Shown: piece by piece, positions 1 through 64,000 of the stretch | Numbering within the stretch: the first letter of the stretch is position 1 | Layout: each line of letters opens with the position of its first letter | NCBI GenBank assembly: GCA_944387785.1 | Contig: CALXGG010000001.1 | Span: 9,541-73,540 of the forward strand | Length of the DNA stretch: 64,000 bases | DNA from: an uncultured Oscillospiraceae bacterium | GTDB taxonomy: Bacteria > Bacillota > Clostridia > Oscillospirales > Oscillospiraceae | Direction: 5' to 3' | Translations under genes and position numbers: made by a program | Notes under the pieces: generated by a model | Seen by the model: only the letters and a program-made list of their open reading frames with translations | What the model was told of the DNA's origin: nothing | Databases searched by the model: none

Positions 1-1
1 T

Positions 2-442
2 GAGGGCACCGAGGCGGGCTACGGCCCCTTCGCCCTGATCCACGCCAACAACCTGGCGGACGCCACCGGGCAGAGCGGGGCCTTCGACATCGATACCGAG
101 CAGGTGCTGGCCTGGGATCCCGACGTGATCTTCCTGGATTTCAACGGCATGGCCCTCATCAACGAGGATTACGCCAAGGATCCCGATTACTACCAGGGCC
201 TCACCGCCGTACGGGAGGGCCGGGTCTACTCCCAGATCTCCTTCCGCTCCAGCGCCTCCAACCTGGAGACCGCCCTGGCGGACGCCTACTACGCCGCCAC
301 CGTCCTCTATCCCCAGCAGTTTGCCGACGTCAGCATCGAGGAGAAGGCCGGCGAGATCTTTACCGCCCTGCTGGGCGCCAATCCTTATGAAGATCTGAAG
401 GAGGCCGGCTATGCGTTCAGGCCCATCCAGTTGGGGGAATAG
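2..442 (+). CDS. ABC importer substrate-binding protein (Fe-siderophore/cobalamin, FecB/BtuF-like), C-terminal part; 5-prime end outside window
   Basis: Frame is open from the window edge to TAG 440-442. The tail DPDVIFLDFNG...YYQGLTAVREGRVY reads like a periplasmic binding protein of this class. Matching permease and ATPase genes follow directly. Confidence 0.7.
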   Translation, partial: EGTEAGYGPFALIHANNLADATGQSGAFDIDTEQVLAWDPDVIFLDFNGMALINEDYAKDPDYYQGLTAVREGRVYSQISFRSSASNLETALADAYYAATVLYPQQFADVSIEEKAGEIFTALLGANPYEDLKEAGYAFRPIQLGE

Positions 443-1502
443 CGCCCCTCACAGCCACAGCGCCATCGACCCGGCCTACCGCCGCAACCAGGTAAGGAGC
501 CTCACCTTCCTGGCGATCCTGGCCGTAATACTGGCGGCGGCCATCCTCCTCTCCCTGCGGGCGGGGTCCTACGAGACCCCGGTGGGCGAGCTGATCCGGG
601 GGATCTTCGGCGCGGCCCGGGACGAGAACATCAACCGGGTGGTCCGCAGCAACCGCCTGCCCCGGATCTGCACCGCCCTCATCGCCGGGGCGGGCCTGGG
701 GATTTCCGGCTGCGTGCTCCAGGCCATCCTCCGCAACCCCCTGGCCTCCGCCTCCACCCTGGGGGTGTCCCAGGGGGCCAGCTTCGGCGCCGCCTTCGCC
801 ATCATCGTCCTCAACGCGGGGACGGCGGGCGCCCTGGGCTCCGCCGCCATCCCCCTGTGCGCCTTTGCCGGCAGCATGGCGGTGGCCCTGGTGATCCTGG
901 GGCTGTCCCGGTTCAAGCAGATCTCCCCGGAGGGGATCGTCCTGGCAGGGGTGGCCATCAGCTCCATGTTCACCGGCGCCACCACCCTCATCCAGTATTT
1001 TGCCGACGAGATCCAGCTGGCCAGCCTGGTGTTCTGGACCTTCGGGAACCTGGGCAGCACCACCTGGTCCGACCTGCGGGTCATGGGGATCGTGGTGCTG
1101 CTGACCAGCATCGTATTCCTTCTCCACCGCTGGGACTACAACGCCCTCCTCAGCGGCACGGAGACGGCGGTGAGCCTGGGCATCAACGTCCGGCGGCTGA
1201 CCATGGCGGACATGGTCCTCTGCTGCCTCACCGCCTCCACCATCGTCTCCTACATCGGCCTCATCAACTTCATCGGCCTGGTGGCCCCCCACATCGTCCG
1301 GATGGTGGTGGGCAACAACCACGTCTACCTCCTCCCCGGCTCCATCCTGGCAGGCTCCACCCTGCTGCTGCTGGGGGACCTCTTCGCCCGGGTGGCCATC
1401 AGCCCGGTGATATTGCCCATCGGCGCCATCACCTCCTTCCTGGGCGGGCCCCTGTTCCTGTATCTTCTCTTCAAAGGGGGCAGCCGCCATGCTGAACGTT
1501 GA
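411..1502 (+). CDS. FecCD/BtuC-family ABC importer permease
   Basis: 363-aa polytopic membrane ORF with AGGAGG 6 nt upstream of ATG 411. Motif GAGLGISGCVLQAILRNPLASASTLGVSQGA is typical of FecCD permeases. It overlaps both neighbouring genes (operon). Confidence 0.85.
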   Translation: MRSGPSSWGNSAPHSHSAIDPAYRRNQVRSLTFLAILAVILAAAILLSLRAGSYETPVGELIRGIFGAARDENINRVVRSNRLPRICTALIAGAGLGISGCVLQAILRNPLASASTLGVSQGASFGAAFAIIVLNAGTAGALGSAAIPLCAFAGSMAVALVILGLSRFKQISPEGIVLAGVAISSMFTGATTLIQYFADEIQLASLVFWTFGNLGSTTWSDLRVMGIVVLLTSIVFLLHRWDYNALLSGTETAVSLGINVRRLTMADMVLCCLTASTIVSYIGLINFIGLVAPHIVRMVVGNNHVYLLPGSILAGSTLLLLGDLFARVAISPVILPIGAITSFLGGPLFLYLLFKGGSRHAER

Positions 1503-2241
1503 GAACCTCAGCTTCCACTACCGGGGCGGCCCCCCGGTCCTGCGGGACGTCAGCTTCTCCCTGGAGGCGGGGCAGTTCCTGGCCATCCTGGGCAACAACG
1601 GCGCGGGAAAGAGCACCATGCTCAAGTGCTTCAACCAGATCCTCCGGGTGGGGGGCGGCCATGTGTGGATGGACGACGAGGACCTTCTCACCCTGAGCCA
1701 CCGGGAGGTGGCCCGCCGGGTGGCCTTCGTCTCCCAGACCATCCCCAGCACCCAGATGACGGTCCACGACGTGGTGATGCTGGGCCGCCGGCCCTATATG
1801 CGCTGGGGCTTTACGGAGGAGGACCACCGGATCGTCCACCAGGCCATGGACCGGCTCCATCTGTCCGATATGCGGGGCCGCTTCCTCAACGAGCTCAGCG
1901 GCGGCGAGCGCCAGAAGGTGATGCTGGCCCGGGCCCTGGCCCAGCAGCCCAAGGTGCTGCTGCTGGACGAGCCCACCAGCAGCCTGGACATCCAGAACCA
2001 GTACCAGGTGCTGGACATCGTCCGGGACATCTGCCGCACCAGCGCCATCGCCGCGGTAATGGTGATCCACGAGCTGAACCTGGCCCTGCGCTTTTGCGAC
2101 CGGTTCCTCCTGCTCAAGGACGGGCGGGTGTACCGCTCCGGGGACCGCTCCATTCTGGACCGCCAGGCCCTGGGGGAGGTGTACGGCGTGGACGCCCGGG
2201 TGGTGACGGTGGAGGGGAGATCCATCGTCCTGGTGGACTGA
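1489..2241 (+). CDS. ABC transporter ATP-binding protein (FepC/FecE-like)
   Basis: Walker A GNNGAGKST, signature LSGGERQ and Walker B LLLDEPTS. It overlaps the permease stop. Confidence 0.9.
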   Translation: MLNVENLSFHYRGGPPVLRDVSFSLEAGQFLAILGNNGAGKSTMLKCFNQILRVGGGHVWMDDEDLLTLSHREVARRVAFVSQTIPSTQMTVHDVVMLGRRPYMRWGFTEEDHRIVHQAMDRLHLSDMRGRFLNELSGGERQKVMLARALAQQPKVLLLDEPTSSLDIQNQYQVLDIVRDICRTSAIAAVMVIHELNLALRFCDRFLLLKDGRVYRSGDRSILDRQALGEVYGVDARVVTVEGRSIVLVD

Positions 2242-2303
2242 GGAAACCGAGATGCTGTAAGAATCTGCGTAAGAATCTGTTTGTAAGAAAGGAAGCAACT
2301 GCA

Positions 2304-2834
2304 ATGAACGAGCGAGAGCTTTGGGAAAAATGTACGGCCTTCCACGGCCATGAGTGCGGCGGCCTGACCATCGGCTTCAAGGCCGCCCTGTACGCCATCG
2401 AGCTTCTGGATCTTCACTTCTCCGCCGACGAGCAGGTGGTGTGCGTGACGGAGAACGACGCCTGCGGCGTGGACGCCATCCAGGTGATCCTGGGGTGCAG
2501 CGTGGGCAAGGGGAACCTCCTCTTCCACCTGCGGGGCAAGCAGGCCTTCTCCTTCTACAACCGTGCCACCGGCCGCTCCGTCCGGCTGGTGCTGAGGGAC
2601 CGGCCCCAGGGCATGAGCCGTGAGGAGTCCTTCGCCTACTTCCAGTCCCACGCCCCCCGGGACCTGTTCGACGTGAAGGAGACCACCATCCGCCTGCCGG
2701 AGAGCGCCCGGCTGTTCCAGTCCGTAAAGTGCGAGGGCTGCGGCGAGACCACGGCGGAGAACATGATCCGCCTGGAAAACGGCAGGAAGCTGTGCCTGGA
2801 CTGCGCCGGCGCCTACAGCCGCTTCGACGTGTAG
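2304..2834 (+). CDS. FmdE-domain protein with C-terminal zinc ribbon
   Basis: ATG 2304 lies in frame within ORF 1626..2834. N-terminal FHGHECGGLTIGF and C-terminal CEGCG...CLDCAG motifs are typical of the FmdE family. The upstream part of the long ORF is a shadow of the ATPase gene. Confidence 0.75.
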   Translation: MNERELWEKCTAFHGHECGGLTIGFKAALYAIELLDLHFSADEQVVCVTENDACGVDAIQVILGCSVGKGNLLFHLRGKQAFSFYNRATGRSVRLVLRDRPQGMSREESFAYFQSHAPRDLFDVKETTIRLPESARLFQSVKCEGCGETTAENMIRLENGRKLCLDCAGAYSRFDV

Positions 2835-2855
2835 GGCATATCGGCCATAACCGCA

Positions 2856-2898
2856 AAGCGCCCGCCGGGAGATTCTCTCCCGGCGGGCGCTCTTTTCT
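2856..2898. terminator. bidirectional intrinsic terminator between convergent genes
   Basis: GC-rich inverted repeat AGCGCCCGCCGGGAGA / TCTCCCGGCGGGCGCT, flanked by an A-run upstream and CTTTTCTG downstream. Confidence 0.6.
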
Positions 2899-2909
2899 GT
2901 CTTCAAACC

Positions 2910-4166
2910 TTATGATGAGGTGGCGGTCTCCGCTGTCTCGTCCAGGCTGCGCACCTCCACCTCCAGCACGCGGCGGCCGTCGGTCCGGGTCACGGTGACC
3001 TTCAGGTCCTCCCACAGGAAGGTGTCGCCCTGGGCCGGGATCCGGCCCAGCTGCTCGGCCACCCAGCCGCCCAGGGTACTGTTGTCATCCCCGGCGTCGG
3101 CGTGGAACAGGTCCTTGAGGATCTCCGGGCTCTCCGCGCAGGAGATGCGGTAGGCCCCCTCGCCGGTCTGACGGACAGGCTCCTCCACCTCGTCGTGCTC
3201 GTCCCAGATCTCGCCCACCAGCTCCTCCAGGATGTCCTCCATGGTGACGATGCCCAGGGTGCCGCCGAACTCGTCGCTGACCACGGCCACATGGGACTTG
3301 CTGCGCTGGAGCTGCCGGAGCAGGGCGCTGATCTTCACCGTGGGGGGCACGAAGAGGGGCGCGGTCATGATGTCCGCCAGCCGGGCATCCTCATCCGCCT
3401 CGCAGAAATCCTTCAGGTGCAGCACGCCCTGGATGTCGTCCAGGTCCTCGCCGTAGACCAGCAGCCGGGAGTACCGGGACTCCCGGAACACCCGGGCCAC
3501 CTCCTCCCGGGCCGCCTCCATCTGCACCGCCTCCAGGTCCACCCGGTGGGTGAGGACGTCCCCCGCCTCCTGGTCCGGGAACTCGATGGCACTGCGCAGC
3601 AGCTCGCCCTCGTCCCGGTCGATGCCGCCCTCCTGCTCCACCTCGTCCACCAGCACCAGCAGCTCCTGCTGGGTCAGCTTCCGGTCGTCCTTTACCCGGA
3701 AGATCAGCGTCAACAGCCGCTTCCACTGGGTAAAAATGAAATTCAGCGGCGCCAGTATCCACATCAGCACCCGCAGCAGCGGGGCCGAGAGCATGGCAAA
3801 GCGCTCGGGGCTGTCCTTGGCCAGGCTCTTGGGGGAGATCTCGCCGAAGATCAGCACCACGATGGTGATGACCACGGTGGAGATGGTGGCCCCCAGGTCG
3901 CCGTAGTAGCGCACGAACATCACCGTGCCGATGGACGCCACGGCGATATTGACGATGTTGTTGCCGATGAGCAGCGTGGACAGCAGCCGGTTATACTGCT
4001 CCGACAGGGCCAGGGCCCGCTCCGCCCGCTTGTCCCCCTGCTCCGCCATGGCCTTCATCCTGGCCCGGTTCAAGGATGAGAACGCCGTTTCCGATGCAGA
4101 GAAATAGGCGGAAAAGGCGATGCATATGACCATCGCCAGTAATTCACCCACTAATTGCGTTTCCAT
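2910..4166 (-). CDS. CNNM/CorC/TlyC-type transporter (DUF21 membrane domain + CBS pair + CorC_HlyC domain)
   Basis: 418 aa. N-terminal TM region with SAYFSASETAF, central CBS-like region and a C-terminal transporter-associated domain. The family is often mis-annotated as hemolysin. Confidence 0.85.
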   Translation of the reverse strand: METQLVGELLAMVICIAFSAYFSASETAFSSLNRARMKAMAEQGDKRAERALALSEQYNRLLSTLLIGNNIVNIAVASIGTVMFVRYYGDLGATISTVVITIVVLIFGEISPKSLAKDSPERFAMLSAPLLRVLMWILAPLNFIFTQWKRLLTLIFRVKDDRKLTQQELLVLVDEVEQEGGIDRDEGELLRSAIEFPDQEAGDVLTHRVDLEAVQMEAAREEVARVFRESRYSRLLVYGEDLDDIQGVLHLKDFCEADEDARLADIMTAPLFVPPTVKISALLRQLQRSKSHVAVVSDEFGGTLGIVTMEDILEELVGEIWDEHDEVEEPVRQTGEGAYRISCAESPEILKDLFHADAGDDNSTLGGWVAEQLGRIPAQGDTFLWEDLKVTVTRTDGRRVLEVEVRSLDETAETATSS

Positions 4167-4271
4167 ATATTTTAATGTTCCTCCTGTTCATCCCAATCCA
4201 TACCTTGCTCCTTGTCCTCCTCCCCGCCGCTCGGGGAGGGGCGCCCCCCCTACTGCCGCAGGCGGCCAAGG

Positions 4272-4317
4272 CGCAAAAAGGCATGCCTGTCCCGCTGGCC
4301 GCGGAGCAGACATGCCC
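4272..4317 (-). terminator. intrinsic terminator inside the 5-prime leader of the CNNM gene (attenuator candidate)
   Basis: Minus-strand hairpin GGGCATGTCTGCTCCGCGG/CCAGCGGGACAGGCATGCC followed by TTTTTG. It lies about 110 nt upstream of the start codon. Confidence 0.55.
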
Positions 4318-4413
4318 GATATGATAAACAGGATCGCAAATGATCGGTACTGTGATTGTCGCCTTCGTCTATGTCCATGAGGTCTATCGTCCTCCCTTCC
4401 GCATAATGGCATC

Positions 4414-4443
4414 AGTATACAGAATACCCGGCGGCCCGTCAAT
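4414..4443 (-). promoter_or_regulatory. sigma-A-type promoter for the CNNM leader
   Basis: Minus strand TTGACG (4443-4438), 17-nt spacer, TATACT (4419-4414). Confidence 0.45.
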
Positions 4444-4490
4444 AGCCCGCCGCACACATTAACGGCATCTTAACGCGCCGCCCGCCGCCG

Positions 4491-4994
4491 TCAATAGGAG
4501 CTGATGGCCAGGGAGGGGTCGTCCTCCCCCTTCTCAATGGCCCGGATCACCACAAAATACTTCAGGTCATCCCTGACGGCCACCTGGACCCGGTCCCCCA
4601 CCTGATGGCCCAGCAGGGCCTTCCCCACCGGGGACTCCTTGCTGATGAGCCCCTTCAGGGCGTCCTGCCGCAGGGTGGTGACGATCTGGATGGTCATTTC
4701 CTTGCTGAGCATCTCGTTGAACAGGGTCACCTTGTCAAAAAGCCCCACCTCCGTCTGGCCGGAGGCGGCGGAGATCACCTTGGCGGTGCGGACCATCCGC
4801 TCCAGGTACCGGATGCGGCTCTCGTTGCGGTTCTTCTCCTGCTTGGCGCACTTATACTCAAAGTTCTCGCTGAGATCCCCGAAGGCCCGGGCGGTCTGGA
4901 CCTCCTCGATCAGCTTGGGCCGCAGCACCCGTACCCGGTAGTCGATCTCCTCCCGCATCTTGCGGATATCCACCTCTGTCAGCTCATCGTACAT
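4491..4994 (-). CDS. greA: transcription elongation factor GreA
   Basis: From M32 of ORF 4491..5087 (167 aa). LTEVDIRKMREEI...ARAFGDLSENFEYKCAKQEK is the GreA coiled-coil signature. The longer upstream start runs into AT-rich promoter DNA. Confidence 0.85.
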   Translation of the reverse strand: MYDELTEVDIRKMREEIDYRVRVLRPKLIEEVQTARAFGDLSENFEYKCAKQEKNRNESRIRYLERMVRTAKVISAASGQTEVGLFDKVTLFNEMLSKEMTIQIVTTLRQDALKGLISKESPVGKALLGHQVGDRVQVAVRDDLKYFVVIRAIEKGEDDPSLAISSY

Positions 4995-5099
4995 GTCCCC
5001 ATGCCCCTTTCCCCGTCCCGCTCCTGCCGAAGGAGGATGGTCCTCCCTACCGGGGGGGACGGAATTTATGAATAATTTGTTAAACACGCATAAAGCCTG

Positions 5100-5128
5100 T
5101 TGACATTTCCCTTGATCTGTTGTATATT
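5100..5128 (+). promoter_or_regulatory. near-consensus sigma-A promoter with no downstream plus-strand gene
   Basis: TTGACA 5100-5105, 17-nt spacer, TATATT 5123-5128. The next plus-strand CDS is at 7174, beyond the minus-strand sleC. Confidence 0.6.
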
Positions 5129-5134
5129 TTAATC

Positions 5135-5806
5135 ACAGGAAGACAAGGTCAAAAAGAAGTGAAGCCCCAGCAGTAAGGACCCAGCAACTTTCTGGCGCGG
5201 ATTCCCAGGGTAACCGGAAATCATCAGATATCCCCCATGATCCAGCAGATATCACCGCGGCGGGTCATACAGGATATCCGGTCAGGACCGGAACGGACCC
5301 GCGGATTCCGCAGCGACCTCGCGAGGAAGCAGCAAAGACTCAGCATAGACCCAGCAAAGACGAGACCCTGGCAAGTTCCTGGCAATGTCCCTGTAAGTCT
5401 ACCCAAGGAGGTACGGTCCAATGTACAACGCAGCCTGATCCGCAAGGATGCTTAGTTGTTCAGCGGATCAAACAAATCAGTTTCCCAAGCAAGCGGAACC
5501 CTTTTCGCACACGAAAGCAGCATGGATGACCGTATCCAAAGAAGAGTTCGTCTCTCGAAATGCACTGTCTTAGCGTATGGCAAAAGCGACGATCCGCGCA
5601 AGGGAACCCACGAAAGGTGGACAAAGCATTTGACAACCGAATACGTGCAGTAGCCCCACAGTCGCAAGAGTGATTGTGGGGCTGCTGCTATGTTGCCCCT
5701 ATCCAGTGTACCACCGTCCCCCGACCCTCTTCAAGAGGCAACCTTCCCAAATCGCGGCCCGTCCCGGCCGGAGGCTCCCTCCGCCGGGGCGGGCCGCTTC
5801 ATTTTC
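5135..5806 (+). ncRNA. candidate stand-alone structured ncRNA of unassigned family; 3-prime end at either the 5648-5687 or the 5754-5797 hairpin
   Basis: The gap is ORF-poor and visibly less GC-rich than its flanks. It has multiple GNRA-capped hairpins, repeated short motifs, a consensus promoter upstream, and a terminator-like hairpin followed by TTCATTTT at the end. Confidence 0.4.
5754..5806. terminator. GC-rich hairpin terminator; T-tract on plus strand, and also downstream of the sleC stop on minus
   Basis: GCGGCCCGTCCCGGCCGGAGG / CCTCCGCCGGGGCGGGCCGC inverted repeat (5754-5797), then TTCATTTT. Confidence 0.6.
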
Positions 5807-5853
5807 CGGCGGCAGGGGCGCTCCCGCCCCGCCGCCGCGGGCATGGCACGGCG

Positions 5854-7089
5854 CTACGCCGCAAGCTTGGCCACCGCCACATAGATGTTGGAGATGCTGT
5901 ACCAGGTGGCGAAATCCACCTCCCCGGTCTGGGGCAGGTGGAAGATGCCCTGGAAAGCCCGCACCGCCTCCTCCGTGGCCTGGCCGTAGACCCCGTCCGC
6001 CCGGACCGCCGGCAGCGCCGGGAAGTTCTCCCGGATCCGGTTGAGCTGGAGCTGGATGGTCCGCACGTCCTCCCCGGCGGAGCCGATGGACAGCACCGTC
6101 CCGCCGAAGGACATGGGCACCCCCTCCACCTTCTCCGCCGGAGCCAGGTAGATGTCGGAGCCGTAGTACCGCCGCAGGATGCTGACAGCGTCCCAGCCCT
6201 GCTCCCCCAGGGCCTGGGAGCCCCACTGGGAGAGGCCGCTGCACTGGGTCTGTCGGCCGTCGCAGTACTGGGTCAGCAGGGGCTGCCCCGCCCCCTCCCG
6301 GGTGATATAGGTGTTGAAGAGATCGTCCACCACTACGGAGATCTCCTCAAAGATCGTCCTGCCGGGGACGAAGGACTGGTCGTAGGCGGTGGAATTGGTG
6401 ATGGTGAACTCGTAGCCCTTGCCCCGGTACCACTCGGTATACACCCGGTTGAGGGTAAAAGAGATGATGGCCAGGACATTGGCCTTGATGGTCTCCCGGG
6501 CCCAGGTGGCGTAGATCTCGCTGCAGGCCACATTCTTGATGTAGTCCCGGAAGGGCACCCACTCGTCGGGGGCCCCGGCGTCGTCCGGCTTGCCCAGGTG
6601 GACGATGATGTACTCCGGGATCACCGGCTGAGGCAGGACCACCAGCCCGCCCGGGTCCGGCAGAGGCTTTACCTCCGGCTCCGGGATCTTGGGCGGGAAA
6701 TCCCCCCACAGGGTGTGGGGCGCGATGGAGAGGTTGCGGACGTTGAAGCCGCCGGACCGGGCGGGGCTCAGAGCCGCCGGCTGTACCGCCAGGCCGTCCG
6801 GCAGCAGCTGCACCCCGCCGATATGGATCGTCTCGAACCCCTCCGCGAACACCGTCACCGAGTAGGTGGCGTAGGGCCTCACGTCCCCCTCGCTGAGGGA
6901 ATCGGCGGCCGGCGGCGCCGGCAGCGTCACCGCCTCCGTCTGGCCCGAGGCGTCGGTGGTCAGCTCCAGGCGCATCCCCCTGTCGGCGGGGTCGCTGATC
7001 CGCACCCGCGCCCCGCTGATGGGCACCACCCGGCTCTCCGTCGTCACCATGACCTGTAATCGCCCCTGTCCCGTGTAAGCTGGATTCAT
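5854..7089 (-). CDS. sleC: spore cortex-lytic enzyme SleC-like (pre-pro region, catalytic region, C-terminal peptidoglycan-binding domain)
   Basis: 411 aa. Blocks PEYIIVHLG, YIKNVACSEIYATW, ISFTLNRVYTEWYR, ITNSTAYDQ, QYCDG and the C-terminal DGVYGQATEEAVRAFQ...LPQTG match my memory of clostridial SleC. It sits next to Csp proteases. Confidence 0.8.
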   Translation of the reverse strand: MNPAYTGQGRLQVMVTTESRVVPISGARVRISDPADRGMRLELTTDASGQTEAVTLPAPPAADSLSEGDVRPYATYSVTVFAEGFETIHIGGVQLLPDGLAVQPAALSPARSGGFNVRNLSIAPHTLWGDFPPKIPEPEVKPLPDPGGLVVLPQPVIPEYIIVHLGKPDDAGAPDEWVPFRDYIKNVACSEIYATWARETIKANVLAIISFTLNRVYTEWYRGKGYEFTITNSTAYDQSFVPGRTIFEEISVVVDDLFNTYITREGAGQPLLTQYCDGRQTQCSGLSQWGSQALGEQGWDAVSILRRYYGSDIYLAPAEKVEGVPMSFGGTVLSIGSAGEDVRTIQLQLNRIRENFPALPAVRADGVYGQATEEAVRAFQGIFHLPQTGEVDFATWYSISNIYVAVAKLAA

Positions 7090-7173
7090 AAGGGCAGCCC
7101 TCCTTTCCGTATACTAGTCTATGCGGCGGAGGGCCCGTCGCTCCCGCCGACTGATCCAAAGGGGAGCTGGTTT

Positions 7174-8742
7174 ATGGAGTACATCGTCAAATACAACGGG
7201 GACATCCGGTCCCTGGGATACCCCACGGAGCTGCTGGGCCACCAGTACGCCATTCTGGAGCTCACCGACGGGGAGGCCGCCGCCCTGCCCCGGTCCCCCC
7301 TGGTGGAGTACCTGGAGCCGTCGGAGGGCCTCTCCCCCTTCCTGCGCTCGGGCCTGGACAGCGCCTGCATCACCCCCGTCCTCCGGGACGACGTGCTGGG
7401 CCTTACCGGCCAGGGGATCATTATCGGGTTCATCGACTCCGGCATCGACCTTACCCACCCGGAGTTCCGCACCGAGAGCGGCGCCACCCGGGTCCTCCGG
7501 CTGTGGGACATGACCCTGGCCGGCGACCCGCCGCCGGGGTTCCGCAAGGGCGCCGTCTTTACCGCCGAAGAGATCGACGCCGGGACCGTCCCCAGCCGGG
7601 ACACCGCCGGCCACGGCACCGCCGCCGCCGGCATCGCCGCCGGCCGCAGCGGCATCGCCCCCGGGGCCGCCATCGTATCCGTGAAAATGGGCAGCGGCAG
7701 CGCCACCTCCACCGACGTCATGCGGGGCGTGAAATTCATCTACGACTGCGCCGCCGAGGCCGCCATGCCCTGCGTCGTCAACCTCAGCTACGGCACCAAC
7801 AAGGGCTCCCATCAGGGGCAGTCCCTCTTCGAGACCTATATGGACGCCATGGCCCAGCAGGGGAAAAGCCTCATCGTCTGCGCCGCCGGGAACGAGGGGG
7901 ACAGCGGCCACCACTTCCAGGGCCTCCTGCCGGAGGGCGGCGTGCTGAACGTGGAGTTTGCCGTGTCCACCCGGCGGGAGGAGATCTATCTCACCCTTTG
8001 GAAGAGCTTTGCCGACAGCGCCCGGTTCGAGATGGTCCTTCCCTCCGGCGCCTCCACCGGCCCCCTCTCCCCCGGCGCCCCCCGGCGGTTCGTCTTTGGC
8101 GGCGTGGGCGCGGCCATCGCCTTCAACGGCCCCACCCACTTCTCCACCGCCCAGGAGGTCTACTTCGCCCTGGCCGCCCCGGCCGGCGGCCTCAACGGCC
8201 TGTGGACCCTCCGCTGCTACGGGGACCGGGTGGTGGAGGGCCGCTTCGATATCTGGCTGCCCACCGTGGAGGAGGTGGGGCGGGACACCGCCTTCCTGCT
8301 GCCGGACCCGGAGCTCACCATCACCCTGCCCGCCACCGCCCGGCTGCCGGTGGCCGTAGGGGGGTACCGCTCCGGCACCGGCACCGCCAGCCCCTTTTCC
8401 GGCCGGGGTGCCGCCCCCTGCCTGGGGTACGCCCAGCTGGACATCTGCGCCCCGGCGGAGCAGGTCTACACCGCCAAGGCCGGCGGCGGCTACGACACCT
8501 ACACCGGCACCAGCATGGCCGCCCCCTTCGTCTCCGGCTGCGGGGCCCTGCTGATGGAGTGGGGCATCGTCCGGGGCTACGACCCCTTCCTCTTCGGCCA
8601 GAGGATCAAGGCCTTCCTCTGCGCCGACGCCGCCCGGAGCCCATTCCTCTCCTACCCGGACCCCGTGTGGGGCTACGGGAAGCTCAATCTCTGCCAAACG
8701 CTGGCGGACCTGGTCCGCCAGTGGGAAAGGGGGACGCTGTGA
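7174..8742 (+). CDS. Csp-family subtilisin-like germination protease (S8), catalytic triad intact
   Basis: 522 aa. Asp in GFIDSGID, His in DTAGHGTAAAG, Ser in YTGTSMAAPF. RBS AAAGGGGAG. Divergent from sleC. Confidence 0.8.
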   Translation: MEYIVKYNGDIRSLGYPTELLGHQYAILELTDGEAAALPRSPLVEYLEPSEGLSPFLRSGLDSACITPVLRDDVLGLTGQGIIIGFIDSGIDLTHPEFRTESGATRVLRLWDMTLAGDPPPGFRKGAVFTAEEIDAGTVPSRDTAGHGTAAAGIAAGRSGIAPGAAIVSVKMGSGSATSTDVMRGVKFIYDCAAEAAMPCVVNLSYGTNKGSHQGQSLFETYMDAMAQQGKSLIVCAAGNEGDSGHHFQGLLPEGGVLNVEFAVSTRREEIYLTLWKSFADSARFEMVLPSGASTGPLSPGAPRRFVFGGVGAAIAFNGPTHFSTAQEVYFALAAPAGGLNGLWTLRCYGDRVVEGRFDIWLPTVEEVGRDTAFLLPDPELTITLPATARLPVAVGGYRSGTGTASPFSGRGAAPCLGYAQLDICAPAEQVYTAKAGGGYDTYTGTSMAAPFVSGCGALLMEWGIVRGYDPFLFGQRIKAFLCADAARSPFLSYPDPVWGYGKLNLCQTLADLVRQWERGTL

Positions 8743-10442
8743 AGCTGCCGGAAGAGATGCGGGCATTCATCGACGCGCCGGACACCGTGGATTTCGTCAC
8801 CCGGGCCACCGACGCCTTCTTCGACTTCGTCCGGGACAGCGGCGAGGTGATCGTGGGGCAGATCCTCTCGGGAAGGTATGTCCTGGGGTACATCAAGGAG
8901 GAGAATTTCCCCCACCTGGAAGCCGCCCTGGGGGCCGGCTTCGTCAGCTCCGCCTCGGTGGTGCTGGGGCCTCTGGACCGCCCCGCCCTGGAGGCCGCCG
9001 GCATCATCCAGGTGCAGAACCAGCCCTACCTCAGCCTGAAGGGCCGGGGGGTACTGCTGGGCTTCGTGGACACGGGGATCGACTACACCTTACCCGTCTT
9101 TCGCTACGCGGATGGTACCAGTAAAGTAAAATTCCTATACGACCAGACGGCGGAGGGCACGCCGCCCAGGGGATTCACCTCCGGTGTGGAATACACCGGC
9201 GAGGACATCGACCGGGCCCTGGCCGCCCAGGATCCCTACGCCGTGGTGCCCCAGAAGGACGACAGCGGCCACGGCACCTTCCTAGCCTCGGTGGCCGCCG
9301 GCCTGCCGGTGGAGGATTTCATCGGCGCCGCCCCCGACGCGGAGATCATCGCGGTAAAGCTGCGGAAGGCCCGGCCCTTCTACCGGAAAAAATACTGCGT
9401 GCCCCCCTGGCAGGGGGAGGCCTACGAGTCCAGCGCGGTGATGGTGGGGGTGGAGTACATCCTCAAGAAGGCCCAGGCCCTGGGCCGGCCGGTGGTGATC
9501 TGCCTGGGCATGGGCACCAACTTCGGCAGCCACGACGGCTTCAGCGTTTTTGAGGAGTATCTGGAGGGGGTGTCCATCCGCAAGGGCGTGTGCCTGTGCG
9601 CCGCCGCCGGCAATGAGAGCCAGGCCCGCCACCACTGCCAGGGCACCCTTCTGGCCGGGGAGAGCTCCGCCGTGGACATCAAAGTGGGCGAGCAGGCCGG
9701 AGACATATACCTCGCCCTCTGGAACACCATCTCCGACCGCTTCTCCGCCTCCGTCCGCTCCCCCTCCGGGGAGCTGGTGGGCAGGATCCCCGCCCGGAGC
9801 GGCAATATGACGGAGGTGAAGCTGATCCTGGAGCGGACGAAGGTACAGGTGGAGTACCACTTCCCGGTGGAGGGCAGCGGCGGCCAGCTGACCATCGTCC
9901 GCATCCTGGACGCCACGCCGGGGATCTGGACCGTGACCCTCTACGGAGACATCGTCCTCAACGGCGGCTACCACGCCTGGCTGCCCATGACCGGCTTCGT
10001 CTCCCCCACGGTGGAGTTCCTCTACGCCTCCCCGGACTACACCATCACCGTCCCCGCCACCACCGCCGGGCCCATCTGCTGCGGCGCCTACAACAGCGCC
10101 AACCAGAGCATCTACTCCCGCTCCTCCCGGGGGCCCTCCCGGCTGGGGCAGGTCCTGCCGGACCTGGTGGCCCCGGGGGTATCGGTGGGCGGGTTCTACC
10201 CCTATGGCTACGGCACCATGTCCGGCACCAGCGCCGCGGCGGCCGTGCTGGCGGGGGCCTGCGCCCTGCTGCTCCAGTGGGGGATCATCGAGGAGAACGA
10301 CCCTGCCATGAGCACCTACCAGATCCGGGCCTACCTGATCCGGGGCTGCCTGCGGAGCCCCGCCATGACCTACCCCAACGTCCAGTGGGGCTACGGGGCC
10401 GTCCAGCTCATGCAGACCTTCCATCTGATGCGGGAGCTGTGA
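8739..10442 (+). CDS. second Csp-family subtilisin-like protease (S8), catalytic triad intact
   Basis: GTG 8739 overlaps the upstream stop (GTGA) and has a GGGAAAGGGGGA RBS. Asp in GFVDTGID, His in DDSGHGTFLAS, Ser in MSGTSAAAA. The upstream part of ORF 7503..10442 is out-of-frame shadow. Confidence 0.8.
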   Translation: MKLPEEMRAFIDAPDTVDFVTRATDAFFDFVRDSGEVIVGQILSGRYVLGYIKEENFPHLEAALGAGFVSSASVVLGPLDRPALEAAGIIQVQNQPYLSLKGRGVLLGFVDTGIDYTLPVFRYADGTSKVKFLYDQTAEGTPPRGFTSGVEYTGEDIDRALAAQDPYAVVPQKDDSGHGTFLASVAAGLPVEDFIGAAPDAEIIAVKLRKARPFYRKKYCVPPWQGEAYESSAVMVGVEYILKKAQALGRPVVICLGMGTNFGSHDGFSVFEEYLEGVSIRKGVCLCAAAGNESQARHHCQGTLLAGESSAVDIKVGEQAGDIYLALWNTISDRFSASVRSPSGELVGRIPARSGNMTEVKLILERTKVQVEYHFPVEGSGGQLTIVRILDATPGIWTVTLYGDIVLNGGYHAWLPMTGFVSPTVEFLYASPDYTITVPATTAGPICCGAYNSANQSIYSRSSRGPSRLGQVLPDLVAPGVSVGGFYPYGYGTMSGTSAAAAVLAGACALLLQWGIIEENDPAMSTYQIRAYLIRGCLRSPAMTYPNVQWGYGAVQLMQTFHLMREL

Positions 10443-10493
10443 GCGGGCACAGCGGGGCCAACGGGCGGATCCGCCTCTCCCGCGGATACCAGC

Positions 10494-10537
10494 AAAAGGG
10501 GACGGCAGAGGGATTTCCCCCTGCCGTCCCCTTTTCA
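10494..10537. terminator. bidirectional intrinsic terminator
   Basis: AAAAGGGGACGGCAG / CTGCCGTCCCCTTTT inverted repeat between the convergent csp and pgmB genes. Confidence 0.7.
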
Positions 10538-10563
10538 TATGCCGGCGTCACCAAAAGCCCATT

Positions 10564-11208
10564 TTATCGGAAAATATCCAGCAGCTGGGACAGCCCTTCT
10601 ACGGAAACCTCTCCTCCGGGATCATGATCCGCGCTGCACAGGCCGATCACCCGGAAGCCGCCGGATCGGGCCGCCTGGACGCCGGAGGCCGCGTCCTCCA
10701 CCACCACTGCCTCCCCCGGCCTCACCCCCAGCAGGGAGGCCGCCAGCAAAAACACCTCCGGATCCGGCTTGGAGCGGGCGATCTGGGTGCCGTCCGCCAC
10801 CGCGTCGAAGAAATCTCCCAGCCCCAGGCGCTCCAGGATCTGCCGGGCATTCCTGCTGGAGGAGCCGATGGCCAGCAGATACCCCCGCCGCCGCAGGGCC
10901 CGGAGGACGGCCAGCGTCTCCGGGGAGAGATCCTCCGGCGTCATGGCGGTGAGATAGGTCTTGTAGACCGCGTTCTTCTCCTCCGTCATAGCCAGCTTCT
11001 CCGCCCCGGAGTAGGCCCCGCCGCGCGCCCCCAGGATGATCTCCAGGCTCTCCCGGCGGCTGACGCCCCGCAGGCGCTGGTTCACCTCTTCGTCAAAAGG
11101 GATCCCCAGCTTGTCCGCCAGGGCTTTCCAGGCCAGGTAGTGGTACCGGTCCGTACGGCAGATCACCCCGTCCAGATCAAAGATGATGGCCTTTATCCCC
11201 TTATCCAT
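10564..11208 (-). CDS. pgmB: beta-phosphoglucomutase (HAD superfamily)
   Basis: 214 aa. IIFDLDGVI nucleophile motif and the LRGVSRRESLEIIL block typical of beta-PGM. It shares a locus with a GH65 gene. Confidence 0.8.
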   Translation of the reverse strand: MDKGIKAIIFDLDGVICRTDRYHYLAWKALADKLGIPFDEEVNQRLRGVSRRESLEIILGARGGAYSGAEKLAMTEEKNAVYKTYLTAMTPEDLSPETLAVLRALRRRGYLLAIGSSSRNARQILERLGLGDFFDAVADGTQIARSKPDPEVFLLAASLLGVRPGEAVVVEDAASGVQAARSGGFRVIGLCSADHDPGGEVSVEGLSQLLDIFR

Positions 11209-12955
11209 GGCTCTCTCCCCATCTGCTCCGGGAGAATACCGGCAGCCTGCCGCCGCCCGCCGTGACGGTCCGGCCGCCCTGGTACGCTTCTCCTGTAAAG
11301 AAATCGTACCACGTCCCCTCGGGGAGATACACCGCCCGGGACGTCCTGTTCTCCTCCAGCAGCGGGGCTACCAGAAGCTCGTCCCCCAGGAGGTAGGCGT
11401 CCTCGCAGCTCACCGCCGCCGGGTCCCCCGGCCACTGGTAGGCCAGCGGGCGCAGCATGGGCTTGCTGTCACGGACACACTCCCGGGCGGTCCTCCAGAG
11501 GTAGGGCCGCAGCCTCTCCCGGAGCTTGTGCCAATAGCGCATCTCCTCCAGGAACTCCGGAGCCCCATAGCGCTCCGCCATGTTCCAGGGGCTGCGCTCG
11601 TTGTTGCCGGTGTCCCCAGGCATCAGGTCCCGGAACTGGCCGCCGTCGGGCTCGGAGTGCCACTGCATGATGGGGCAGAAGCAGGCCATCTGGGTGGCCC
11701 GGCGGTAGAGGTCCAGGCTGGGCAGCGGCCCGGCGAAGCCCCCCAGGTCGAAGCCCCAGAAGAGGATGCCGGAGGCGGCGGCGGAGAGCCCCGCCCGCAG
11801 CACGTTGGCCAGCTCACTGTTCTGGGACTGCTGGTCCCCGGCCCAGTGGCAGGGGACGGTGTGCTGCCCGGAAAAGCCCGCCCGGCTGAAGAGCACCCTT
11901 TCCGGCCCCGCGAAATCCCGGTAGCGCCGGGTATAGTCCCGGCAATAGCGGTTCGCCCCCTCCCTTCCGGTGGTGCCGTCGTAAAACCGGGCCTCCGGCC
12001 CGTGGATGAACTCACCGCCGTCGGTCTTGAAGCCGTCCACCCCCATGTCCAGCAGGTACCGCCGCTTGGCAACCCAACTGGCCACTGTGTCCGGGTTGGT
12101 GAAATCCGGCACCATGGACCCGGCAAACCACTTGCCCTCCGGGATGGTATAGGGGCTGCCGTCCGGCAGCATCACGCACAGCTTCCGCCTCGCCGCGTCC
12201 GCCCGGTCCAGGTCGTTCTGGGGATTGGGGGCCTCGCCGTCCCCCTGCTTCTTGTACACCGGCACCTGCCAGAGCAGGAGCCGCAGCCCCGCCTGATGGA
12301 GCCGTTCGATCATGCCCCTGGGATCCGGCCAGGGGGAGCCGGTGAAGTCAAAGTCGCCGCAGGACAGCGGCCTGCCGTCCGCCACCGGCGTATACTTCGC
12401 CCCATTCCAGATGTAGAAGGTGGCCTCGTCGCTCCAGGCCTCCAGCACCACCGCCGAGGCGGGGAAATCATACCGCTCCAGCTTTTCCAGCAGCTCCTCC
12501 ACATCCCGCTGGCAGCTCCACCGGTTGGCGGAGGCCCACACGCCGAACACCCACTCCGGCGGCAGGACGGCGGGCCCGAAGAGGCCCATGTATTCCCGGA
12601 CCATCTCCGCCGGCGTGCCGGCAAACAGCACCACCTCCGCCGTCTCCGGCAGGGTCACCTCCACCTGGCTCTCCCCAAAGGCAAACACCGTTGTCTCACA
12701 GGTATCCACATAGAGGCCAAAGCCGGTATCCGTCCAGAAAAAAGGGGCGGGGCAGTAGGTCTTGTCCCCCTGGAAGCAAAACTGCTCCCGGACCTGGTTG
12801 ACCACGGTCCGCCCCTTCTGGTTCAGGCTGTCATACTTCTCCCCCATGCCGTAGGCGCCCCGGTAGGCGAGGTACACGGTGAGCGTTTCCCCCTCCCGGC
12901 GGAGCCGGGCGGGGCCGAAGGAACATTCTTTTGTCTCACAGGAAATTCGTTTCAT
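11201..12955 (-). CDS. glycoside hydrolase family 31 (alpha-glucosidase/alpha-xylosidase-like)
   Basis: 584 aa. GVDGFKTDGGE nucleophile-type block and WGFDLGGF acid/base-type block. It overlaps the pgmB start by 8 nt. Confidence 0.8.
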   Translation of the reverse strand: MKRISCETKECSFGPARLRREGETLTVYLAYRGAYGMGEKYDSLNQKGRTVVNQVREQFCFQGDKTYCPAPFFWTDTGFGLYVDTCETTVFAFGESQVEVTLPETAEVVLFAGTPAEMVREYMGLFGPAVLPPEWVFGVWASANRWSCQRDVEELLEKLERYDFPASAVVLEAWSDEATFYIWNGAKYTPVADGRPLSCGDFDFTGSPWPDPRGMIERLHQAGLRLLLWQVPVYKKQGDGEAPNPQNDLDRADAARRKLCVMLPDGSPYTIPEGKWFAGSMVPDFTNPDTVASWVAKRRYLLDMGVDGFKTDGGEFIHGPEARFYDGTTGREGANRYCRDYTRRYRDFAGPERVLFSRAGFSGQHTVPCHWAGDQQSQNSELANVLRAGLSAAASGILFWGFDLGGFAGPLPSLDLYRRATQMACFCPIMQWHSEPDGGQFRDLMPGDTGNNERSPWNMAERYGAPEFLEEMRYWHKLRERLRPYLWRTARECVRDSKPMLRPLAYQWPGDPAAVSCEDAYLLGDELLVAPLLEENRTSRAVYLPEGTWYDFFTGEAYQGGRTVTAGGGRLPVFSRSRWGESHG

Positions 12956-12966
12956 CGCCTTGCTCC

Positions 12967-13794
12967 TTACCCTTTGATCCCGCCGGCCATCATGCCGTTT
13001 TTGAACTGTTTCTGGGCAATGACATAGATGATGATAATGGGGATCATGGAGATGAGGCTGCCCGCCATGAGCACGTTGTACTCCGTATTGTACTGGCCGT
13101 TCAGGGTGGACAGGGCGATGGGCAGCGTCATTTTGTTTTTATCGCTGAGCATCAGCAGGGGCCACAGGTAGTCGTTCCAGGACTCCATGAAGGTGGTGAT
13201 GGACAGCGTTGCCAAGCTGGGGATACACAGAGGCAGGGCGATCTTCCGGTACACCTGGAAGATGCCGGCCCCGTCGATCCGGGCGGCGTCCAGGAAGTCG
13301 TTGGGGATGGTCCGCATCTGCTGCACCAGCAGGAACACCGCGAAGGGCCGGAAGATGGAGGGCATGATGACGCTGGCGTAGGTGTCGGTAAGGCCCAGCT
13401 TGTTCATGATGACAAACAGGGGGATCATGGTCACCTGGGTGGGAATCATCATCATGGCCAGGTAGACGCTCAGCAAAAGCCGGCCCCCGAAGAACCGTAT
13501 CTTGGCGAAGGCAAAGGCCGCCAGGGAGGCGGAAAACAGGGTGATGGCCGTGTAGCTGACGGAGATGAACAGAGAGTTGGCGATGGTCCTGGCGAAGGGG
13601 AACTTGGAAAACACCTTGATATAGGCGTCCCAGGTGGGCTCCTTGGGGAGCCACTCGATGGGGATGGACATGAGGGCCCCCCGGCTCTTGAAGGAGGTGG
13701 CGATCATCCACAGGAAGGGCACCATGGCCAGGACCGCCAGGGCGATGGCCACGGCGTAAAAAAGCGCCGTATTGACCCGTTTTTTAGCTGTCAT
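12967..13794 (-). CDS. carbohydrate ABC transporter permease (MalG-like)
   Basis: 275 aa, six TM segments, with the EAA-like loop DAARIDGAGIFQVYRKIALP. Confidence 0.9.
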   Translation of the reverse strand: MTAKKRVNTALFYAVAIALAVLAMVPFLWMIATSFKSRGALMSIPIEWLPKEPTWDAYIKVFSKFPFARTIANSLFISVSYTAITLFSASLAAFAFAKIRFFGGRLLLSVYLAMMMIPTQVTMIPLFVIMNKLGLTDTYASVIMPSIFRPFAVFLLVQQMRTIPNDFLDAARIDGAGIFQVYRKIALPLCIPSLATLSITTFMESWNDYLWPLLMLSDKNKMTLPIALSTLNGQYNTEYNVLMAGSLISMIPIIIIYVIAQKQFKNGMMAGGIKG

Positions 13795-14710
13795 AGTGGA
13801 CCCACCTTTCCTGTCCCTTCATCTGGATGGCGGTAAACACCATGATGATGACAAACAAGATCCAGGAGAAGGCCGCGGCGTACCCCATCCGGTAGTACCG
13901 GAAGCCGTACTGATAGATCCGCTCCACCATCACCTGGGTGGCCCCGTTGGGCCCGCCGCCGGTCATGATCATCACCTGGGGGAAGAGCTGGAAGCCGTTG
14001 ATCATAGCCACGATCACCACATAGAAGATGGAAGGCGTGAGCAGCGGCAGGGTGATCCGGGTAAACTTGGTCCAGCCTCCGGCACCGTCGATATCCGCGG
14101 CCTCGTAGTAGGTCTTGTTGATCCCCACGACGCCGGACAAAAGGATCAGGCCGAAAAAGCCCATATCCTTCCACACGGAGACCAGCACGATGGCGGGCAT
14201 GGCCCAGGCCTCATCCAGCAGCCAGCCGGGACCCTGGATACCGAACCATGCCAGGATGCCGTTCATGGCGCCGTACTGGGGCGCCAGCACCGACTTCCAG
14301 ATCAGGGAGGCCGCCACCCAGCTGGTGAGCACCGGGATGTAGTAGACCACCCGGAAGGCCCCGATCCCCCGGTGGGGACGGCTGAGGAGATACGCCACCA
14401 GCAGGGACGCCGCCAGCATCAGGGGGATGTAGAGGACGATATACTCCATGGTATTGCCCAGGGTGTTCCAGAACTCCGGGGTGGTCAGGATGCTCTTATA
14501 ATTGGCCAGGCCCACGAAGTGGTCCTGCAGGAAATCCGGGTCCGTCAGCCGGTCCAGACCGTTCCAGTCCGTAAGGCTGATGAGCCCCGAGATGATAAGG
14601 GGCAGCAGGCTGAATACCAGCAGGCCGATCAGGCTGGGCAGCAGGAAGGGCGAAGCGGTCACCAGCCCCTCGCCGCCCCGTTTCCGCCGCGGCGGCAGAC
14701 GATTTTTCAT
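13784..14710 (-). CDS. carbohydrate ABC transporter permease (MalF-like)
   Basis: Start at M19 (ATG 14710), preceded by AGGAGGTG 5 nt upstream. EAADIDGAGGWTKFTRITLP loop. Confidence 0.9.
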   Translation of the reverse strand: MKNRLPPRRKRGGEGLVTASPFLLPSLIGLLVFSLLPLIISGLISLTDWNGLDRLTDPDFLQDHFVGLANYKSILTTPEFWNTLGNTMEYIVLYIPLMLAASLLVAYLLSRPHRGIGAFRVVYYIPVLTSWVAASLIWKSVLAPQYGAMNGILAWFGIQGPGWLLDEAWAMPAIVLVSVWKDMGFFGLILLSGVVGINKTYYEAADIDGAGGWTKFTRITLPLLTPSIFYVVIVAMINGFQLFPQVMIMTGGGPNGATQVMVERIYQYGFRYYRMGYAAAFSWILFVIIMVFTAIQMKGQERWVHYDS

Positions 14711-14776
14711 CAAAACACCTCCTGTGGATAAAAAGGGGGCCGCTGCGTCCGGCAGCGGCCCCACTCCATAGAGAGA

Positions 14777-16084
14777 TCAGGCGAGCTTGATCTGGGCTTC
14801 GCACTCCGCCTGGGCCTGATCCAGGGCCTCCTGTACCGTGATGGTACCTTCGGCCGCCGCGGCCAGCTTCTGGGAGATGATGTCGCTCATGAGGGCGTAA
14901 TCCTCAATGACGGGGGGCATTACCAGATAATCCAGGCTCTCGAACACGGCCTCCCGGTTGTCGGGGGGCGTGACCTCCAGGTAGGAGGAGAGGGCGTCCA
15001 GGTCCTTCAGTGCGGGCAGATCCCACCCGGCCTCCAGGCGGATGTCGGCGGAGGCAGTGGAGGAGGCCAGCCAGGCCAGCCACGCGGCTACTTCCTCCGG
15101 ATGCTCCGTCTCGGGGTTCATCACCACGCAGTTGGAGAAGAAGTGGGTGGCCTTCTGGGTGCTGCCGGGCTCCACGGCGATGTCCCAGGCGAAGTCACAC
15201 CCGTCGGTAAAGGTCTGGAAGGCCCAGATCCCGGTGGGGATCATGCCCAGCCGGCCGCTCATGAACATATCCCAGTCGCCCATGCCGCCCTGCTGCACCG
15301 CGTTGGGCTGGACGTTGGACTCCAGCACCCGGTCCACCAGCACCGTGGCGGCCTCCAGGTTCTCCGGGGAGTTGATGGTGAACGCCGTCTTATCCTCGTT
15401 GAGCAGCGCGCCGCCGTACTGGGCCACTACCTTGAAGAACTCATTATAGGTGATGGGCTGCCAGATGCCGAAGATGTCGTCCCCCAGGGCCCGGATCTTC
15501 TCCGCGGCGTCCTGCACGTCGTCCTGGGTCCAGTCGGCGGTGGGGTAATCCACCCCGGCCTGGTCAAAAAGGTCCTTGTTGTAGATGAGGACCACGTTGG
15601 AGAAGCTCTCCGGCAGGCCGTACTGCTTGCCATCCACCTTGAAGGCGTTCAAAGCGGTGTCGTTGAGGCCGCTGACGTCCACGCCGGTGATCTCCGCCAG
15701 CATCCCCTTGTTGGCATAGGCGGCGAAGTTCTCGATGTTCAGCTCGTAGCAGTCGGGGGCGGTGCCGCCGGCCACCCGGGTCTGCATCTGGGTGAAGTAG
15801 TCGTCAAAGCCGATGGTCTCTACCTCCACCTTGATGTTGGGGTACTCGGTCTCGAAGGCGGCCACCATCTTGGCCAGTGTCTCCTCATTACCGCCGGAGG
15901 AATTGAAATTGCAGTAGGTAATGGTCACCGGCTCCGCGGCGTCGCCGCCCTGGGTGTCGTTCTGGGCGGTGTTGCCGCCGTTGCCGGCGTTGTTCGCCGT
16001 GTTGTTCCCGCCGCAGGCGGAGAGCAGCAGCACAGCGGTCAAAAGCAAGGCGATCAGCGAAAACAGCTTGGACTTCTTCATCAT
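14777..16084 (-). CDS. sugar ABC transporter substrate-binding lipoprotein
   Basis: 435 aa. Lipobox LLLSACGG. Family-1 solute-binding protein appearance. AGGAGG RBS. Confidence 0.9.
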   Translation of the reverse strand: MMKKSKLFSLIALLLTAVLLLSACGGNNTANNAGNGGNTAQNDTQGGDAAEPVTITYCNFNSSGGNEETLAKMVAAFETEYPNIKVEVETIGFDDYFTQMQTRVAGGTAPDCYELNIENFAAYANKGMLAEITGVDVSGLNDTALNAFKVDGKQYGLPESFSNVVLIYNKDLFDQAGVDYPTADWTQDDVQDAAEKIRALGDDIFGIWQPITYNEFFKVVAQYGGALLNEDKTAFTINSPENLEAATVLVDRVLESNVQPNAVQQGGMGDWDMFMSGRLGMIPTGIWAFQTFTDGCDFAWDIAVEPGSTQKATHFFSNCVVMNPETEHPEEVAAWLAWLASSTASADIRLEAGWDLPALKDLDALSSYLEVTPPDNREAVFESLDYLVMPPVIEDYALMSDIISQKLAAAAEGTITVQEALDQAQAECEAQIKLA

Positions 16085-16118
16085 TCTTTCCTCCTAAATC
16101 CATGTATTGATTTTTCAG

Positions 16119-16153
16119 CTCTTTTCGCTTACAATAAAATGTGGCGAAAAGAG
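16119..16153. promoter_or_regulatory. 10-bp perfect inverted repeat in the promoter region of the ABC operon
   Basis: CTCTTTTCGC (16119-16128) and GCGAAAAGAG (16144-16153) flank an AT-rich 15-nt spacer. Minus-strand TTGACC lies at 16160-16155, just upstream. Confidence 0.35.
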
Positions 16154-16247
16154 TGGGTCAACGCTTTTTTCCCAGCGGTTTGCATGTGCTTTGGCGAGGG
16201 CATGCAGGCCGCTTTTTTACACCTCCTTCTCTCCTCTGGAGCACCAG

Positions 16248-17270
16248 CTATCCATTTAATTTTTTGACGGAGCCCCGGACCACCAGCTGGAGGGGCAGGA
16301 TCTCCTCCTGCTTGGGGAGGCTGGGATCCTCGATGTGCTTGAGCAGCAGCTCCACCGCCTTCTGCCCCTTCAGGGAGATCTGCTGGCGGATGGTGGTAAG
16401 GCCCGGGGTCAGGTACTGGGCGATCTCCACGTCGTCAAAGCCGATGAGAGAATAGTCCTCCGGCACCCGCTTGCCCCGCTCAAAGAAGCCCTTGGCCGCG
16501 CCGATGGCCAGGATATCCGCCGCCGCCACCACGCCGGTGGCGGGGAGGCCCTGATCCATCAGCCGGTCAGCCAGGGCGATGCCGCTGGTATAGTCGATCT
16601 GGCCTTCAAAAACATACTCCCTCTGATAGGGGACGTGGAATTCCTCCAATGCCTGCTGATATCCCAGCAGCCGCTTTTTCATGACCCCGTTTTCCTTCAT
16701 CTGCCCGGCAAAGAAGGCGATGCGGGTGTGGCCGCACTCCAGCATGTATCGGGTGGCCAGATAGCTGCCGTAGGCGTCGTCGATGCGGATGTTGTGGTAA
16801 TAGTGGTCGTTGCAGTAGCTGTCGATGAGGACGATGGGGATCTGGGTCTTTTTCATCTGCTGATAGAATTCATCGGGGTACATGCCGATGACGATGATGC
16901 CGTCCAGGTTCCGCTGCTTGGCCAGGGTGAGGTAGCTCTCGTTGGCGTCGGTGGCGGAGATCAGGATGTGATAGCCCTGCTGCCGGGCGTAATACTCGAT
17001 GCTGCCCAGGACCTCGCTGTAAAAGCTGTTCTGGAACATGAGCCGCTCCCCCGGCTCCGTCTGGGGCACCACCACGCCGATGAGCTTGGAGTCCCGCATG
17101 CTCAGGCCCCGGGCGTTGAGATCCGGCACATAGTCCAGCTCCGCGATGGCCTCCATCACCCGCTGCTTGGTGGCCTCGGAGATGGGCCGCTTCCCGCTGA
17201 GGGCATAGGAGACCGTGGCCGTGGTGACCCCCGCCCGCCGGGCCACGTCCTTCAGTGTCACGCGTGCCAT
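16248..17270 (-). CDS. LacI-family transcriptional regulator
   Basis: 340 aa. N-terminal HTH VTLKDVARRAGVTTATVSYALSG, followed by a periplasmic-binding-fold sugar sensor. Confidence 0.9.
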   Translation of the reverse strand: MARVTLKDVARRAGVTTATVSYALSGKRPISEATKQRVMEAIAELDYVPDLNARGLSMRDSKLIGVVVPQTEPGERLMFQNSFYSEVLGSIEYYARQQGYHILISATDANESYLTLAKQRNLDGIIVIGMYPDEFYQQMKKTQIPIVLIDSYCNDHYYHNIRIDDAYGSYLATRYMLECGHTRIAFFAGQMKENGVMKKRLLGYQQALEEFHVPYQREYVFEGQIDYTSGIALADRLMDQGLPATGVVAAADILAIGAAKGFFERGKRVPEDYSLIGFDDVEIAQYLTPGLTTIRQQISLKGQKAVELLLKHIEDPSLPKQEEILPLQLVVRGSVKKLNG

Positions 17271-17288
17271 GGCCCCTCTCCTTCCTGA

Positions 17289-17307
17289 AATTTAATCGCT
17301 TAAATTA
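17289..17307. promoter_or_regulatory. LacI-type operator O1
   Basis: AATTTAATCGCTTAAATT is 16/18 palindromic around a central CG. It lies 19 bp upstream of the lacI-family start. Confidence 0.55.
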
Positions 17308-17378
17308 TATTCTGTGACTATCATAATATCTCCCTCTGGATTTGTCAACAGTTTATTAGCAGATTGTCGATATTATTC

Positions 17379-17406
17379 TTGACATCCCCTTTATTTTTGA
17401 TATACT
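17379..17406 (+). promoter_or_regulatory. sigma-A promoter with extended -10 for the GH operon
   Basis: TTGACA 17379-17384, 16-nt spacer ending in TGA, TATACT 17401-17406. Confidence 0.55.
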
Positions 17407-17421
17407 TTAACCACAGATATT

Positions 17422-17439
17422 ATTTAATCGGTTAAATTA
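17422..17439. promoter_or_regulatory. LacI-type operator O2
   Basis: ATTTAATCGGTTAAATTA is identical to O1 at 17 of 18 positions. It lies between the -10 box and the RBS of the GH operon. Confidence 0.55.
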
Positions 17440-17459
17440 TTCACAGCGAGGTGATCGGT

Positions 17460-19253
17460 ATGGACCGCTATCTGCCCACCGGCAACGAGATGGTCTCCCT
17501 ACCTAAAATCAACGAACGGACCGCCGGGATCGAGGACTTTACCTTCCTCTCCATGCAGTACAAAGGCATGATCGAGGTGCGCGGCGGCGATGATACGCCG
17601 CTGATCCAGCCCTTTATCCGCATGGGCCAGGAGGACGTCCCTCTCACCGGCCTCCAGTGGAGCCGGGACCGCTGCTGGATCCCCGTGCTCCGGGCCCAGG
17701 CCGGCGGCTGCCCCTTTTCCATGACCATCCTCTCCCCTGTGGGGGAGCGGGGCTTTGCCGTGAAGCTCTCCCTCACCGCCGGAGAGGACCTCTCCCTTAC
17801 CTGGGGCCTCCGGGGGCGCTGGGACGGCAGCTGGCATTGCGTCAACGAGGACAAGGCCCTGGACGGCGTCCCCCGCTGCTACCCAAGCGGCTGGAACCAC
17901 AGCCTCATCTTCGACTTCCGCTGCGGCGCCCCCCTGTTTGCCTTCGCCCCCATGTCCGACCAGGAAACCGATGACGACTTCCTGGCGGAACAAGGCGCCG
18001 TCTCCTACACCCTGTCCCGCCGGGAGCAGGTCCCCGCCGGGGAGAAGCGGGAGCTGACCTTCTTCTGGGGCCTGGGCTTTGAGGAGGTGGCGGCGGCCAC
18101 CAGCGCCAAGGAGATGCTCCGCCGGGGCTGGGACTGGGAGTACCGCCGCACCGTCTCCTGGCTGGAACGGCGAATGAGCCCCATGCCCACCCCCCGGCTA
18201 ACGGAGATCTACAACACCAACCTGTTCTTCTGTATTTTTTACGCCACCGGCGTCACTCTGGACACCGAGGAGCTGGTCTGCGCCACCAGCCGCAGCACCC
18301 GCTACTACGTCAGCGCCGCCTACTGGGACCGGGACGTGCTCCTCTGGGCCTTCCCCGCCATCCTGGACGCCGACGCCGCCCTGGCCGAACAGATCCTCCG
18401 CTACGTCTTTGGCCGGCAGCGGCGGAATCTGGGCGTCCATTCCCGGTATATCGACGGCACGGTGCTGGAGCCCGGCTTTGAGCTGGACGAGCTGACGGCC
18501 CCGGTCATCGCCCTGGATGCCTATACGGCCCGCACCGGCCAGCGGTCCCTCCTGTCGGACGGCGACGTGCGGAAGGGGATCGCCCAGATCCTGGACACCC
18601 TGGAGGACATGGCCCATCCGGAGGTGCCCCTGTACGAGACCTTCCTCCAGCCCACCGACGACGAGATCGTCCACCCCTATCTCACCTATAATAATGTCCT
18701 GGTGTGGCGGGCCCTGGAGGCCCTGGCCCGGCTGTACCCGGAGCAATACGGCTCCCTGGCCGCCAGGGCCCAGGCGGTCAGGGAGGCCGTCTACGCCCAC
18801 TGCGTGTTCCGGGACCGGGAGGGGCGCGCCTATTTTGCCTGGTCCGTGGACCTGAAGGGCCGCCACAACGTCTACGACGAGCCCCCCGGAAGCCTGCAGC
18901 TGCTGCCCTACTACGGCTTCTGCGGGCCGGACGACCCCATCTGGCGCAGCACCGTGTCCATGATCCGCTCCAGCGCCTACGCTTACAGCTTTGCCGGCCA
19001 GCCCATCGCCGAGATCGGCTGCGCCCACGCCCCCTACCCCTGGCTCCTGAGCCTGTGCAACAGCCTCCTTTGCGGCCGCGGGGAGCAGGCTTTTCAGGAG
19101 CTGGAGATCATGGTCATGGACAATGGCATCGCCTGTGAGAGCGTGGACCCGGTCACCGGCGCCTGTGTCACCGGGGCCGCCTTCGCCACCTGCGCCGGGT
19201 TTCTCTGCCACAGTATGAAGATCGCCCTGGAGGAGGGAAATCATGCGAAATGA
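17460..19253 (+). CDS. six-hairpin (alpha/alpha)6 glycoside-hydrolase-like protein, family uncertain (GH125/DUF1237-like blocks) with an N-terminal extension
   Basis: 597 aa from ATG 17460 (RBS GCGAGGTGA). Blocks QPTDDEIVHPYLTYNNVLVW, DEPPGSLQLLPYYGF and NGIACESVDPVTG resemble GH125-type motifs from memory. It is co-operonic with the GH65 gene. Confidence 0.5.
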   Translation: MDRYLPTGNEMVSLPKINERTAGIEDFTFLSMQYKGMIEVRGGDDTPLIQPFIRMGQEDVPLTGLQWSRDRCWIPVLRAQAGGCPFSMTILSPVGERGFAVKLSLTAGEDLSLTWGLRGRWDGSWHCVNEDKALDGVPRCYPSGWNHSLIFDFRCGAPLFAFAPMSDQETDDDFLAEQGAVSYTLSRREQVPAGEKRELTFFWGLGFEEVAAATSAKEMLRRGWDWEYRRTVSWLERRMSPMPTPRLTEIYNTNLFFCIFYATGVTLDTEELVCATSRSTRYYVSAAYWDRDVLLWAFPAILDADAALAEQILRYVFGRQRRNLGVHSRYIDGTVLEPGFELDELTAPVIALDAYTARTGQRSLLSDGDVRKGIAQILDTLEDMAHPEVPLYETFLQPTDDEIVHPYLTYNNVLVWRALEALARLYPEQYGSLAARAQAVREAVYAHCVFRDREGRAYFAWSVDLKGRHNVYDEPPGSLQLLPYYGFCGPDDPIWRSTVSMIRSSAYAYSFAGQPIAEIGCAHAPYPWLLSLCNSLLCGRGEQAFQELEIMVMDNGIACESVDPVTGACVTGAAFATCAGFLCHSMKIALEEGNHAK

Positions 19254-21243
19254 TCTGTGCCTCACCCCCTGGACCATCTCCCATACGGGGGACGGCTGGG
19301 CGGATGAATTCTGCGAGAGCATCTTTTTCCTGGGCAACGGCCGGATGGGCGTCCGGGGCTACCTGTCCTCCGAGCCCGCCCCCCGCCCCGTCCAGAAGGG
19401 CCTCTACCTCGCCGGGATCTTCGGGGAGATCAAGCCGGGCATCACCGACTTTGTGAACCTGCCCACGCCAGTCCGGGAGACCATCCGGATCGACGGGGCC
19501 CAGACGGCCCTGGCTTCCCCTGTGGAGCGGGTCCTGGACCTGCGGGAGGCTACCCTGACCATGCGGTACACTCTCTCCGCCAACGGGAAGCGCCTGGCCG
19601 TGACCCACCAGCGCTTCCTGCCCAGGGAGCGGCCCGCCCTGCTCCTCCAGCGGCTGACCTTGATTCCTGAAGCCGATATGGAACTGGCCGTGTCCAGCGG
19701 CATCCTCACAGACAGCTGCAACAGCCCCATCCCCGACGACCAGACCAAGGCCAACACGGAGACGGTGCAGCTGTCCCGGCCCGGGCCTGTGGAGCCGTCC
19801 CAGCAGGGCTTCTCCTGCGCCTTCTCCATCCAGGGCACCGGCCTTACCGTTACCCAGGAGATCCGCCTCCGCTGCCCGGCGTTCGCCCGCGCTCCCGGGT
19901 GCGGCCCGGAAATCCGCCGCACCGCCAGCGCAAAGGCGGGGCAGGCCCTAATCTTTGATAAGATCGCCGCCGTCCGCACCTCCCGGGACAGGGATCCCCG
20001 CATCGCCCCCATCCCGGAGGACTGGGATTTCGGCGGGCTCCTGGCCGAGCACCGGGCGGCCTGGGCCCGGGTGTGGGAACGCTGCGACCTGGACATCTCC
20101 GCCTGCGGCGGGGATCTCCAGACCGGGCTGCGATACGCCATGTTCCAGCTCCTGGGCAGCTGCAGCGCCAAGGACCCCACCGTCAGCATCGGCGCCCGGG
20201 GCCTGACCCACGGGCGGTACAAGGGCTGCTACTTCTGGGACACAGACCTCTTCATGCTGCCCTTTTTCCTGGAAAACGACCGGGAGGCCGCCCGGAACCT
20301 ATGCGAATACCGGGTGCGCTCCCTTCCCGCCGCCAGGGCCCATGCCCGGAAGATGAACGCCGCCGGGGCCCGCTACCCCTGGATGGCCGCCCTGGACGGC
20401 AGTGAGCAGTGTGAGACCTGGGACATCGGCTGCAGCGAGGTCCACATCACCGCCGACGTGGCCTTTGCCCTGGACGCCTACTGCCAAAGATCCGGCGACG
20501 AGGCCTTCTATCTGGACAGGGCGGCGGAGGTGTTTGTGGAAACCGCCCGCTTCTGGGTCAGCCGCTACACCTGCCGCCCCGAGACCGGGGAGGCGGATCT
20601 CCTCTTCTGCAAAGGCCCCGACGAGTACTGCGGCATCACCAGCAATAATTTGTTCACCAACGTCATGGTCCAGCACAACCTGGATCTGGCCCTCCGGGCG
20701 GCGGCGGACCTGCGGGAAAAACGCCCCGCCCTGTATGCCCGCCTGGCCATCACCCCGGAGGAGCTGTCCCGTATGGCCGCCCTGCGGGGGGCCATCAAAT
20801 GGCCCCGGGAACCGTCCACCGGGCGCCTGGCCCAGGACGACACGCTGCATCTGCTGGAGCCGGCGGACATGGCGGCCCTCAAGCCGGATGACGGCGCCAG
20901 CTATCACCAGATCTGCTTCGACCGCCTGCAGCGATACAAGGTCATCAAGCAAGCGGACGTGCTGCTCCTTATGACCCGGCTGCCCCAGCTGTTCACCCCG
21001 GAGGAAAAGCGGGCCGCCTGGGAGGATTTTGAGCCCATCTGCCTCCACGACTCCACCCTCAGCTTTGCCAGCCACGCCCTCTTCGCCCTGCAGAACGGCT
21101 TACGCGAGGCGGGCCTGGCGTATCTGCGGAAGGCGCTGCTCCTGGATCTGCGGGACGTCATGGGCAACACCGGCCAGGAGGGACTCCACCTGGCCTGCAT
21201 GGGCGAGGCCTGGCAGGCCGCCCGGCTGATCGCCGGCAGCTGA
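19243..21243 (+). CDS. glycoside hydrolase family 65 (alpha-glucoside phosphorylase-like)
   Basis: 666 aa. RYKGCYFWDTDLFMLPFF, HITADVAFALDAY, GPDEYCGITSNNLFTN, KQADVLLL and GLHLACMGEAWQ are GH65-type blocks. beta-PGM is in the same locus. Confidence 0.8.
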   Translation: MRNDLCLTPWTISHTGDGWADEFCESIFFLGNGRMGVRGYLSSEPAPRPVQKGLYLAGIFGEIKPGITDFVNLPTPVRETIRIDGAQTALASPVERVLDLREATLTMRYTLSANGKRLAVTHQRFLPRERPALLLQRLTLIPEADMELAVSSGILTDSCNSPIPDDQTKANTETVQLSRPGPVEPSQQGFSCAFSIQGTGLTVTQEIRLRCPAFARAPGCGPEIRRTASAKAGQALIFDKIAAVRTSRDRDPRIAPIPEDWDFGGLLAEHRAAWARVWERCDLDISACGGDLQTGLRYAMFQLLGSCSAKDPTVSIGARGLTHGRYKGCYFWDTDLFMLPFFLENDREAARNLCEYRVRSLPAARAHARKMNAAGARYPWMAALDGSEQCETWDIGCSEVHITADVAFALDAYCQRSGDEAFYLDRAAEVFVETARFWVSRYTCRPETGEADLLFCKGPDEYCGITSNNLFTNVMVQHNLDLALRAAADLREKRPALYARLAITPEELSRMAALRGAIKWPREPSTGRLAQDDTLHLLEPADMAALKPDDGASYHQICFDRLQRYKVIKQADVLLLMTRLPQLFTPEEKRAAWEDFEPICLHDSTLSFASHALFALQNGLREAGLAYLRKALLLDLRDVMGNTGQEGLHLACMGEAWQAARLIAGS

Positions 21244-21280
21244 GCGCCGTCCATTTTCGTGCCTGCTTTGCAAACAGAAA

Positions 21281-21320
21281 AGAGCGGCTGGGATCTTGAG
21301 ATCCCAGCCGCTCTTTTCAG
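21281..21320. terminator. bidirectional intrinsic terminator
   Basis: AGAGCGGCTGGGATC ttga GATCCCAGCCGCTCT, flanked by AAAA upstream and TTTTC downstream. Confidence 0.75.
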
Positions 21321-21398
21321 GCAAAAGCGCCGCAGTCACCACCGGGAGCGGCGTGGTCCAGGAAACCCGCTGCTCTCACCCGCCCCGGCGCGAAGCGT

Positions 21399-23396
21399 CT
21401 ATCCCTCCTCAGGGTCCCGCTGCCGCACTCCCTGGAAGGTAAAGACATACACCGGGTTCTGTCCCCCCATCAGATGGTAGCCGCCGGCGGTCCGGGCCCG
21501 GGCCACCGTCAGTGAAACGGCCTCCATTTCTGTAAAGGGAAACTCCTTCATACAGCTTGTCAGCTCGGCAACAGACTCCAGAGAGACCGCCGTGGCCACG
21601 ATCCGCACCCCTGGGTTCTTTTCCAGAAGGAGGGCGAGGATCTCCCGGATGCCGCCGGAGCTGCCGCCGATAAAGACGTGGGTGGGAGGCGGCAGGGGGC
21701 CGCAGGCCTCCGGGGCCGCGCCGGGTACCACGGTGAGGTTCTCCGCCCCGAAGCGCCGCCGGTTCTCCCGGAGAAGGGCCACGGCCTCCTCCCGGCGCTC
21801 CACCGCGTAGACCCGGCCCCGCCGGGCCTGGAGGGCCATCTCAATGGATACGGAGCCGGTGCCCGCCCCGATGTCCCAGCACACCGCGTCCTCCGGCAGG
21901 CCCAGCTTGGACAGGCACACCGCCCGGACCTCGCTCTTGGTCATGGGCACCACACCCCCGGCCCCCTCCCCCCGGAGGAAGGCCTCGTCCGGAAGGCCGG
22001 CGGGGCAGGCCGCCCCGCCGGCGCAGCCCCGGACCAGCACCGCGCTGAGAGGGGCAAACCGCCCCTCCGCCAGCTCAGCCGCCGTGCCCCGGGTGATCCG
22101 CTCGTCAGGGTAGCTCAGCCGCTCCCCCACCGCCACGGACAGGCTTCCCAGCCCGGCCTCCGTCAGCCGGCGGCAGAGGTCTGCCGCGCCCTTCTCCCCG
22201 CCCACCAGGACGAAGGCCTCCCGGCCTGACCGCAGCACCGGAGCCAGGGCCAGTTCCCGCCCATGGGCGCTGAGGGGCACCACGTCCTCATAGGACCGCC
22301 CCAGCCGGGCGCAGAGATAGGCGAGGGAGCTCAGGCCCGGCAGCACCTCCACCCGGCAGTCCGCCAGCAGGGGCAGCAGCTTCTTGGCGCCGCTGAAAAA
22401 TCCCACGTCGCCGGACATCACCACCGCAAAGCGGTGGTACTCCGGGTGCTCCCGGATACAGGCGGCGATGGCCTCCGGGGCGATGGCGGCGCAGACAGGC
22501 TGGCCCGGCCGGGCCGCCGCCAGCATCCGCTCCGCGCCGATGACGCAGTCCGCCCCCTCGATGGCCCGGCGGACCTCCCCGGTCATGGCCCCGCCGCTGC
22601 CGGGGCCCATGCCCGCCACCGTGACCCAGGGCCGCCGGGCAAGGCCAAAGCGCCGGCACAGCAGCGCCGCCGTCTCAGACAGGGACAGACCCTCCTTCTG
22701 GGGCGGACGGCCCACCACCACCAGGGTGGCCCCGGCGTCCTCCGCGGCGGCGGCCTTCTCCCCGAAGCCCCCGGGGGCGCCATCCTCCTTGGTCACCAGG
22801 TACCGGGCATTGACCGCCCGGAGGGTCGCCGCGTTCAGCTCCCGGCTGAAGGGGCCCTGCATGGCGATGATGTGGGCGCAGGTCAGCCCCGCCTGCCGGC
22901 AGCCCTCCACCCTCGCCCCCATCGGCAATCTCCGGACATAGGCCCGCCGGGAAAAATCCCGGATCGATGTGTAAAGTGAAAGTTCTTTACTGCCTGTTGT
23001 CAGCAGTATGTTCCCCTCTGTCCCGTTCAGATACGCCACCGCCTGGGGGATATCCGCCGCGAACACCGCTCCCGCCGGGGCCTCCCCGCCGGAGCGGAGC
23101 AGGCGCAGGTACTCCGTGCCGGTCCGGCGGCAGGCCGCGGCGATATTTTCCGTCACGGCGGCGGCGTAAGGGTGGGTGGCGTCCACCACCAGGTCGAAGC
23201 CCTCCCCGGCAAACAGCGCCTCCATCTCCTCCTCCGCCAGGCGGCGGGCCGAGACGGTGAGGTTCTCCGCCGGTGAGAGCAATGCCTCGCCGTAGTCCGT
23301 GGCCACGCAGGCCGTGACCGCCACCGGCTGGCCGGAGAGAAACTCCACCAGCCGCCGGCCCTCCGTGGTCCCCGCAAAGACGCATATCTTACCCAT
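21399..23396 (-). CDS. fused cobalt-precorrin-6A reductase (CbiJ/CobK) + precorrin-6Y/7 C5,15-methyltransferase (CbiE) + decarboxylating methyltransferase (CbiT)
   Basis: 665 aa. N-terminal MGKICVFAGTTEGR (CbiJ-like). Central tetrapyrrole-methylase region VAGMGPGS...VVMSGDVGFFSG (CbiE-like). C-terminal SAM-MTase DIGAGTGSVSIE (CbiT-like). Confidence 0.8.
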   Translation of the reverse strand: MGKICVFAGTTEGRRLVEFLSGQPVAVTACVATDYGEALLSPAENLTVSARRLAEEEMEALFAGEGFDLVVDATHPYAAAVTENIAAACRRTGTEYLRLLRSGGEAPAGAVFAADIPQAVAYLNGTEGNILLTTGSKELSLYTSIRDFSRRAYVRRLPMGARVEGCRQAGLTCAHIIAMQGPFSRELNAATLRAVNARYLVTKEDGAPGGFGEKAAAAEDAGATLVVVGRPPQKEGLSLSETAALLCRRFGLARRPWVTVAGMGPGSGGAMTGEVRRAIEGADCVIGAERMLAAARPGQPVCAAIAPEAIAACIREHPEYHRFAVVMSGDVGFFSGAKKLLPLLADCRVEVLPGLSSLAYLCARLGRSYEDVVPLSAHGRELALAPVLRSGREAFVLVGGEKGAADLCRRLTEAGLGSLSVAVGERLSYPDERITRGTAAELAEGRFAPLSAVLVRGCAGGAACPAGLPDEAFLRGEGAGGVVPMTKSEVRAVCLSKLGLPEDAVCWDIGAGTGSVSIEMALQARRGRVYAVERREEAVALLRENRRRFGAENLTVVPGAAPEACGPLPPPTHVFIGGSSGGIREILALLLEKNPGVRIVATAVSLESVAELTSCMKEFPFTEMEAVSLTVARARTAGGYHLMGGQNPVYVFTFQGVRQRDPEEG

Positions 23397-23432
23397 GTCG
23401 CTACCCCCTGGATGTGTGATTTCCCGCCCGGC

Positions 23433-24056
23433 TCAGCGGCTGATCTGGTAGAGGAGGGCGTTGCAGATGGCGGCGGCCACGTTGCTGCCCCCCTTGCGGC
23501 CCCGGGCCACGATATAGGGCACACCGCAGCCCAGGATCCGCTCCTTGCTCTCCACCACGTTCACAAACCCCACCGGCACGCCGATGATGAGGGCGGGGCG
23601 GACCTTCCCCTGGTCCATCAGGTCCTTCAGGGCGATAAGGGCGGTGGGCGCGTTGCCGATGGCAAAGATGCAGGGCTTGTCCAATGCGGCGGCCCGCTCC
23701 ATGGACACGGCGGCCCGGGTGACGCCCCGGGCTTTCGCCTCCTCCGCCACGTCCGGGTCGGACATGAAGCAGTGGACCTCCCCGCCCAGCCGGCTCAGCA
23801 CCGTCTTGTTGATGCCGGCCATGGCCATATGGGTGTCGGTGACGATGTGGCAGCCGCCCCGGAGGGCCTCGATCCCTTTCTCCACCGCATGCTCGGAAAA
23901 CGCCAGGTTCTCCCGGTACTCAAAGTCCGCCGTGGTGTGGATCACCCGCTTGACCACCGGCGCCGTCTCCGGGTCCGGCTGGTCCTCCCCCAGCAGCTCC
24001 GTAATGATCTCAAAGCTGCGTTTCTCGATATCCATGGGCTTGACGATCTCGATCAT
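23433..24056 (-). CDS. cbiC: cobalt-precorrin-8 methylmutase (CbiC/CobH)
   Basis: 207 aa. RVIHTTADFEY and IFAIGNAPTAL blocks are typical of CbiC. Confidence 0.85.
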   Translation of the reverse strand: MIEIVKPMDIEKRSFEIITELLGEDQPDPETAPVVKRVIHTTADFEYRENLAFSEHAVEKGIEALRGGCHIVTDTHMAMAGINKTVLSRLGGEVHCFMSDPDVAEEAKARGVTRAAVSMERAAALDKPCIFAIGNAPTALIALKDLMDQGKVRPALIIGVPVGFVNVVESKERILGCGVPYIVARGRKGGSNVAAAICNALLYQISR

Positions 24057-24088
24057 GGTCGTTTCTCCTCTTTTCCTTCAGATTCCTT

Positions 24089-25234
24089 TTACGCCGTCTG
24101 CCGGGCAACGCCGCCCGGCTCTGATTCCAGGGCCTTCCAGCCCCGGCGGACGGGGATCCGCCGCTCCTCTGCCAGGGCCAGGAGCCGCCCGTTCATCCTG
24201 TTGAAGGCGCCGATAGGCGTCCCCGCGTCCACCACGCAGCCGCAGCGGGCCAACAGCGCCGCCGCCTGCTGGAAGTGCTCCTCCCCCATGGGCTCGAAGG
24301 CCGGGGCGGTGATCACATGGCCGCTGAGGGCCCGGGCTACCGGGCAGTCCACGTCGTTGTCGAAAAGAATGCCGGCGGCAAAGGGGATCTGCCGCTTCTG
24401 GAGGGCCCGGTAGCACCCGATCCCCAGGCCGCCGCCGCCCACCACGAACACCTGGGGCTCCCCCTGGGGCGCGGCCAGCTCCACGCTGCCGAACAGCAGG
24501 TCATAGGAGCCGTGCTCGATGCCGTAGAGCCGGTCGATGACCCCCTCCGCCAGGATGTCCTCCGGGGGGCCGAAGGCCTCGATGGTGTCCCCCTTGACGC
24601 ACAGCAGGCGGTCGGAGATCTTGGTGGCAAGGTCGATCTCGTGGAGGGACATGATCACCGTGATCCCTTTCTCGTGGGCCATCTCCCGGAGGATGTCCAG
24701 CAGCTCGATCTTGTGGCGGATGTCCAGGTAGGCGGTGGGCTCGTCCAGGATCAGCACCTCCGGCTCCTGGCAGATGGCCCGGGCCAGCATGATCCGCTGG
24801 CGCTGCCCGTCGGAGAGGGTGGCAAAGTCCCGCCGGGCCAGGTCCAGCGCGTGGACCCGCTCCATGGCCTCGGCCACCGCCGCCCTGTCCCGGGCCGTCA
24901 GCCTGCCCAGGGCGTTGGTGTAGGGATAGCGGCCCATGGCCACCACCTCCTCGCAGGTCATGAGCTCCGGGTGGATCCGGTCCGTCAGCACCACCGCCAC
25001 CTGCTTGGCCAGCTCCCTGGCCCGCCAGGCGCCGATCTCCTGGCGGCCGATGTACACCTGGCCGCAGATCTTGGCCAGCTGGCGGGTGATGGACTTGAGG
25101 ATGGTGGACTTCCCGGAGCCGTTGGGGCCGATGAGGGTGAGGATCTCCCCCCGCTCCACCTGGATGTTGATGTCGTGGATCAGGGCCCGGCCGTCATAGC
25201 CCACCGCCAGGTCCTTCGTATGGAAATAGATCAT
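24089..25234 (-). CDS. ABC importer ATP-binding protein with about 125-aa extra C-terminal domain
   Basis: ATG 25234 lies 6 nt after AAGGAG. Walker A GPNGSGKST, LSDGQRQ, LILDEPTA. Residues after about 255 (VFVVGGGGLGIGCY...) are additional to a normal FecE-like ATPase. Confidence 0.85.
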   Translation of the reverse strand: MIYFHTKDLAVGYDGRALIHDINIQVERGEILTLIGPNGSGKSTILKSITRQLAKICGQVYIGRQEIGAWRARELAKQVAVVLTDRIHPELMTCEEVVAMGRYPYTNALGRLTARDRAAVAEAMERVHALDLARRDFATLSDGQRQRIMLARAICQEPEVLILDEPTAYLDIRHKIELLDILREMAHEKGITVIMSLHEIDLATKISDRLLCVKGDTIEAFGPPEDILAEGVIDRLYGIEHGSYDLLFGSVELAAPQGEPQVFVVGGGGLGIGCYRALQKRQIPFAAGILFDNDVDCPVARALSGHVITAPAFEPMGEEHFQQAAALLARCGCVVDAGTPIGAFNRMNGRLLALAEERRIPVRRGWKALESEPGGVARQTA

Positions 25235-25244
25235 GGGCACCTCC

Positions 25245-26357
25245 TTACTGCCGCTGCTTCTGGCGCTTGAGCATCATGTAGATCACCACCGGCGCGCCGA
25301 AGGCGGAGGTGACGGTACCGATGGCCATTTCCGTGGGGGAAAAGGCGGTGCGGGCGATGAGGTCGCAGAAAATGCAGAACACCGCCCCGCAGAGGTAGGT
25401 GGCCGGGATGACCAGGACGGGGCGGGAGGTCTTGAGCATGGTGCGGGTGATGTGGGGCACCGCGATGCCCACAAAGGAGATGGGCCCCGCATAGGCCGTG
25501 ACGCAGGCGGAGAGGAGGCTGGAGAGGAGGATCAGGGCGGCCCGGAAGAGCTTTACGTTGATCCCCAGGCTCTGGGCGTACCCCTCCCCCAGGGCGTAGG
25601 CGGCGATGGGCTTGCTGAGGAGCCAGGACAGCACCGCCCCCGTAAGGCACAGCCACCCCGCCGTGGCCACGTTCCCCCAGTTGGCCCCGGAGAAGCTGCC
25701 CATGGACCAGCTGGTGAGGCTGATGATGTCCGACTCGCTGGCGAAGGTGATGCAGAAGTCCGTGACGGCGCTGCAGATGTAGCCCACCATGATGCCGATG
25801 ACCAGCAGCATAGACATGTTCCGCACCCGCTGGGAGAACAGCAGCACCGCGGACACGATCAGCAGCGACCCCGCGAAGGCCGACAGGATCATCACCCCGG
25901 AGCCGATGGCGCCCAGACGCGGCGCCAGCAGGATGGTGGTGATTCCCACCACCATCTTGGCCCCGGAGGAGATGCCCAGCACGAAGGGCCCGGCGATGGG
26001 GTTGCGGAAAAAGGTCTGGAGCAGGAAGCCGGAGAGGGCCAGGGCGCCGCCCAGGATCGCCGCCAGGAGCATCCGGGGCATGCGGATGCTGAAGATGATG
26101 CGGCTCTCCGGCGAGGCCGTGATCACGGCGCTGAGTTCCTGGCCGTAGCATCCGGTGAACAGGTCCAGCACTTTACAGCGCAGGCCTTCCCAGACCATGG
26201 CGAAGATATGGCCCGCGGGGATGTCCACCGAACCGGTGTTCACATTCAGCACCAGGCCCCAGGCCAGCAGCGCCAGCAGCACCGCCATGGACACCGCGAA
26301 GCGGCTCACCCCGCCCCGCCCGGACTCCTCCGGCTTCAGGGCGTCTTTCATTTCCAT
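25245..26357 (-). CDS. FecCD/BtuC-family ABC importer permease
   Basis: 370-aa polytopic ORF. GGALALSGFLLQTFFRNPIAGPFVLGISSGA block. Confidence 0.85.
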   Translation of the reverse strand: MEMKDALKPEESGRGGVSRFAVSMAVLLALLAWGLVLNVNTGSVDIPAGHIFAMVWEGLRCKVLDLFTGCYGQELSAVITASPESRIIFSIRMPRMLLAAILGGALALSGFLLQTFFRNPIAGPFVLGISSGAKMVVGITTILLAPRLGAIGSGVMILSAFAGSLLIVSAVLLFSQRVRNMSMLLVIGIMVGYICSAVTDFCITFASESDIISLTSWSMGSFSGANWGNVATAGWLCLTGAVLSWLLSKPIAAYALGEGYAQSLGINVKLFRAALILLSSLLSACVTAYAGPISFVGIAVPHITRTMLKTSRPVLVIPATYLCGAVFCIFCDLIARTAFSPTEMAIGTVTSAFGAPVVIYMMLKRQKQRQ

Positions 26358-26439
26358 TGTTCCGTCCCTCCCCTCCGGGCAAACAGGGCGAAAGGCAGGA
26401 TGGAAAGGGCCATCCTGCCTGCGCCGGATCTCCGCCGTC

Positions 26440-27633
26440 TCAGGAGATCTTTACGATAAAATCCGTGGTCACGGTGTTGTCCTCGCTGGTGAGCACCGTG
26501 TTCATGTCCGTGATGACCCCCACGATGTCCGCGCTCTTCTGGCTGAAGCCGTCGCAGGTGACCCAGACGTTGCCGTTTTGCACCGCCTTGAAATCGGCGA
26601 ACAGGGGGTTGTAGTCGATCATCTCCTGGACGGAGTAGAACGTCTCCCCCAGGTTGTAGTAGAAGAAGTAGTCGGCGTCCACGAACCGGTCGTACCACTC
26701 CTCAAAGGTCATGGAGGTGTTGCCGGTGGACTCCGGCTCCATATCGGCGCAGACGTAGTCCCCGCCGGCCATGCCGATGAGCTGGGCGATGTAGTCGCCG
26801 CCGTTGCGGGCGTAGCACTTGCCGCTGGTGGTGATATAGCCCAGGGCCACGCTCTTGCCCAGGGAGCCGTCCACGCAGGCGGCGTTGAAGCGCTCCACCT
26901 GGCCGTCAAAGTAGGTCTGGGCCTCCTCCTCAAGCCCGAAGAGCACCCCCAGCACCTTCACCCACTCGATCCGGCCCATGGGGTGCTCCTCCAGGGAGGA
27001 GTTCTCCACCAGGCTGGGGATGCCCAGCTCGTCAAACTTCTCCAGCACCTCCGGGTAGTCGTCCAGCATGGCGGTGTCCAGGTGGAGGTCGATGCCCGAG
27101 GCGGTCATCATCTCGTAGTCCGGCTCCTTGTAGCTGCCGGAATAGGTCAGCTTCCCCGCGTCCATCTGGTCGATGACCTCCTGGAGCTCCCAGCTGTCAC
27201 GGTCGATGGCGCAGAGCTTGATCCGGTCCAGGGCCCCGATGGCGTTGGACAGGGAGACCAGGGAGGAGCTGGCGCAGTACACATTCTCAATGGGCAGCTG
27301 CAGCACGATCACGTCCTCCCCCAGGCCCTCCGGGACGTCCATCCCCTCCGGCACCACCAGGTACTCCCGCTGACCGCTGGTGCCCTCGTTGCCGGCGATG
27401 ATCTTCCGGTAGCCCCCCTGGAACTTCTCGATGCGGAAGAGCTTGGCGAACTGGAGCTCCACCATCCCCTCGCTGACCAGGGCGCCCTCCGGCTGCTGCT
27501 GCTCCTGCTGCTGGCCGGCGGCGTCCGGGTTCTCTGCTGTCTGGCCGCCGCTGCCGCCGGCACAGGCCGCGAGGCTCAGGGTCATCGCCAGGGCCAGCGC
27601 CAGGGCCAGCCATCTCTTTTTTCCGTGGTTCAT
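26440..27633 (-). CDS. ABC importer substrate-binding lipoprotein (corrinoid/Fe-type binding protein)
   Basis: 397 aa. Lipobox LSLAACAGG. It is the first gene behind a cobalamin riboswitch. AGGAGG RBS. Confidence 0.8.
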   Translation of the reverse strand: MNHGKKRWLALALALAMTLSLAACAGGSGGQTAENPDAAGQQQEQQQPEGALVSEGMVELQFAKLFRIEKFQGGYRKIIAGNEGTSGQREYLVVPEGMDVPEGLGEDVIVLQLPIENVYCASSSLVSLSNAIGALDRIKLCAIDRDSWELQEVIDQMDAGKLTYSGSYKEPDYEMMTASGIDLHLDTAMLDDYPEVLEKFDELGIPSLVENSSLEEHPMGRIEWVKVLGVLFGLEEEAQTYFDGQVERFNAACVDGSLGKSVALGYITTSGKCYARNGGDYIAQLIGMAGGDYVCADMEPESTGNTSMTFEEWYDRFVDADYFFYYNLGETFYSVQEMIDYNPLFADFKAVQNGNVWVTCDGFSQKSADIVGVITDMNTVLTSEDNTVTTDFIVKIS

Positions 27634-27699
27634 TTTGTGGGATCCTCCTACATCTTGATCAAGAGAAAATCCACAGCTCCCTGGGAAATGTCCCGAAAG

Positions 27700-27978
27700 A
27701 TAGCCGGCCGCGGCAGCATACGCTGCCGCGGCCGGTTTTCCGCAACAATGGCCCCCCTATTTCCATAGCCCGTGGCGGGGGCGATCTCCGAGCAGGTCTT
27801 CTGACTTACGCATAGGATGGCGCGGGCCATCTGCGGACCGATCCTGCCTTCCCAGTTTCCCAGTGACCGACTTTCGTCGACGGATCTGCCCTCAGCGCAT
27901 ACAGCGGCGGTACCGTCCAGGTCTCCCACCTGGTTCCCTATTCTCCCCGGCAGCTGACTGCCATGCCGGAACACTCAG
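27700..27978 (-). promoter_or_regulatory. cobalamin (B12) riboswitch with GC-rich expression-platform hairpin
   Basis: The minus strand reads AATAGGGAACCAGGTGGGAGACCTGGACGGTACCGCCGCTGT, then CACTGGGAAACTGGGAAGGC, then the B12 box AGTCAGAAGACCTGC (27806-27792). A 14-bp hairpin follows at 27735-27704. Confidence 0.85.
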
Positions 27979-28001
27979 AGCGTATGGACTTTTCTGTAAG
28001 C

Positions 28002-28030
28002 ATTGTAGCCACTTATGCCCCGCTTGTCAA
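28002..28030 (-). promoter_or_regulatory. sigma-A promoter for the riboswitch operon
   Basis: Minus strand TTGACA (28030-28025), 17-nt spacer, TACAAT (28007-28002). Confidence 0.55.
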
Positions 28031-28077
28031 TCCATTCTCCCCATTTTCCCCCGCCCGGGGATCGAAAGCCCTTTCCC

Positions 28078-28785
28078 TTACCGCTCCAGGATCCGTCCGT
28101 CCACGGAGAGGGTCACCACCCGCCAGGGGAGGTCCTTGCCGCTGCGCTCCAGGGCGGCCCTGGCCGCCGCCTCCAGGCCGCCGCAGCAGGGCACCTCCAT
28201 ACGCACCACCGTCACGCTCCTGATGTCGCTGCCGCTGATGATGGCGGCCAGCTTTTCGCTGTAATCCACCCCGTCCAGCTTGGGGCAGCCCACCAGGGTG
28301 ATCTTCCCCCTCATGAACGCCTCATGGAGGCCCGCATAGGCGAAGGCGGTGCAGTCTGCGGCGATAAGAAGGTCCGCCCCCTGGAAATAGGGAGCGTTCA
28401 CTGGCACCAGCTTGATCTGGCAGGGCCACTGTCCCAGCCGGGAGGGCCGCTCCGCGGCGGCTTCCGCCCCCGCGCCGTCCCCGCCGGCCAGGCGGCGCAG
28501 CCGCTGGCCGGGGCAGCCGCCTCCGTCCGCCGTCCGGCCGCCCGCCCTACGGCCCAGGCGCGCCTCCACCGCCGCCTGGTCATAGGCCGCCGCCTCCCGC
28601 TCCACGAAGGTGATGGCCCCCGTGGGACAGGCCGGCAGGCAGTCCCCCAGGCCGTCGCAGTAGTCGTCCCGCAGGAGGCGGGCCTTGCCGTCCACCATGC
28701 CGATGGCCCCCTCGTGGCAGGCGGCGGCGCAGGCGCCGCAGCCGTTGCAGGCCTCTTCATCTATCTGGATAATTTTCCGAATCAT
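28078..28785 (-). CDS. 4Fe-4S dicluster ferredoxin-domain protein with C-terminal Cys-containing domain
   Basis: 235 aa. CNGCGACAAACHEG and CDGLGDCLPACP cluster motifs. It contains a low-complexity Gly/Ala/Arg linker. It is divergent from a Crp/Fnr regulator. Confidence 0.7.
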   Translation of the reverse strand: MIRKIIQIDEEACNGCGACAAACHEGAIGMVDGKARLLRDDYCDGLGDCLPACPTGAITFVEREAAAYDQAAVEARLGRRAGGRTADGGGCPGQRLRRLAGGDGAGAEAAAERPSRLGQWPCQIKLVPVNAPYFQGADLLIAADCTAFAYAGLHEAFMRGKITLVGCPKLDGVDYSEKLAAIISGSDIRSVTVVRMEVPCCGGLEAAARAALERSGKDLPWRVVTLSVDGRILER

Positions 28786-28807
28786 GGTCGATCCCCTTTC
28801 TTTTTTC

Positions 28808-28836
28808 TTGCCTGTACGGTGAGAGCATACTATAAT
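28808..28836 (+). promoter_or_regulatory. sigma-A promoter for the Crp/Fnr-family gene
   Basis: TTGCCT 28808-28813, 17-nt spacer, TATAAT 28831-28836. Confidence 0.5.
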
Positions 28837-28850
28837 GAAGCTTGGATGTC

Positions 28851-28866
28851 TGTTGTTATAACAACA
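28851..28866. promoter_or_regulatory. perfect 16-bp CRP/FNR-type palindrome
   Basis: TGTTGTTATAACAACA is self-complementary and has TGT-N10-ACA geometry. It sits between the divergent 4Fe-4S and crp-family genes. Confidence 0.5.
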
Positions 28867-28879
28867 AAAGGAGCCACCT

Positions 28880-29545
28880 ATGGAGATTCTTTTATCCCGG
28901 ACAGAGCTGTTCGACGGAATAGAGGAGCCGGAGATCGCCTCCCTGCTGCGCTGCCTGGCCGCGTCCCGGCGGAGCTACCGGAAGGGGGATGTGATCCTGG
29001 CGGCGGGCGACGCCACCGACTATCTGGGGGTGGTCCTCTCCGGCATGGCCATCATCTCCACCGGGGACATCTGGGGGAACAACAGCCTCCTGGGCCATGT
29101 GGGGCCGGGCTCGGTATTCGCCGAGGTGTACGCCTGCCTGCCCGGGGAGCCCCTGCGGATCTCCGTGTCCGCCGCGGAGGACACCCAGGTGCTGTTCATG
29201 GACATCGCCCGGGTGCTGGGGACCTGCCCCAGCGCCTGCCCCTTCCATGCCCGGCTGATCCGCAACCTCCTTACGGTATGCGCCCGCAAGAGCTTGCAGC
29301 TCTCCCAGCGGATCCTCCACACCAGCCCCAAATCCGTCCGGGGCCGGCTCCTCTCCTTCCTCTCCGAGTGGGCCATACGGTCCGGCAGCCGCGCCTTCCG
29401 GATCCCCTACAACCGCCAGCAGCTGGCCGACTACCTGGGCGTGGACCGCAGCGCCCTGTGCAGCGAGCTGTCCAAAATGCGCCGGGAGGGCCTCATCGAC
29501 TACCAGCGCAGCCAGTTCCTCCTCCGGGAGGCTCCGCTGCCCTGA
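28880..29545 (+). CDS. Crp/Fnr-family transcriptional regulator
   Basis: 221 aa. N-terminal cNMP-binding-like barrel and C-terminal HTH RQQLADYLGVDRSALCSELSKMRREG. Confidence 0.85.
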   Translation: MEILLSRTELFDGIEEPEIASLLRCLAASRRSYRKGDVILAAGDATDYLGVVLSGMAIISTGDIWGNNSLLGHVGPGSVFAEVYACLPGEPLRISVSAAEDTQVLFMDIARVLGTCPSACPFHARLIRNLLTVCARKSLQLSQRILHTSPKSVRGRLLSFLSEWAIRSGSRAFRIPYNRQQLADYLGVDRSALCSELSKMRREGLIDYQRSQFLLREAPLP

Positions 29546-29790
29546 GCGCCGCCCTCCCGCCGGCAAACCGGCCCAACGGACAGATCCGCCCCTTTCCCTT
29601 GTATTTTAACCGCCGGCCAGCGCCGCGGATACCGGGGAGAAAGGCGGGAGGAGCCGGAGATCCCCTATCCCATCCCGGAGGAGGGGTCGGAAAGATCCCG
29701 TTAAAATACCATTTTTTTGCGTTGATCTGGCCGTCGCTTTTGCGGAGAATATCATATAATCTGGGTAAGAAGCCGCAAAGGAGGAGCGCT

Positions 29791-31014
29791 ATGTCCATCC
29801 ATGTCACCAGCGAGATTGGGAAGCTGGAAAAAGTCATGCTCCACAAGCCAGGCGTGGAGTTGGAGCACCTGGTGCCCGACGAGCTGGAGCGCCTGCTGTT
29901 CGATGACATCCCCTACCTGGAGACCGCCCGCCGGGAGCACGACCTTTTTGCCGGGATCCTGCGGGAAAACGGGGCGGAGGTAGTCTATCTGGAGGATCTG
30001 ATGGCGGAGGTCCTCCGCCGGGATCCCACCCTGAAGGAGCCCTTTATCCGTCAGTTCATCCGGGAGAGCGGCAGCGCCGCCAACCGCTACGGCGGCTGCC
30101 TTCTGGAATTCCTGATGGCCATACCTGAGGAGACGGAGCTGGTCAAAAAGCTCATGTCCGGCGTGGGGGTCCAGGAGCTGCGCTCCGGGATCCACAGCCC
30201 CCTGGCGGATCTGGTGCGCTCCGGCAGCCGCTTTATCCTGGATCCCATCCCCAACCTCTACTTTACCCGGGATCCCTTCGCCGCCATCGGCACCGGGGTG
30301 AGCCTCAACCGCATGTACTCCTCCACCCGGCGGCGGGAGACCATATTCGGGGAGTATATCCTCTCCTACCACCCGGATTTCGCGGACGTCCCCCGCTACT
30401 ATGACCGCAGCTGCCCCTTCTCCATCGAGGGAGGGGATATCCTGAACCTCAGCGAGCGGGTGCTGGCGGTGGGCATCTCCCAGCGGACCACCCCCGAGGC
30501 CATCGAGCTTCTGGCCCAGAACCTGTTCCAGGACCCCCGTTGCGCCGTGGACACCGTTCTGGCCCTGGACATCCCCAGCATCCGGGCCTATATGCACCTG
30601 GACACGGTGTGCACCCAGGTGGACCGGGACAAGTTCACCATCCATCCGGGGATCCTGGGGAGCCTGCGGATCTTTGAGCTGCGGCCGGGCAACGGGAAGG
30701 AGCCCCTCCGGGCCAGGGAGCTGGACAGCCCCCTGGCGGACACCCTGGCCAGCCGCCTGGGGCTGGAGCGGGTGACCCTGCTCCACTGCGGCGGCATGGA
30801 CCGCATCGCCTCCGAGCGGGAGCAGTGGAACGACGGCTCCAACACCCTGTGCCTCGCGCCGGGGAAGGTGGTGGTCTACGACCGCAACTATATCACCAAC
30901 CGGGTCCTGGAGGACAACGGCGTCCAGGTCCTGGCCATGCCCAGCTCGGAGCTGTCCCGGGGCCGCGGCGGCCCCCGGTGCATGAGCATGCCCCTGGCCC
31001 GCCAGCCCCTCTGA
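29791..31014 (+). CDS. arcA: arginine deiminase
   Basis: ATG 29791 follows AAAGGAGGAG. SEIGKLEKVMLHKPG, ERLLFDDIPYLE and the C-terminal GGPRCMSMPL catalytic-Cys block. The upstream part of ORF 28015..31014 is shadow. Confidence 0.9.
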   Translation: MSIHVTSEIGKLEKVMLHKPGVELEHLVPDELERLLFDDIPYLETARREHDLFAGILRENGAEVVYLEDLMAEVLRRDPTLKEPFIRQFIRESGSAANRYGGCLLEFLMAIPEETELVKKLMSGVGVQELRSGIHSPLADLVRSGSRFILDPIPNLYFTRDPFAAIGTGVSLNRMYSSTRRRETIFGEYILSYHPDFADVPRYYDRSCPFSIEGGDILNLSERVLAVGISQRTTPEAIELLAQNLFQDPRCAVDTVLALDIPSIRAYMHLDTVCTQVDRDKFTIHPGILGSLRIFELRPGNGKEPLRARELDSPLADTLASRLGLERVTLLHCGGMDRIASEREQWNDGSNTLCLAPGKVVVYDRNYITNRVLEDNGVQVLAMPSSELSRGRGGPRCMSMPLARQPL

Positions 31015-31091
31015 GCCCCGCCTGAGCCTGCATGTCAGGGGGATCCCCCCTGTGGCGATATCAACACTATTTCACAAAAGGAGAACATACT

Positions 31092-32084
31092 ATGGGCGTC
31101 AACATTCGTGGCAGACACTTCCTGAAGCTTTTGGACTACACGCCGGAGGAGATCCGCTACCTGCTGGACCTGGCCAAGCAGTTCAAGGACATGAAGCGCA
31201 GCGGCGTGCCCCACCGGTACCTGGTGGGGAAGAACATCGTGCTGCTGTTTGAAAAGACCTCCACCCGCACCCGCTGCTCCTTCGAGGTGGCCGGGATGGA
31301 CCTGGGCCTGGGGGTGACCTACCTGGACCCCGGCAGCAGCCAGATGGGCAAGAAGGAGAGCATCCCCGACACCGCCCGGGTCCTGGGCCGGATGTACGAC
31401 GGCATCGAGTACCGGGGCTTTGACCAGCAGATCGTGGAGGAGCTGGCCAAGTACGCCGGTGTGCCCGTGTGGAACGGCCTCACCGACCAGTTCCACCCCA
31501 CCCAGATGCTGGCGGACCTGCTGACCATCGAGGAGAAGTTCGGGCGGCTGAAGGGCCTGAACTTCACCTACATGGGGGACGCCCGGAACAACATGGGCAA
31601 CTCCCTGATGGTGGCCTGCGCCAAGATGGGCCTGAACTTCACCGCCTGCGCCCCCAAGGAGCTCTTCCCCGCCCCCTGGCTGGTGGAGGAGGCCAGGAAG
31701 ATCGCCGCCGAGAACGGCTGCACCGTCCGCCTCACCGAGGACGTGGCCGAGGGCGCCGGGAACGCGGACGTGATCTACACCGACATCTGGGTCTCCATGG
31801 GCGAGCCCGACGAGGTGTGGGAGTCCCGGATCCGCCTTCTGCGGAAGTACCAGGTGAACCGGGCGGTGATGGCCCTGGCCAAGCCGGAGGCCATCTTCAT
31901 GCACTGCCTGCCCTCCTTCCACGACGAAAAGACCACCATCGGCGCCCAGATCGCCGAAAAGTTCGGCCTTCCCGAGATGGAGGTCACCAACGAGGTGTTC
32001 GAGTCCAAGCAGTCCGTGGTCTTTGACGAGGCGGAAAACCGGATGCACACCATCAAGGCCGTCATCTACGCCACCCTCTGCTGA
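31092..32084 (+). CDS. arcB: ornithine carbamoyltransferase (catabolic context)
   Basis: ATG 31092 follows [23 protein letters not shown] and HCLP motifs. Immediately downstream of arcA. Confidence 0.9.
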
Positions 32085-32149
32085 GCTGTCCGAAGGGCCG
32101 CCGGCCCTCACCCCCCCCACACCCCCCACATACTATAAGGAGGAATACC

Positions 32150-33250
32150 ATGCATTTTGACATGCCGGTCTACTGCCCGCCGGACTTTACCCTGCCCCAG
32201 TTCGTCAACGCCCCCGACGCCGCCTGGGCCCCAGCCGAAATGGACGGCGTGGCCCCGGACAACTACCACAGCACCTCCATGTACCCCGAGTACTTCAAGA
32301 TCGGCGGGAAATGGGTCCTGGCCGAGGAGAGCCGCATGGACTCCAGCGTGGTCATCGGCGGCGACGGCCGCCTGTCGGTGGTGGAGAACCGGAACCTCCG
32401 CAAGGGGGACAAGGTGATCCTGGGCCGGACGGAGCGCTGCGAGGAGGGCATTTACATGCACTGCAACGGCTTCCGTGTCCCCGGGGAGCACACCGACGAC
32501 CAGTTCGTGTTCCGCCAGGGCCGCAGCCGGGAGACCTCCTACGCCCGGGACTACGACCGGCTCTTCGAGCTGCTGCGCTACGAGCGGGAGCACGGGAACA
32601 TCGTCTGGGTCATGGGCCCCGCCTTCGCCTTCGACGCCGACGCCCGGGCCGCCATGCAGTCCCTGGTGGAAAACGGCTACGCCCACGGCCTGCTGGCCGG
32701 CAACGCCCTGGCCACCCACGACCTGGAGGGTGCCCTGCTCCACACCGCCCTGGGCCAGGACATCTACACCCAGATCTCCCAGCCCAACGGCCACTACAAC
32801 CACCTGGACGTGATCAACAAGGTCCGCCGCAGCGGCTCCATCCCCCAGTTCATCAGGGACTACGGCATTGACAACGGCATCATGTACAGCCTGGTCAAGC
32901 ACGATATCCCCTTCGTCCTCACCGGCTCCATCCGGGACGACGGCCCCCTGCCGGAGGTCATCGGGGACGCCTACCGGGGGCAGAGCGCCATGCGGGCCGT
33001 GGTGAAGAAGGCCACCACCGTGATCTGCCTTGCCACCATGCTCCACACCATCGCCACCGGGAACATGACCCCCTCCTTCCGGGTCACGGCGGACGGCACC
33101 GTCCGGCCGGTGTTCCTTTACACGGTGGACGCCGACGAGTTCGTGGTCAACAAGCTCCTGGACCGGGGGAGCCTATCCGCCACCACGGTGGTGACCAACG
33201 TCCAGGACTTCATCACCATCGTGGCCAAGGGCCTGGGCGTGATGAAATAA
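32150..33250 (+). CDS. LOR/SDH-domain (TIGR00300-like) protein, possible archaeal-type ornithine cyclodeaminase
   Basis: 366 aa with strong RBS TAAGGAGGAA. No terminator separates it from arcB. Family assignment is from memory of the VMGPA...LAGNALATHD Rossmann-like region, so it is uncertain. Confidence 0.45.
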   Translation: MHFDMPVYCPPDFTLPQFVNAPDAAWAPAEMDGVAPDNYHSTSMYPEYFKIGGKWVLAEESRMDSSVVIGGDGRLSVVENRNLRKGDKVILGRTERCEEGIYMHCNGFRVPGEHTDDQFVFRQGRSRETSYARDYDRLFELLRYEREHGNIVWVMGPAFAFDADARAAMQSLVENGYAHGLLAGNALATHDLEGALLHTALGQDIYTQISQPNGHYNHLDVINKVRRSGSIPQFIRDYGIDNGIMYSLVKHDIPFVLTGSIRDDGPLPEVIGDAYRGQSAMRAVVKKATTVICLATMLHTIATGNMTPSFRVTADGTVRPVFLYTVDADEFVVNKLLDRGSLSATTVVTNVQDFITIVAKGLGVMK

Positions 33251-33278
33251 AAACCGGGAGCCCCCATAGCCAAAAGCA

Positions 33279-33321
33279 GCCCCTGGCGGGAGACGGCGCC
33301 GTGCCGAACCCCGCCAGGGGC
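33279..33321. terminator. hairpin between convergent genes
   Basis: GCCCCTGGCGGG / CCCGCCAGGGGC arms with an 18-nt loop. The T-tract is weak. Confidence 0.4.
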
Positions 33322-33337
33322 CTTCGTATGCCCGCCC

Positions 33338-34588
33338 TTATCCCGGGCCCTGGAGCTGGACCGTCCGCCGGAACTTCCCCGGGGTGGTGGACCGGAACCG
33401 GAGGAAATGGCGGCTGAGGGTCTTTTCCGAGTGGTAGCCCACCTCCAGAGCGATCTCCAGCACGGTCTTGTCCGTCTGGAGCAGCAGCTCCGAGGCCCGG
33501 TTCACCCGGACGAAATTCAGGAAATCCGAAAAGCCCATCTCCACCTGGTAGAGCAGGATACGGTTGAGCTCCCGGGGGGACATGCCGAAGCGCTCCCCCA
33601 CCTCCCGGGGACGCAGGTCCTCGCTGTAATGGCGGTAGAGATAGGACACCAGGGCGTAGTACGCCCGCTTGTCCCGGATGCGGCAGAGGTTTCCCACCTT
33701 CTGGTAAGTGCTGCGGAACTCGTTGGCCCCCATGCCGATCCGGGCCAGGAACACCTTGCTGATGTGGGCGCTGTCCACAAAGCCCAGGATCTCCGCCAGC
33801 TCCTCCAGGGTGAAATCCGTGTAGAGGAGGTAGTTGATGGTCCGGCCCACCCGCATCTCATGGAGGAGGTCGAAAAAGGACAGGCCCGTGGTGCTGGTGA
33901 TGTAGGCGCTGATGGCGGACTCGCTCATGAAGAAGATCCGGGAGAGCTGGGCCAGGGTGATCTTCTGCTGGAGGTGGCTGTACAGGTAGAGGAAGATCCC
34001 GCTGGGGTCCGTCCCCCTCCCCTCCGGCGGGGCCTCGGGGCGGCCCCGGGCCCGGAGGAAGGTGACGAGGATCTCCACCAGCTTGTTGGTGATGTAAAGG
34101 TTGCCCAAAGCCCCGGCGGCATCCCCCTCCCGGGGCGGCGGCGCAAAGGCCATGCCGATCTCGTCCCGGATCCGGAGGAACAGCGCCCTGGCCTCTTTCG
34201 CCGCCTCCCCGGCAAGGCCGATCACCGGGTCCTCCTCCATGGCCCGCAGCAGGGACAAAGGCCCCTTGCCCGGGTTGTACACCGTCTTGACAATCTCGTT
34301 GACGTTGTCGAAGCAGTAGGCCAGGACAAACAGGCGCAGGGGCTCCTCCACCGCCACGATATCCGTGATCTGCCAGGGCAGCACCGACACCAGGGTGCCG
34401 CCCTTCAGGGGATAGCGCCGGTTGTTCAGCGCCAGGGTCCCCGCCCCGCTGTCCACCCACCAGAACCGGGCCATGGGGTGGAGCAGGGGCGTGGTGGGGG
34501 CGGAGACCACCTCGATGTCAAAGCTGCAGATCTTGTTTTCATCCTGCATGGAGCCGTAGAGGCTCTGCATGGGTACCATCTCTGTCAT
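33338..34588 (-). CDS. AraC-family regulator with N-terminal cupin-like sensor and two complete AraC DNA-binding modules
   Basis: 416 aa. The first module ends ...LAEILGFVDSAHISKVFLARIGMGANEFR and the second ends ...IALEVGYHSEKTLSRHFLRFRSTTPGKFRR. Confidence 0.8.
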   Translation of the reverse strand: MTEMVPMQSLYGSMQDENKICSFDIEVVSAPTTPLLHPMARFWWVDSGAGTLALNNRRYPLKGGTLVSVLPWQITDIVAVEEPLRLFVLAYCFDNVNEIVKTVYNPGKGPLSLLRAMEEDPVIGLAGEAAKEARALFLRIRDEIGMAFAPPPREGDAAGALGNLYITNKLVEILVTFLRARGRPEAPPEGRGTDPSGIFLYLYSHLQQKITLAQLSRIFFMSESAISAYITSTTGLSFFDLLHEMRVGRTINYLLYTDFTLEELAEILGFVDSAHISKVFLARIGMGANEFRSTYQKVGNLCRIRDKRAYYALVSYLYRHYSEDLRPREVGERFGMSPRELNRILLYQVEMGFSDFLNFVRVNRASELLLQTDKTVLEIALEVGYHSEKTLSRHFLRFRSTTPGKFRRTVQLQGPG

Positions 34589-34661
34589 GACGGGGCTCCT
34601 TTTTCCGGGAGAAGGGGATCGCCCGCCTCTCCCGCCTTATGTCTCCTATCCTTCCTGCCGC

Positions 34662-37535
34662 TCAAAGGATGTAAAGGTCATCCACTTTGCATTCTTCCAC
34701 TTGGGCCCGGGGCCCTGCCACAAACACGGCCCCTTCCGCCGCCGCCCGGTCCAGGACCTCCGCCAGCTGGCGGAGATCCCGCTCCGACGCCGCCAGCAGC
34801 TCCCGGCGGAAGCGGCGGCGGGAGGCCGCCGTCTCTCCCCGGAAGTACCAGCCGTCCGCCATGCGCCCCTGGCGGCGGGGCAGCAGCGCCGGCTCCAGCT
34901 CCCCTACCGCGCCGATGATAAAGCCGGTAAGGTCCGGCTTCTCCCCGGCAAACCGCCGGAGGAAGCCGGCGGTCTGCCGGTAGCAGTCCAAGGACCGGGC
35001 CCCGTTGGGATCCCGGAAGGAGTAGAACGCCACGCTGCCGCTGTCCCGGGTCAGAAGACCCACGCCGTAGGCGCCGCCCTGGACCCGCACGGCGTTCCAG
35101 AGGTAGGCCAGGGAGGCCACCCGGCCGGCCACCCGCATACCGCCGGTACAGCGCCCGGCAAGGGGGCCCCCCAGCGCCGCGAAGGACACGTCCGCCGGGA
35201 TCACCAGGCCCTCCCGGCGGATCCCCCAGGGCGCCACGCCGCCGGAGGCCCCGGCGGGGCCATCGGGCAGGGACTCGATCACCCGGGCCAGGCAGGTCAT
35301 TCCCGCCTGCCCGGTGACGCTGGCCGTCAAACGGCCGCGGACGAAGATCCGGCGGCAGAGGGCGGCCATGGCCTCTCCCAGCCTGCCGGGATCGTCCTCC
35401 TTCTCCCAGTCCTTCAGCTGACGGCAGTAGGTGTAGCCGCCGGCGTGCTCCTGGGCCGCCCCCTCTGCGGTAAAGGCGGCGGTGACCCGGGTCATGGCGA
35501 CGGCGTGGCCGTTGGCGAGTACGCCCTGCTCCGCCGCCGTCCGCGCCTGGAGCAGACGCTCCCGGATGGGGCCCGCCTGGGAAAAGTCCGTGGCGGTGAG
35601 TATGGCCGCCACCACCCCGGCGGCCTCCTTTTCCTCCTCCGCCAGGGCGCTGAAGGACGCGCACAGGCAGGTGCGGCAGCGGTCCGGCCGCTCCCGGTCG
35701 CCGTAGGCCTCCACGGTGAAGCTCACGTCCCCCAGGTGCCGCCGGATCTGCTTTTGCAGCGCCAGGGCGTCCCAGGGCCCGGCGTCCAGCCGGCCCAGGA
35801 GGGCGCAGAGAAAAGAGGCGACGGACAGCTCCGGGCCGGTCAGATCCCCCAGGTCGAAATACAGGTTCCAATAGCCGATGCCGCCGGTGGGCAGTATGTG
35901 CCGGAGCACCGTCACCCCCGCCAGGGCCGTCTCCTCCGTGGGGACGGTCTCCGGCTCCTCGGGGATGTCCGACAGGCGCAGCCGGGGCAGCGCCGCCAGG
36001 TCCTCCGGCCTGTCCGGGGCGCTCTGCCAGTCGTCCAGGCGCCGCTGCTGCTCCAGCAGGGCAGCCCGCCGCTCCTGATCCCAGCCCGCCTGGGCCCGGG
36101 CAAGGGCTTCCCGCTCCCGACGGCGCTGCTCCTCCCCCACCGTGTGGGAGGGCAGCAGCGCTGCCCGGCAGGTGTGGGGGTTGTCCAGCATCACCCGGCG
36201 CAGCAGCTCCTCGAACCAGCCCTGGTCCACCCGCCGGCCCAGCGTCTCCAGCAGGGGGCCCACCGTGAGCTCCTCCGCCGGATGGCCGCCGTACAGCCAG
36301 CTCTCCAGCACCTGCAGCCCAAGGCCCAGGCCCTGGGGAAAATAGCCGAAGTCCCGCTCCCGCATGTGGAAGGCCAGGTTGGCAAGGCTCGCCCGGACCT
36401 GTTCCCGATCCAGCCCCGTATCCGCCAGCTTCGTCAGGGTCTCCCGGACCAGGGCCTTCAGCTCCTCCGTCCGGCCCTCCTCCAGGTTCCGCACCGACAG
36501 CACCCCGTAGGGCTGGCGGATGCCGTCCATGACCCACATACTCACGTCCTCCCCCAGGCCGGCGGAGAGGATGCGGCGCTTGAGGGGCGCCTGGTTGCTG
36601 CCGCAGAGCACGTCCCCCAGGACCTGGAAGGCCGCCCGCTCCTCCCGGCAGGCGTAGTCCCCCAGGCCGAACCCCCAGGCAAAGCGGGCCTTCCCCGCGG
36701 TGGGCTCCGAGGAGGAGACCTCATAGAAGATCCGCCCCTCCCCGCCGTCCACCGGCCGCTGGGCCGGGATCTCCGTGGCGCAGGCCTGGCGGCGGTATGC
36801 CCCCAGGTACGTCCCGTCCAGCAGGGAGAGCACCTCCCCCACGTCCATGCCGCCGTCCAGGAAGATATAGGCGTTGGAGGGGTGATAAAAGCGGCGGTGG
36901 CTCTCACAGAACCCCTCGTAGGTCAGCTCCGGGATGTGGGCGGGGTCGCCGCCGGAGACGAAGCGGTAACAGGTGTCCGGAAACAGCCGCCGGTTCAGCT
37001 CCGCCTGCATGAGGGTGTCCGGCGAGGCCATGGCCCCCTTCATCTCGTTGAACACCACGCCCTTGTAGCAGGGCACCGCCCCCTCCCGGACCTCATAGTG
37101 CCAGCCCTCCTGGCGGAAGATCTCCGGCCTGCGGTAAAGCAGCGGATGGAGCACCGCGTCCATGTATACCCGGATGAGGTTGAGGAAGTCCTGGCGGTTG
37201 CGGCTGGACACAGGGTAAAAGGTCTTGTCCGGGAAGGTGATGGCGTTGAGGAAGGTGTTCATGGAGCTTTTCATCAGCTCCACGAAGGGCTCCTTCACCG
37301 GATAGCGCTCCGAGCCGCAGAGCACCGAGTGCTCCAGGATATGGAATACCCCGGTGTCGTCCCCGGGGGTGGTACGAAAGCAGATGCCGAAGGTCTTATT
37401 GTCGCAATCCCGGTCCAGCCACACCAGCCGGGCCCCGGAGGTCTGGTGCTCCATCTCGTACAGGCGGCCCCCCAGCTCCTCCAGCTCTGTTACGGAGCGG
37501 ATCGTGAAATGATGGATGTGATCGTTGACAGTCAT
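34662..37535 (-). CDS. M16C (PreP/insulinase-like) zinc metallopeptidase
   Basis: 957 aa from M54 (ATG 37535, RBS GGGAGGA). Inverted zinc motif HILEHSV near the N-terminus. The length is typical of the M16C family. Confidence 0.85.
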   Translation of the reverse strand: MTVNDHIHHFTIRSVTELEELGGRLYEMEHQTSGARLVWLDRDCDNKTFGICFRTTPGDDTGVFHILEHSVLCGSERYPVKEPFVELMKSSMNTFLNAITFPDKTFYPVSSRNRQDFLNLIRVYMDAVLHPLLYRRPEIFRQEGWHYEVREGAVPCYKGVVFNEMKGAMASPDTLMQAELNRRLFPDTCYRFVSGGDPAHIPELTYEGFCESHRRFYHPSNAYIFLDGGMDVGEVLSLLDGTYLGAYRRQACATEIPAQRPVDGGEGRIFYEVSSSEPTAGKARFAWGFGLGDYACREERAAFQVLGDVLCGSNQAPLKRRILSAGLGEDVSMWVMDGIRQPYGVLSVRNLEEGRTEELKALVRETLTKLADTGLDREQVRASLANLAFHMRERDFGYFPQGLGLGLQVLESWLYGGHPAEELTVGPLLETLGRRVDQGWFEELLRRVMLDNPHTCRAALLPSHTVGEEQRRREREALARAQAGWDQERRAALLEQQRRLDDWQSAPDRPEDLAALPRLRLSDIPEEPETVPTEETALAGVTVLRHILPTGGIGYWNLYFDLGDLTGPELSVASFLCALLGRLDAGPWDALALQKQIRRHLGDVSFTVEAYGDRERPDRCRTCLCASFSALAEEEKEAAGVVAAILTATDFSQAGPIRERLLQARTAAEQGVLANGHAVAMTRVTAAFTAEGAAQEHAGGYTYCRQLKDWEKEDDPGRLGEAMAALCRRIFVRGRLTASVTGQAGMTCLARVIESLPDGPAGASGGVAPWGIRREGLVIPADVSFAALGGPLAGRCTGGMRVAGRVASLAYLWNAVRVQGGAYGVGLLTRDSGSVAFYSFRDPNGARSLDCYRQTAGFLRRFAGEKPDLTGFIIGAVGELEPALLPRRQGRMADGWYFRGETAASRRRFRRELLAASERDLRQLAEVLDRAAAEGAVFVAGPRAQVEECKVDDLYIL

Positions 37536-37685
37536 GCCCTGTCCTCCCTGCTGTATCGTTCGCCCGGGCGCGGCCCGGCCCTGTCGTTTTCTGTCACCCA
37601 TTATACCCAATCTCCCCCGCCCATGGCAACCCCCGTTCCCGCCGAAATCCCGCCGGGGACCGGAGGGCCTTTCTCCCGCCGGACG

Positions 37686-37730
37686 GAAAAGCAAAGGAGG
37701 GCCGCGCCGTTATAAGCGGCGCGGCCCTCC
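37686..37730 (-). terminator. intrinsic terminator after the amylosucrase gene
   Basis: GGAGGGCCGCGCCG / CGGCGCGGCCCTCC hairpin, followed on the minus strand by TTTGCTTTTCC. Confidence 0.65.
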
Positions 37731-37745
37731 TCTCCGGGAGCCGGT

Positions 37746-39578
37746 TCAGTCCCTCCGCCGGCACAGGCAGTACTGGTAAGGCCCCAGCTGCCGGCTGCTG
37801 CACAGGCCCTTCTCCCCGGTGATCAGATCCTCGAACTCCCCCTCCATGGCCTCCATATGGACGTCCTGAGGCTGGCCGGAGAAATTGAACAGGCATGCCA
37901 GGGTCTCCCCCTCCGCCCTGCGCACCAGGGCCAGGACCTGACGGTTGGCGGTGTCCCAGGTGGTGACCCAGGCGTCGGGCCCAAAGCATCTCTCTCCGGC
38001 CCGGAGCTTCTCCAGCTGGCGCAGGCCATCCCAGAGCCGCTGCTGGACCGTGCCGGCCTCCCTGCGCCGGGCGGCGTTGTCCCAGTTGAAGCGGGTGCGG
38101 TGGAGATTCCGACTGTCCTCCCGGCGGTCGGGGTCGTCGTGATACTCATAGCCGTTGAGCTGTCCGATCTCATCGCCGCTGGAGAGCATGGGGAACCCCG
38201 CCATGCACATCATGGCGGCATGCATCATGAGATCCCGCTGGATCCCCAGGGACACCTGCACCGCGTCCCCCTCGTAAAGGCCCTTCTCGATGCCGCAGAG
38301 GCTGGCGGTGGTGCCGCAGGTCCGGGCGTCCTGGGTGGCCGGGTTGTAGTTGTATCGCTCCCCCCGGGCAAAGCTGCCGGGGAAGCTGCCCTCGAAGAAC
38401 TCATAAAGATACTTCTTGTGGATCACAGGGTCCATGCCGATGGTCTTTCCAAACGTCTCATTGAGGCCCCAGCCAATGTCGTCGTGGCAGCGAAGGTAGT
38501 TGACGAAGCAGCAGTGGGGGGGCAGGCTGTGGAGATCGTCCAGCTGCCGCTTGAGCTGCCGGACGTCGGCGCTGGCCAGGGCGCTCCACTGGGTGGCCAT
38601 GGTGGAGGCATTGTACAGGAGATGGCACTCCGGCTTTTCCGCCGTCCCGAAATAGGGGGCCAGCTCCTTGGGGGCCATCACCACCTCCCCCTTCAGAATC
38701 ACCGCGGGGCACACCGCCTCCACGATAAGGCGGATCATGCGCATGATGGTGTGGACCTGGGGGAGATTGCGGCAGGTGGTGCCCATCTCCTTCCACAGGT
38801 AGGGCACCGCGTCGATACGGAGGATCTCCACCCCCAGGTTGGCCAGGTGGAGCATGCTGCACACCATATCGTTGAATACCGCCGGGTTGCGGTAATTGAG
38901 ATCCCACTGGTAGAGATGGAAGGAGGAGCAGACATACTTCCCCATCTCCTTCTGGTAGAGGAAGCTGCCCGGGGCGGTCTCAGGGAACACGTCGGGGATG
39001 GTCTTTTCCATCTCCCGCGGGATATCCGGGGTATCAAAGCAGATATAGCGGTCGATATACTCCTGCTCCCCCGCCTTGGCCCGCATGGCCCAGGGGTGGG
39101 TATCCGCCGTATGGTTGATGACAAAGTCCAGGCACAGGCTCATGCCCCGGCGGCGCATGGCGGCGGTGAGGCGGCTGAGATCCTCGTTGGTCCCAAGGGA
39201 GGGGTCCACCTGGTCGAAATCCTCCACGGCGTAGCCGCCGTCGTTGTCGGGGTGGGGCATTTTCAGAAGGGGCATCAGATGGAGGTAGGTGATCCCCTGC
39301 TCCCGCAGGTAGTCCAGCCGCCCCTCCAGCCCGGGGAGGTCCCCGGCAAAGAGGTCGGTATACATGGTCATCCCCAGCATCTTTCCCCCCCGGAACCAGC
39401 CCGGATCCTTCTCCCGTTTGGCGTCCAGCCGCCGCAGGCTCTGCTCCCGGCGGCGGTAGGCTCCCTCCATCCGCTCCAGAAGCTGCTCCAGCATGTCCCG
39501 CCGGTCGTACAGCTCCATGTACAGCCAAGCCAGCTCATCCCGCCTCTCCTGAAGGCGGCGCTCATATCCACTGGTCAT
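37746..39578 (-). CDS. amylosucrase-like GH13 alpha-glucan/sucrose-active enzyme
   Basis: 610 aa. N-terminal helical region, then DLFAGDLPGLEGRLDYLREQGITYLHLMPLL, DFVINHTA, ILRIDAVPYLWKE and RCHDDIGW GH13 blocks. Confidence 0.75.
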   Translation of the reverse strand: MTSGYERRLQERRDELAWLYMELYDRRDMLEQLLERMEGAYRRREQSLRRLDAKREKDPGWFRGGKMLGMTMYTDLFAGDLPGLEGRLDYLREQGITYLHLMPLLKMPHPDNDGGYAVEDFDQVDPSLGTNEDLSRLTAAMRRRGMSLCLDFVINHTADTHPWAMRAKAGEQEYIDRYICFDTPDIPREMEKTIPDVFPETAPGSFLYQKEMGKYVCSSFHLYQWDLNYRNPAVFNDMVCSMLHLANLGVEILRIDAVPYLWKEMGTTCRNLPQVHTIMRMIRLIVEAVCPAVILKGEVVMAPKELAPYFGTAEKPECHLLYNASTMATQWSALASADVRQLKRQLDDLHSLPPHCCFVNYLRCHDDIGWGLNETFGKTIGMDPVIHKKYLYEFFEGSFPGSFARGERYNYNPATQDARTCGTTASLCGIEKGLYEGDAVQVSLGIQRDLMMHAAMMCMAGFPMLSSGDEIGQLNGYEYHDDPDRREDSRNLHRTRFNWDNAARRREAGTVQQRLWDGLRQLEKLRAGERCFGPDAWVTTWDTANRQVLALVRRAEGETLACLFNFSGQPQDVHMEAMEGEFEDLITGEKGLCSSRQLGPYQYCLCRRRD

Positions 39579-39661
39579 CTCGTTACCCTCCTGATGGTCC
39601 GTAAGATCGCCGGCGTTCCGGCGCCGGGGCGTCCCTTTCCGGAAAGCCCCGCTCTTTCCTG

Positions 39662-39690
39662 TTGGTTTCTGAGAAAATCTGTGCTATAAT
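39662..39690 (+). promoter_or_regulatory. sigma-A promoter with extended -10 for the AraC-family gene
   Basis: TTGGTT 39662-39667, 17-nt spacer ending in TGC, TATAAT 39685-39690. Confidence 0.55.
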
Positions 39691-39749
39691 GCGGATGTAA
39701 TCCCAGCGACTCACGCCGGTCCCCGGGCCGGAAAAGCGGAGGTGATCCT

Positions 39750-40607
39750 GTGGACGAGCTTTCCTTCTCCATTTTTCCCAATGAGAATTTCCTGGACCTG
39801 CGGCTTTACCAATACGGCTGGGAGCAGTGCGCCCCCCTCCACTCCTTCGGCCCCTTTGTCCGCAACCACTTCCTGCTCCACTATGTGATCTCCGGCCGGG
39901 GCTTTCTGGATTCCACCGCCCCGGACGGCGTCACCCGGCAGTACGACCTGGAGGCGGACCAGGCCTTCCTCATTTGTCCCGGGCAGGTGAACACCTACTG
40001 CGCGGACCAGGAGCGCCCCTGGAAGTATGTGTGGCTGGAGTTCGACGGCCTGCGGGTGACGGAGTATCTGACCTACGCGGGCCTGGATGCCGCCCACCCC
40101 ATCTATCTCCCCCAGAGCCCCGCCCAGGGCCAGGCCATGCGGGACATCATGCTCTACATCGCCGACCACTCCAAAGCCTCCACCCTTCACCTCATCGGCC
40201 ACCTGTTCCTGTTCCTGGACGCGCTGATCCAGTCCTCTTCCACACGGCGCACCGCCTCCGGCGGGCAGCTGCGGGATTTTTACATCCAGGAGGCCATCAC
40301 CTATATGGAGCAGAACTTCCAGCGGGACCTGACGGTGGAGGAGCTGGCAGATGTGTGCAAGCTCAACCGCAGCTACTTCAGCAAGCTCTTCCGGGAGAGC
40401 ATGGGCTGCCCGCCCCAGGAGTTCCTGATCCGCATGCGGCTGTCCAAGGCCACGGAGCTGATGCGGACCAGCCGCGCCTCCATCGGCGATATCGCCCAGC
40501 TGTGCGGCTACCCCAACCAGCTCCACTTCTCCCGGGCCTTCAAAAAGCGTTACGGCGTCTCCCCCCGGGAATGGCGCACCGAAAATCAAGCGCATACGAA
40601 AGGCTGA
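39750..40607 (+). CDS. AraC-family transcriptional regulator (cupin sensor + HTH)
   Basis: 285 aa. GTG start follows GGAGGTGA. C-terminal IGDIAQLCGYPNQLHFSRAFKKRYGVSPREWR. Confidence 0.85.
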   Translation: MDELSFSIFPNENFLDLRLYQYGWEQCAPLHSFGPFVRNHFLLHYVISGRGFLDSTAPDGVTRQYDLEADQAFLICPGQVNTYCADQERPWKYVWLEFDGLRVTEYLTYAGLDAAHPIYLPQSPAQGQAMRDIMLYIADHSKASTLHLIGHLFLFLDALIQSSSTRRTASGGQLRDFYIQEAITYMEQNFQRDLTVEELADVCKLNRSYFSKLFRESMGCPPQEFLIRMRLSKATELMRTSRASIGDIAQLCGYPNQLHFSRAFKKRYGVSPREWRTENQAHTKG

Positions 40608-40632
40608 CTGCCCCAGGGCAGCCAGCCTTTTT
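40602..40632. terminator. bidirectional terminator between convergent genes
   Basis: GGCTGACTGCCC cag GGGCAGCCAGCC, then TTTTT. Confidence 0.6.
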
Positions 40633-40640
40633 CCTGCCCC

Positions 40641-42818
40641 TCACTCCGCCTCCAGCAGCAGCTGCAGGGACTGGTAGTCCCCCTGCGGCATGGGCAGCGG
40701 GTATCCCGCCGCCATCAGCGCGGCGCCGGAGTATGCCGCCTCCCCGTTGACCCGGTAGCGCAGCGCCGGGTCCAGGCCCTTCAGGCGCAGGGCCATGAAG
40801 GGCGGGGCGGCGAAGGTGGCTCCGGTGACCACGGACACCAGGGCCCGCCGCCGGTCCCGGGCCACATGGGCCCAGGCCGTATAGGGGCCGCCGTCGAAGG
40901 GGCTGCTCAGGCGGTAGTAATCCCCCTCCGCCACCAGGTCCCAGCATGCCTTGTACCGGCGGATCTGGCCGGCGATGGCCCGGCCCTCCTCCCCGGTGAT
41001 CCGGGTGAGGTCCATCTCATAGCCCAGCACCCCCGACATGGCCACCACCCCCCGGGTCTCCAGAGGCGTGACCCGGCGGTTGGTCTCGTTGGGTACGGCG
41101 GACACATGGGCCCCCATCGTGCAGGCCGGATAGCAGAAGGAGGTGCCGTACTGGATCCGCAGGCGGTCAACGGCGTCGGTATTGTCGCTGCACCAGATCT
41201 GGGGGGTGTAGTAGAGCATCCCCCCGTCAAACCGGCCGCCGCCGCCGCTGCAGCCCTCGATCAGGATGTGGGGATAGTCCCGGCGGAAGCGCTCCAGCAT
41301 GTCGTAGACCCCCAGGACATAGCGGTGGAATACCTCCCCCTGCCGCTCCGGAGGCAGGGCGGCGGACCACACCTCAGAGAGGCTGCGGTTCATATCCCAT
41401 TTGAGATAGGTGATGTTGGCGCCGGAGAGGACCTGCCCCAGGGCGCCGTAGATATCGTCCCGGACCTCCCGGCGGGTGAAGTCCAGCACCAGCTGGCTGC
41501 GGCCCCGGGTGTAGGCACGGCCCGGGGCGCAGAGCACCCAATCCGGATGCTCCCGGTAGAGCCGGCTGTCCTCGCTGACCATTTCCGGCTCGATCCACAG
41601 GCCGAATTCCATCCCCAGAGCGTTGACCGCCCGGGCCAGGGACCCCAGTCCCCCGGGCAGCTTCTCCCGGTTCACCCACCAGTCGCCAAGGCCCCCCCTG
41701 TCGTTATTGCGGGTGCCGAACCAGCCGTCATCCAGCACGAACAGCTCCACGCCCAGCGGCGCGGAGGCTCGGGCCAGCGCCAGCAGCTTCTCCTCGTCGA
41801 AGTCAAAGTAGGTGGCCTCCCAGCTGTTGACCAGCACCGGCTTCCTTCCGGGGCGGTTGTCCCGGAGCAGCCGCTCCCGGATGGCCCGGTGGAACAGCTG
41901 GCTCATCCGGGCAAAGCCGCTGGCGGAACAGACCATGGCCGCCTCGGGGGTGGTGAACCCCTCCCCCGGCGCCAGGGTGTAGCAGAAGTGGTAGGGATGG
42001 ATCCCCATGACCAGGCGGCTGCGCTCAAACTGGCTGCGCTCCGCCGCCGCCTCAAAGTTCCCGCTGTACAGCAGCATGGCCCCCCAGCACAGGCCGTGAT
42101 CCTCTCCGGCGTCGCTCTCGCAGAGGACCACGAAGGGGTTGTGCTGGTGGCTGGAGGTGCCCCGGACGCTGCCCACGCTCTGGACGCCGGGACGCAGAGC
42201 CGCCCGGGCGGGGCAGCGCTCCATCACATGGCGTCCGTCAAAGGTGATCAGGTCCAGATCCCCCCGGGGCAGGTCCAGACACAGGGAGGCCGCACGGCAC
42301 AGGCGTACCGCGGACTCCCCCCGGTTGACGATCCTGGCCGCCCGGGTAATGAGGTCGTACTCCTCGAACACCCCGTAGAGGAGCTCCACCTCCACCCGGG
42401 CCGTCTCGTCCCGGAGGAAAACCGCCAGCGTCTCTCCCCCCGCCCCATGGAAGGCCGGCAGGCCCTCCAGGGCATACTTTCCCTCCCGCAGCTCACAGCC
42501 GACGCAGCGCAGATCCGCCACGCGGCTGCCGTCGGCATGCACCAGCTCCAGGGAGGGCAGGCGGAAATCACCTACGCCGCAGGTGGAGTACTCCTGGGGC
42601 AGGGTGTCCAGGGAGTAGGTCCGGCAGTGGCCCGCCTCCCCCGGATTGGGGGAAAAGCCCCGGTCCGCCTCCCGGATGAGGTAGGACAGGTCGGCCCCGT
42701 CCACCCGGCCGCCGTAATAGGTGTGGAGCAGCACCCCCCGGTCATCCACCTTCATCTGGTAGGTGGTGGAGCGGGTATGGAGGGTGAACAGCCCCCGCTG
42801 TCTGTCAAGTACGATCAT
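40641..42818 (-). CDS. alpha-galactosidase, GH36
   Basis: 725 aa. N-terminal LFTLHTRSTTYQMKVDDRGVLLHTYYGG and the ITYLKWDMNR and CSGGGGRFD blocks are typical of GH36. Confidence 0.85.
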   Translation of the reverse strand: MIVLDRQRGLFTLHTRSTTYQMKVDDRGVLLHTYYGGRVDGADLSYLIREADRGFSPNPGEAGHCRTYSLDTLPQEYSTCGVGDFRLPSLELVHADGSRVADLRCVGCELREGKYALEGLPAFHGAGGETLAVFLRDETARVEVELLYGVFEEYDLITRAARIVNRGESAVRLCRAASLCLDLPRGDLDLITFDGRHVMERCPARAALRPGVQSVGSVRGTSSHQHNPFVVLCESDAGEDHGLCWGAMLLYSGNFEAAAERSQFERSRLVMGIHPYHFCYTLAPGEGFTTPEAAMVCSASGFARMSQLFHRAIRERLLRDNRPGRKPVLVNSWEATYFDFDEEKLLALARASAPLGVELFVLDDGWFGTRNNDRGGLGDWWVNREKLPGGLGSLARAVNALGMEFGLWIEPEMVSEDSRLYREHPDWVLCAPGRAYTRGRSQLVLDFTRREVRDDIYGALGQVLSGANITYLKWDMNRSLSEVWSAALPPERQGEVFHRYVLGVYDMLERFRRDYPHILIEGCSGGGGRFDGGMLYYTPQIWCSDNTDAVDRLRIQYGTSFCYPACTMGAHVSAVPNETNRRVTPLETRGVVAMSGVLGYEMDLTRITGEEGRAIAGQIRRYKACWDLVAEGDYYRLSSPFDGGPYTAWAHVARDRRRALVSVVTGATFAAPPFMALRLKGLDPALRYRVNGEAAYSGAALMAAGYPLPMPQGDYQSLQLLLEAE

Positions 42819-42956
42819 GGAGAAGTCCCCTTACACAATAATGTAGCTGCGGCAATTTTACTGGATTTTTCCCCGGGATGCAATACCCTCCGGCGATAAA
42901 GGACCGCGCCGGCCGTGCTGCGCCGCGCGTCCGGCCGCCGGCAGGCAGCCGCCCCG

Positions 42957-43000
42957 CAAAAGGGAGCAGCCCCAGCGTCGCCGGGCGGCGCCGGGGCTGC
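42957..43000 (-). terminator. intrinsic terminator after the ABC permease genes
   Basis: Minus-strand hairpin GCAGCCCCGGCG...CGCTGGGGCTGC followed by TCCCTTTTG. Confidence 0.55.
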
Positions 43001-43022
43001 AGGAGAATGGGGAAATCGTCTG

Positions 43023-43862
43023 TTATTTGCCGCCGGTCATGGCCACGCCCTCGATGAACTGCCGCTGGAAGAACATATAGAGCACCACCATGGGCAGCAT
43101 GGCCAGGAGGCTCCCGGCCATCAGCACCGGGAAGTTGGTGGAGAACTGGCCCCGCAGGGTGGCAAGGCCGGAAGAAAGGGTCATCATGTTCAGGTCGGAG
43201 TTCACCACCAACGGCCACATCAGGTCGCTGTAAGCGAACACCGCCGTGAACACGCACAGGGCCGCCACCGACGAGGAGGTCAGGGGGAACATGATCTTGG
43301 TGAAGGTCTGCCACTGGTTGCAGCCGTCCAGATAGGCGGCCTCCCCGATCTCATTGGGGATACCCATGTAGGCCTGGCGCAGGAAGAAGGTGCCGAAGGC
43401 GCTGACGATGCCCGGGAACACCAGGGCGAAAATGGTGTTGGCCATCCCCAGCTTGGCCACCATCTGGTACTGGGGGATAATGAAGATCTGGCTGGGGAGC
43501 ATCATCTGAACGAGGACGATGGAGAAAAGGAGGTTCTTGCCCTTGAACTTGAGCTTGGCAAAGGCATAGCCCGCCATGGAGCTGAACGCCACGGCGCACA
43601 CCACCCGGAAGAGGATCATAAGGCCGGTGTTGATGTACATGTTCAGGAAGGGCAGGCTCTTGACCGCCTCCACAAAGTTGTCCAGTATCAGCTGGGCGGG
43701 AAAGATGCTGGGCGGGATCTGCATGCTCTCGGACACGGTCTTGGAGCTGGTGAGGACCATCCACACAAAGGGGAAGATCATCACCACAGAGCCCAGGATC
43801 AGGAAGAAATACGTCAGGAAGGTGGACGTCCGCTTGGACTGTCCCAGGGATGTGGCTTTCAT
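43023..43862 (-). CDS. carbohydrate ABC transporter permease
   Basis: 279 aa, six TM segments, EAAYLDGCNQWQTFTKIMFP loop. Confidence 0.9.
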   Translation of the reverse strand: MKATSLGQSKRTSTFLTYFFLILGSVVMIFPFVWMVLTSSKTVSESMQIPPSIFPAQLILDNFVEAVKSLPFLNMYINTGLMILFRVVCAVAFSSMAGYAFAKLKFKGKNLLFSIVLVQMMLPSQIFIIPQYQMVAKLGMANTIFALVFPGIVSAFGTFFLRQAYMGIPNEIGEAAYLDGCNQWQTFTKIMFPLTSSSVAALCVFTAVFAYSDLMWPLVVNSDLNMMTLSSGLATLRGQFSTNFPVLMAGSLLAMLPMVVLYMFFQRQFIEGVAMTGGK

Positions 43863-43874
43863 ATGGCGTCCTCC

Positions 43875-44771
43875 TTAAATCTCGTAGTTGACCCACTTCT
43901 TCTGGCCGACGAACTGGATGATGGTCACAATGCCGATCAGCAGCACGGTCCAGATGACGATGGCGGAGCCGTAGCCCCGGCTGCCCGCCACGAAGGACTC
44001 CCGGTAGAAGAGGTACATCAGGCTCTGCACGCTGGTGAGGGCGGGGTTGGTGTCCTCCACCATCATATAGATGAGGTCGTAGACCTTCATGGAGGCCATC
44101 AGGCGCATGATGAGCACCACGAACAGCGTGGGCGAGACCATGGGCAGCGTGATGCGGAAGAACTGGGTCACCTTGCCGGCCCCGTCGATGGAGGCGGCCT
44201 CGTAGTAGGACTTGGAGATGTTCTGCAGGCCCGCCAGCAGCAGCACCGCGTCGTAGCCGATGGCGCTCCAGATGGCCACGATGGCGCAGGCGATCATCAC
44301 CACCTTGGAGTCGGTGATCCAGCTGATGTGGGTGCCGAAGATCTGGTTGAGGATGCCGTACTCGCTGTTGAAGATCCACCGCCAGACCATGGTCACCGCG
44401 GCGGGGGCGCAGATCATGGGCAGGAAGAACACCGAGCGGAAGAAGCCCTTGCCCTTGATCTTGGCGTTGAGAAGGATGGCCACCAGCAGGGACAGGAACA
44501 GCCCCACGGGCACCGTCAGGATGCAGAAATAGGCGGTATTCCAGGTGGCCTTCCAGAAGTCCGGGTCCTGGAACATGTTGACGTAGTTTTCAAAGCCGAT
44601 GAACTTGTAGTGGCCAAAGCCCAGGTGCTCGCAGAAGCTGGCGTACAGCGTCTGGATAAAGGGCCACACGTTGAGGATCAGCAGGCCCGCGATGGTGGGT
44701 CCCACCATGAACCAGCCCCAGTTCTGCTCCCGCCGGGCGGCGGCGGAGAGCCGGATCGCCTTTTTGCGCAT
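43875..44771 (-). CDS. carbohydrate ABC transporter permease
   Basis: 298 aa, EAASIDGAGKVTQFFRITLP loop. Confidence 0.9.
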   Translation of the reverse strand: MRKKAIRLSAAARREQNWGWFMVGPTIAGLLILNVWPFIQTLYASFCEHLGFGHYKFIGFENYVNMFQDPDFWKATWNTAYFCILTVPVGLFLSLLVAILLNAKIKGKGFFRSVFFLPMICAPAAVTMVWRWIFNSEYGILNQIFGTHISWITDSKVVMIACAIVAIWSAIGYDAVLLLAGLQNISKSYYEAASIDGAGKVTQFFRITLPMVSPTLFVVLIMRLMASMKVYDLIYMMVEDTNPALTSVQSLMYLFYRESFVAGSRGYGSAIVIWTVLLIGIVTIIQFVGQKKWVNYEI

Positions 44772-44786
44772 GTCTTACCCCTCCTC

Positions 44787-46067
44787 TCAGGAATCGGCCA
44801 GCTTTTTGGCCGTCTCGGTATTGATGAGCTCCTGGATCTGATCCAGCCCGGTATCGATATCCACCGAGCCGTTGTAGATGCTGGTCATGATGTCTACCAC
44901 GCCGCTCTTCCACTTGGGCCGGGCCGCGTTGTTGACGTACTGCACGCAGTAGTCGAACTGGCTCATAATAGCCTCCAGGTCCAGCTGGTAATCGAACTTG
45001 GAGAAGGCGCTGATCCACGTCTCCTCCAGCCCCTCATAGGCAGGGATGGCGGCGCCGGACTCGCCCTGGATCCGCTGGGCCTCCTCGCCGGCAAAATAGG
45101 TGAGCACGTCCAGGGCCACCTCCAGGTTTTTCCCATGGGCGCCGGTGGCGTAGGTCAGGCCGTTGGAGATGGTGGCCCGGCCGTCGCCGCTGACCGGATC
45201 AGGCGCGGCGGGCAGCACCGCGATGTCCCACTTGCCCACCATGTCGGGGTAGTTGTTCATCTCGGAGAGCAGGTTCCAGCTGCCCTCCAGGAACATGGCC
45301 CCCTTCTCCGAGAAGAAGGCGGTGCCGGGGCTGGTCTCGGCAAAATAAGCCTGGTTGGGGCACCAGTCGTTGCCCTGGAGGCCCACATAGTACTTCACCG
45401 CCGCGCGGGTGGCCTCCTGATCGAAGCCGCCCCGGGTCTTGTCCTCGGTGAGGATGCAGCCGCCGTTTTGATAGACGAAATTGTGGTAGCCCAGCTGCTC
45501 GTCGTTATAGGCCATGTAGCCGTAGTTGCCGGTGGCGTCGTAGATGGCCTGAGAGGCGGCCTCCAGGTCATCCCAGGTCCAGCTCTCGTCGGGGTAGGCC
45601 ACCCCGGCGGCGTCGAACATCTCCCGGTTGTACACCAGGCAGATGTTGTCCTTGTCCTTGGGCACGCCATACATCCGCCCGTCGGAGCCGGTGGCGTTGC
45701 TGATGGAGATGTCGCTGTAATGCTCCTCATAGGGGAAGAGGTCCGTGACATCGGCCAGCATGCCGAACTCAGAATAGTACAGGATCTGGTCGGTATGCAT
45801 CCAGAACAGGTCCGGCATGGTGTTGCTCTCGGCGGCGGCCTCCAGCTTGGTCCAGTACTCGCTCCAGCTGGTCACCTGCACCTCGATGACCACGTCGGGG
45901 TTCTGGGCGGTGTAGGCGTCGCACATGGCCTGCATACCGTCACGCTGGGCCACGTCCCAGATCTGAAAGGTGAGGTGGGTCTTGCCGTCCGAGGCCCCGC
46001 ACCCGCTCAGGGACAGCAGCAGCGCCAGCGCCAGCACTGCTGCCAGGATACCAGGTTTCCTTCTCAT
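44787..46067 (-). CDS. sugar ABC transporter substrate-binding lipoprotein
   Basis: Start at M48 (ATG 46067, RBS GAGGAG). Lipobox LLLSLSGCG. The upstream extension runs into an AT-rich promoter region. Confidence 0.85.
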   Translation of the reverse strand: MRRKPGILAAVLALALLLSLSGCGASDGKTHLTFQIWDVAQRDGMQAMCDAYTAQNPDVVIEVQVTSWSEYWTKLEAAAESNTMPDLFWMHTDQILYYSEFGMLADVTDLFPYEEHYSDISISNATGSDGRMYGVPKDKDNICLVYNREMFDAAGVAYPDESWTWDDLEAASQAIYDATGNYGYMAYNDEQLGYHNFVYQNGGCILTEDKTRGGFDQEATRAAVKYYVGLQGNDWCPNQAYFAETSPGTAFFSEKGAMFLEGSWNLLSEMNNYPDMVGKWDIAVLPAAPDPVSGDGRATISNGLTYATGAHGKNLEVALDVLTYFAGEEAQRIQGESGAAIPAYEGLEETWISAFSKFDYQLDLEAIMSQFDYCVQYVNNAARPKWKSGVVDIMTSIYNGSVDIDTGLDQIQELINTETAKKLADS

Positions 46068-46177
46068 AACTCCACTCCTCTGCTGCGTTTTTCCGTCTTT
46101 TCCCGGTAAAAGTCGGAATCTTGATAAAAAAAATATACCTCCTGGCCGGAGGCTTTGTAAATGGACTGGCACACCTG

Positions 46178-46240
46178 AAATATACCAGAATGTCATATAA
46201 TCCCCCATCTATGCATATTGCCTCACATTTTGGTATATTT
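46178..46240. promoter_or_regulatory. 12-nt inverted repeat in the AT-rich upstream region of the ABC operon
   Basis: AAATATACCAGA (46178-46189) and TTTGGTATATTT (46229-46240) match at 11 of 12 positions, separated by a 39-nt spacer. Confidence 0.35.
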
Positions 46241-46556
46241 TTAGTATTTTCGTTAAAGTCTCACATAGCAACTAGCTATTTTTTGTAGGAATATCTAAAT
46301 TCAAGCTGTCAGGAACGCCGCAACTCCGGTCTGTCATTCCGGACCGCCCCCTTTCTCAACCGGGCGATATCCGCATTTATATATCCTAATGTGCAATCTC
46401 CCCGCCAAGGGAGCGGCGAAAGGCGGCGGCACGGGCCCCCACCCGCCCTTCCCGGCGCGGGCCGCTTTTCCCTATTGAAACCGCCGCAGCGCCATGGTAG
46501 ACTGGTGGCATCAAGGGCGCGCCGCCTCCGGGGCGGGGCGCGGAAGGAGGCCAGTC

Positions 46557-47228
46557 GTGTTTTTCCGCAGCAATTTTGAGGAGCCGGGGCCCGGCACCGA
46601 CCAGGAGCCCCCGGAGAAAACCGGGCCTTCCCGCTTCTTTGAGATCCTCCAGGCGGAGTGCGGCAGGCTTATCAAGGTAAACCTCCTATTTCTGCTGGGC
46701 TGCCTGCCGGTGGTCACCATCCCCCTGTCCCTCTGGGCCATGAACCAGGCGGTTCGGGGCATGGTCCTGGACCAGCCCGCCGGCTCCTTCGCCCACTTCC
46801 GCTCCGCCTTCTGCCAGCGGCCCGGGCGTTCCTACGCCGCCTTCTTCCTGGTGGCGGCGCCTTTGGCCCTTTCCGGCTACGGGGCCCTGTTCTACCTGCG
46901 CTATGCGGCAGCCAACCTTCTTGCCTTCCTGCCCTTTATGCTCTGCTCCACAGTTTTTCTGGCGACCCTTTTGGCGTCCCCCTATTTCTACGGCATCCTC
47001 TCCTCCGGGGCGGCGCTGCCCGCGGCGGCCCGCCTGTCCCTGGCCCTGGGGGTAGCCAGGCCCCTGCGGGCCGTGCTGGCCGTCCTCTTCGGCTACGGGC
47101 TGGCCGCGGCGGCGGTGCTGGCCTTTCCCCTGAGCCTGATCTACCTGCTGCTCATCGGCTTCTCCCTGCCCTGCCTGCTGGCCAACTTCTTCGTCCGCAC
47201 CGTCCTGCGGCAGTACGGCGGCTCCTGA
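46557..47228 (+). CDS. YesL-like membrane protein (DUF624)
   Basis: GTG 46557 lies 7 nt after GGAAGGAGG. FFEILQAECGRLIKVNLLFLLGCLPVVTIP is a typical DUF624 N-terminus. It is adjacent to a sugar ABC locus. Confidence 0.65.
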   Translation: MFFRSNFEEPGPGTDQEPPEKTGPSRFFEILQAECGRLIKVNLLFLLGCLPVVTIPLSLWAMNQAVRGMVLDQPAGSFAHFRSAFCQRPGRSYAAFFLVAAPLALSGYGALFYLRYAAANLLAFLPFMLCSTVFLATLLASPYFYGILSSGAALPAAARLSLALGVARPLRAVLAVLFGYGLAAAAVLAFPLSLIYLLLIGFSLPCLLANFFVRTVLRQYGGS

Positions 47229-47261
47229 CAGCGGCAGCCGGCGTCTCTCTGAAAAATACGG

Positions 47262-47302
47262 GGCGGCCCCTCGATCTTAGATCGAGGGGCCGCCTTTCTT
47301 TG
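47262..47302. terminator. bidirectional intrinsic terminator
   Basis: GGCGGCCCCTCGATC tta GATCGAGGGGCCGCC, then TTTCTTTG. An A-run lies upstream. Confidence 0.75.
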
Positions 47303-47334
47303 TCGGGCTTCCCTTCCCCTGGCTCCGTTTCCCG

Positions 47335-47727
47335 TCAAGGCTCCGCCTTGGCGGCCTCCGGCAGGGTCTTGACCGCGAAGAGGAAGTATAGGATATGGAA
47401 CGCCCACACGCAGCCCAGGATGATCCGCCCCACCGCCACGGCGTGCATCATCAGAAACCCGATGCTCATGAGCGCCGTCACCGTGACCATGACCCGGATC
47501 TTTGCCCTGCGGGTCATGCCGCGCCCGGCCACAAAGTCCGCCAGGTTCTCCCGATACAGCCTGGTCCCCTTGAACCAGGCGTCCAGCTTCTCGCTGCTGC
47601 GCCCGAACCCGAAGGCCGCCAGCAGCAGGAAGGGGAAGGCCGGGAGCATGGGCAGCGCCGCCCCCACCGCCCCCAGGGCCAGGCCCAGGAACCCCAGGCA
47701 CAGGTAGAGGAGCTTTTTGATCTTCAT
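47335..47727 (-). CDS. DUF454 (YbaN-like) inner-membrane protein
   Basis: 130 aa. LGFLGLALGAVGAALPMLPAFPFLLLAAF is a typical YbaN start. ATGA overlap with the upstream gene. Confidence 0.7.
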   Translation of the reverse strand: MKIKKLLYLCLGFLGLALGAVGAALPMLPAFPFLLLAAFGFGRSSEKLDAWFKGTRLYRENLADFVAGRGMTRRAKIRVMVTVTALMSIGFLMMHAVAVGRIILGCVWAFHILYFLFAVKTLPEAAKAEP

Positions 47728-48062
47728 TTTCGGTTTCCTCCTTGCTTTCTCTCTTTCAGCGTCTCGATCCCGTGGCGCACCGCCATCACCGGGTGGAGCA
47801 GCAGCATCCGGGGCCCGGAAAAGCGCATCACTTCCCGGATCCGCTCCCGCATCTCCGGCTTATAGCAGTGGACCCGGCAGTTGGAGCAGAAGGTCTTGCT
47901 TTCCATGAAGGGGCACTTGTCGCTGCGCAGCCGGGCGTAGGCCTCCAGCTCCGCGCAGGCGGGGCAGAGCCCCCGGCGGGTGCGGTGGCGCCGCCGGCAA
48001 TAGAGGGCGATCATGGCGGAGACCACCGCCTTCTCCCGCTCCCGTTTGGTCTGTATATCCAT
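47724..48062 (-). CDS. Cys-rich YgbA-like protein (nitrous-oxide-stimulated promoter family)
   Basis: 112 aa with CPAC...CPF...CSNCRVHC cysteine pattern. It shares 1 nt with the upstream stop. Confidence 0.6.
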   Translation of the reverse strand: MDIQTKREREKAVVSAMIALYCRRRHRTRRGLCPACAELEAYARLRSDKCPFMESKTFCSNCRVHCYKPEMRERIREVMRFSGPRMLLLHPVMAVRHGIETLKERKQGGNRK

Positions 48063-49720
48063 CAGCTCACCCTCCCGTGCTCCACCGACCAGACCTGGTC
48101 CGCAATGCGCATGGTAGACGCCCGGTGGGACACCAGCACCACCGTCCTGTCCCCCCGCTCCTCCCCCAGGGACCGCAGGATCACCGCCTCGTTGAGGCTG
48201 TCCAGGTTGCTGGTGGGTTCGTCCAGCAGCAGCAGGGGCCCGCCGTGGAGAAAGGCCCGGGCCAGCCCGATCCGCTGCCGTTCGCCGCCGGACAAGGTGT
48301 CCCCCAGCTCCCCTACCGGGGTGTCATAGCCCCTGGGCAGGGAGGCGATGAACCCATGAAGGGACGCCTTCCGGCAGGCCTCCTCGATCTCGGCGTCGGA
48401 GGCGTCCAGCCGGGCCACGCGGATGTTGTTGCGGATGGAATCGTGGAAAAGATGGGTCTCCTGGGTGACATAGCTCTCCATAGCCCGCAGATCAGCGGTA
48501 TTGATCTCCCCCACCTCCCGGCCGGAGATCTCCACCCGCCCCTGCTCCGCCTCCCAGAAGCGCATGAGGAGCTTGAGAAGGGTGGATTTGCCGCTGCCGC
48601 TGCGGCCGGACACGCCTACCACCGCTCCCCGGGGGATCCGGAGGGACACGTCCTCCAGTACGGCCTCGCCGCCGTAGGAGAAGGTGACGCGCCGGACCTC
48701 CGCCCGGGTGAAGGCCGTCTCCGGCCGCCCGCTCACCTCCTCCACCAGCGGGGCCTCCTCCAGGATGTCCAGCACACGGTTGCCGGCGGCAAGGGTGTGC
48801 TGGAGCGTGGATCCCAGGTTGGCCAGGGCCACCACCGGGCCGAAGGAGCTCATCAGGGCCACGACGGCGACCACCGCTCCCTCAAACCCCAGCCGCCCCT
48901 CCCGGCAGAGGAGGGCGGCGGAAAAGAGCATCAGCAGGTCGAACGTCAGGAGCAGGAGCTGGGTGCCGGCCGCGTTCCTCCCGGCGGTGCGCTTTATCCG
49001 CTCCTCATCTGCGGCCAGGCCCCGGGTGCGCTCCGCCAGCTCCGCCAGGCGCCGGGCGCCGCCGCCATATTGCAGGGTCTCCGGGAGGCCCCGCAGGCTG
49101 TCCAGCATAAAGGCGGACAGGGCTCCCGCCTGCCGCCGGAAGCGCAGCGCGTCGCCGCCGCCGGCCCGGGCGGTGAGCAGCGGGACAAGGATCCCCACCG
49201 TCCCATAGGCCGCCAGGGCCAGCAGCCCCAGAAGGACGTGGCGGCGGCCGATAAACAGCGCCATGATCCCGGAGAAAAGGGCGGCGATGGCCACCGGGGA
49301 CACGGTGTGGGCATAGAACACCTCCAGCAGCTCGATATCCGAGGTGATCACGGCGATCAGATCCCCTTTGTCCCTTCCCTCCAGCTTGGCGGGGGCCAGC
49401 CGCCGCAGGGCACGGAACACACGGTCCCGGATAAGGGCCAGCAGCTTGAAGGCGATGTAGTGGTTGCAGGACTGCTCCCCATACCGCAGCAGGGCCCGGA
49501 GCACCGCCATGGCGGCGGCGCCGGCAAACAGCGCCGCCAGGGGCAGCGGCGCGGGCAGCCCGGCCGCCCCCAGTACGCCGAAGGCGCCGAAGATCGTGAT
49601 GAACGCGGCGCACAGATGCCCCGCAAGGCCCATGGCCACCGCCAGGACCATATAGCCCGCCAAGGGCCGCACCAGGACGACCAGCCTGGCCATGACCGCA
49701 AGGCCGCTGCGCTTCTTCAT
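48062..49720 (-). CDS. ABC exporter, fused permease/ATPase (CydC-like half transporter)
   Basis: 552 aa from M18 (ATGA overlap with the upstream gene). Six TM segments plus Walker A GRSGSGKST, LSGGERQR and LLLDEPTS. Confidence 0.8.
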   Translation of the reverse strand: MKKRSGLAVMARLVVLVRPLAGYMVLAVAMGLAGHLCAAFITIFGAFGVLGAAGLPAPLPLAALFAGAAAMAVLRALLRYGEQSCNHYIAFKLLALIRDRVFRALRRLAPAKLEGRDKGDLIAVITSDIELLEVFYAHTVSPVAIAALFSGIMALFIGRRHVLLGLLALAAYGTVGILVPLLTARAGGGDALRFRRQAGALSAFMLDSLRGLPETLQYGGGARRLAELAERTRGLAADEERIKRTAGRNAAGTQLLLLTFDLLMLFSAALLCREGRLGFEGAVVAVVALMSSFGPVVALANLGSTLQHTLAAGNRVLDILEEAPLVEEVSGRPETAFTRAEVRRVTFSYGGEAVLEDVSLRIPRGAVVGVSGRSGSGKSTLLKLLMRFWEAEQGRVEISGREVGEINTADLRAMESYVTQETHLFHDSIRNNIRVARLDASDAEIEEACRKASLHGFIASLPRGYDTPVGELGDTLSGGERQRIGLARAFLHGGPLLLLDEPTSNLDSLNEAVILRSLGEERGDRTVVLVSHRASTMRIADQVWSVEHGRVS

Positions 49721-51453
49721 GCTCCTGCCGCCTCCTTCCCATACTGCTCCAGGGCCTGCTGGACCTTCCACAGCCCGGCATACCGTCCGCCCGCCGCCAA
49801 AAGCTCCCCATGGCGGCCGCTTTCCGCTACCCGTCCGCCCTCCAGCACATAGAGCCGGTCCGCCCCCACCACGTTGGCCAGGCGATGGGAGATCAGGATG
49901 ATGGTCTTTTTCCCAGCCAGGGCCAGGATCTGCTCCATGATGTCCGTTTCACTCTCCACGTCGATGTTGGAGGTGGCCTCGTCAAAGATATACACCGGGC
50001 TGTCGTGGAGCAGGGCCCGGGCCAGGGCCAGGCGCTGGCGCTGGCCGCCGGAGAGGTTGCCCCCCTTCTCCTCCAGCGGAGTATCCAGCCCCCGCTCCCC
50101 CCGGAGAAAATCCGCCAGCCGCACCTGCTCCAGCACCTGCCACAGCGTCTCCTCCCCAGCCCCGGGCGCGGCCGGCAGCAGGTTCTCCCGGACCGTCCCC
50201 TTGAAGAGATAGCTGTTGTGGGAGATATAGGTGAGGTTCTCCATCAGGCTCTCCTCCCTGATGGCCGCCAGGTCCGTCCCGCCCACGGTCACCGTCCCGC
50301 CGTAGCCCCGGACCCGGCCCATGAGGATGGCCGCCACCGTGGACTTGCCGCAGCCGGACTCCCCCACGATGGCAGTGAAGCTGCCCTCCGGGAACGTCAT
50401 GGTCACATCCCGCAGGACGGCCCGGTCCGGCTCATAGGCAAAGGAGACGCCGGAGAGGCGGATGGTCCTGTCCCCGGGCACCGGCTCCGTCCGCCGGGGC
50501 GGCTCCTCCGCGTCCAGGATCCGGAAGATCTTCTCCGCCGCCGCCATGCCGTTCATGGCCACATGGAAATAGCTGCCCAAAAGCCGCATGGGAAGGAAAA
50601 AATCAGCGGCCAGCAGGAGGATGAGCAGCGCGCCGAAAAGATCCGTGCCGCCGGAGCGCAGCTGCGCCGCCGCCAGGATCAGCCCCGCCGCCGCGCCGCC
50701 GTAGGCCACCAGGTCCATGACGGTGATGGAGTTGAGCTGCATGGTCAGTACCCTCATGGTGATCCTGCGGAACTCCTCCGACGCCCGGTTCATCTCCTCG
50801 TTTTTATAACCGTCTGCCTGATAGATCTTCAGGGTGGTCAGCCCCTGCAGGTTCTCCAGGAAGGTGTCCCCCAGGGCCGTATAGCGGTCCCAGTACCTGC
50901 CCAGCAGCTTCTTCGCCCAGGTCTGCACCGCCGCGATGGAGACGGGGATCAGCGGCACGCACGCCAGCAGCACCGCCGCCGCCGGCACATTGACGGGCCA
51001 GAGCACCGCGAAAAGCGTCGCCGGCGCCAGCAGGGCGTAAAAAAACTGGGGGAGATACTGGCCGAAATACACCTCCAGCTGCTCCACCCCCTCTACGGCC
51101 ACCTGCACCGCCTCGCTGGTGGAGACCTTCTCCTGATAGGCGGCGCCCAGCTTCAGGAGCTTCCGATACAGCATGTCCCGCAGCTTCCCCTTCACCGCGC
51201 GGCCGGCAAGGTAGCTCATCCGCGCCGCCCCCAGGCCGCAGGCAAAGCGGCAGGCCAGGGCCACGGCGGCAAGGCCGGCGGTACGCAGCAGCCCGGCCGC
51301 CTCCGGCCCCCTCCCATACAGGCTCTCCAGCAGCCGGCATACCAGCGCCATCAGGAAGATATTGGCCAGCAGGGACGCCCACTGGAACAGTACGCTGCCC
51401 GCCACATATTTCCTGCTCTCGCTTACCGCCGCGATCAGCCGCTTGTTGATCAT
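49717..51453 (-). CDS. ABC exporter, fused permease/ATPase (CydD-like half transporter)
   Basis: 578 aa from M13 (RBS GGGGGAGGAAGG). GESGCGKST, LSGGQRQR and YIFDEATS motifs. Confidence 0.8.
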   Translation of the reverse strand: MINKRLIAAVSESRKYVAGSVLFQWASLLANIFLMALVCRLLESLYGRGPEAAGLLRTAGLAAVALACRFACGLGAARMSYLAGRAVKGKLRDMLYRKLLKLGAAYQEKVSTSEAVQVAVEGVEQLEVYFGQYLPQFFYALLAPATLFAVLWPVNVPAAAVLLACVPLIPVSIAAVQTWAKKLLGRYWDRYTALGDTFLENLQGLTTLKIYQADGYKNEEMNRASEEFRRITMRVLTMQLNSITVMDLVAYGGAAAGLILAAAQLRSGGTDLFGALLILLLAADFFLPMRLLGSYFHVAMNGMAAAEKIFRILDAEEPPRRTEPVPGDRTIRLSGVSFAYEPDRAVLRDVTMTFPEGSFTAIVGESGCGKSTVAAILMGRVRGYGGTVTVGGTDLAAIREESLMENLTYISHNSYLFKGTVRENLLPAAPGAGEETLWQVLEQVRLADFLRGERGLDTPLEEKGGNLSGGQRQRLALARALLHDSPVYIFDEATSNIDVESETDIMEQILALAGKKTIILISHRLANVVGADRLYVLEGGRVAESGRHGELLAAGGRYAGLWKVQQALEQYGKEAAGA

Positions 51454-51738
51454 CCTTCCTCCCCCTTCCGCGGACCGGATGCCCGCCAAGATGTTAGAAT
51501 TAACTAACTTATGAGGAAAAACTGCGGTTAGCGGATGCTAACCTTTTGTCAGGATATCATTTCCACTGCTGTTTGTCAAGTCCAACCCGCCCTTTTTCAC
51601 CGCTTTCCCCTGGTTTTTACAGGAAAAGCGCTTCTCCCCGGAGCCCGCGCCGGCCGGGCCCCTCTCCCTCTTGACCGCCGGGGCGAAACATGATACCCTG
51701 GCCTTACTACCTCGGCAACGATAGGAAGGGAGACTGCC

Positions 51739-52065
51739 ATGACATTTGCGGAAATGTTCGCTCAGGCGAAAGCGCTGCTGGCATCGGCCGACGCCAGCGG
51801 GATCCATGAGCACCTGGCCTACCAGTTCAACGTCACCGGCGCGGCCCAGGGCGTCTTTTACATCGAAGTGAAGGACGGCGCGGTTTATGTGGAGCCCTAC
51901 GAGTACCACGACCGGGACGCCATGTTCACCTGCTCTGCCGAAACCCTCTTCAAAATCGCCGGCGGAAAGACCGACCCGGTGGCGGCGGTGCTGCTGGGGA
52001 AGCTGAAGGTGGAGGGGAACATCGACAAGGCCCTCAAGCTCAAGGAGCTGCTGGCCGCCAAATGA
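51739..52065 (+). CDS. SCP2 sterol-carrier-like domain protein
   Basis: 108 aa. C-terminal LLGKLKVEGNIDKALKLKELL is a typical SCP2 fold signature. Confidence 0.7.
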   Translation: MTFAEMFAQAKALLASADASGIHEHLAYQFNVTGAAQGVFYIEVKDGAVYVEPYEYHDRDAMFTCSAETLFKIAGGKTDPVAAVLLGKLKVEGNIDKALKLKELLAAK

Positions 52066-52075
52066 TCCCTGTTTC

Positions 52076-52121
52076 AAAGGAGCGCCCCCCGGACCCAGTC
52101 GGGTCCGGGGGGCGCTCCTTT
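52076..52121. terminator. bidirectional intrinsic terminator
   Basis: 21-bp perfect inverted repeat AAAGGAGCGCCCCCCGGACCC agtc GGGTCCGGGGGGCGCTCCTTT. Confidence 0.8.
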
Positions 52122-52128
52122 GCTGGCA

Positions 52129-53025
52129 CTATTTCTCTTTTTCCTCAAACAGGTAGTCCTTGCGCTCCAGGGTGAAGCCCTGGCCCCGGACCTCCTTGAT
52201 CTGGGTAACGGTGATGAAGGCCCCGGGATCCACAGAGTGGATCAGCTCCTTGGCGGCATACAGCTTCCGGGGCGGGATCACGCACAGCACGCCCTTGCGC
52301 TGCCGCTCGGCGATGCCCGTCTCGATGAGCACCATGGTGACCCCCGCCCGGAGCTCTCCCAGGAGCCTGCGCCGGATCTCCTCAAAGCGGTCGGACACGG
52401 CAAAGATCTGGATCTGGGACTGGCCCAGGAGTATGACCTGGTTGAGGGCCACCGACTCCACCACCAGGAGGACCAGGCCATAGAGGATCTGCTCCGGCTG
52501 GGAGAAGAGGGCCTGCCCCCCCAGGATCAGGAAATCCACGATATACACGAACACGGAGACCGGCAGGTGGAACCACTTGTGGAGCACCAGGTTCACCACA
52601 TCGGTGCCGCCGGTGGAGGCGCCCACCCGGATCACCATGCCCACGGCGATGCCGATGAGCCCTCCGGCGAAGAGGGCTGAGAGCAGCGGGTTGTCCGTCA
52701 GGGAGTCGATCCCCGGGATCCGCTGCACCACCCCCAGCAGCAGCGGGTAGAGCAGGGAGCTGCCCACGGTGGCGAAGAAAAACCCCTTTCCCAATACGAT
52801 ATAGCCCAGCAGCAGCGCCAGCAGGTTCAGCACCAGCACGTTCAGCGCCACATCCGTATCCAGGAAATGGCCGACCAGGATGCCGATGCCGGTGGCGCCG
52901 CCCATAATGATGTCGTGGGGCACCACAAAGGCCGCGATGGTAAAAGCCAGGATGGTGTTGCCCAGCAGGATGCTGGCACAGGTCCACAGGACCTTCCCCA
53001 CCCGCGTTCCGGAATGGTTCAACAT
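52129..53025 (-). CDS. YitT-family membrane protein (DUF2179 C-terminal domain)
   Basis: 298 aa from M46 (ATG 53025, RBS GGAGAAGGGGAG). NTILAFTIAAFVVPHDIIMGGATGI is a typical YitT start. Confidence 0.8.
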   Translation of the reverse strand: MLNHSGTRVGKVLWTCASILLGNTILAFTIAAFVVPHDIIMGGATGIGILVGHFLDTDVALNVLVLNLLALLLGYIVLGKGFFFATVGSSLLYPLLLGVVQRIPGIDSLTDNPLLSALFAGGLIGIAVGMVIRVGASTGGTDVVNLVLHKWFHLPVSVFVYIVDFLILGGQALFSQPEQILYGLVLLVVESVALNQVILLGQSQIQIFAVSDRFEEIRRRLLGELRAGVTMVLIETGIAERQRKGVLCVIPPRKLYAAKELIHSVDPGAFITVTQIKEVRGQGFTLERKDYLFEEKEK

Positions 53026-53272
53026 ACGCTCCCCTTCTCCTCTTCCGTATTCCCAGCCGCGCCGGGGGATCTGTGTCGTATGCGCCGTCCCGGGACGCGT
53101 CCATTCCCCCCGGGGGAGCGGCGCCTTTTTATTATACCGGAGGGACCGGCCCTTTGGCAATAGCCACCTCTCCGTCTCTGGTGAAAGCGCCCCGGGGCCC
53201 CTCCGCCCCCGCTCCGTCAGCCCCCTTTCCCGGCGGGACGCCCTGCCGGTCCAGCCGGTGACCGATTTTTAT

Positions 53273-53324
53273 TGTTGACAAATCAACATTTTCTTGCTAC
53301 AATCCGGCTCGTTGATTTCTCAAC
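53273..53324 (+). promoter_or_regulatory. sigma-A promoter overlapped by two GTTGA-N4-TCAAC inverted repeats (MarR-type operators)
   Basis: TTGACA 53275-53280, 17-nt spacer, TACAAT 53298-53303. IR1 is TGTTGAcaaaTCAACA at 53273-53288. IR2 is GTTGAtttcTCAAC at 53311-53324. Confidence 0.6.
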
Positions 53325-53341
53325 AACAAGAGGGGTGCCGT

Positions 53342-53848
53342 ATGGTCGATCGCTTTGCGCAGTTCACCGGCGCGGTTTTGGAGCTGCACCGGTGCATCAA
53401 CAGGATCAAGGAGGCCGAGATGGCGGAATGGGGGCTGCGGGGCAGCCACGTCATGTGCCTGTACTACCTGGGCCGGTACGAGGAGGGCCTCACCGCGGCC
53501 CAGCTCACCGCCCTGTGCAAGGAGGACAAGGCCGCCGTCTCCCGCACCGTCAGCCAGCTGGCGGAGCGGGGGCTGGTCTGCCGGGTCCCCTCCGGGGCCG
53601 GCAGCGCCTACCGGGCCGCCCTGTGCCTCACCGGCCAGGGGAAGGACCTGGTCAGCCGCATCAACCGGAAGATCGAAGGGGTCCTCTCCTGCAGCAGCCG
53701 GGGGATCCCCGACGAAAAGCGGGACGATCTCTACCGCTCCCTCCAGGTGATCCTGGAAAACCTGGAGCGGTATGTGGCCCAGAAGGAGGAGGGCCTCCCC
53801 TCCCCAGAAGGCGCCCCCATATCAGGAAAGAAGGAATCTGAAGCATGA
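53342..53848 (+). CDS. MarR-family transcriptional regulator
   Basis: 168 aa from ATG 53342. Winged-helix region LTAAQLTALCKEDKAAVSRTVSQLAERGLV. Confidence 0.85.
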   Translation: MVDRFAQFTGAVLELHRCINRIKEAEMAEWGLRGSHVMCLYYLGRYEEGLTAAQLTALCKEDKAAVSRTVSQLAERGLVCRVPSGAGSAYRAALCLTGQGKDLVSRINRKIEGVLSCSSRGIPDEKRDDLYRSLQVILENLERYVAQKEEGLPSPEGAPISGKKESEA

Positions 53849-55011
53849 AAAAAGGGCTCAAAATCGCGGCCGGCGTGCTGGCCGGCCTTGTAGCAGCCGC
53901 CGCCATCGCCGTGGCCTGCCTGTGGGGCAACGAGATCCGCACCCTCGCCTCTATCAAGGAGCTGGCGCCCTCCAACGACGAACACCGGGACGGCGCGGTG
54001 TATGAGATCACCGTGGCCGGGGACTACTACTTCGACCGCTTCCTGGAGGAGGGCGGCGCTTCCAGCGACACCCAGCTCATCTCCTTTATCACCGGCTGCA
54101 TCGGCAAGGGGATCATCCCCCTGGAGATCCAGGAGTCCAGCATCTCCTGCTCCTCCTTCACCGCCGTGACGGAGGAGGGCGACCGGGTGTTCGGCCGCAA
54201 CTATGACTTTGACAAGACCAACACCGCCATCGTCTACACCAACCCCGGCAACGGCCGCCATGCCTCGGTGTCCACCGTGGACCTCCAGTTCCTGGGCGTG
54301 GATCCCGACGCCGGCGTCACCGGCCTTATGGACAAGTTCCTGTGCCTGGCCGCCCCCTACGCCCCCCTGGACGGCGTCAACGACGCCGGGGTCAGCTGCG
54401 GTATCTATATGACCTATCAGGGGGAGGAAACCGTGGCCACCGACCAGCAGACCGACAAGCCGGACATCACCTCCACCACCATGCTGCGGATGATCCTGGA
54501 CTACGCCTCCACCGTGGACGAGGCCATCGCCCTGGTGGAGCAGTACGACCTCCACGACTCCGCCAACACCTCCTACCACTACATGGTGGCCGACGCCCAG
54601 GGCAACAGCGCCGTCCTGGAGTGGGTGGCCGGCACCGACAGCACCGACAACGACGGCTCCGCCCGGCAGCTCAACGTGATCCGCAACGACCCCGCGGAGA
54701 ACTTCCAGTGCGTGACCAACTTCATCCTCACCCCCGGCTACTACGAGGAGGGAGATGAGATGGGCGGCAAGGACCGCTACGACCTGCTCACCGCCACCCT
54801 GGCGGAGACGGGCGGCACCGTGGCCGACGACCAGGCCGCCATGGACGTGCTGTCCTTGGTGGGCCGGCGGACCTGGGTGGTGGACGGCGACCACACCCAG
54901 GGCACCACCGTCCACAGCGTGGTCTACAACCTCACCGACTGCACCGCCCTCTGGGTAGGCAACGAGCACTACGGGGAGGACGCCTATACCTTCCATCTCC
55001 AGACCCCCTGA
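53845..55011 (+). CDS. membrane-anchored Ntn hydrolase (peptidase C45 / choloylglycine-hydrolase-like linear amide C-N hydrolase)
   Basis: 388 aa. N-terminal TM anchor, about 100-aa pro-region, then a candidate nucleophile Cys in SISCSSFTA followed by GRNYDF. ATGA overlap with marR. Confidence 0.6.
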   Translation: MKKGLKIAAGVLAGLVAAAAIAVACLWGNEIRTLASIKELAPSNDEHRDGAVYEITVAGDYYFDRFLEEGGASSDTQLISFITGCIGKGIIPLEIQESSISCSSFTAVTEEGDRVFGRNYDFDKTNTAIVYTNPGNGRHASVSTVDLQFLGVDPDAGVTGLMDKFLCLAAPYAPLDGVNDAGVSCGIYMTYQGEETVATDQQTDKPDITSTTMLRMILDYASTVDEAIALVEQYDLHDSANTSYHYMVADAQGNSAVLEWVAGTDSTDNDGSARQLNVIRNDPAENFQCVTNFILTPGYYEEGDEMGGKDRYDLLTATLAETGGTVADDQAAMDVLSLVGRRTWVVDGDHTQGTTVHSVVYNLTDCTALWVGNEHYGEDAYTFHLQTP

Positions 55012-55023
55012 CTCCCGCCTATC

Positions 55024-55077
55024 CCGCCCCGCCGCCGGCATATTGCCGGGGCGGGGCTTTTGTTTTTCCTACGCTCC
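55024..55077 (+). terminator. intrinsic terminator
   Basis: CCGCCCCGCCGCCGGCA / TGCCGGGGCGGGG hairpin, then CTTTTGTTTTTCC. Confidence 0.7.
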
Positions 55078-55258
55078 CTGCCGGCAGGGCCGGCTGCCGC
55101 CCCGATGGCGCGCCGTCCCCCCGGCCGGTTTTCCCGCCGCCGGGCATTTTCCCTCTCCCGGAGCGCGGCCATTTGTGGTATACTGAGAAAACAGCGGGGC
55201 CCCTTAAGCCACAGCTAAGCCCCGGGTGATACCCTTTTCCCATGGAGGTGAGCGCTTT

Positions 55259-55933
55259 ATGAAGCTCCTGTACGCAGAGGATGAGGTGAGCATGTCCGAA
55301 GCGGTGGTGGACATCCTGACCTATCACAAATATATTGTCGACGCCGTGTACGACGGCGCGGAGGCCCTGGCCTACGCCCAGGCGGAGACCTACGACGGCA
55401 TCATCCTGGACATCATGATGCCCAAGCTCAGCGGCCTGGAGGTCCTCCGGCAGCTGCGCTCCGGCGGCTGCCGGACCCCTATCCTGCTGCTCACGGCCAA
55501 GGCGGAGGTGGAGGACCAGATCCAGGGCCTGGACCTGGGGGCGGACGACTACCTCCCCAAGCCCTTCCCCATGGACCTGCTGCTGGCCCGGGTCCGTGCC
55601 ATGCTCCGGCGGCGGGAGGCCTTTACCCCCACCGCCCTCACCTGCGGCAACCTGTCCCTCAACCAGCAGAGCTGTGAGCTCTCGGCCAACGGCCGCTCCT
55701 TCGTGCTGCCCAGGCTGGAGTACCAGCTCATGGAGCTGCTGCTCCTCAACAAGGGGATCTACCTCTCCACCGAGGACCTGCTGGTGAAGGTATGGGGCTA
55801 TGACACCGAGGCGGAGCTGGGGACGGTGTGGGTGTATATCTCCTACCTGCGCAAGCGCCTGTCCGCCCTGGACGCCAACGTGGCCATCACCGCCAAGCGG
55901 GGCGTGGGCTACACCCTGGAGGTGACGGCATGA
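55259..55933 (+). CDS. OmpR/PhoB-family response regulator
   Basis: 224 aa from ATG 55259. Receiver LLYAEDE...IILDIMMPKLSG and winged-helix C-terminus VYISYLRKRL. Confidence 0.9.
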   Translation: MKLLYAEDEVSMSEAVVDILTYHKYIVDAVYDGAEALAYAQAETYDGIILDIMMPKLSGLEVLRQLRSGGCRTPILLLTAKAEVEDQIQGLDLGADDYLPKPFPMDLLLARVRAMLRRREAFTPTALTCGNLSLNQQSCELSANGRSFVLPRLEYQLMELLLLNKGIYLSTEDLLVKVWGYDTEAELGTVWVYISYLRKRLSALDANVAITAKRGVGYTLEVTA

Positions 55934-57171
55934 TCCGCTCCCTCCAGCGGCGGTTGGTCACCACCGCCATGACCGCCATCACCGTCCTGCTCCTCCTGCT
56001 GCTGGGAGGCATCAACATCGCCAACATCGTCATCGTGGGCGGCGAGATCGACCGGACCCTCCATGTGGTGGCCCAGGGGGACCTCAGCGCCGGAGGTTTT
56101 GCCCCGGCGGCGGACGCTCTCGCCCCCCGCCCCGGCGGGATGGCGCCGAAAAATGACTACGACACCTTTTTGTCCGCCAACTTTTTCGTGGTGCGCTTCG
56201 ACCCCAGCGACGCCGCCGTCTACACCGACGTGAGCCGCACCTCCGCCGTGACGGAGGAGGAGGCCCGGGCGCTGGCCGCCCAGGCCCTGGACGGGGACAG
56301 CGACAGCGGCCGCTCCGGCCGCTTCCGCTACCTCATCCAGGACGTCCCCGGCGGCAGGGGAAAGACCGCCGTGTTCCTGGACACCTCGGCGGAGCGGTTC
56401 TCCTATCTCCGGGTGCTGCTCCTCTCCGGCGCCGCCGGGCTGGTCTGCTGGGGCTGCATGCTGGCCCTGGTGATCCTCCTCTCCCGGCGGGCCATCCGTC
56501 CCATCGCCGAGAGTCTGGAGAAGCAAAAGCAGTTCGTGACCAACGCCGGCCACGAGCTCAAGACCCCCCTGGCCATCATCCAGTCCAACACGGAGGCCCT
56601 GGAGCTCTACAACGGGGAGAGCAAATGGAGCCGGAACATCAAGGAGCAGATCCTCCGCCTCAGCGGGCTGATGGAGAACCTGCTGGCCCTGGCCCGCATG
56701 GACGAGGGGGCCGTCCAGCCCCGGGCGGCGGACTTCTGCCTGAGCGACCTCCTCGCCGAGGCGGCCGCCCGCTTCGCCCAGCCCATGGAGGCCCGGCGGC
56801 TCTCCCTGGAGTCTGAGATCGCCCCCGGCGTCCATCTCCACGCCGACCCCCGCCAGATCGAGCAGATGATCTCCCTCCTGCTGGACAACGCGGTGAAATA
56901 CGCCGACGAGGGGGGCACGGTGTGCCTCCGCCTGGCCGAAACCGACCGGCAGGTGGTGCTGGAGCTGGAGAACACCTGCCCCTCCCTCCCCGCCGTGCCG
57001 CCGGAAAAGCTCTTCGACCGCTTCTACCGGGGGGACGGCGCCCGGACCCAGAAGAGCGGCGGCTACGGCATCGGCCTTTCCGCCGCCCGCTCCCTGGCCC
57101 AGGCCAACCGCGGCTCCCTCCGCGCTGACTATGTGCCTCCCCGCCGCATCCGCTTCACCGCGAGATTCTGA
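55930..57171 (+). CDS. sensor histidine kinase (two TM segments, HisKA + HATPase_c)
   Basis: 413 aa, ATGA overlap with the response regulator. H-box HELKTPLAIIQSN, N-box LLDNAVKYA, G-box GGYGIGLS. Confidence 0.9.
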   Translation: MIRSLQRRLVTTAMTAITVLLLLLLGGINIANIVIVGGEIDRTLHVVAQGDLSAGGFAPAADALAPRPGGMAPKNDYDTFLSANFFVVRFDPSDAAVYTDVSRTSAVTEEEARALAAQALDGDSDSGRSGRFRYLIQDVPGGRGKTAVFLDTSAERFSYLRVLLLSGAAGLVCWGCMLALVILLSRRAIRPIAESLEKQKQFVTNAGHELKTPLAIIQSNTEALELYNGESKWSRNIKEQILRLSGLMENLLALARMDEGAVQPRAADFCLSDLLAEAAARFAQPMEARRLSLESEIAPGVHLHADPRQIEQMISLLLDNAVKYADEGGTVCLRLAETDRQVVLELENTCPSLPAVPPEKLFDRFYRGDGARTQKSGGYGIGLSAARSLAQANRGSLRADYVPPRRIRFTARF

Positions 57172-57186
57172 TCCTTTCCCCCTTCC

Positions 57187-57221
57187 GGGACGCCGCGCAG
57201 ACGCGCGGCGTCCCCTTTTTT
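57187..57221 (+). terminator. intrinsic terminator after the kinase gene
   Basis: GGGACGCCGCGC aga GCGCGGCGTCCC, then CTTTTTT. Confidence 0.75.
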
Positions 57222-57222
57222 G

Positions 57223-57240
57223 CTTCTAAACTCCTTCTAA
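57223..57240 (+). promoter_or_regulatory. direct repeat CTTCTAA x2 with 11-bp phasing (candidate response-regulator box)
   Basis: CTTCTAA occurs at 57223-57229 and 57234-57240, 47-64 bp upstream of the VTC-domain gene start. No good -35 box is nearby. Confidence 0.35.
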
Positions 57241-57286
57241 GGTTGCCGCCCTATCCTTTCCACAGCGAACAGAAAGGAGGCGCCCC

Positions 57287-57955
57287 ATGGACTATCGCCA
57301 TGAGTGGAAGCACGAGATCGGCTACCCGGACCTGCTGGCCCTCCGCCGCCGGCTGGCGGCGGTGATGGACCCGGACCCCCACGCCGCAAACGGCAAATAT
57401 GACATCCGGAGCCTGTATTTCGACAACCTGGCGGACAGGGCCCTGCGGGAAAAGCTGGACGGCGTCAACGGCCGGGAAAAGTTCCGCATCCGCTGCTACA
57501 ACGGCAGCGCCGCCCTGCTCCTGCTGGAAAAAAAGGGCAAAATCAACGGTCTTTGCCGCAAGGAGCAGGAGTCCCTGTCCCGGGAGGAGGTCCGCCGGAT
57601 CCTCCGGGGGGACATGGCCCCGCCCCCGGCGGGCAGGCCCCTCCTGACGGAGCTCTGCCGGAAAATGGCCCTCCAGGGGCTCCGCCCCCGGACCATCGTG
57701 GACTACACCCGGGAACCCTTCGTCTTTGGGCCGGGGAACGTCCGGGTCACCCTGGACCACCACATCCGCACGGGCCTCGCGGGCACCGACCTTCTGGACC
57801 CGGAGTGCGTCACCATCCCGGTCCGGGGGGACCCCATCATCCTGGAGGTGAAGTGGGACGCCTTCCTCCCTGCCGTGATCCGGGACATCGTCCAGGTCCC
57901 CGGCACCCACACCTCCGCCTACTCCAAATACGCCGCCTGCCGCGTCTTTGGCTGA
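57287..57955 (+). CDS. VTC-domain protein (triphosphate-tunnel, polyphosphate-polymerase-like)
   Basis: 222 aa. RBS AGAAAGGAGG. EWKHEI...IRSLYFDN...REKFRIRCYNG...LEKKGK pattern is typical of bacterial VTC/TTM-domain proteins. Confidence 0.7.
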   Translation: MDYRHEWKHEIGYPDLLALRRRLAAVMDPDPHAANGKYDIRSLYFDNLADRALREKLDGVNGREKFRIRCYNGSAALLLLEKKGKINGLCRKEQESLSREEVRRILRGDMAPPPAGRPLLTELCRKMALQGLRPRTIVDYTREPFVFGPGNVRVTLDHHIRTGLAGTDLLDPECVTIPVRGDPIILEVKWDAFLPAVIRDIVQVPGTHTSAYSKYAACRVFG

Positions 57956-57989
57956 GCGGCCCCATTCTATGAACAGGAGCGTATCCACC

Positions 57990-58661
57990 ATGACCTTTCA
58001 GGACATCTTCAAATCCAGCTTCCTTGAAAACATCAGCAGCGTCTCCCTGCTGGACATGGCCATCGCCATGGCCCTGGCCTTCGGCCTTGGCCTTTTCATC
58101 TTCCTCATCTACAAAAAGACCTTTGCCGGGGTCATGTACTCCTCCAGCTTCGGCGTGACCCTGGTGGCCCTGACCATGATCTCCACCCTGGTGATCCTGG
58201 CGGTTACCTCCAACGTGGTGCTGTCCCTGGGCATGGTGGGCGCCCTGTCCATCGTCCGCTTCCGCACCGCCATCAAGGAGCCCCTGGACATCGCCTTCCT
58301 CTTCTGGGCCATCGCCGTGGGCATCGTCCTGGCGGCGGGGATGATCCCCCTGGCCGTGTTCGGCAGCGTCATCATCGGCGTGGTGCTGCTGCTCTTCGCC
58401 AACCGAAAGTCCCATGTGAACCCCTACATCGTGGTCCTGCGCTGCGAGGGCCACGACAGCGAGGTGATGGCCACCGAGTTCCTCAAAAAGCAGGTCCGCC
58501 GCATGGTCATCAAAAGTAAGACCGTCCAGCGGGGCTCCGTGGAGATCAACGCCGAGATCCGCATGGGGGACGACAACACCGACTTCATCAACATCCTCTC
58601 GGAGATGAGCGGCGTGACCAGCGCCGTGCTGGTCAGCTACAACGGCGACTACCTGGGCTGA
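57990..58661 (+). CDS. DUF4956-family multi-pass membrane protein
   Basis: 223 aa from ATG 57990 (alternative start ATG 57969). Three to four TM segments, then a soluble C-terminal domain. It has the usual partner position between VTC and CotH genes. Confidence 0.65.
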   Translation: MTFQDIFKSSFLENISSVSLLDMAIAMALAFGLGLFIFLIYKKTFAGVMYSSSFGVTLVALTMISTLVILAVTSNVVLSLGMVGALSIVRFRTAIKEPLDIAFLFWAIAVGIVLAAGMIPLAVFGSVIIGVVLLLFANRKSHVNPYIVVLRCEGHDSEVMATEFLKKQVRRMVIKSKTVQRGSVEINAEIRMGDDNTDFINILSEMSGVTSAVLVSYNGDYLG

Positions 58662-58676
58662 GCGGAGGGAGCGGCC

Positions 58677-60737
58677 ATGTCCACCCACAAAGCCATTGAC
58701 AGGATCTGCTGCGCCGGTATCGTGCTGGCCGTGCTCCTGGCCCTCGTCTTTATGAACGGGGAGAGCCTGGGCATACAGGCGGCCTCCTCCGTCCTGGGCT
58801 ACGAGGACCGCCTCTTCGACACCGGGACCGTCCACACCATCGACATCGTCATGGACGACTGGGAGGGCTTCCTGGAGGGCTGCACCGACGAGGAATACGT
58901 CCTCTGCGACCTGGTCATCGACGGCGAGACCTGCGCCAACGTGGCCATCCGGGCCAAGGGGAACACCTCCCTCACCCAGGTGGCCAGCTACGGCAACGAC
59001 CGGTACAGCTTCAAGATCGAATTCGACCACTACGACAGCGGCAACACCTACCACGGCCTGGATAAGCTGTGCCTCAACAATATCATCCAGGACAACACCT
59101 ATATGAAGGACTACCTCACCTACCAGATGATGGCCGCCTTCGGCGTGAACGCCCCCCTGTGCAGCTTCGTCTACCTCACCGTCAACGGCGAGGACTGGGG
59201 GCTGTACCTGGCGGTGGAAGGCGTGGAGGACGCCTTCCTCCAGCGCAATTACGGCAGCAACAGCGGGGAACTCTATAAGCCCGACACCATGGACATGGGC
59301 GGCGGCCGCAGCAACGGCGGCGCCTTCGACATGGAGGAGTGGATGGCCGGCCGGGAGGCGGATGGCGCGGAGGACGCCTTCGACCGGGACGCTTTCCTCC
59401 CGGAGCGGGGCGAGGGCGCGGAGGCCGGGGATATGCCGGAGCCGCCCCAGGGCGGGGCCTTCGGCGCGGCCCCGGAGGGAGAATCTCCCTTTGTCGGCGC
59501 GCCCGGAGAGGCGGCGGAAGGCTCCGGTGACGGCGGCTCCGCCTTCGGCGGACGGGGCGGCGGCATGGGCGGCTCCCTGGGCAGCGACGACGTCTCCCTC
59601 CTCTACACCGACGACGACTATGACAGTTATTCCAACATCTTCGAGAACGCCAAGACCGACATCACCGACGCCGACAAGGACCGGCTCATCCAGTCCCTCC
59701 GGCTGCTGAACGAAGGGGAGGACATCGAGAGCGTGGTGGATGTGGAGCAGGTGATCCGCTACTTCGTGGTCCACAACTTCGTCTGCAACTTTGACAGCTA
59801 CACCGGCTCCATGATCCACAACTACTACCTCTACGAGGAGGACGGGCAGCTGTCCATGATCCCCTGGGACTACAACCTGGCCTTCGGCGGCTTCCAGGGT
59901 TCCGAGGATGCCACCGCCCTGGTGAACTACCCCATCGACACGCCGGTGTCCGGCGGCAGCGTGGATTCCCGGCCCATGCTGGCCTGGATCTTCGCCAGCG
60001 AGGAGTATACCGAGCTCTACCACCAGTATTTCGACGAATTCATCTCAGGCTATTTCGGGAGCGGCTATTTCAGCCAGCTGATGGACCAGGTGTACGACCT
60101 CATCGCCCCCTATGTGGAGCGGGATCCCACCAAGTTCTGCACCTACGAGGAGTTCGAGGCGGGCTTCGCCGCCCTGGAGCAGTTCTGCCTCCTGCGGGCG
60201 GAGAGCGTCCAGGGGCAGCTGGAGGGGACCATCCCCGCCACCTCCGACGGCCAGAGCCAGGACAGCAGCGCCCTCATCGACGCCTCCGGGCTCACCATCT
60301 CCGACATGGGCTCCATGAACGGCGGCGGGATGGGCCTGCCCGGCGGGCGCGGGGACTTCCCCGGCACGGCGGAGGATGGGTCCCCGGCGGCACCTTCTTC
60401 CGGCGGCTTTCCTGAAGATGGAGTAGCCCGGGACGCCCTCCCCGAGGGCGAGGAAGCCCCGGAGACCCTCCCGGATGACGCCGCTGAGGCCCCGGGCGCC
60501 GGAGCCCCGGCGGACAGCGGCAGCGAGGCGATCCGGCCTGGCCAGGACGGCGGTTTCTCCCGGCAGGAGGACGGTTTCTCCGGCCAGGGCGGCTTTACTG
60601 TCCCGGACGGCAGTTTCTCCGCCCCGGACGGCGGCCTCTCCGGCCAAAGCACGGAGTCGGCCCTGCTCCTGGGCGTCAGCGCCGCCGTACTGCTGGCGGC
60701 CATCGCCGCCGCCCTGCTCTACAAAAAGCGGGTATGA
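58677..60737 (+). CDS. CotH-family (atypical kinase fold) protein with N- and C-terminal membrane anchors
   Basis: 686 aa. RAKGNTSL, YSFKIEFDHY, LNNIIQDNTYMKDYLTYQMM, WGLYLAVEGV, and YLYEEDGQLSMIPWDYNLAFG CotH-type blocks. Low-complexity insert and C-terminal repeats. Confidence 0.75.
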   Translation: MSTHKAIDRICCAGIVLAVLLALVFMNGESLGIQAASSVLGYEDRLFDTGTVHTIDIVMDDWEGFLEGCTDEEYVLCDLVIDGETCANVAIRAKGNTSLTQVASYGNDRYSFKIEFDHYDSGNTYHGLDKLCLNNIIQDNTYMKDYLTYQMMAAFGVNAPLCSFVYLTVNGEDWGLYLAVEGVEDAFLQRNYGSNSGELYKPDTMDMGGGRSNGGAFDMEEWMAGREADGAEDAFDRDAFLPERGEGAEAGDMPEPPQGGAFGAAPEGESPFVGAPGEAAEGSGDGGSAFGGRGGGMGGSLGSDDVSLLYTDDDYDSYSNIFENAKTDITDADKDRLIQSLRLLNEGEDIESVVDVEQVIRYFVVHNFVCNFDSYTGSMIHNYYLYEEDGQLSMIPWDYNLAFGGFQGSEDATALVNYPIDTPVSGGSVDSRPMLAWIFASEEYTELYHQYFDEFISGYFGSGYFSQLMDQVYDLIAPYVERDPTKFCTYEEFEAGFAALEQFCLLRAESVQGQLEGTIPATSDGQSQDSSALIDASGLTISDMGSMNGGGMGLPGGRGDFPGTAEDGSPAAPSSGGFPEDGVARDALPEGEEAPETLPDDAAEAPGAGAPADSGSEAIRPGQDGGFSRQEDGFSGQGGFTVPDGSFSAPDGGLSGQSTESALLLGVSAAVLLAAIAAALLYKKRV
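60546..60648 (+). repeat. imperfect tandem coding repeat (GACGG-N-GTTTCTCC units) encoding DG(G)FS repeats
   Basis: Four to five degenerate 21-24-nt units are visible in the sequence. They translate to DGGFSRQEDGFSGQGGFTVPDGSFSAPDGGLSGQ. Confidence 0.6.
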
Positions 60738-60754
60738 CCTGCCCCACAGCGCAA

Positions 60755-60796
60755 AGCCGCGGCAGCGCACACGCTGCCGCGGCTGTTTTCTCTTTT
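60755..60796. terminator. intrinsic terminator between convergent genes
   Basis: AGCCGCGGCAGCG cacac GCTGCCGCGGCT, then GTTTTCTCTTTT. Confidence 0.75.
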
Positions 60797-60802
60797 CCGC
60801 CC

Positions 60803-61459
60803 CTAACCCTCCAGGGACGCGGCCAGGGAGCGGACCGTCTCCTCCGAAAGGCCCAGCGCCCGCTCCAGCAGCGCCTCCCCCTGCCGCCGGTACCGGGCGG
60901 CAAGATCTTTATCCTTCAGGCTGCCCACGTTGATGAGCACGTTCAGCCAGGCCCCCCGGGCGCAGGCGCCCAGGGACAGCGCCGCCACCCCCAGGTCGCT
61001 GGCGGCGCTCTCGTTGAAGCGGCCGGGCAGGGAGGCGGTCAGCGCCAGGGCCTCCGCCGCCAGCTCCATGACGCGCAGGGGCGTCTGCGTACACAGGGCC
61101 AGGCCCCGCTGGATGGCCGCCGACCGGGCCGCCTTCTCCTCCTCCGTGGCTTTGGGCATGGCAAAGGCCCGGCTCACCTGGAGGAATGCCTCCGTATCCT
61201 GGTCCATGGCTTCCAGGAGCGCCTTCCGCAGGGCCTCCGCCCTGTCCCGGACGGCGGCGATCTCCTCCCGGTGGGCGTCGTACCGCGCCTTCCCCAGGGT
61301 CAGCTCGCAGACCATGGCGGTGAGGGCCGCTCCCACGGCCCCCTCCAGGGCGGCGGCGGAGCCTCCGCCTGGGGCGGGCGCATCGGAGGCCAAAAGGGCG
61401 GTAAACGCCTCTACCGGCTGCTCTGCCAGCAGCGGGGATCTCGTCTGCTGATACTCCAT
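60803..61459 (-). CDS. formimidoyltetrahydrofolate cyclodeaminase / cyclohydrolase-family protein
   Basis: 218 aa. PAPGGGSAAALEGAVGAALTAMV motif is typical of the FtcD C-terminal-type domain. Confidence 0.8.
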   Translation of the reverse strand: MEYQQTRSPLLAEQPVEAFTALLASDAPAPGGGSAAALEGAVGAALTAMVCELTLGKARYDAHREEIAAVRDRAEALRKALLEAMDQDTEAFLQVSRAFAMPKATEEEKAARSAAIQRGLALCTQTPLRVMELAAEALALTASLPGRFNESAASDLGVAALSLGACARGAWLNVLINVGSLKDKDLAARYRRQGEALLERALGLSEETVRSLAASLEG

Positions 61460-61475
61460 CTTTCTGCTCCCCCCC

Positions 61476-62387
61476 TTACTCCCGGTCCAGCAGGCGGTAT
61501 TCCATCACCTGCTTGCGGCAGTCAAAGCCCTCCATCTTCAGGTAGTACTCCGCGCAGTCCAGCAGAGCCTTGGCCGGTGTCAGGCCCACCAGCTCGCTGC
61601 CGATGATCCGCACGCCGTAGCGGTCCGCCAGGGCCCGGATCATCTCAAAGGCGTAGTAGATGGGCGTGCCCTCGTAGTTCACCAGGTTCATGGACACCTG
61701 GGCGATGTTGCGCTCCTCCAGCATGACGCCGATGGCCTTGCAGTACTGGAAGCCGCCGTTGGAGCCCCGGATAGCCCGGGCGATCTTGTTGGCGATCTCC
61801 AGGTCGCTGGTATCCAGGTTGACGTTATAGGCGATGAGGGGCATCCGGGCGCCGATGGCGATGATGCCGGCGGTGGGGTGGATCTTCCGCTCCCCGTAAT
61901 CCGGCGCCCACTCCGGCTGGAGCAGCTTCTCCGGCATCCCCTCGAACTGCCCCTTGCGGACCTTGGCCAGATTGACCCGATCCGGAGAGGTGGCGGAGTC
62001 CTCATAGAGGAAGGAGGGCACCTTCAGCTCCTCCCAGATCCGCTGGGCCACCCGCTTGCTCAGCGCCACGCACTCCGTCACGGTCATGTCCATGGTGGGG
62101 ACGAAGGGGATCACATCGGTGGCCCCCATCCGGGGGTGCTGGCCCTTGTGCTTGGTCATGTCGATGCGCTCGGTGGCCTTCGCCGTCAGGCGGAAGGCCG
62201 CCTCCTCGATGGCCTGGGGAGACCCCACCATCGTAAATACGCAGCGGTTATGGTCCCCGTCGGACTGGACATCCAGCACCGCGCAGCCGGGGACGCTGCC
62301 CGCGGTATCCACCAGCTCCTGGAACACCGCCGGATCCGACTGCCTGCTGACGCTGAAATTGGGGATGCACTCTACCAGTTTTGCCAT
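61476..62387 (-). CDS. glutamate formimidoyltransferase
   Basis: 303 aa. N-terminal LVECIPNFSVSR and HPRMGATDVIPFVP blocks. Confidence 0.85.
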   Translation of the reverse strand: MAKLVECIPNFSVSRQSDPAVFQELVDTAGSVPGCAVLDVQSDGDHNRCVFTMVGSPQAIEEAAFRLTAKATERIDMTKHKGQHPRMGATDVIPFVPTMDMTVTECVALSKRVAQRIWEELKVPSFLYEDSATSPDRVNLAKVRKGQFEGMPEKLLQPEWAPDYGERKIHPTAGIIAIGARMPLIAYNVNLDTSDLEIANKIARAIRGSNGGFQYCKAIGVMLEERNIAQVSMNLVNYEGTPIYYAFEMIRALADRYGVRIIGSELVGLTPAKALLDCAEYYLKMEGFDCRKQVMEYRLLDRE

Positions 62388-62405
62388 ATCGTTTCCTCTC
62401 CGGGC

Positions 62406-63650
62406 TCAGTTGGCCCCTGTTGTATTTGGATAGGTCCTGCCGCCCTTGACGACGGTATGGACCAGGTTGCTGCCCATGCGGTAACAGACATAGTTGAGGT
62501 TCCGGGCCTCCCAGAGCAGGAGGTCCCCCCGTTTCCCCGGCTCCAGGGAGCCCACGGATTCCGCCCGGCCGATGGCGGCGGCGCCGTTGAGGGTAACGGC
62601 GGTGAGCACCTCCTCCGGGGTCAGCCGGTAGCGCAGGCACCCCAGGTTCATCACCAGCTGCATATTCAGGCAGGGGCAGGAGCCTGGGTTGAAGTCCGTG
62701 GCCATGGCCACCGGCACCCCGGCCTCCACCATCCTCCGGGCAGGAGCGTACTCCGCCCCCAGGTAGAAGCTGGTGGCGGGCAGCAGGCAGGCCACCGTGC
62801 CGCCCCGGGCCATGCTGGCGATGCCCTCCTCCGGGCAGACGATCAGATGCTCCGCCGAAACGGCGCCGATCTCCCCCGCCAACTGGGAGCCGCCGATGGG
62901 GTCGATCTCGTCGGCGTGAATCTTGGGCCGCAGGCCGTACCGCTTCCCGGCCTCCAGGATCCGCCGGGACTCCTCCGCCGTAAATACCCCCGTCTCGCAG
63001 AACACATCGCAGAATTCCGCCAGCTGTTCCTCCGCTGCCCGGGGGATCATCTCCTCGCAGACCAGGGAGACGTAGGCCTCCCGGTTCTCTTTATACGCCT
63101 GGGGCAGGGCGTGGGCCCCCATGAAGGTGGCTACAAGGTCGATGGGATGGCGCCGGTCCAGGGAGCGGATGGCCCGCAGCTGCTTGCACTCCTCCTCCGT
63201 GGTAAGACCGTAGCCGCTTTTCGCCTCGCAGGTAGTGGTGCCAAAGCGGAGCATCTCGTCCAGGGCTGCCGCCGCCTTGTCCGCCAGCTCCTCCTCCGTG
63301 GCGGCCCGGGTGGCCGTCACCGTGGAAAGGATGCCGCCTCCCTGGGCCAGAATGTCCAGATAGGGCACCCCGTGGAGCTTCAGCGCCAGCTCGTTCTGCC
63401 GCCAGCCCCCAAACACCAGATGGGTGTGGGCGTCCACCAGCCCCGGCGTCACCAGACGGCCGCCGGCATCCAGAACGGGGCAGCCGGTCCCCTCCGGCGC
63501 GCCGGTACCCAGGGCGGCGATGACGCCGTCCTCGATCCGCAGCCAGGCGTCATGGAGGAGCCGGATCTCCCCCTGGGCCTCCCCGCCCCTGGCGGCGCTG
63601 CCCACAGGGGTGGCCAGAAGGCCGATGTTCACCACCAACAGATCGCTCAT
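62406..63650 (-). CDS. hutI: imidazolonepropionase
   Basis: 414 aa. Amidohydrolase HTHLVFGG metal motif and the KIHADE and ATDFNPGS blocks. Confidence 0.85.
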   Translation of the reverse strand: MSDLLVVNIGLLATPVGSAARGGEAQGEIRLLHDAWLRIEDGVIAALGTGAPEGTGCPVLDAGGRLVTPGLVDAHTHLVFGGWRQNELALKLHGVPYLDILAQGGGILSTVTATRAATEEELADKAAAALDEMLRFGTTTCEAKSGYGLTTEEECKQLRAIRSLDRRHPIDLVATFMGAHALPQAYKENREAYVSLVCEEMIPRAAEEQLAEFCDVFCETGVFTAEESRRILEAGKRYGLRPKIHADEIDPIGGSQLAGEIGAVSAEHLIVCPEEGIASMARGGTVACLLPATSFYLGAEYAPARRMVEAGVPVAMATDFNPGSCPCLNMQLVMNLGCLRYRLTPEEVLTAVTLNGAAAIGRAESVGSLEPGKRGDLLLWEARNLNYVCYRMGSNLVHTVVKGGRTYPNTTGAN

Positions 63651-63672
63651 GCATTGCTCCTTTCTTGTCTAC

Positions 63673-63833
63673 CTGCTTTTCTTTTGAAAAAGAAAAGCAG
63701 CAAAAGAAAACTTTTGGCACAAAACTGCGTTTTGCTTATGTTTTTCTTTCTACCACAAACAAGTCATGCCCTTCGCGAAACGAAGTTTCGCGCAAAAGTT
63801 CTTTTTGATCCTTTTTCTTTCAAGAAAAAGGAT
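63673..63833. other. AT-rich spacer containing three hairpins
   Basis: CTGCTTTTCTTTT/AAAAGAAAAGCAG at 63673-63700. CGCGAAAC gaa GTTTCGCG at 63774-63792. ATCCTTTTTCTT/AAGAAAAAGGAT at 63808-63833. Composition contrasts sharply with the GC-rich flanks. Confidence 0.5.
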
Positions 63834-63840
63834 GGACACC

Positions 63841-64000
63841 TCAGCCCTTCAGCGCCTGGGCCACCACGGCGGGGTCGGCCAGATAGGGCAAAGTGATATG
63901 GTCCTGACCGGCGTAGAGCTTGTTGTACTCCGCGGCGGTGGTGAGGGCGTTCTCGTTCCTGGCCCAGGCCCGGCGGGAGACGCCCACCATGGTATCCCAG
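63841..64000 (-). CDS. hutU: probable urocanate hydratase, C-terminal 52 codons only (rest outside window)
   Basis: The minus frame reads ...VGVSRRAWARNENALTTAAEYNKLYAGQDHITLPYLADPAVVAQALKG-stop. It resembles a urocanase C-terminus from memory, and hut genes lie downstream. Confidence 0.5.
   Translation of the reverse strand, partial: WDTMVGVSRRAWARNENALTTAAEYNKLYAGQDHITLPYLADPAVVAQALKG

Follow-up and report, generated by a model that had tools for sequence, protein, structure and literature searches.

A predicted structured RNA gene divergent from greA in gut Oscillospiraceae, with an invariant Shine-Dalgarno and mini-ORF module

The window analysed here, a stretch of 64,000 nucleotides from an uncultured Oscillospiraceae bacterium, contains a gap of 859 bp between the start of greA (4491-4994, minus strand; Pfam domains GreA_GreB_N and GreA_GreB) and the stop codon of sleC at 5854, also on the minus strand. 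In agreement with an earlier sequence-only reading, which had seen no credible coding sequence in this region, the gap holds solely overlapping ORFs of up to 73 aa, none of which scores above the Pfam threshold, and on near-identical contigs it was left empty by gene callers. It is also GC-poor compared to its flanks, as that reading had remarked, with a G+C fraction of 0.56 in the leader and 0.51 in the core described below, versus 0.62 in greA, 0.68 in sleC and 0.66 in the whole window. An ORF of at least 25 aa common to the relatives was not found, the frames being broken by frameshifting indels between close relatives and even between strains. The test for a small-protein gene gave neither a reading frame conserved across relatives nor a Pfam family over the cutoff, and no conserved ORF within the RNA is longer than 7 codons. 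A 65-aa ORF at 5456-5653, with a match to HTH_30 below the cutoff (E = 0.034), was rejected; it is broken in the same-species sequence L001 and missing in the other clades. Extension of translation beyond the TGA at 5436, by selenocysteine insertion or read-through, to include the in-frame ORF 5448-5573 was likewise rejected, because close relatives carry +1/-1 indels just downstream.

A sigma-A-type promoter on the plus strand, TTGACA-17 nt-TATATT at 5100-5128, fires away from greA into the gap, with a predicted start near 5135. Its earlier description as an orphan promoter among the best of the window holds, as its score of 11/12 ties for the top of 7 such sites in 64 kb. The pattern TTGAC[AT]-17-TATATT occurs in 25 of the 27 members of the family described below, the exceptions being L206 (TATGGT) and L139 (upstream sequence missing), and none of the 72 greA loci that lack the RNA has it. 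Immediately upstream of the -35 box, an A/T-rich block (5066-5099, plus strand, with AATTTGTTAAACACGCATAAAGCCTG) is conserved within clade A, and all clades are A/T-rich here with GCA[CT]AAAA. This block resembles an UP element serving the RNA promoter, and on the opposite strand the divergent promoter of greA probably overlaps with it.

The promoter is followed by a variable 5' leader (5135-5404, plus strand), which comprises ~10 nt in clades B and C, 84-92 nt in the clade A relatives and ~271 nt in the window. An insertion specific to the window's species (5157-5347, plus strand) is absent from L006-L009, and no second copy of it was found anywhere searched; it contains an 11-nt tandem array (5330-5361; TRF: period 11, 2.9 copies). 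All short motifs listed by the sequence-only reading were found at their coordinates. Its impression of repetition applies to the leader, where 19 repeated 7-mers were counted versus 2.9 expected, a number reached by 0 of 500 shuffles, but not to the conserved core, where 5 were counted versus 2.6 expected (85 of 500 shuffles). Unusual folding was not detected in the leader (z = -1.0 against shuffles). On this comparison, the leader is a lineage-specific expansion. For genome scans it holds a lesson: the species-specific leader contained most of the eye-catching motifs and none of the conserved signal.

The conserved unit consists of the promoter and a core of ~290-300 nt (5405-5695). With the covariance models R1 and R2 the window scored 354 and 319 bits, and at least 26 other loci scored 110-355 bits. 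In total the core was found in at least 27 loci, representing 21 distinct sequences in three clades, all Oscillospiraceae among the matches listed. A metagenome pattern scan by the 5' motif matched at least 120 stretches, of which 80 loci entered the analysis, so that the count of members is a lower bound; the weak matches L141 and L096 proved to be ordinary gene starts that fit the search pattern by chance. The RNA is dispensable, being missing from 72 of 80 related greA loci (no match with model R2) and cleanly deleted in L210/L211. Viral contigs, phage records and plasmid records gave 0 matches to the core, and an origin from a mobile element or phage was rejected on these searches and on the lack of a second copy of the leader insert. 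The narrow, patchy distribution and the dispensability limit the general importance of the RNA.

The core is predicted to fold considerably better than shuffled sequences (z = -5.0, versus -1.0 for the leader), and both the consensus and the MFE fold are multi-branched, with P2, and with H7 around 4-5 hairpins. P2 pairs GATCCGC at 5437-5443 with GCGGATC at 5463-5469 (plus strand); 95% of its cells are paired, compensatory changes occur in 3 of 7 pairs, and the held-out sequences keep 27 of 28 pairs. Of the two alternative pairings proposed earlier for 5437-5469, this one has comparative support, while the ATCC-GCAA-GGAT mini-stem has none. A central domain (5482-5606, plus strand) is closed by H7 (TTCCC at 5482-5486 with GGGAA at 5602-5606), for which the held-out sequences keep 16 of 16 pairs with 4 compensatory cells, and encloses H8-H12. 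Within this domain, H8 lies at 5502-5517, H9 at 5523-5528 and 5533-5538 (TGGATG/TATCCA, with GGAT/ATCC changed to GGGT/ACCC in L207 and L208), H10 at 5543-5555 and H12 at 5586-5597, the last with double changes in all 3 of its pairs. The domain is followed by the box GAAAGGTGGA (5612-5621, plus strand), unchanged as GAAAGGYGG[A/G] in all 21 sequences. The CCAC-GAAAG-GTGG hairpin previously described at this position is found in the window's clade only, and the invariant element is the box GAAAGGYGG. Most of the motifs offered as evidence by the sequence-only reading, namely the short repeats and two of the three mini-stems capped by GNRA-type loops, are not conserved.

The closing helix P1 pairs 5409-5421 (GGTACGGT..CAA, plus strand) with 5630-5646 in the model. 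Its 3' strand includes TTGACAA (5630-5636), a motif shared without change by all 21 sequences. Two positions of the helix show double changes from G-C to A-U; its outer pairs are weak, and the 5' strand may alternatively form a local hairpin, GGUAC/GUAC. Over all 21 sequences, 91% of cells are paired versus 33-45% with the partners slid, 29 pairs show double changes versus 7-11, and the covariation score is 0.264 versus 0.05-0.10, in alignments that were fitted to the model and cover a diversity of only three clades. Four divergent sequences not used in deriving the fold keep 221 of 261 predicted pairs (85%, versus 34-43% slid). In these sequences P2, H7, H9, H12 and the terminator show compensatory changes; outer P1, H3 and H11 are poorly supported. 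Hence conservation and covariation, which the sequence-only reading had named beforehand as tests that could refute it, both came out positive.

The strand signals are concordant for the plus strand, namely the direction of the promoter, the U-run after the terminator and the excess of G.U over A.C cells (142 versus 41). That the region is instead an upstream regulatory region or 5' UTR of greA on the minus strand, or a functionless decaying gene remnant, appears highly improbable. It does lie directly upstream of greA, and the predicted fold of the minus strand, too, is more stable than that of shuffles (z = -3.2), but promoter and U-run point the opposite way in all members, as does the G.U excess, and the stretch that separates greA from the RNA promoter holds the likely promoters of greA. 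An entire gene stands between the RNA and greA in L056 and L206-L209, where the RNA is nevertheless intact and has a promoter of its own, and the compensatory changes speak against neutral decay.

The core ends with an intrinsic terminator (5647-5695, plus strand), a 19-bp stem formed by 5647-5665 and 5670-5688 (dG -38.8 kcal/mol, z = -7.7) with a U-run. Compensatory changes occur in 10 of its 19 pairs and 97% of its cells are paired. In the window's species the U-run is degraded (TATGTTG), while relatives have good ones, e.g. TTTTCTTTT and TATTTTTTTGTTTTT. The predicted conserved 3' end of the RNA is this 5647-5688 hairpin with its U-run. The sequence-only reading had placed the end of the transcript further downstream, at a GC-rich hairpin (5754-5797) that is followed by TTCATTTT (up to 5805). 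This hairpin is real and very stable, on both strands, but it is not the terminator of the family and is not conserved outside the sleC-bearing clade, analogous hairpins being found only in sleC-bearing relatives. With the RNA gene and sleC converging on it from either side, it probably serves as terminator of sleC or as a shared, bidirectional back-up terminator, and it is no part of the conserved RNA.

The gene past the terminator is convergent in all clades and may be sleC, azlCD-like, pilM-like or spoIIAA-AB-sigF; hence, the RNA is no leader to any gene. This bears on a cis-acting attenuator or riboswitch-like element, in which a ligand or factor would gate the 5647-5688 terminator and read-through would enter the convergent gene in antisense. 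The 5' arm of the terminator directly follows the 3' strand of P1, an arrangement known from riboswitch expression platforms, the alternative 5' hairpin competes with P1, and the U-tract of the window is weak and followed by a second terminator. However, the convergent gene differs per clade, which leaves no common target, the U-tracts are strong in the relatives, the second hairpin stops read-through before sleC in the window, and neither riboswitch nor T-box models of Rfam match. We therefore regard such an element as decidedly improbable.

A comparison of 4900-5950 with the 4227 families of Rfam 15 by cmscan at E <= 10 gave no real match, only six chance-level ones to unrelated families (best E = 0.35), in line with the earlier statement that the RNA could not be placed in any known family. 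At the Rfam gathering score nothing was found on the RNA in the whole window, and at E <= 10 nothing overlapped it in 7 homolog loci. The single match at gathering score in the window, a cobalamin riboswitch, lies elsewhere. Models of RNase P do not match the RNA, and L068 has a genuine class A gene for RNase P RNA at another position (5705-6049, 276 bits). ARAGORN reported 0 tmRNA or tRNA-like genes in 4900-5950, for which Rfam gave no match either. The T-box and riboswitch covariance models also gave no match, and a co-oriented downstream gene is lacking in all clades. A T-box-like reading of the 'GGUGGA' box was rejected, since its 4-bp antiterminator GYGG/CCRC co-changes only once (clade B) and no downstream gene is present. 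Equally rejected was a CsrB/RsmZ-type RNA or CsrA sponge: the core has 7 GGA versus 4.7 expected (p = 0.18), the invariant GGAs sit in stems, and H9 of L207 and L208 has lost its GGA, with a compensatory change in the pairing partner.

The sequence-only reading had proposed a single RNA of 550-670 nt (5135-5806) in the size class of ROOL, GOLLD and OLE. The RNA resembles these in being orphan, GC-poor relative to its flanks, ORF-less, structured and from Firmicutes. For this species a primary transcript of ~560 nt (5135-5695) is quite plausible, and leakage at the weak U-tract could extend it to ~670 nt. However, the conserved structured unit has about half the proposed size, ~290 nt compared to units of ~580-800 nt in ROOL, GOLLD and OLE, the 5' ~270 nt are species-specific, missing or short in relatives, and fold like shuffles, and the RNA is confined to a few Oscillospiraceae lineages. 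The covariance models of ROOL (RF03087), GOLLD (RF01998) and OLE (RF01071) gave no significant match, nor did any other. A large RNA of this class is hence hardly credible.

To our knowledge, almost nothing is known about RNA regulators in the Oscillibacter, Dysosmobacter and Pelethomonas relatives. A whole-word literature search found no greA-linked RNA in Clostridia. The ~195 alignments and the part of the table covered from a gut survey with 3161 candidates (PMC8040213) contain neither the motifs nor a greA-linked Oscillospiraceae entry, and an earlier listing in the remainder of that survey is possible. Taken together, 5100-5695 on the plus strand is a predicted free-standing gene for a structured, non-protein-coding RNA, and the RNA is a putative new family in a subset of gut Oscillospiraceae. 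The earlier proposal of a conserved, structured, non-coding plus-strand transcript outside every Rfam family is thereby supported, the transcript itself being a prediction. With a promoter, a covarying fold of ~290 nt and a terminator, the family is well delimited and its model testable. It shares its own strong promoter, a Rho-independent terminator, a conserved multi-helix fold of ~300 nt and the lack of a co-oriented gene after it with free-standing sRNAs such as 6S, Ms1 and SR1 and RNAIII, the latter two being dual-function sRNAs. Its narrow, patchy distribution, its fixed position at greA and an invariant Shine-Dalgarno (SD) sequence with a start codon and a 3-5 codon ORF set it apart from them.

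This ribosome-binding-like module (5405-5438, plus strand) opens the core. The ORFs of the gap had been described as lacking Shine-Dalgarno sites, but a perfect one, AAGGAGG at 5405-5411, is present with a 9-nt spacer before the ATG at 5421, although only a 5-codon ORF follows. This ORF1 (5421-5438, plus strand) reads ATG TAC AAC GCA GCC TGA (MYNAA), with the stop at 5436-5438. The arrangement [A/G]GGAGG-N9-ATG with an early in-frame stop is found in 21 of 21 unique members, L206 having TTG as the start; the SD is AAGGAGG or AGGAGG, and GGGAGG in two, and the peptide has 3 aa (MYK/MCK/MYR) or 5 aa (MYNxx). An SD with an ORF of 3-5 codons on an otherwise non-coding RNA is unusual. The conservation of 'UG' in the AUG and of the three bases after it could, however, be due to the GGUAC/GUAC hairpin or P1 and not to a role as codon. 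At the other end of the fold, the box GAAAGGYGG resembles a second SD and lies 7-9 nt ahead of a TTG (5630 in the window), from which ORF2 runs for 7 codons in all 21 sequences to a stop inside the terminator stem (TAG 5651-5653). In this stretch (5612-5653) coding and pairing cannot be separated as causes of the conservation.

The best reading, to which we give about an even chance, is a free-standing RNA that acts in trans and carries a ribosome-docking cap at its 5' end. The invariant SD, start and stop would dock a 30S subunit or 70S ribosome, which would block 5'-to-3' decay by RNase J1 and in this way set the 5' end of the functional body and shield it. This body, predicted to consist of P2, H7 around H8-H12 and P1 as closing helix, followed by the intrinsic terminator, may then act as a stable and abundant RNA, most likely with a protein or the ribosome as partner. 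The freely variable length of the leader suggests that it could be trimmed back to the SD. If the ribosome docks at the SD, any insert between promoter and SD (10, ~88 or ~271 nt) would be tolerated, while the spacing between SD and start would be fixed.

A precedent for such a cap is the STAB-SD of B. thuringiensis cry3A, in which an SD serves as 5' stabiliser by blocking RNase J1, and processing shortens a long primary leader from -558 to the SD at -129 (PMC4113751). The strong SD of B. subtilis hbs is likewise reported to be a 5' stabiliser that blocks RNase J1 (PMC5737220). As in these cases, the SD of the greA-linked RNA is strong, perfectly complementary to the 3' end of 16S rRNA and near the predicted 5' end, ~10 nt from the predicted transcription start in clades B and C, and trimming of its variable leader would parallel cry3A. 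The known examples stand in mRNAs ahead of real genes, while the body here is non-coding. Furthermore, a STAB-SD involves no translation and neither has nor needs a start codon (PMC4113751), while here a start codon follows at ideal spacing with an ORF of 3-5 codons. That start and early stop are invariant nonetheless hints that translation itself may matter. The 5' module could hence be a clean natural case of an SD as protective 5' cap for an sRNA, or alternatively a mini-ORF that controls the folding of the RNA.

The latter points to an alternative in which translation of the micro-ORFs is the purpose, with a translation-sensing or dual-function RNA or active tiny peptides. Ribosomes on ORF1 would open H3 and the base of P2 and expose the second SD-like box; the UUG of ORF2 would then initiate, and 7 codons of translation into the terminator stem would remodel the RNA or affect termination. 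The invariance of SD spacing, start and early stop is consistent with this, including the change from ATG to TTG, which is still a start, as are a synonymous AAG/AAA variation, codons 3-5 that differ between clades A and B only by synonymous third-position changes, the spacing and constant frame of ORF2, and H3, which joins the end of ORF1 to the second box. On the other hand, the varying length and sequence of ORF1 show that the peptide is not conserved, the bases of ORF2 also belong to P1 (3' strand) and to the terminator stem (5' arm), so that this pairing alone suffices to explain its conservation and constant length, the changes in H3 are one-sided only, and no co-oriented downstream gene is present as an output for attenuation. 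On balance we consider this alternative unlikely, though worth keeping in view. An RNA of a new, ribosome-engaging regulatory kind is improbable: two nested translation-like modules would bracket the fold, and ribosome loading would switch it between the local 5' hairpin and the long-range P1/H3 pairing. Such an RNA would report the translation status to the transcription machinery, and for this reason the linkage to greA would be kept by selection.

Wherever a locus extends far enough, greA is present next to the RNA, and as a divergent gene it is the sole constant neighbour, a linkage that the sequence-only reading had not noticed. Base-pairing of the RNA to the greA 5' region was rejected, as duplex energies were no better than those of shuffles (z -1.1 to +1.9). 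A small RNA physically tied to the greA promoter region is also known from E. coli, where the GraL RNAs arise from the greA promoter, run in the same direction as greA and end at a leader terminator, whereas the RNA described here is transcribed divergently from a promoter of its own, without overlap with the greA transcript. The position beside greA would fit a regulatory RNA that binds RNA polymerase, a functional analogue of 6S or Ms1, as both would act on RNA polymerase. The back-to-back arrangement with greA while all other neighbours change, the strong housekeeping-type promoter and the length of ~300 nt, similar to that of Ms1, are consistent with such a role. However, 6S and related Rfam models gave no match at E <= 10 in the window or the 7 homolog loci, the predicted fold is a multi-branched domain rather than an extended rod whose large central bubble imitates an open promoter, and the linkage may reflect a mere lack of breakpoints within ~100 bp, which makes this role quite improbable. 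The strict linkage to greA is nevertheless the one concrete functional lead, towards a function in transcription.

The 859-bp gap separating greA (4491-4994, minus strand, with both GreA/GreB Pfam domains) from sleC (5854-7089, minus strand, PG_binding_1) contains only short, mutually overlapping ORFs of at most 73 aa, none of which has a family match in a Pfam search. Gene callers also left the gap without a gene in near-identical metagenome contigs, in agreement with the sequence-only reading, which had seen no credible coding sequence here. Likewise, the G+C content is lower in the gap than in its flanks (0.50-0.57 vs 0.62-0.72), and the proposed sigma-A promoter TTGACA-17-TATATT at 5100-5128, matching 11 of 12 positions, ranks joint first among the seven sites of this kind in the 64 kb, counting both strands. 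Each motif listed in that reading was found where it had been placed. A search of the gap region against Rfam 15, which that reading had suggested, gave no match even at E <= 10, so this is not a known Rfam family. Across the entire window, the sole Rfam family represented is the cobalamin riboswitch (RF00174, 27774-27993, minus strand, 79 bits, E = 8e-18), closely preceded on its own strand, at ~28030, by a sigma-A promoter match of 11/12 positions.

Within the Oscillospiraceae, a GreA protein scan of reference genomes placed the window with Oscillibacter and Dysosmobacter; it yielded 80 greA loci, just six of which match the gap by blastn. The comparison with relatives that had been called for shows conservation of the promoter and of a core from ~5405 to ~5695, whose first bases, AAGGAGGTACGGTCCAATGTACAAC, are invariant and whose 3' end is a hairpin (5647-5688) followed by a T-run. 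The conserved Shine-Dalgarno (SD) sequence follows the -10 box after 15-16 nt in two of the clades; this interval is 90-98 nt in the window's clade and reaches 277 nt in the window itself. Within this leader (5135-5404), positions 5157-5347 have no counterpart in L006-L009, the nearest other species, and among the fetched loci are carried solely by contigs from the same species as the window. This species-specific insertion of ~190 nt has imperfect direct repeats of 17 nt at its two boundaries (5171 and 5341), includes a tandem array of an 11-nt unit (CAGCAAAGACC x 2.9, 5330-5361), and has no second copy in the window or any fetched locus. Repeated 7-mers are enriched in the leader (19 vs 2.9 expected) and not in the core (5 vs 2.6), and in fold stability the core (z = -5.0), unlike the leader (z = -1.0), stands apart from shuffled sequence. 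Hence, the repeated short motifs, previously taken as a mark of the RNA, reflect recent local expansion and not functional RNA.

A covariance model of the core (R1) scored 354 bits on the window and detected nine members among the 80 genome greA loci, at least 11 further members among the 80 metagenome loci listed, which were fetched by the 5' motif, and four more in contigs fetched via GreA homologs of the most divergent clade. Including same-species contigs, the family comprises at least 27 loci and at least 21 distinct sequences in three clades: clade A, with the window, L006-L009 and their like; clade B, from mouse-gut MAGs such as L060 and L081; and clade C, the low-GC Candidatus Pelethomonas types L056, L068 and L206-L209. 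Another 72 greA loci gave no additional member with a broader model (R2), and searches of viral contigs, phage records and plasmid records found none. In two contigs (L210, 1144-1269, and L211) a deletion between two GATTGACA repeats, one at the end of a DUF4317 gene and one in the TTGACAA box of the RNA, has removed the RNA body and left only the terminator hairpin. The RNA is thus patchy and, as these deletions show, dispensable.

In every locus of sufficient length greA lies upstream of the RNA and divergent from it; in L056 and L206-L209 a DUF4317 gene sits between them and the RNA retains its own promoter. The gene beyond the terminator is always convergent and varies with the clade (sleC, azlCD-like, pilM-like or the spoIIAA-AB-sigF operon), which rules out a leader or riboswitch for the downstream gene. 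The consensus promoter is confined to loci with the RNA. Together with the U-run 3' of the terminator in relatives and the ratio of G.U to A.C in paired columns (142 vs 41 cells), it assigns the gene to the plus strand, as read from sequence. In the window, sleC, which also has a weak SpoIID match, is transcribed away from a tandem pair of S8 subtilases, of which the first has a weak CspB-prodomain match; this layout (5854-10442), also present in contigs L001-L004, is the csp-sleC spore-germination arrangement.

The fold predicted by RNAalifold from a plain MAFFT alignment of ten sequences comprises a closing helix P1 (5409-5421 with 5630-5646), H3 (5433-5436 with 5615-5618), the P2 hairpin (5437-5443 with 5463-5469), H7 (5482-5486 with 5602-5606), which closes a central domain enclosing H8-H12, and, at the 3' end, the terminator hairpin (5647-5688). 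Across 21 sequences, 91% of the cells are paired vs 33-45% with slid partners, 29 pairs vs 7-11 show double changes, and the covariation score is 0.264 vs 0.05-0.10. As this alignment was fitted to the model, four divergent sequences unused in deriving the fold were scored separately; they keep 221 of 261 pairs (85% vs 34-43% slid), with 41 compensatory cells overall (P2 27/28, H7 16/16, H9 21/24, terminator 72/76). Support is weak for the outer half of P1 (21/32), for H3, which is without double changes, and for H11 (3/8). P1 also has a competitor that accounts for the data just as well, a local GGUAC/GUAC hairpin that would bury the start codon. Of the stems noticed earlier, the long-range GATCCGC/GCGGATC pairing is supported, whereas ATCC-GCAA-GGAT and CCAC-GAAAG-GTGG occur in clade A only.

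Close relatives differ by +1/-1 indels throughout and share no ORF of 25 aa or more, even from strain to strain, which excludes read-through of the TGA at 5436. A translation-start-like module is nevertheless conserved in 21/21 sequences: [A/G]GGAGG, a 9-nt spacer and ATG (TTG in L206), with a stop after three codons (TAA; MYK, MCK, MYR) or five (TGA; MYNxx). Also invariant is a second box, GAAAGGYGG, 7-9 nt 5' of a TTG that likewise never varies and whose frame has exactly seven codons and stops inside the terminator stem. Since these bases also belong to P1 (3' strand) and to the terminator (5' arm), coding and pairing are inseparable there, and this second frame is probably incidental.

The gene thus has a strong promoter, a folded, conserved body of ~290 nt, a conserved terminator, coding capacity limited to micro-ORFs and a constant greA neighbour. 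We propose that a ribosome docks on the 5' SD/start module and would shield the body from 5'-to-3' decay. In the STAB-SD of cry3A, the -558 transcript is trimmed by RNase J1 to the SD-bound 30S at -129 (PMC4113751), and the strong SD of hbs is a second precedent for a 5' protector (PMC5737220). Such protection would account for the one conspicuous evolutionary pattern, in which the promoter-to-SD sequence grows freely, from 10 to 271 nt, while the SD-to-start spacing is invariant. It does not require a conserved start and stop, which gives appreciable weight to a less likely alternative, that translation of the mini-ORF itself remodels the RNA. The greA linkage gives only a lead towards an RNA-polymerase-related role; no complementarity of the RNA to the greA 5' region was found.

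The conserved terminator, at -38.8 kcal/mol, is highly stable, but its U-run, UUUUCUUUU or longer in relatives, is degraded to UAUGUUG in the window's species. The hairpin at 5754-5797 with UUCAUUUU, between the RNA gene and convergent sleC, folds on both strands; it is probably the sleC terminator or a bidirectional one and could catch read-through. From both features, a primary transcript of ~560 nt is predicted in this species, with a minor ~670-nt form possible. The 550-670 nt first suggested may hence hold for the transcript here, but the conserved functional unit is ~290 nt and, with no Rfam match, does not belong to the large-RNA class (ROOL, GOLLD, OLE-like) to which it had been compared.

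Rfam covariance models likewise set it apart from 6S RNA, the T-box and other riboswitches and RNase P, as did ARAGORN and Rfam for tmRNA; a 6S-like rod is absent from the consensus and computed folds, and GGA is not enriched as in CsrB-type (CsrA) sponges. By analogy, it appears to behave as the gene of an ordinary structured sRNA that stands on its own, with a 5' element resembling STAB-SD. No published description was found, including in the part of a large gut survey that was covered, and we file it as a new RNA family, narrowly distributed and dispensable. Conservation and covariation back the gene model, which is directly testable, and two unusual traits, the linkage to greA and the mini-ORF with its ribosome-binding site at the 5' end, merit experiment.

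Around greA, an apparent conserved extended -10 (TGnTATACT) lies ~35-45 nt upstream of the ATG in clades B and C (L060, L081, L068, L056, L206, L207), and in the window's clade another A/T-rich block (5066-5093) is conserved in its place. The Candidatus Pelethomonas locus L068 carries a bacterial RNase P class A RNA (5705-6049, minus strand, 276 bits) ~1.2 kb downstream of greA. Immediately 3' of greA in L056 (4555-4671, plus strand), the enterobacterial Hfq-binding sRNA STnc490 is matched at 55.1 bits, just short of the gathering score of 56; given nearby Thr_leader-like matches, this may be no more than a terminator-rich stretch. In the window, two promoter-like sites (10/12 and 9/12; 4414-4494, minus strand) just downstream of the greA stop point toward the gene for a 418-aa membrane protein (2910-4166).

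Follow-up and report, generated by a model that had tools for sequence, protein, structure and literature searches.

The VTC-DUF4956-CotH gene set is widespread, and the combination is already known from the literature. A 2010 paper lists it among the genes of C. perfringens NELoc-2 (PMC2879425); there the label 'tubulin/FtsZ' was probably given to a DUF4956 gene, judging from the size and position of that gene and not from its sequence. A 2020 study treated the trio as accessory to Gram-positive pel loci: in streptococci, clostridia and bifidobacteria it adjoins pelDEADAFG, and a role as a regulatory kinase was suggested (PMC7112168). Each of the three genes was deleted in S. intermedius in 2025, with modest phenotypes: loss of DUF4956 or of CotH altered aggregation and the Pel level, the latter in opposite directions, and loss of VTC changed neither (PMC12345266). 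A literature search found no biochemical test of any bacterial member of the trio, so that an earlier note on this DNA, which held the trio to be without an experimentally defined role, was right as to biochemistry and overlooked the published deletions. A known system close to the first gene is the eukaryotic VTC complex (Vtc4/Vtc3/Vtc1; PDB 3g3q, 8i6v, 7ytj), in which the same catalytic tunnel domain is likewise coupled to a membrane protein. The reading we favour for the present locus, at a probability of about 40%, is that VTC makes polyphosphate at the membrane on an MgtC-like protein, that the polymer is passed outside and that the CotH kinase uses it.

The locus lies in a 64-kb stretch of DNA, analysed as a whole and called the window here, and its features are collected in Table 1. 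All five plus-strand genes of the earlier note are present as open reading frames, exact to the base, and all five of its domain assignments were borne out by Pfam, with VTC and DUF4956 above their cut-offs (107 bits against 23 for PF09359 and 38.2 bits against 30.6 for PF16316) and a strong match for CotH. The same gene boundaries were called independently in a 97 %-identical relative, and GC3 is 0.90-0.92 across all five genes, a coding-type composition. The response regulator gene has a GGAGG ribosome-binding site ahead of its ATG and overlaps the kinase gene by 4 bp.

Table 1. Features of the two-component system (TCS) and of the VTC-DUF4956-CotH cassette, in window positions.
Feature	Position	Strand	Evidence
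Response regulator (RR; OmpR/PhoB-type, 224 aa)	55259..55933	+	Response_reg 1.6e-27, Trans_reg_C 3.3e-17 (Pfam)
Sensor histidine kinase (HK; 413 aa)	55930..57171	+	HisKA 5e-12, HATPase_c 4e-16 (Pfam)
Intrinsic terminator, end of TCS transcript	57187..57214	+	12-bp stem, 11 G-C pairs, then CTTTTTTGCT
Direct repeat 'box A', candidate RR site	57223..57240	+	CTTCTAA-N4-CTTCTAA, period 11, at -35 position
-10-like hexamer TATCCT	57252..57257	+	by reading the sequence
VTC / triphosphate-tunnel protein (222 aa), stand-alone, cytosolic	57287..57955	+	PF09359 1.2e-30
DUF4956 membrane protein (223 aa)	57990..58661	+	PF16316 1.6e-9
CotH-family kinase-fold protein (686 aa)	58677..60737	+	PF08757 2.6e-63
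CotH N-terminal membrane anchor, 33 aa	58677..58775	+	conserved, MSTHKAIDRICC...LVFMNGESLGI
CotH catalytic core	59793..59870	+	NFD (D373) ... HN (381-382) ... WD (D398)
CotH C-terminal TM anchor, residues 662-682	60660..60722	+	by reading the translation; cytoplasmic KKRV after
Intrinsic terminator, end of VTC-DUF4956-CotH transcript	60755..60784	+	13-bp stem, 11 G-C pairs, T-rich tail

We then examined the gene neighbourhood in 82 related loci, nearly all from different species, with counts taken over 77, 71 or 68 of them. DUF4956 directly follows VTC in 75/77 loci and lies within 2 kb of it in the remaining two, and the two genes are still adjacent in Bacilli and where identity drops to 37-39 %. 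VTC and DUF4956 thus form a near-invariant pair, and their adjacency is not due to chance. In 51/71 loci CotH comes third, in the other 20 a Cthe_2159 beta-helix protein takes that place, and a third gene is missing behind some distant VTC-DUF4956 pairs. Co-occurrence hence extends well beyond one genome, on which the earlier note had made its reading depend; the trio of that note needs amending, as CotH is not an obligatory member of the cassette. Both kinds of third gene carry the same 33-aa N-terminal anchor, in which their mean pairwise identity is 0.53, as against 0.07 in the next 33 residues.

The VTC protein is closest to Vtc4, both in its residues and in its predicted fold. Its best sequence-profile match is yeast VTC (2.9e-9), and a Foldseek search with its AF2 model (pLDDT 95) returned yeast VTC tunnel domains as the top 13 matches, with a TM score of 0.74 to Vtc4 compared to at most 0.57 to any hydrolytic triphosphate-tunnel enzyme (TTM). 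The tunnel Lys, Arg and Glu residues, on which the earlier note had made the assignment depend, are kept: R67/R69, K83, K92, R142, E187 and S213/K214, which align with R264/R266, K281, K294, R361, E426 and S457/K458 of Vtc4, show no variation across 46 diverse homologues; Y140 (Vtc4 Y359) and R153 (Vtc4 R373) are also conserved, in no fewer than 90 % of them. In the 2009 paper on the Vtc4 structure, the mapped residues are reportedly the catalytic ones. The strand at the N-terminus has the sequence R4-x-E6-x-K8, in which K8 corresponds to Vtc4 K200 by register only, the profile alignment starting at position 13. One glutamate of the hydrolytic ExExK motif is retained as E6, and hydrolase activity is therefore conceivable. 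Unlike its eukaryotic counterparts, the bacterial protein stands alone, with neither an SPX domain nor a fused membrane domain.

Its partner is a divergent protein of the MgtC/SapB type. DUF4956 matches the MgtC/SapB NCBIfam model over residues 51-211 (3.8e-8), although its 33 bits fall far under the family cut-off of 214, and its C-terminal domain matches that of M. tuberculosis MgtC (PDB 2lqj). As in that family, an N-terminal helical membrane domain is joined to an ACT-like C-terminal domain, with five TM helices and a cytoplasmic location of the ACT-like domain predicted from the AF2 secondary structure. The loop R90-x-R92-x-x-x-K96, on the same cytoplasmic side, is invariant, and DUF4956 is the most conserved of the partners (83-89 % identity in the top 120 matches). 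No sequence match was found between DUF4956 and any solved VTC chain. The MgtC family is known for regulation and not for channels, which qualifies the earlier note's view of DUF4956; the AF2 model is of low quality over the membrane region (pLDDT about 50-60, pTM 0.37) and so gives no sign of a pore. Classical mgtC genes are, to our knowledge, not always paired with a VTC gene, unlike DUF4956.

This likeness leads to another explanation, namely that the locus serves phosphate, Mg2+ or energy homeostasis in the cytoplasm. VTC would then synthesise or hydrolyse polyphosphate, or a different triphosphate compound, at the inner side of the membrane, and the MgtC-like protein would control it via the ACT-like domain. 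There would be no transport across the membrane, and the product of the third gene would be a surface protein that shares the regulator but is only loosely linked to the rest. MgtC itself acts on ATP synthase and PhoR (PMC12345266), E6 of VTC would suit a TTM hydrolase, and pairs that lack a third gene fit well. The nearest models of the two-component proteins, all of them below their curated cut-offs, also include the phosphate regulators PhoB, PnpS and PhoR; RppA, CtrA and PhoB are the best NCBIfam matches of the response regulator, and RppB, PnpS and PhoR match the kinase. However, a third gene is present in most loci and is translationally tight, with a gap of 15 bp behind DUF4956 in the window, and it is difficult to see why both of its kinds should share a dedicated anchor helix if they were not physically coupled. 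Exopolysaccharide loci, moreover, repeatedly harbour the trio (PMC7112168), and we regard the homeostasis explanation as rather unlikely.

CotH is predicted to be tethered to the membrane at both ends with its domain outside, as the earlier note had proposed, since the N-terminal hydrophobic segment (approximately residues 10-26, with K5/R9 ahead) and the C-terminal one, both read from the translation, fit the positive-inside rule. The C-terminus also gives a faint match (0.0091, below the cut-off) to the sorting-domain model GVDTG_CTERM. The protein belongs to the same kinase-like fold family as Bacillus CotH, matching B. cereus CotH (PDB 5jd9) at 9e-12 with the catalytic core segment aligned, and D373, HN 381-382 and D398 are kept by 95 % or more of 47 homologues. 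Motif and spacing suggest that D373 and D398 correspond to D228 and D251 of B. subtilis CotH, the catalytic and metal-binding Asp, and D228Q and D251A inactivate that enzyme (PMC7821199). In contrast to the Bacillus proteins, the window CotH is about twice as long, has its lobes separated by a variable, Gly-rich and acidic insert of ~100 aa and carries a low-complexity stalk of ~140 aa, besides its two anchors and predicted position outside the cytoplasm. These intact catalytic residues, together with a host clade, Oscillospiraceae, that includes spore formers, and with a cassette that adjoins yabP-yabQ-divIC in Butyricicoccus porcorum, would be in keeping with a spore-coat kinase as in Bacillus, next to which the other genes are incidental. 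Yet the anchors put CotH outside the cell membrane, whereas a spore coat is built within the cytoplasm of the mother cell, the promoter bears response-regulator-type repeats, and sporulation neighbours are not conserved in the 82-locus survey. Since streptococci and bifidobacteria, which do not sporulate, also have the trio (PMC7112168), a sporulation function appears very improbable.

The strong terminator at 57187-57214 splits the region into two transcription units, the two-component genes and the trio. The terminator behind CotH is common to the trio and the convergent hut genes. An OmpR-type system lies directly upstream in 32/68 loci, with four further partial cases. In the kinase, the translation gives an extracytoplasmic loop of ~120 aa between two TM segments, and the domain search detected no HAMP domain. 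The direct repeat ahead of VTC is PhoB-box-like and is a candidate binding site of the adjacent regulator. The TATCCT hexamer begins 11 bp downstream of it, a position kept in related loci, and was not picked up by a consensus promoter scan of the region. With the boxes defined after viewing the same loci that were used for the counts, the box type follows the clade of the adjacent regulator (A 5/6, in the form CTAAG..CTAAGG with regulators of the window's clade; B 5/7; C 5/5), as against a background of 0.1 % of 125-nt windows for A and at most 0.1 % for all types. Two-component control, suggested earlier, is thus backed by the co-varying repeat; a common transcript with the regulator genes is not.

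The surroundings of the cassette bear on a further explanation, in which it is an accessory module for exopolysaccharide or the cell surface. CotH would act as a regulatory protein kinase, the role put forward for pel loci, VTC-DUF4956 would supply or sense phosphate, and the target synthase would be encoded elsewhere in the genome. The same three families are contiguous in the pel accessory set (cotH, poly-phosphate polymerase, DUF4956 and DUF4832; S. intermedius SIR_1594-1591), and the S. intermedius deletions shift Pel levels (PMC7112168; PMC12345266). NELoc-2 and a Planococcus plasmid module (VTC-DUF4956-CotH-hypothetical-HEAT-GT2; PMC2879425) carry this trio with its gene order unchanged, and a GT2-HEAT locus and a heteropolysaccharide locus are among its settings elsewhere. 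However, those modules run on into a processive GT2 synthase and its HEAT-repeat partner, whereas the window operon stops at the terminator right behind CotH, has its own predicted TCS-dependent promoter, unlike the pel set, and encodes a CotH with TM anchors instead of an FN3 domain. No pel or other exopolysaccharide synthase gene was found in the window, no synthase gene is conserved within 10 kb in the 82 loci, and in neither do pel genes or a DUF4832 hydrolase adjoin the cassette. The cassette thus stands alone, which contradicts the published claim of no synteny outside the Pel locus. On the outer side of the membrane, its predicted place, the CotH domain would have no ATP at hand and could not reach a synthase's cytoplasmic domains to phosphorylate them. 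We consider the accessory-module explanation unlikely.

The exopolysaccharide contexts and the Pel effects in S. intermedius nonetheless argue for an extracellular link, as in the polyphosphate-export reading. Here, on a signal that the kinase would sense, the response regulator would activate the VTC-DUF4956-CotH unit through the period-11 repeat at the -35 position. Cytosolic VTC, as a Vtc4-type triphosphate-tunnel enzyme, would polymerise polyphosphate from ATP while docked onto DUF4956, the MgtC-like membrane protein of five helices that would be its obligatory partner and would stand in for the non-homologous transmembrane domain fused to the eukaryotic catalytic domain. The polymer or its phosphoryl groups would cross the membrane and reach the cell exterior and not a vacuole, with control by a two-component system instead of by inositol pyrophosphates. 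The third protein (a CotH kinase here, the anionic-polysaccharide-binding Cthe_2159 beta-helix in sister lineages) would be held beside DUF4956 by the conserved anchor helix and would use or bind the polymer, and might phosphorylate or decorate surface or matrix polymers. Characterised CotH uses ATP, and we know of no kinase-fold enzyme that uses polyphosphate. Since some VTC-DUF4956 pairs lack a third gene, supplying a protein on the outside cannot be what the pair does everywhere, and the S. intermedius deletion pattern, with a null effect for VTC and opposite ones for DUF4956 and CotH, is not predicted by a simple linear pathway.

In summary, what is new here are the Vtc4 residues and Vtc4-like predicted fold of a bacterial VTC protein, its near-invariant pairing with DUF4956, the CotH/Cthe_2159 swap behind a common anchor, and a stand-alone cassette with a terminator between TCS and trio and period-11 repeats that track the regulator clade. 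If the favoured reading is true, the operon may be a way for bacteria to place polyphosphate outside the cell.

The five plus-strand genes of the locus are listed in the table below, and the coordinates that the earlier note had read from the sequence proved exact; its assignments of the last three genes to the VTC, DUF4956 and CotH families were all borne out by Pfam. All five open reading frames are real genes, since the GC content at third codon positions is 0.90-0.92 throughout, and independent gene calls in a metagenomic relative of 97 % identity gave identical boundaries. The source bacterium is high-GC (about 66 %), close relatives carry the annotations Oscillospiraceae, Pseudoflavonifractor and Butyricicoccus, and the sequence is present in metagenomes of chicken and bird gut. 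The public sequencing-run search returned DNA metagenome matches and no RNA run, so that co-transcription of the trio rests on gene spacing and terminators. As one terminator lies between the histidine kinase and VTC genes and another follows CotH, the region is predicted to form two transcription units rather than one.

Features of the two-component system, the upstream region of the cassette and the cassette itself
Feature	Position	Strand	Evidence or remark
Response regulator (RR)	55259-55933	+	Pfam Response_reg and Trans_reg_C
Histidine kinase (HK)	55930-57171	+	Pfam HisKA and HATPase_c
Terminator	57187-57214		after HK stop codon; 12-bp hairpin, 11 GC, T-run
CTTCTAA	57223-57229		read from sequence
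CTTCTAA	57234-57240		read from sequence
-10-like TATCCT	57252-57257		11-bp gap after second repeat
AAAGGAGG	57273-57280		between -10-like hexamer and VTC ATG
VTC ATG	57287
VTC	57287-57955	+	Pfam VTC 1.2e-30, 107.3 bits (cut-off 23), residues 4-218
DUF4956	57990-58661	+	Pfam DUF4956 1.6e-9, 38.2 bits (cut-off 30.6)
CotH	58677-60737	+	Pfam CotH 2.6e-63, 214.9 bits; two stretches around low-complexity insert
Second strong terminator	60755-60784		3′ of CotH

Directly 5′ of the two-component system (TCS), and kept in the 97 % relative, the gene of a MarR-family regulator shares 4 bp with that of a 388-aa Ntn amidase of the C45/choloylglycine-hydrolase family with an N-terminal membrane or signal segment (53294-55011, plus strand); the amidase, controlled by the MarR protein, might act on bile salts or like a penicillin acylase. 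On the other side, a histidine-utilisation cluster encoding a formiminotransferase-cyclodeaminase C-domain, a formiminotransferase and an imidazolonepropionase (60803-63650, minus strand) converges on the CotH terminator, and in one relative (locus L001, 13602-20669) these genes are followed by urocanase and histidine ammonia-lyase. Elsewhere in the window, a large subtilase (Peptidase_S8; 7174-10442, plus strand) appears to be broken into two ORFs that overlap in different frames, with the N-terminal half of the S8 domain in 7174-8742 and the C-terminal half about 2.1 kb downstream in 7503-10442; a very large insert, a sequencing error, or a frameshift or pseudogene could account for this.

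In a pattern scan that took one genome from each species, more than 600 matches were obtained, from which the best 80 loci, all from Clostridia, were kept; with six closest-relative loci added and four near-duplicates left out, 82 loci were compared. DUF4956 directly follows VTC in 75/77 loci and lies at most 2 kb away in the other two, and CotH comes next in 51/71. The neighbourhood survey proposed in the earlier note thus finds the trio far beyond this genome, and the counts rule out chance adjacency of its genes. An OmpR-type TCS stands directly upstream in 32 of 68 loci (19 co-directional, 13 divergent), is partial in four and absent in 32. No further neighbour is conserved across the loci, only generic ABC and MatE transporters recurring. 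The VTC-DUF4956 pair is still present at 37-39 % identity, at times without a third gene, although three distant VTC representatives lie on contigs under 2 kb that offer little context. In loci L088/L089 (10388-13876), a distant VTC-DUF4956 pair that has no third gene is flanked by genes for a Big_14 protein, a VWA/YfbK_C protein and an ECF sigma factor, which may be another surface module. Two single protein calls in which VTC is joined to DUF4956 (P0183) or to CotH (P0240) would be informative as true fusions; their VTC domain is cut short, and they are probably frameshift or gene-call artefacts rather than 'Rosetta stone' evidence.

The gene set has a history in the literature. Lepp et al. 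(2010) listed VTC, 'tubulin/FtsZ' and CotH genes in the NELoc-2 locus of C. perfringens, adjoining a HEAT-repeat protein and a chitin-synthase-like glycosyltransferase (PMC2879425); judged by size and position, the 'tubulin/FtsZ' gene is DUF4956. In 2020, Whitfield et al. reported that pelDEADAFG of streptococci, clostridia and bifidobacteria is directly adjoined by an accessory set of cotH, a 'poly-phosphate polymerase', DUF4956 and DUF4832, and suggested that CotH might control Pel through phosphorylation (PMC7112168). In S. intermedius, where Pel is reported as a virulence factor, each gene of the trio has been deleted: loss of SIR_1592 (DUF4956) raised Pel and lowered aggregation, loss of SIR_1594 (CotH) lowered both, and loss of SIR_1593 (VTC) left aggregation unchanged (PMC12345266). 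We found no publication in which a bacterial VTC or DUF4956 protein had been tested biochemically. The finding of the earlier note is real and well described, but its view that the trio had no experimentally defined role is partly outdated: the gene set has been known since 2010 and was deleted in S. intermedius.

The authors of the S. intermedius study did not find the synteny outside the Pel locus (PMC12345266). As in the Gram-positive pel accessory module, the cotH, VTC and DUF4956 genes of the window are contiguous, but that module adjoins pelDEADAFG and a DUF4832 hydrolase, and the cassette studied here does not. With every gene annotated, the 64-kb window holds no pel or exopolysaccharide synthase gene, nor is there one within 10 kb of the cassette in close relatives, which rules out a Pel association for this locus. 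As no neighbour is conserved and no such synthase gene is found in the window or close relatives, the cassette is a portable stand-alone unit, which contradicts the published claim of a synteny restricted to Pel loci. More distant members do lie in polysaccharide loci: CotH-VTC-DUF4956 lies among GT2, GT4, GT61, acyl- and pyruvyltransferase genes on pNP95 of Pseudobutyrivibrio xylanivorans, and a Planococcus maritimus plasmid carries VTC-DUF4956-CotH-hypothetical-HEAT-GT2, the same layout as NELoc-2. An accessory role in exopolysaccharide production, with CotH as a regulatory kinase, would be in keeping with these settings and with the altered Pel of the deletion mutants, but given the isolation of the present cassette we consider it unlikely.

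The CotH protein has, as the earlier note had proposed, hydrophobic anchors at both ends, an N-terminal segment preceded by K5/R9 and a C-terminal one (662-682) followed by KKRV. Given these anchors and their flanking positive residues, the predicted topology places the kinase-like domain outside the membrane, together with an acidic Gly-rich insert (about 205-300) and a low-complexity stalk (about 520-660). The protein aligns to B. cereus CotH (5jd9, 9.1e-12), with D373 (NFD) and D398 (WD) falling on the NFD/WD Asp pair, 23 residues apart, of that protein; by motif and spacing, rather than by direct alignment to the B. subtilis protein, they probably correspond to B. subtilis D228 and D251. 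In B. subtilis CotH, the catalytic D228 and the metal-binding D251 are also 23 residues apart, and D228Q and D251A abolish kinase activity (PMC7821199). D373, D398, R92, K94, K113, E115, H381 and N382 are kept in at least 95 % of 47 homologues, and Cys69, Cys77 and Cys488 are conserved too, the insert and stalk being variable; judged from these residues, the enzyme looks catalytically competent. A role in the spore coat, the site of B. subtilis CotH, is contradicted by the two transmembrane anchors, which predict an extracytoplasmic membrane protein, and we regard it as very improbable. In Pseudoflavonifractor phocaeensis, CotH is read as two ORFs in one assembly (288 and 405 aa, L005 11390-13428) and as a single 679-aa ORF in another (L006 11390-13429), with the break within the low-complexity insert, either as a real frameshift or as an assembly error in a repetitive stretch.

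In the remaining 20/71 loci, the third gene encodes a Cthe_2159-family protein of 600-850 aa (2.4e-77, 4.4e-60 and 2.4e-89 for three tested), and the type of third gene mostly tracks the VTC+DUF4956 phylogeny, the nearest neighbour being of the same type in 53/57. The Cthe_2159 family is described as a beta-helix like that of PL9 pectate lyases, binding polygalacturonic acid as well as cellulose (Close et al. 2014, as cited in 10.1101/401869). Proteins of the CotH type and of the Cthe_2159 type resemble each other only in their first 33 residues (consensus MSThk.iDrIC..v....ll.T.LFmNGealGi), for which the mean pairwise identity is 0.53 between types and 0.57 and 0.55 within them, dropping to 0.07 between types over the next 33 residues. 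This anchor is conserved well above a generic signal peptide, with polar positions D8, C11, T and N-G-E, and is limited to this clostridial clade; ordinary CotH N-termini are found in Pseudobutyrivibrio, Planococcus and a 37 %-identity relative. We infer a dedicated membrane helix whose role would be to tie the outside protein to the rest of the machinery, with DUF4956 as the simplest docking partner. The two families that alternate as the third gene are also both among the 40 Pfam domains unique to anaerobic gut fungi compared with other fungi examined, rumen Clostridiales being the inferred transfer source of Cthe_2159 (10.1101/401869).

Activator sites of the PhoB/OmpR family consist of two 7-bp direct repeats with an 11-bp period in place of the -35 element, an architecture shown by the two CTTCTAA repeats upstream of the -10-like hexamer in front of VTC. 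At the same position, related loci carry one of three kinds of repeat: box A (CTAAG..CTAAGG), box B (TTCAAT..TTCAAT) or box C (TTCAGC..TTCAG), with backgrounds of 0.1 %, 0.07 % and 0.02 % of 125-nt windows, respectively. The box type follows the clade of the adjacent regulator (clustered at 58 % identity): box A occurs in 5/6 loci of the clade of the window's RR, box B in 5/7 of a second co-directional clade and box C in 5/5 of a divergent clade, a fourth clade having none of them (0/4). Under stricter patterns, a box is present in 40/82 upstream regions against about 0.4 expected. All these box counts come from the same, mutually related loci on which the patterns were defined; the flanking intergenic sequence, however, is otherwise unconserved. 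Boxes also occur in 14 of 54 loci with no adjacent regulator detected, which suggests a regulator encoded elsewhere. The RR and HK score far below the cut-offs of all curated models (PhoB, 156 vs 296 bits; PhoR, 123 vs 334; PnpS, 132 vs 400), ruling out a PhoR/PhoB identity, and the pair classes by sequence as a generic OmpR-family TCS. In Butyricicoccus porcorum (L003 5537-8770, and L004), the TCS 5′ of the cassette seems to have decayed: the RR matches in two pieces without a DNA-binding domain, the HK (315 aa) lacks the N-terminal sensor part, and one genome has an insertion sequence (rve transposase) between kinase and VTC. What is new here is a stand-alone, TCS-driven, putatively anchor-coupled form of a known, mechanistically unexplained gene set.

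The VTC family is large; one search yielded at least 8,000 clusters (90 % identity), and an exhaustive one (E <= 1e-3) 4,512 representatives (50 % identity). A PDB search with the single VTC sequence gave no match; it was the family profile that hit the tunnel domain of yeast Vtc4 (2.9e-9), with Vtc2 ranking lower. In this profile alignment, R67 and R69 correspond to Vtc4 R264 and R266, K83 to K281, K92 to K294, Y140 to Y359, R142 to R361, R153 to R373, E187 to E426, and S213 and K214 to S457 and K458. Vtc4 R264, R266, K281, Y359, R361, R373, E426, S457 and K458 are reportedly the catalytic tunnel residues of the Vtc4 structure. Among 46 diverse full-length homologues (37-63 % identity to the window protein), R4, E6, Y44, D46, G59, K65, R67, R69, Y71, E81, K83, K92, R142, D157, E187, K189, P195, S213 and K214 are invariant. 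Seven of the nine tunnel positions are among them, and the other two, Y140 and R153, are kept in at least 90 %; the tunnel Lys, Arg and Glu residues on which the earlier note had made its reading depend are hence retained. K8 is probably equivalent to Vtc4 K200, by strand register, as the alignment begins at profile position 13. The AlphaFold (AF2) model (pLDDT 95, pTM 0.90) predicts a closed beta-barrel tunnel fold closest to Vtc4, the 13 best PDB matches all being yeast VTC tunnel domains (TM 0.63-0.74), compared with just 0.39-0.58 for hydrolytic tunnel enzymes such as YgiF, CYTH proteins and thiamine triphosphatase, YgiF and the CYTH proteins lying at 0.41-0.57. Sequence and predicted fold both argue for a Vtc4-like protein. 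One difference lies in strand 1, which reads R4-x-E6-x-K8 (R-x-E-x-K; R4 and E6 invariant); of the glutamates in ExExK, the motif of the hydrolases, one is thus still in place, and the protein might be hydrolytic. The 222-aa window protein has neither the SPX domain nor the fused transmembrane domain at the C-terminus that mark the VTC type; it is the tunnel domain only, with the membrane partner in the separate DUF4956 gene. In the literature, we found no report of polyphosphate synthesis from ATP by a bacterial VTC member.

DUF4956 is the most conserved partner of the trio: its top 120 homologues are all 223 aa with 83-89 % identity, compared with about 70 % for VTC and 45-65 % for CotH, and the stretch LAVTSNVVLSLGMVGALSIVRFRTAIKEPLDIAFLFW is near-invariant. 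It matches the MgtC/SapB model NF007431 over residues 51-211 at 33.2 bits (3.8e-8), far below the cut-off of 214, which rules out membership in the curated family. Its family profile found nothing credible among PDB sequences. The structure model shows a short amphipathic helix, membrane helices at 20-45, 54-73, 76-94, 98-115 and 119-141, and a C-terminal ACT-like beta-alpha-beta-beta-alpha-beta domain; its overall pLDDT is 62 and its membrane part, at about 50-60, is unreliable, because the homologues are too similar (83-89 %). At E <= 1e-3 the model's fold matches one structure only, the MgtC C-terminal domain from M. tuberculosis (2lqj, TM 0.63 on target), and DUF4956 would accordingly be classed, on profile and model, as a divergent MgtC-type membrane protein. 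From the positive-inside rule (K42K43, R90/R92/K96, R139K140), the N-terminus is predicted outside and the ACT-like domain in the cytoplasm, on the same side as the VTC protein. MgtC relatives have regulatory rather than channel roles. A purely cytoplasmic phosphate or energy module would suit the likeness to MgtC and the pairs that lack a third gene, but not the shared anchor of the outside proteins, and seems to us rather doubtful.

The mechanism that we favour, to which as a whole we give a probability of about 0.4, leads from the TCS through polyphosphate to a protein outside the cell. The TCS would turn on the operon, and VTC, docked to DUF4956, would make polyphosphate from ATP at the membrane. 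DUF4956 would take the place that a membrane domain not homologous to it has in the eukaryotic VTC complex, and the polymer or its phosphoryl groups would reach the outside, where the anchored third protein may consume (CotH) or bind (Cthe_2159) it, the Cthe_2159 family being a binder of linear polyanionic sugar polymers. This mechanism would supply a donor for a kinase domain in an ATP-free compartment. Pel-type and PNAG-type polymers are partly deacetylated and hence cationic, and the presence of the module in such loci would fit, as a polyanion could cross-link them. Against the mechanism stand the VTC deletion without phenotype in S. intermedius, the opposite shifts in Pel after DUF4956 and CotH deletion, the regulatory nature of MgtC relatives and the absence of a third gene beside some VTC-DUF4956 pairs; moreover, we know of no kinase-fold enzyme that uses polyphosphate.

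Still tentative is the specific proposal that VTC and DUF4956 form a bacterial polyphosphate synthase-exporter, in which a eukaryote-type tunnel polymerase and a non-homologous MgtC-like partner would deliver a high-energy phosphate polymer that a docked CotH kinase would use as phosphoryl donor, or the Cthe_2159 beta-helix would bind, at the cell surface. If true, it would explain how an extracytoplasmic kinase works without ATP and why the module travels with hexosamine-type exopolysaccharide loci, as these polymers are cationic and polyphosphate would serve them as a natural polyanionic cross-linker.

Independently of any mechanism, the invariant VTC-DUF4956 pair, the swappable anchored third gene and the regulator-specific boxes provide experimental handles and amend the published view of a trio confined to Pel loci. 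The system is a good experimental target, being small, with clear point-mutant controls and a concrete, surprising hypothesis. If the favoured mechanism is true, bacteria would have their first described route of polyphosphate secretion, the 'polymerise and translocate' principle of eukaryotes would have been assembled a second time, independently, and the old question of which phosphoryl donor secreted kinase-fold proteins use outside the cell would be answered. Gut Clostridia carry the module very frequently (VTC and DUF4956 each gave at least 8,000 clusters at 90 % identity, with more than 600 genomic matches listed), and it is also found in the necrotic-enteritis-associated NELoc-2 of C. 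perfringens and in the Pel locus of S. intermedius; its function is thus relevant to host colonisation and to the biology of biofilm matrices.
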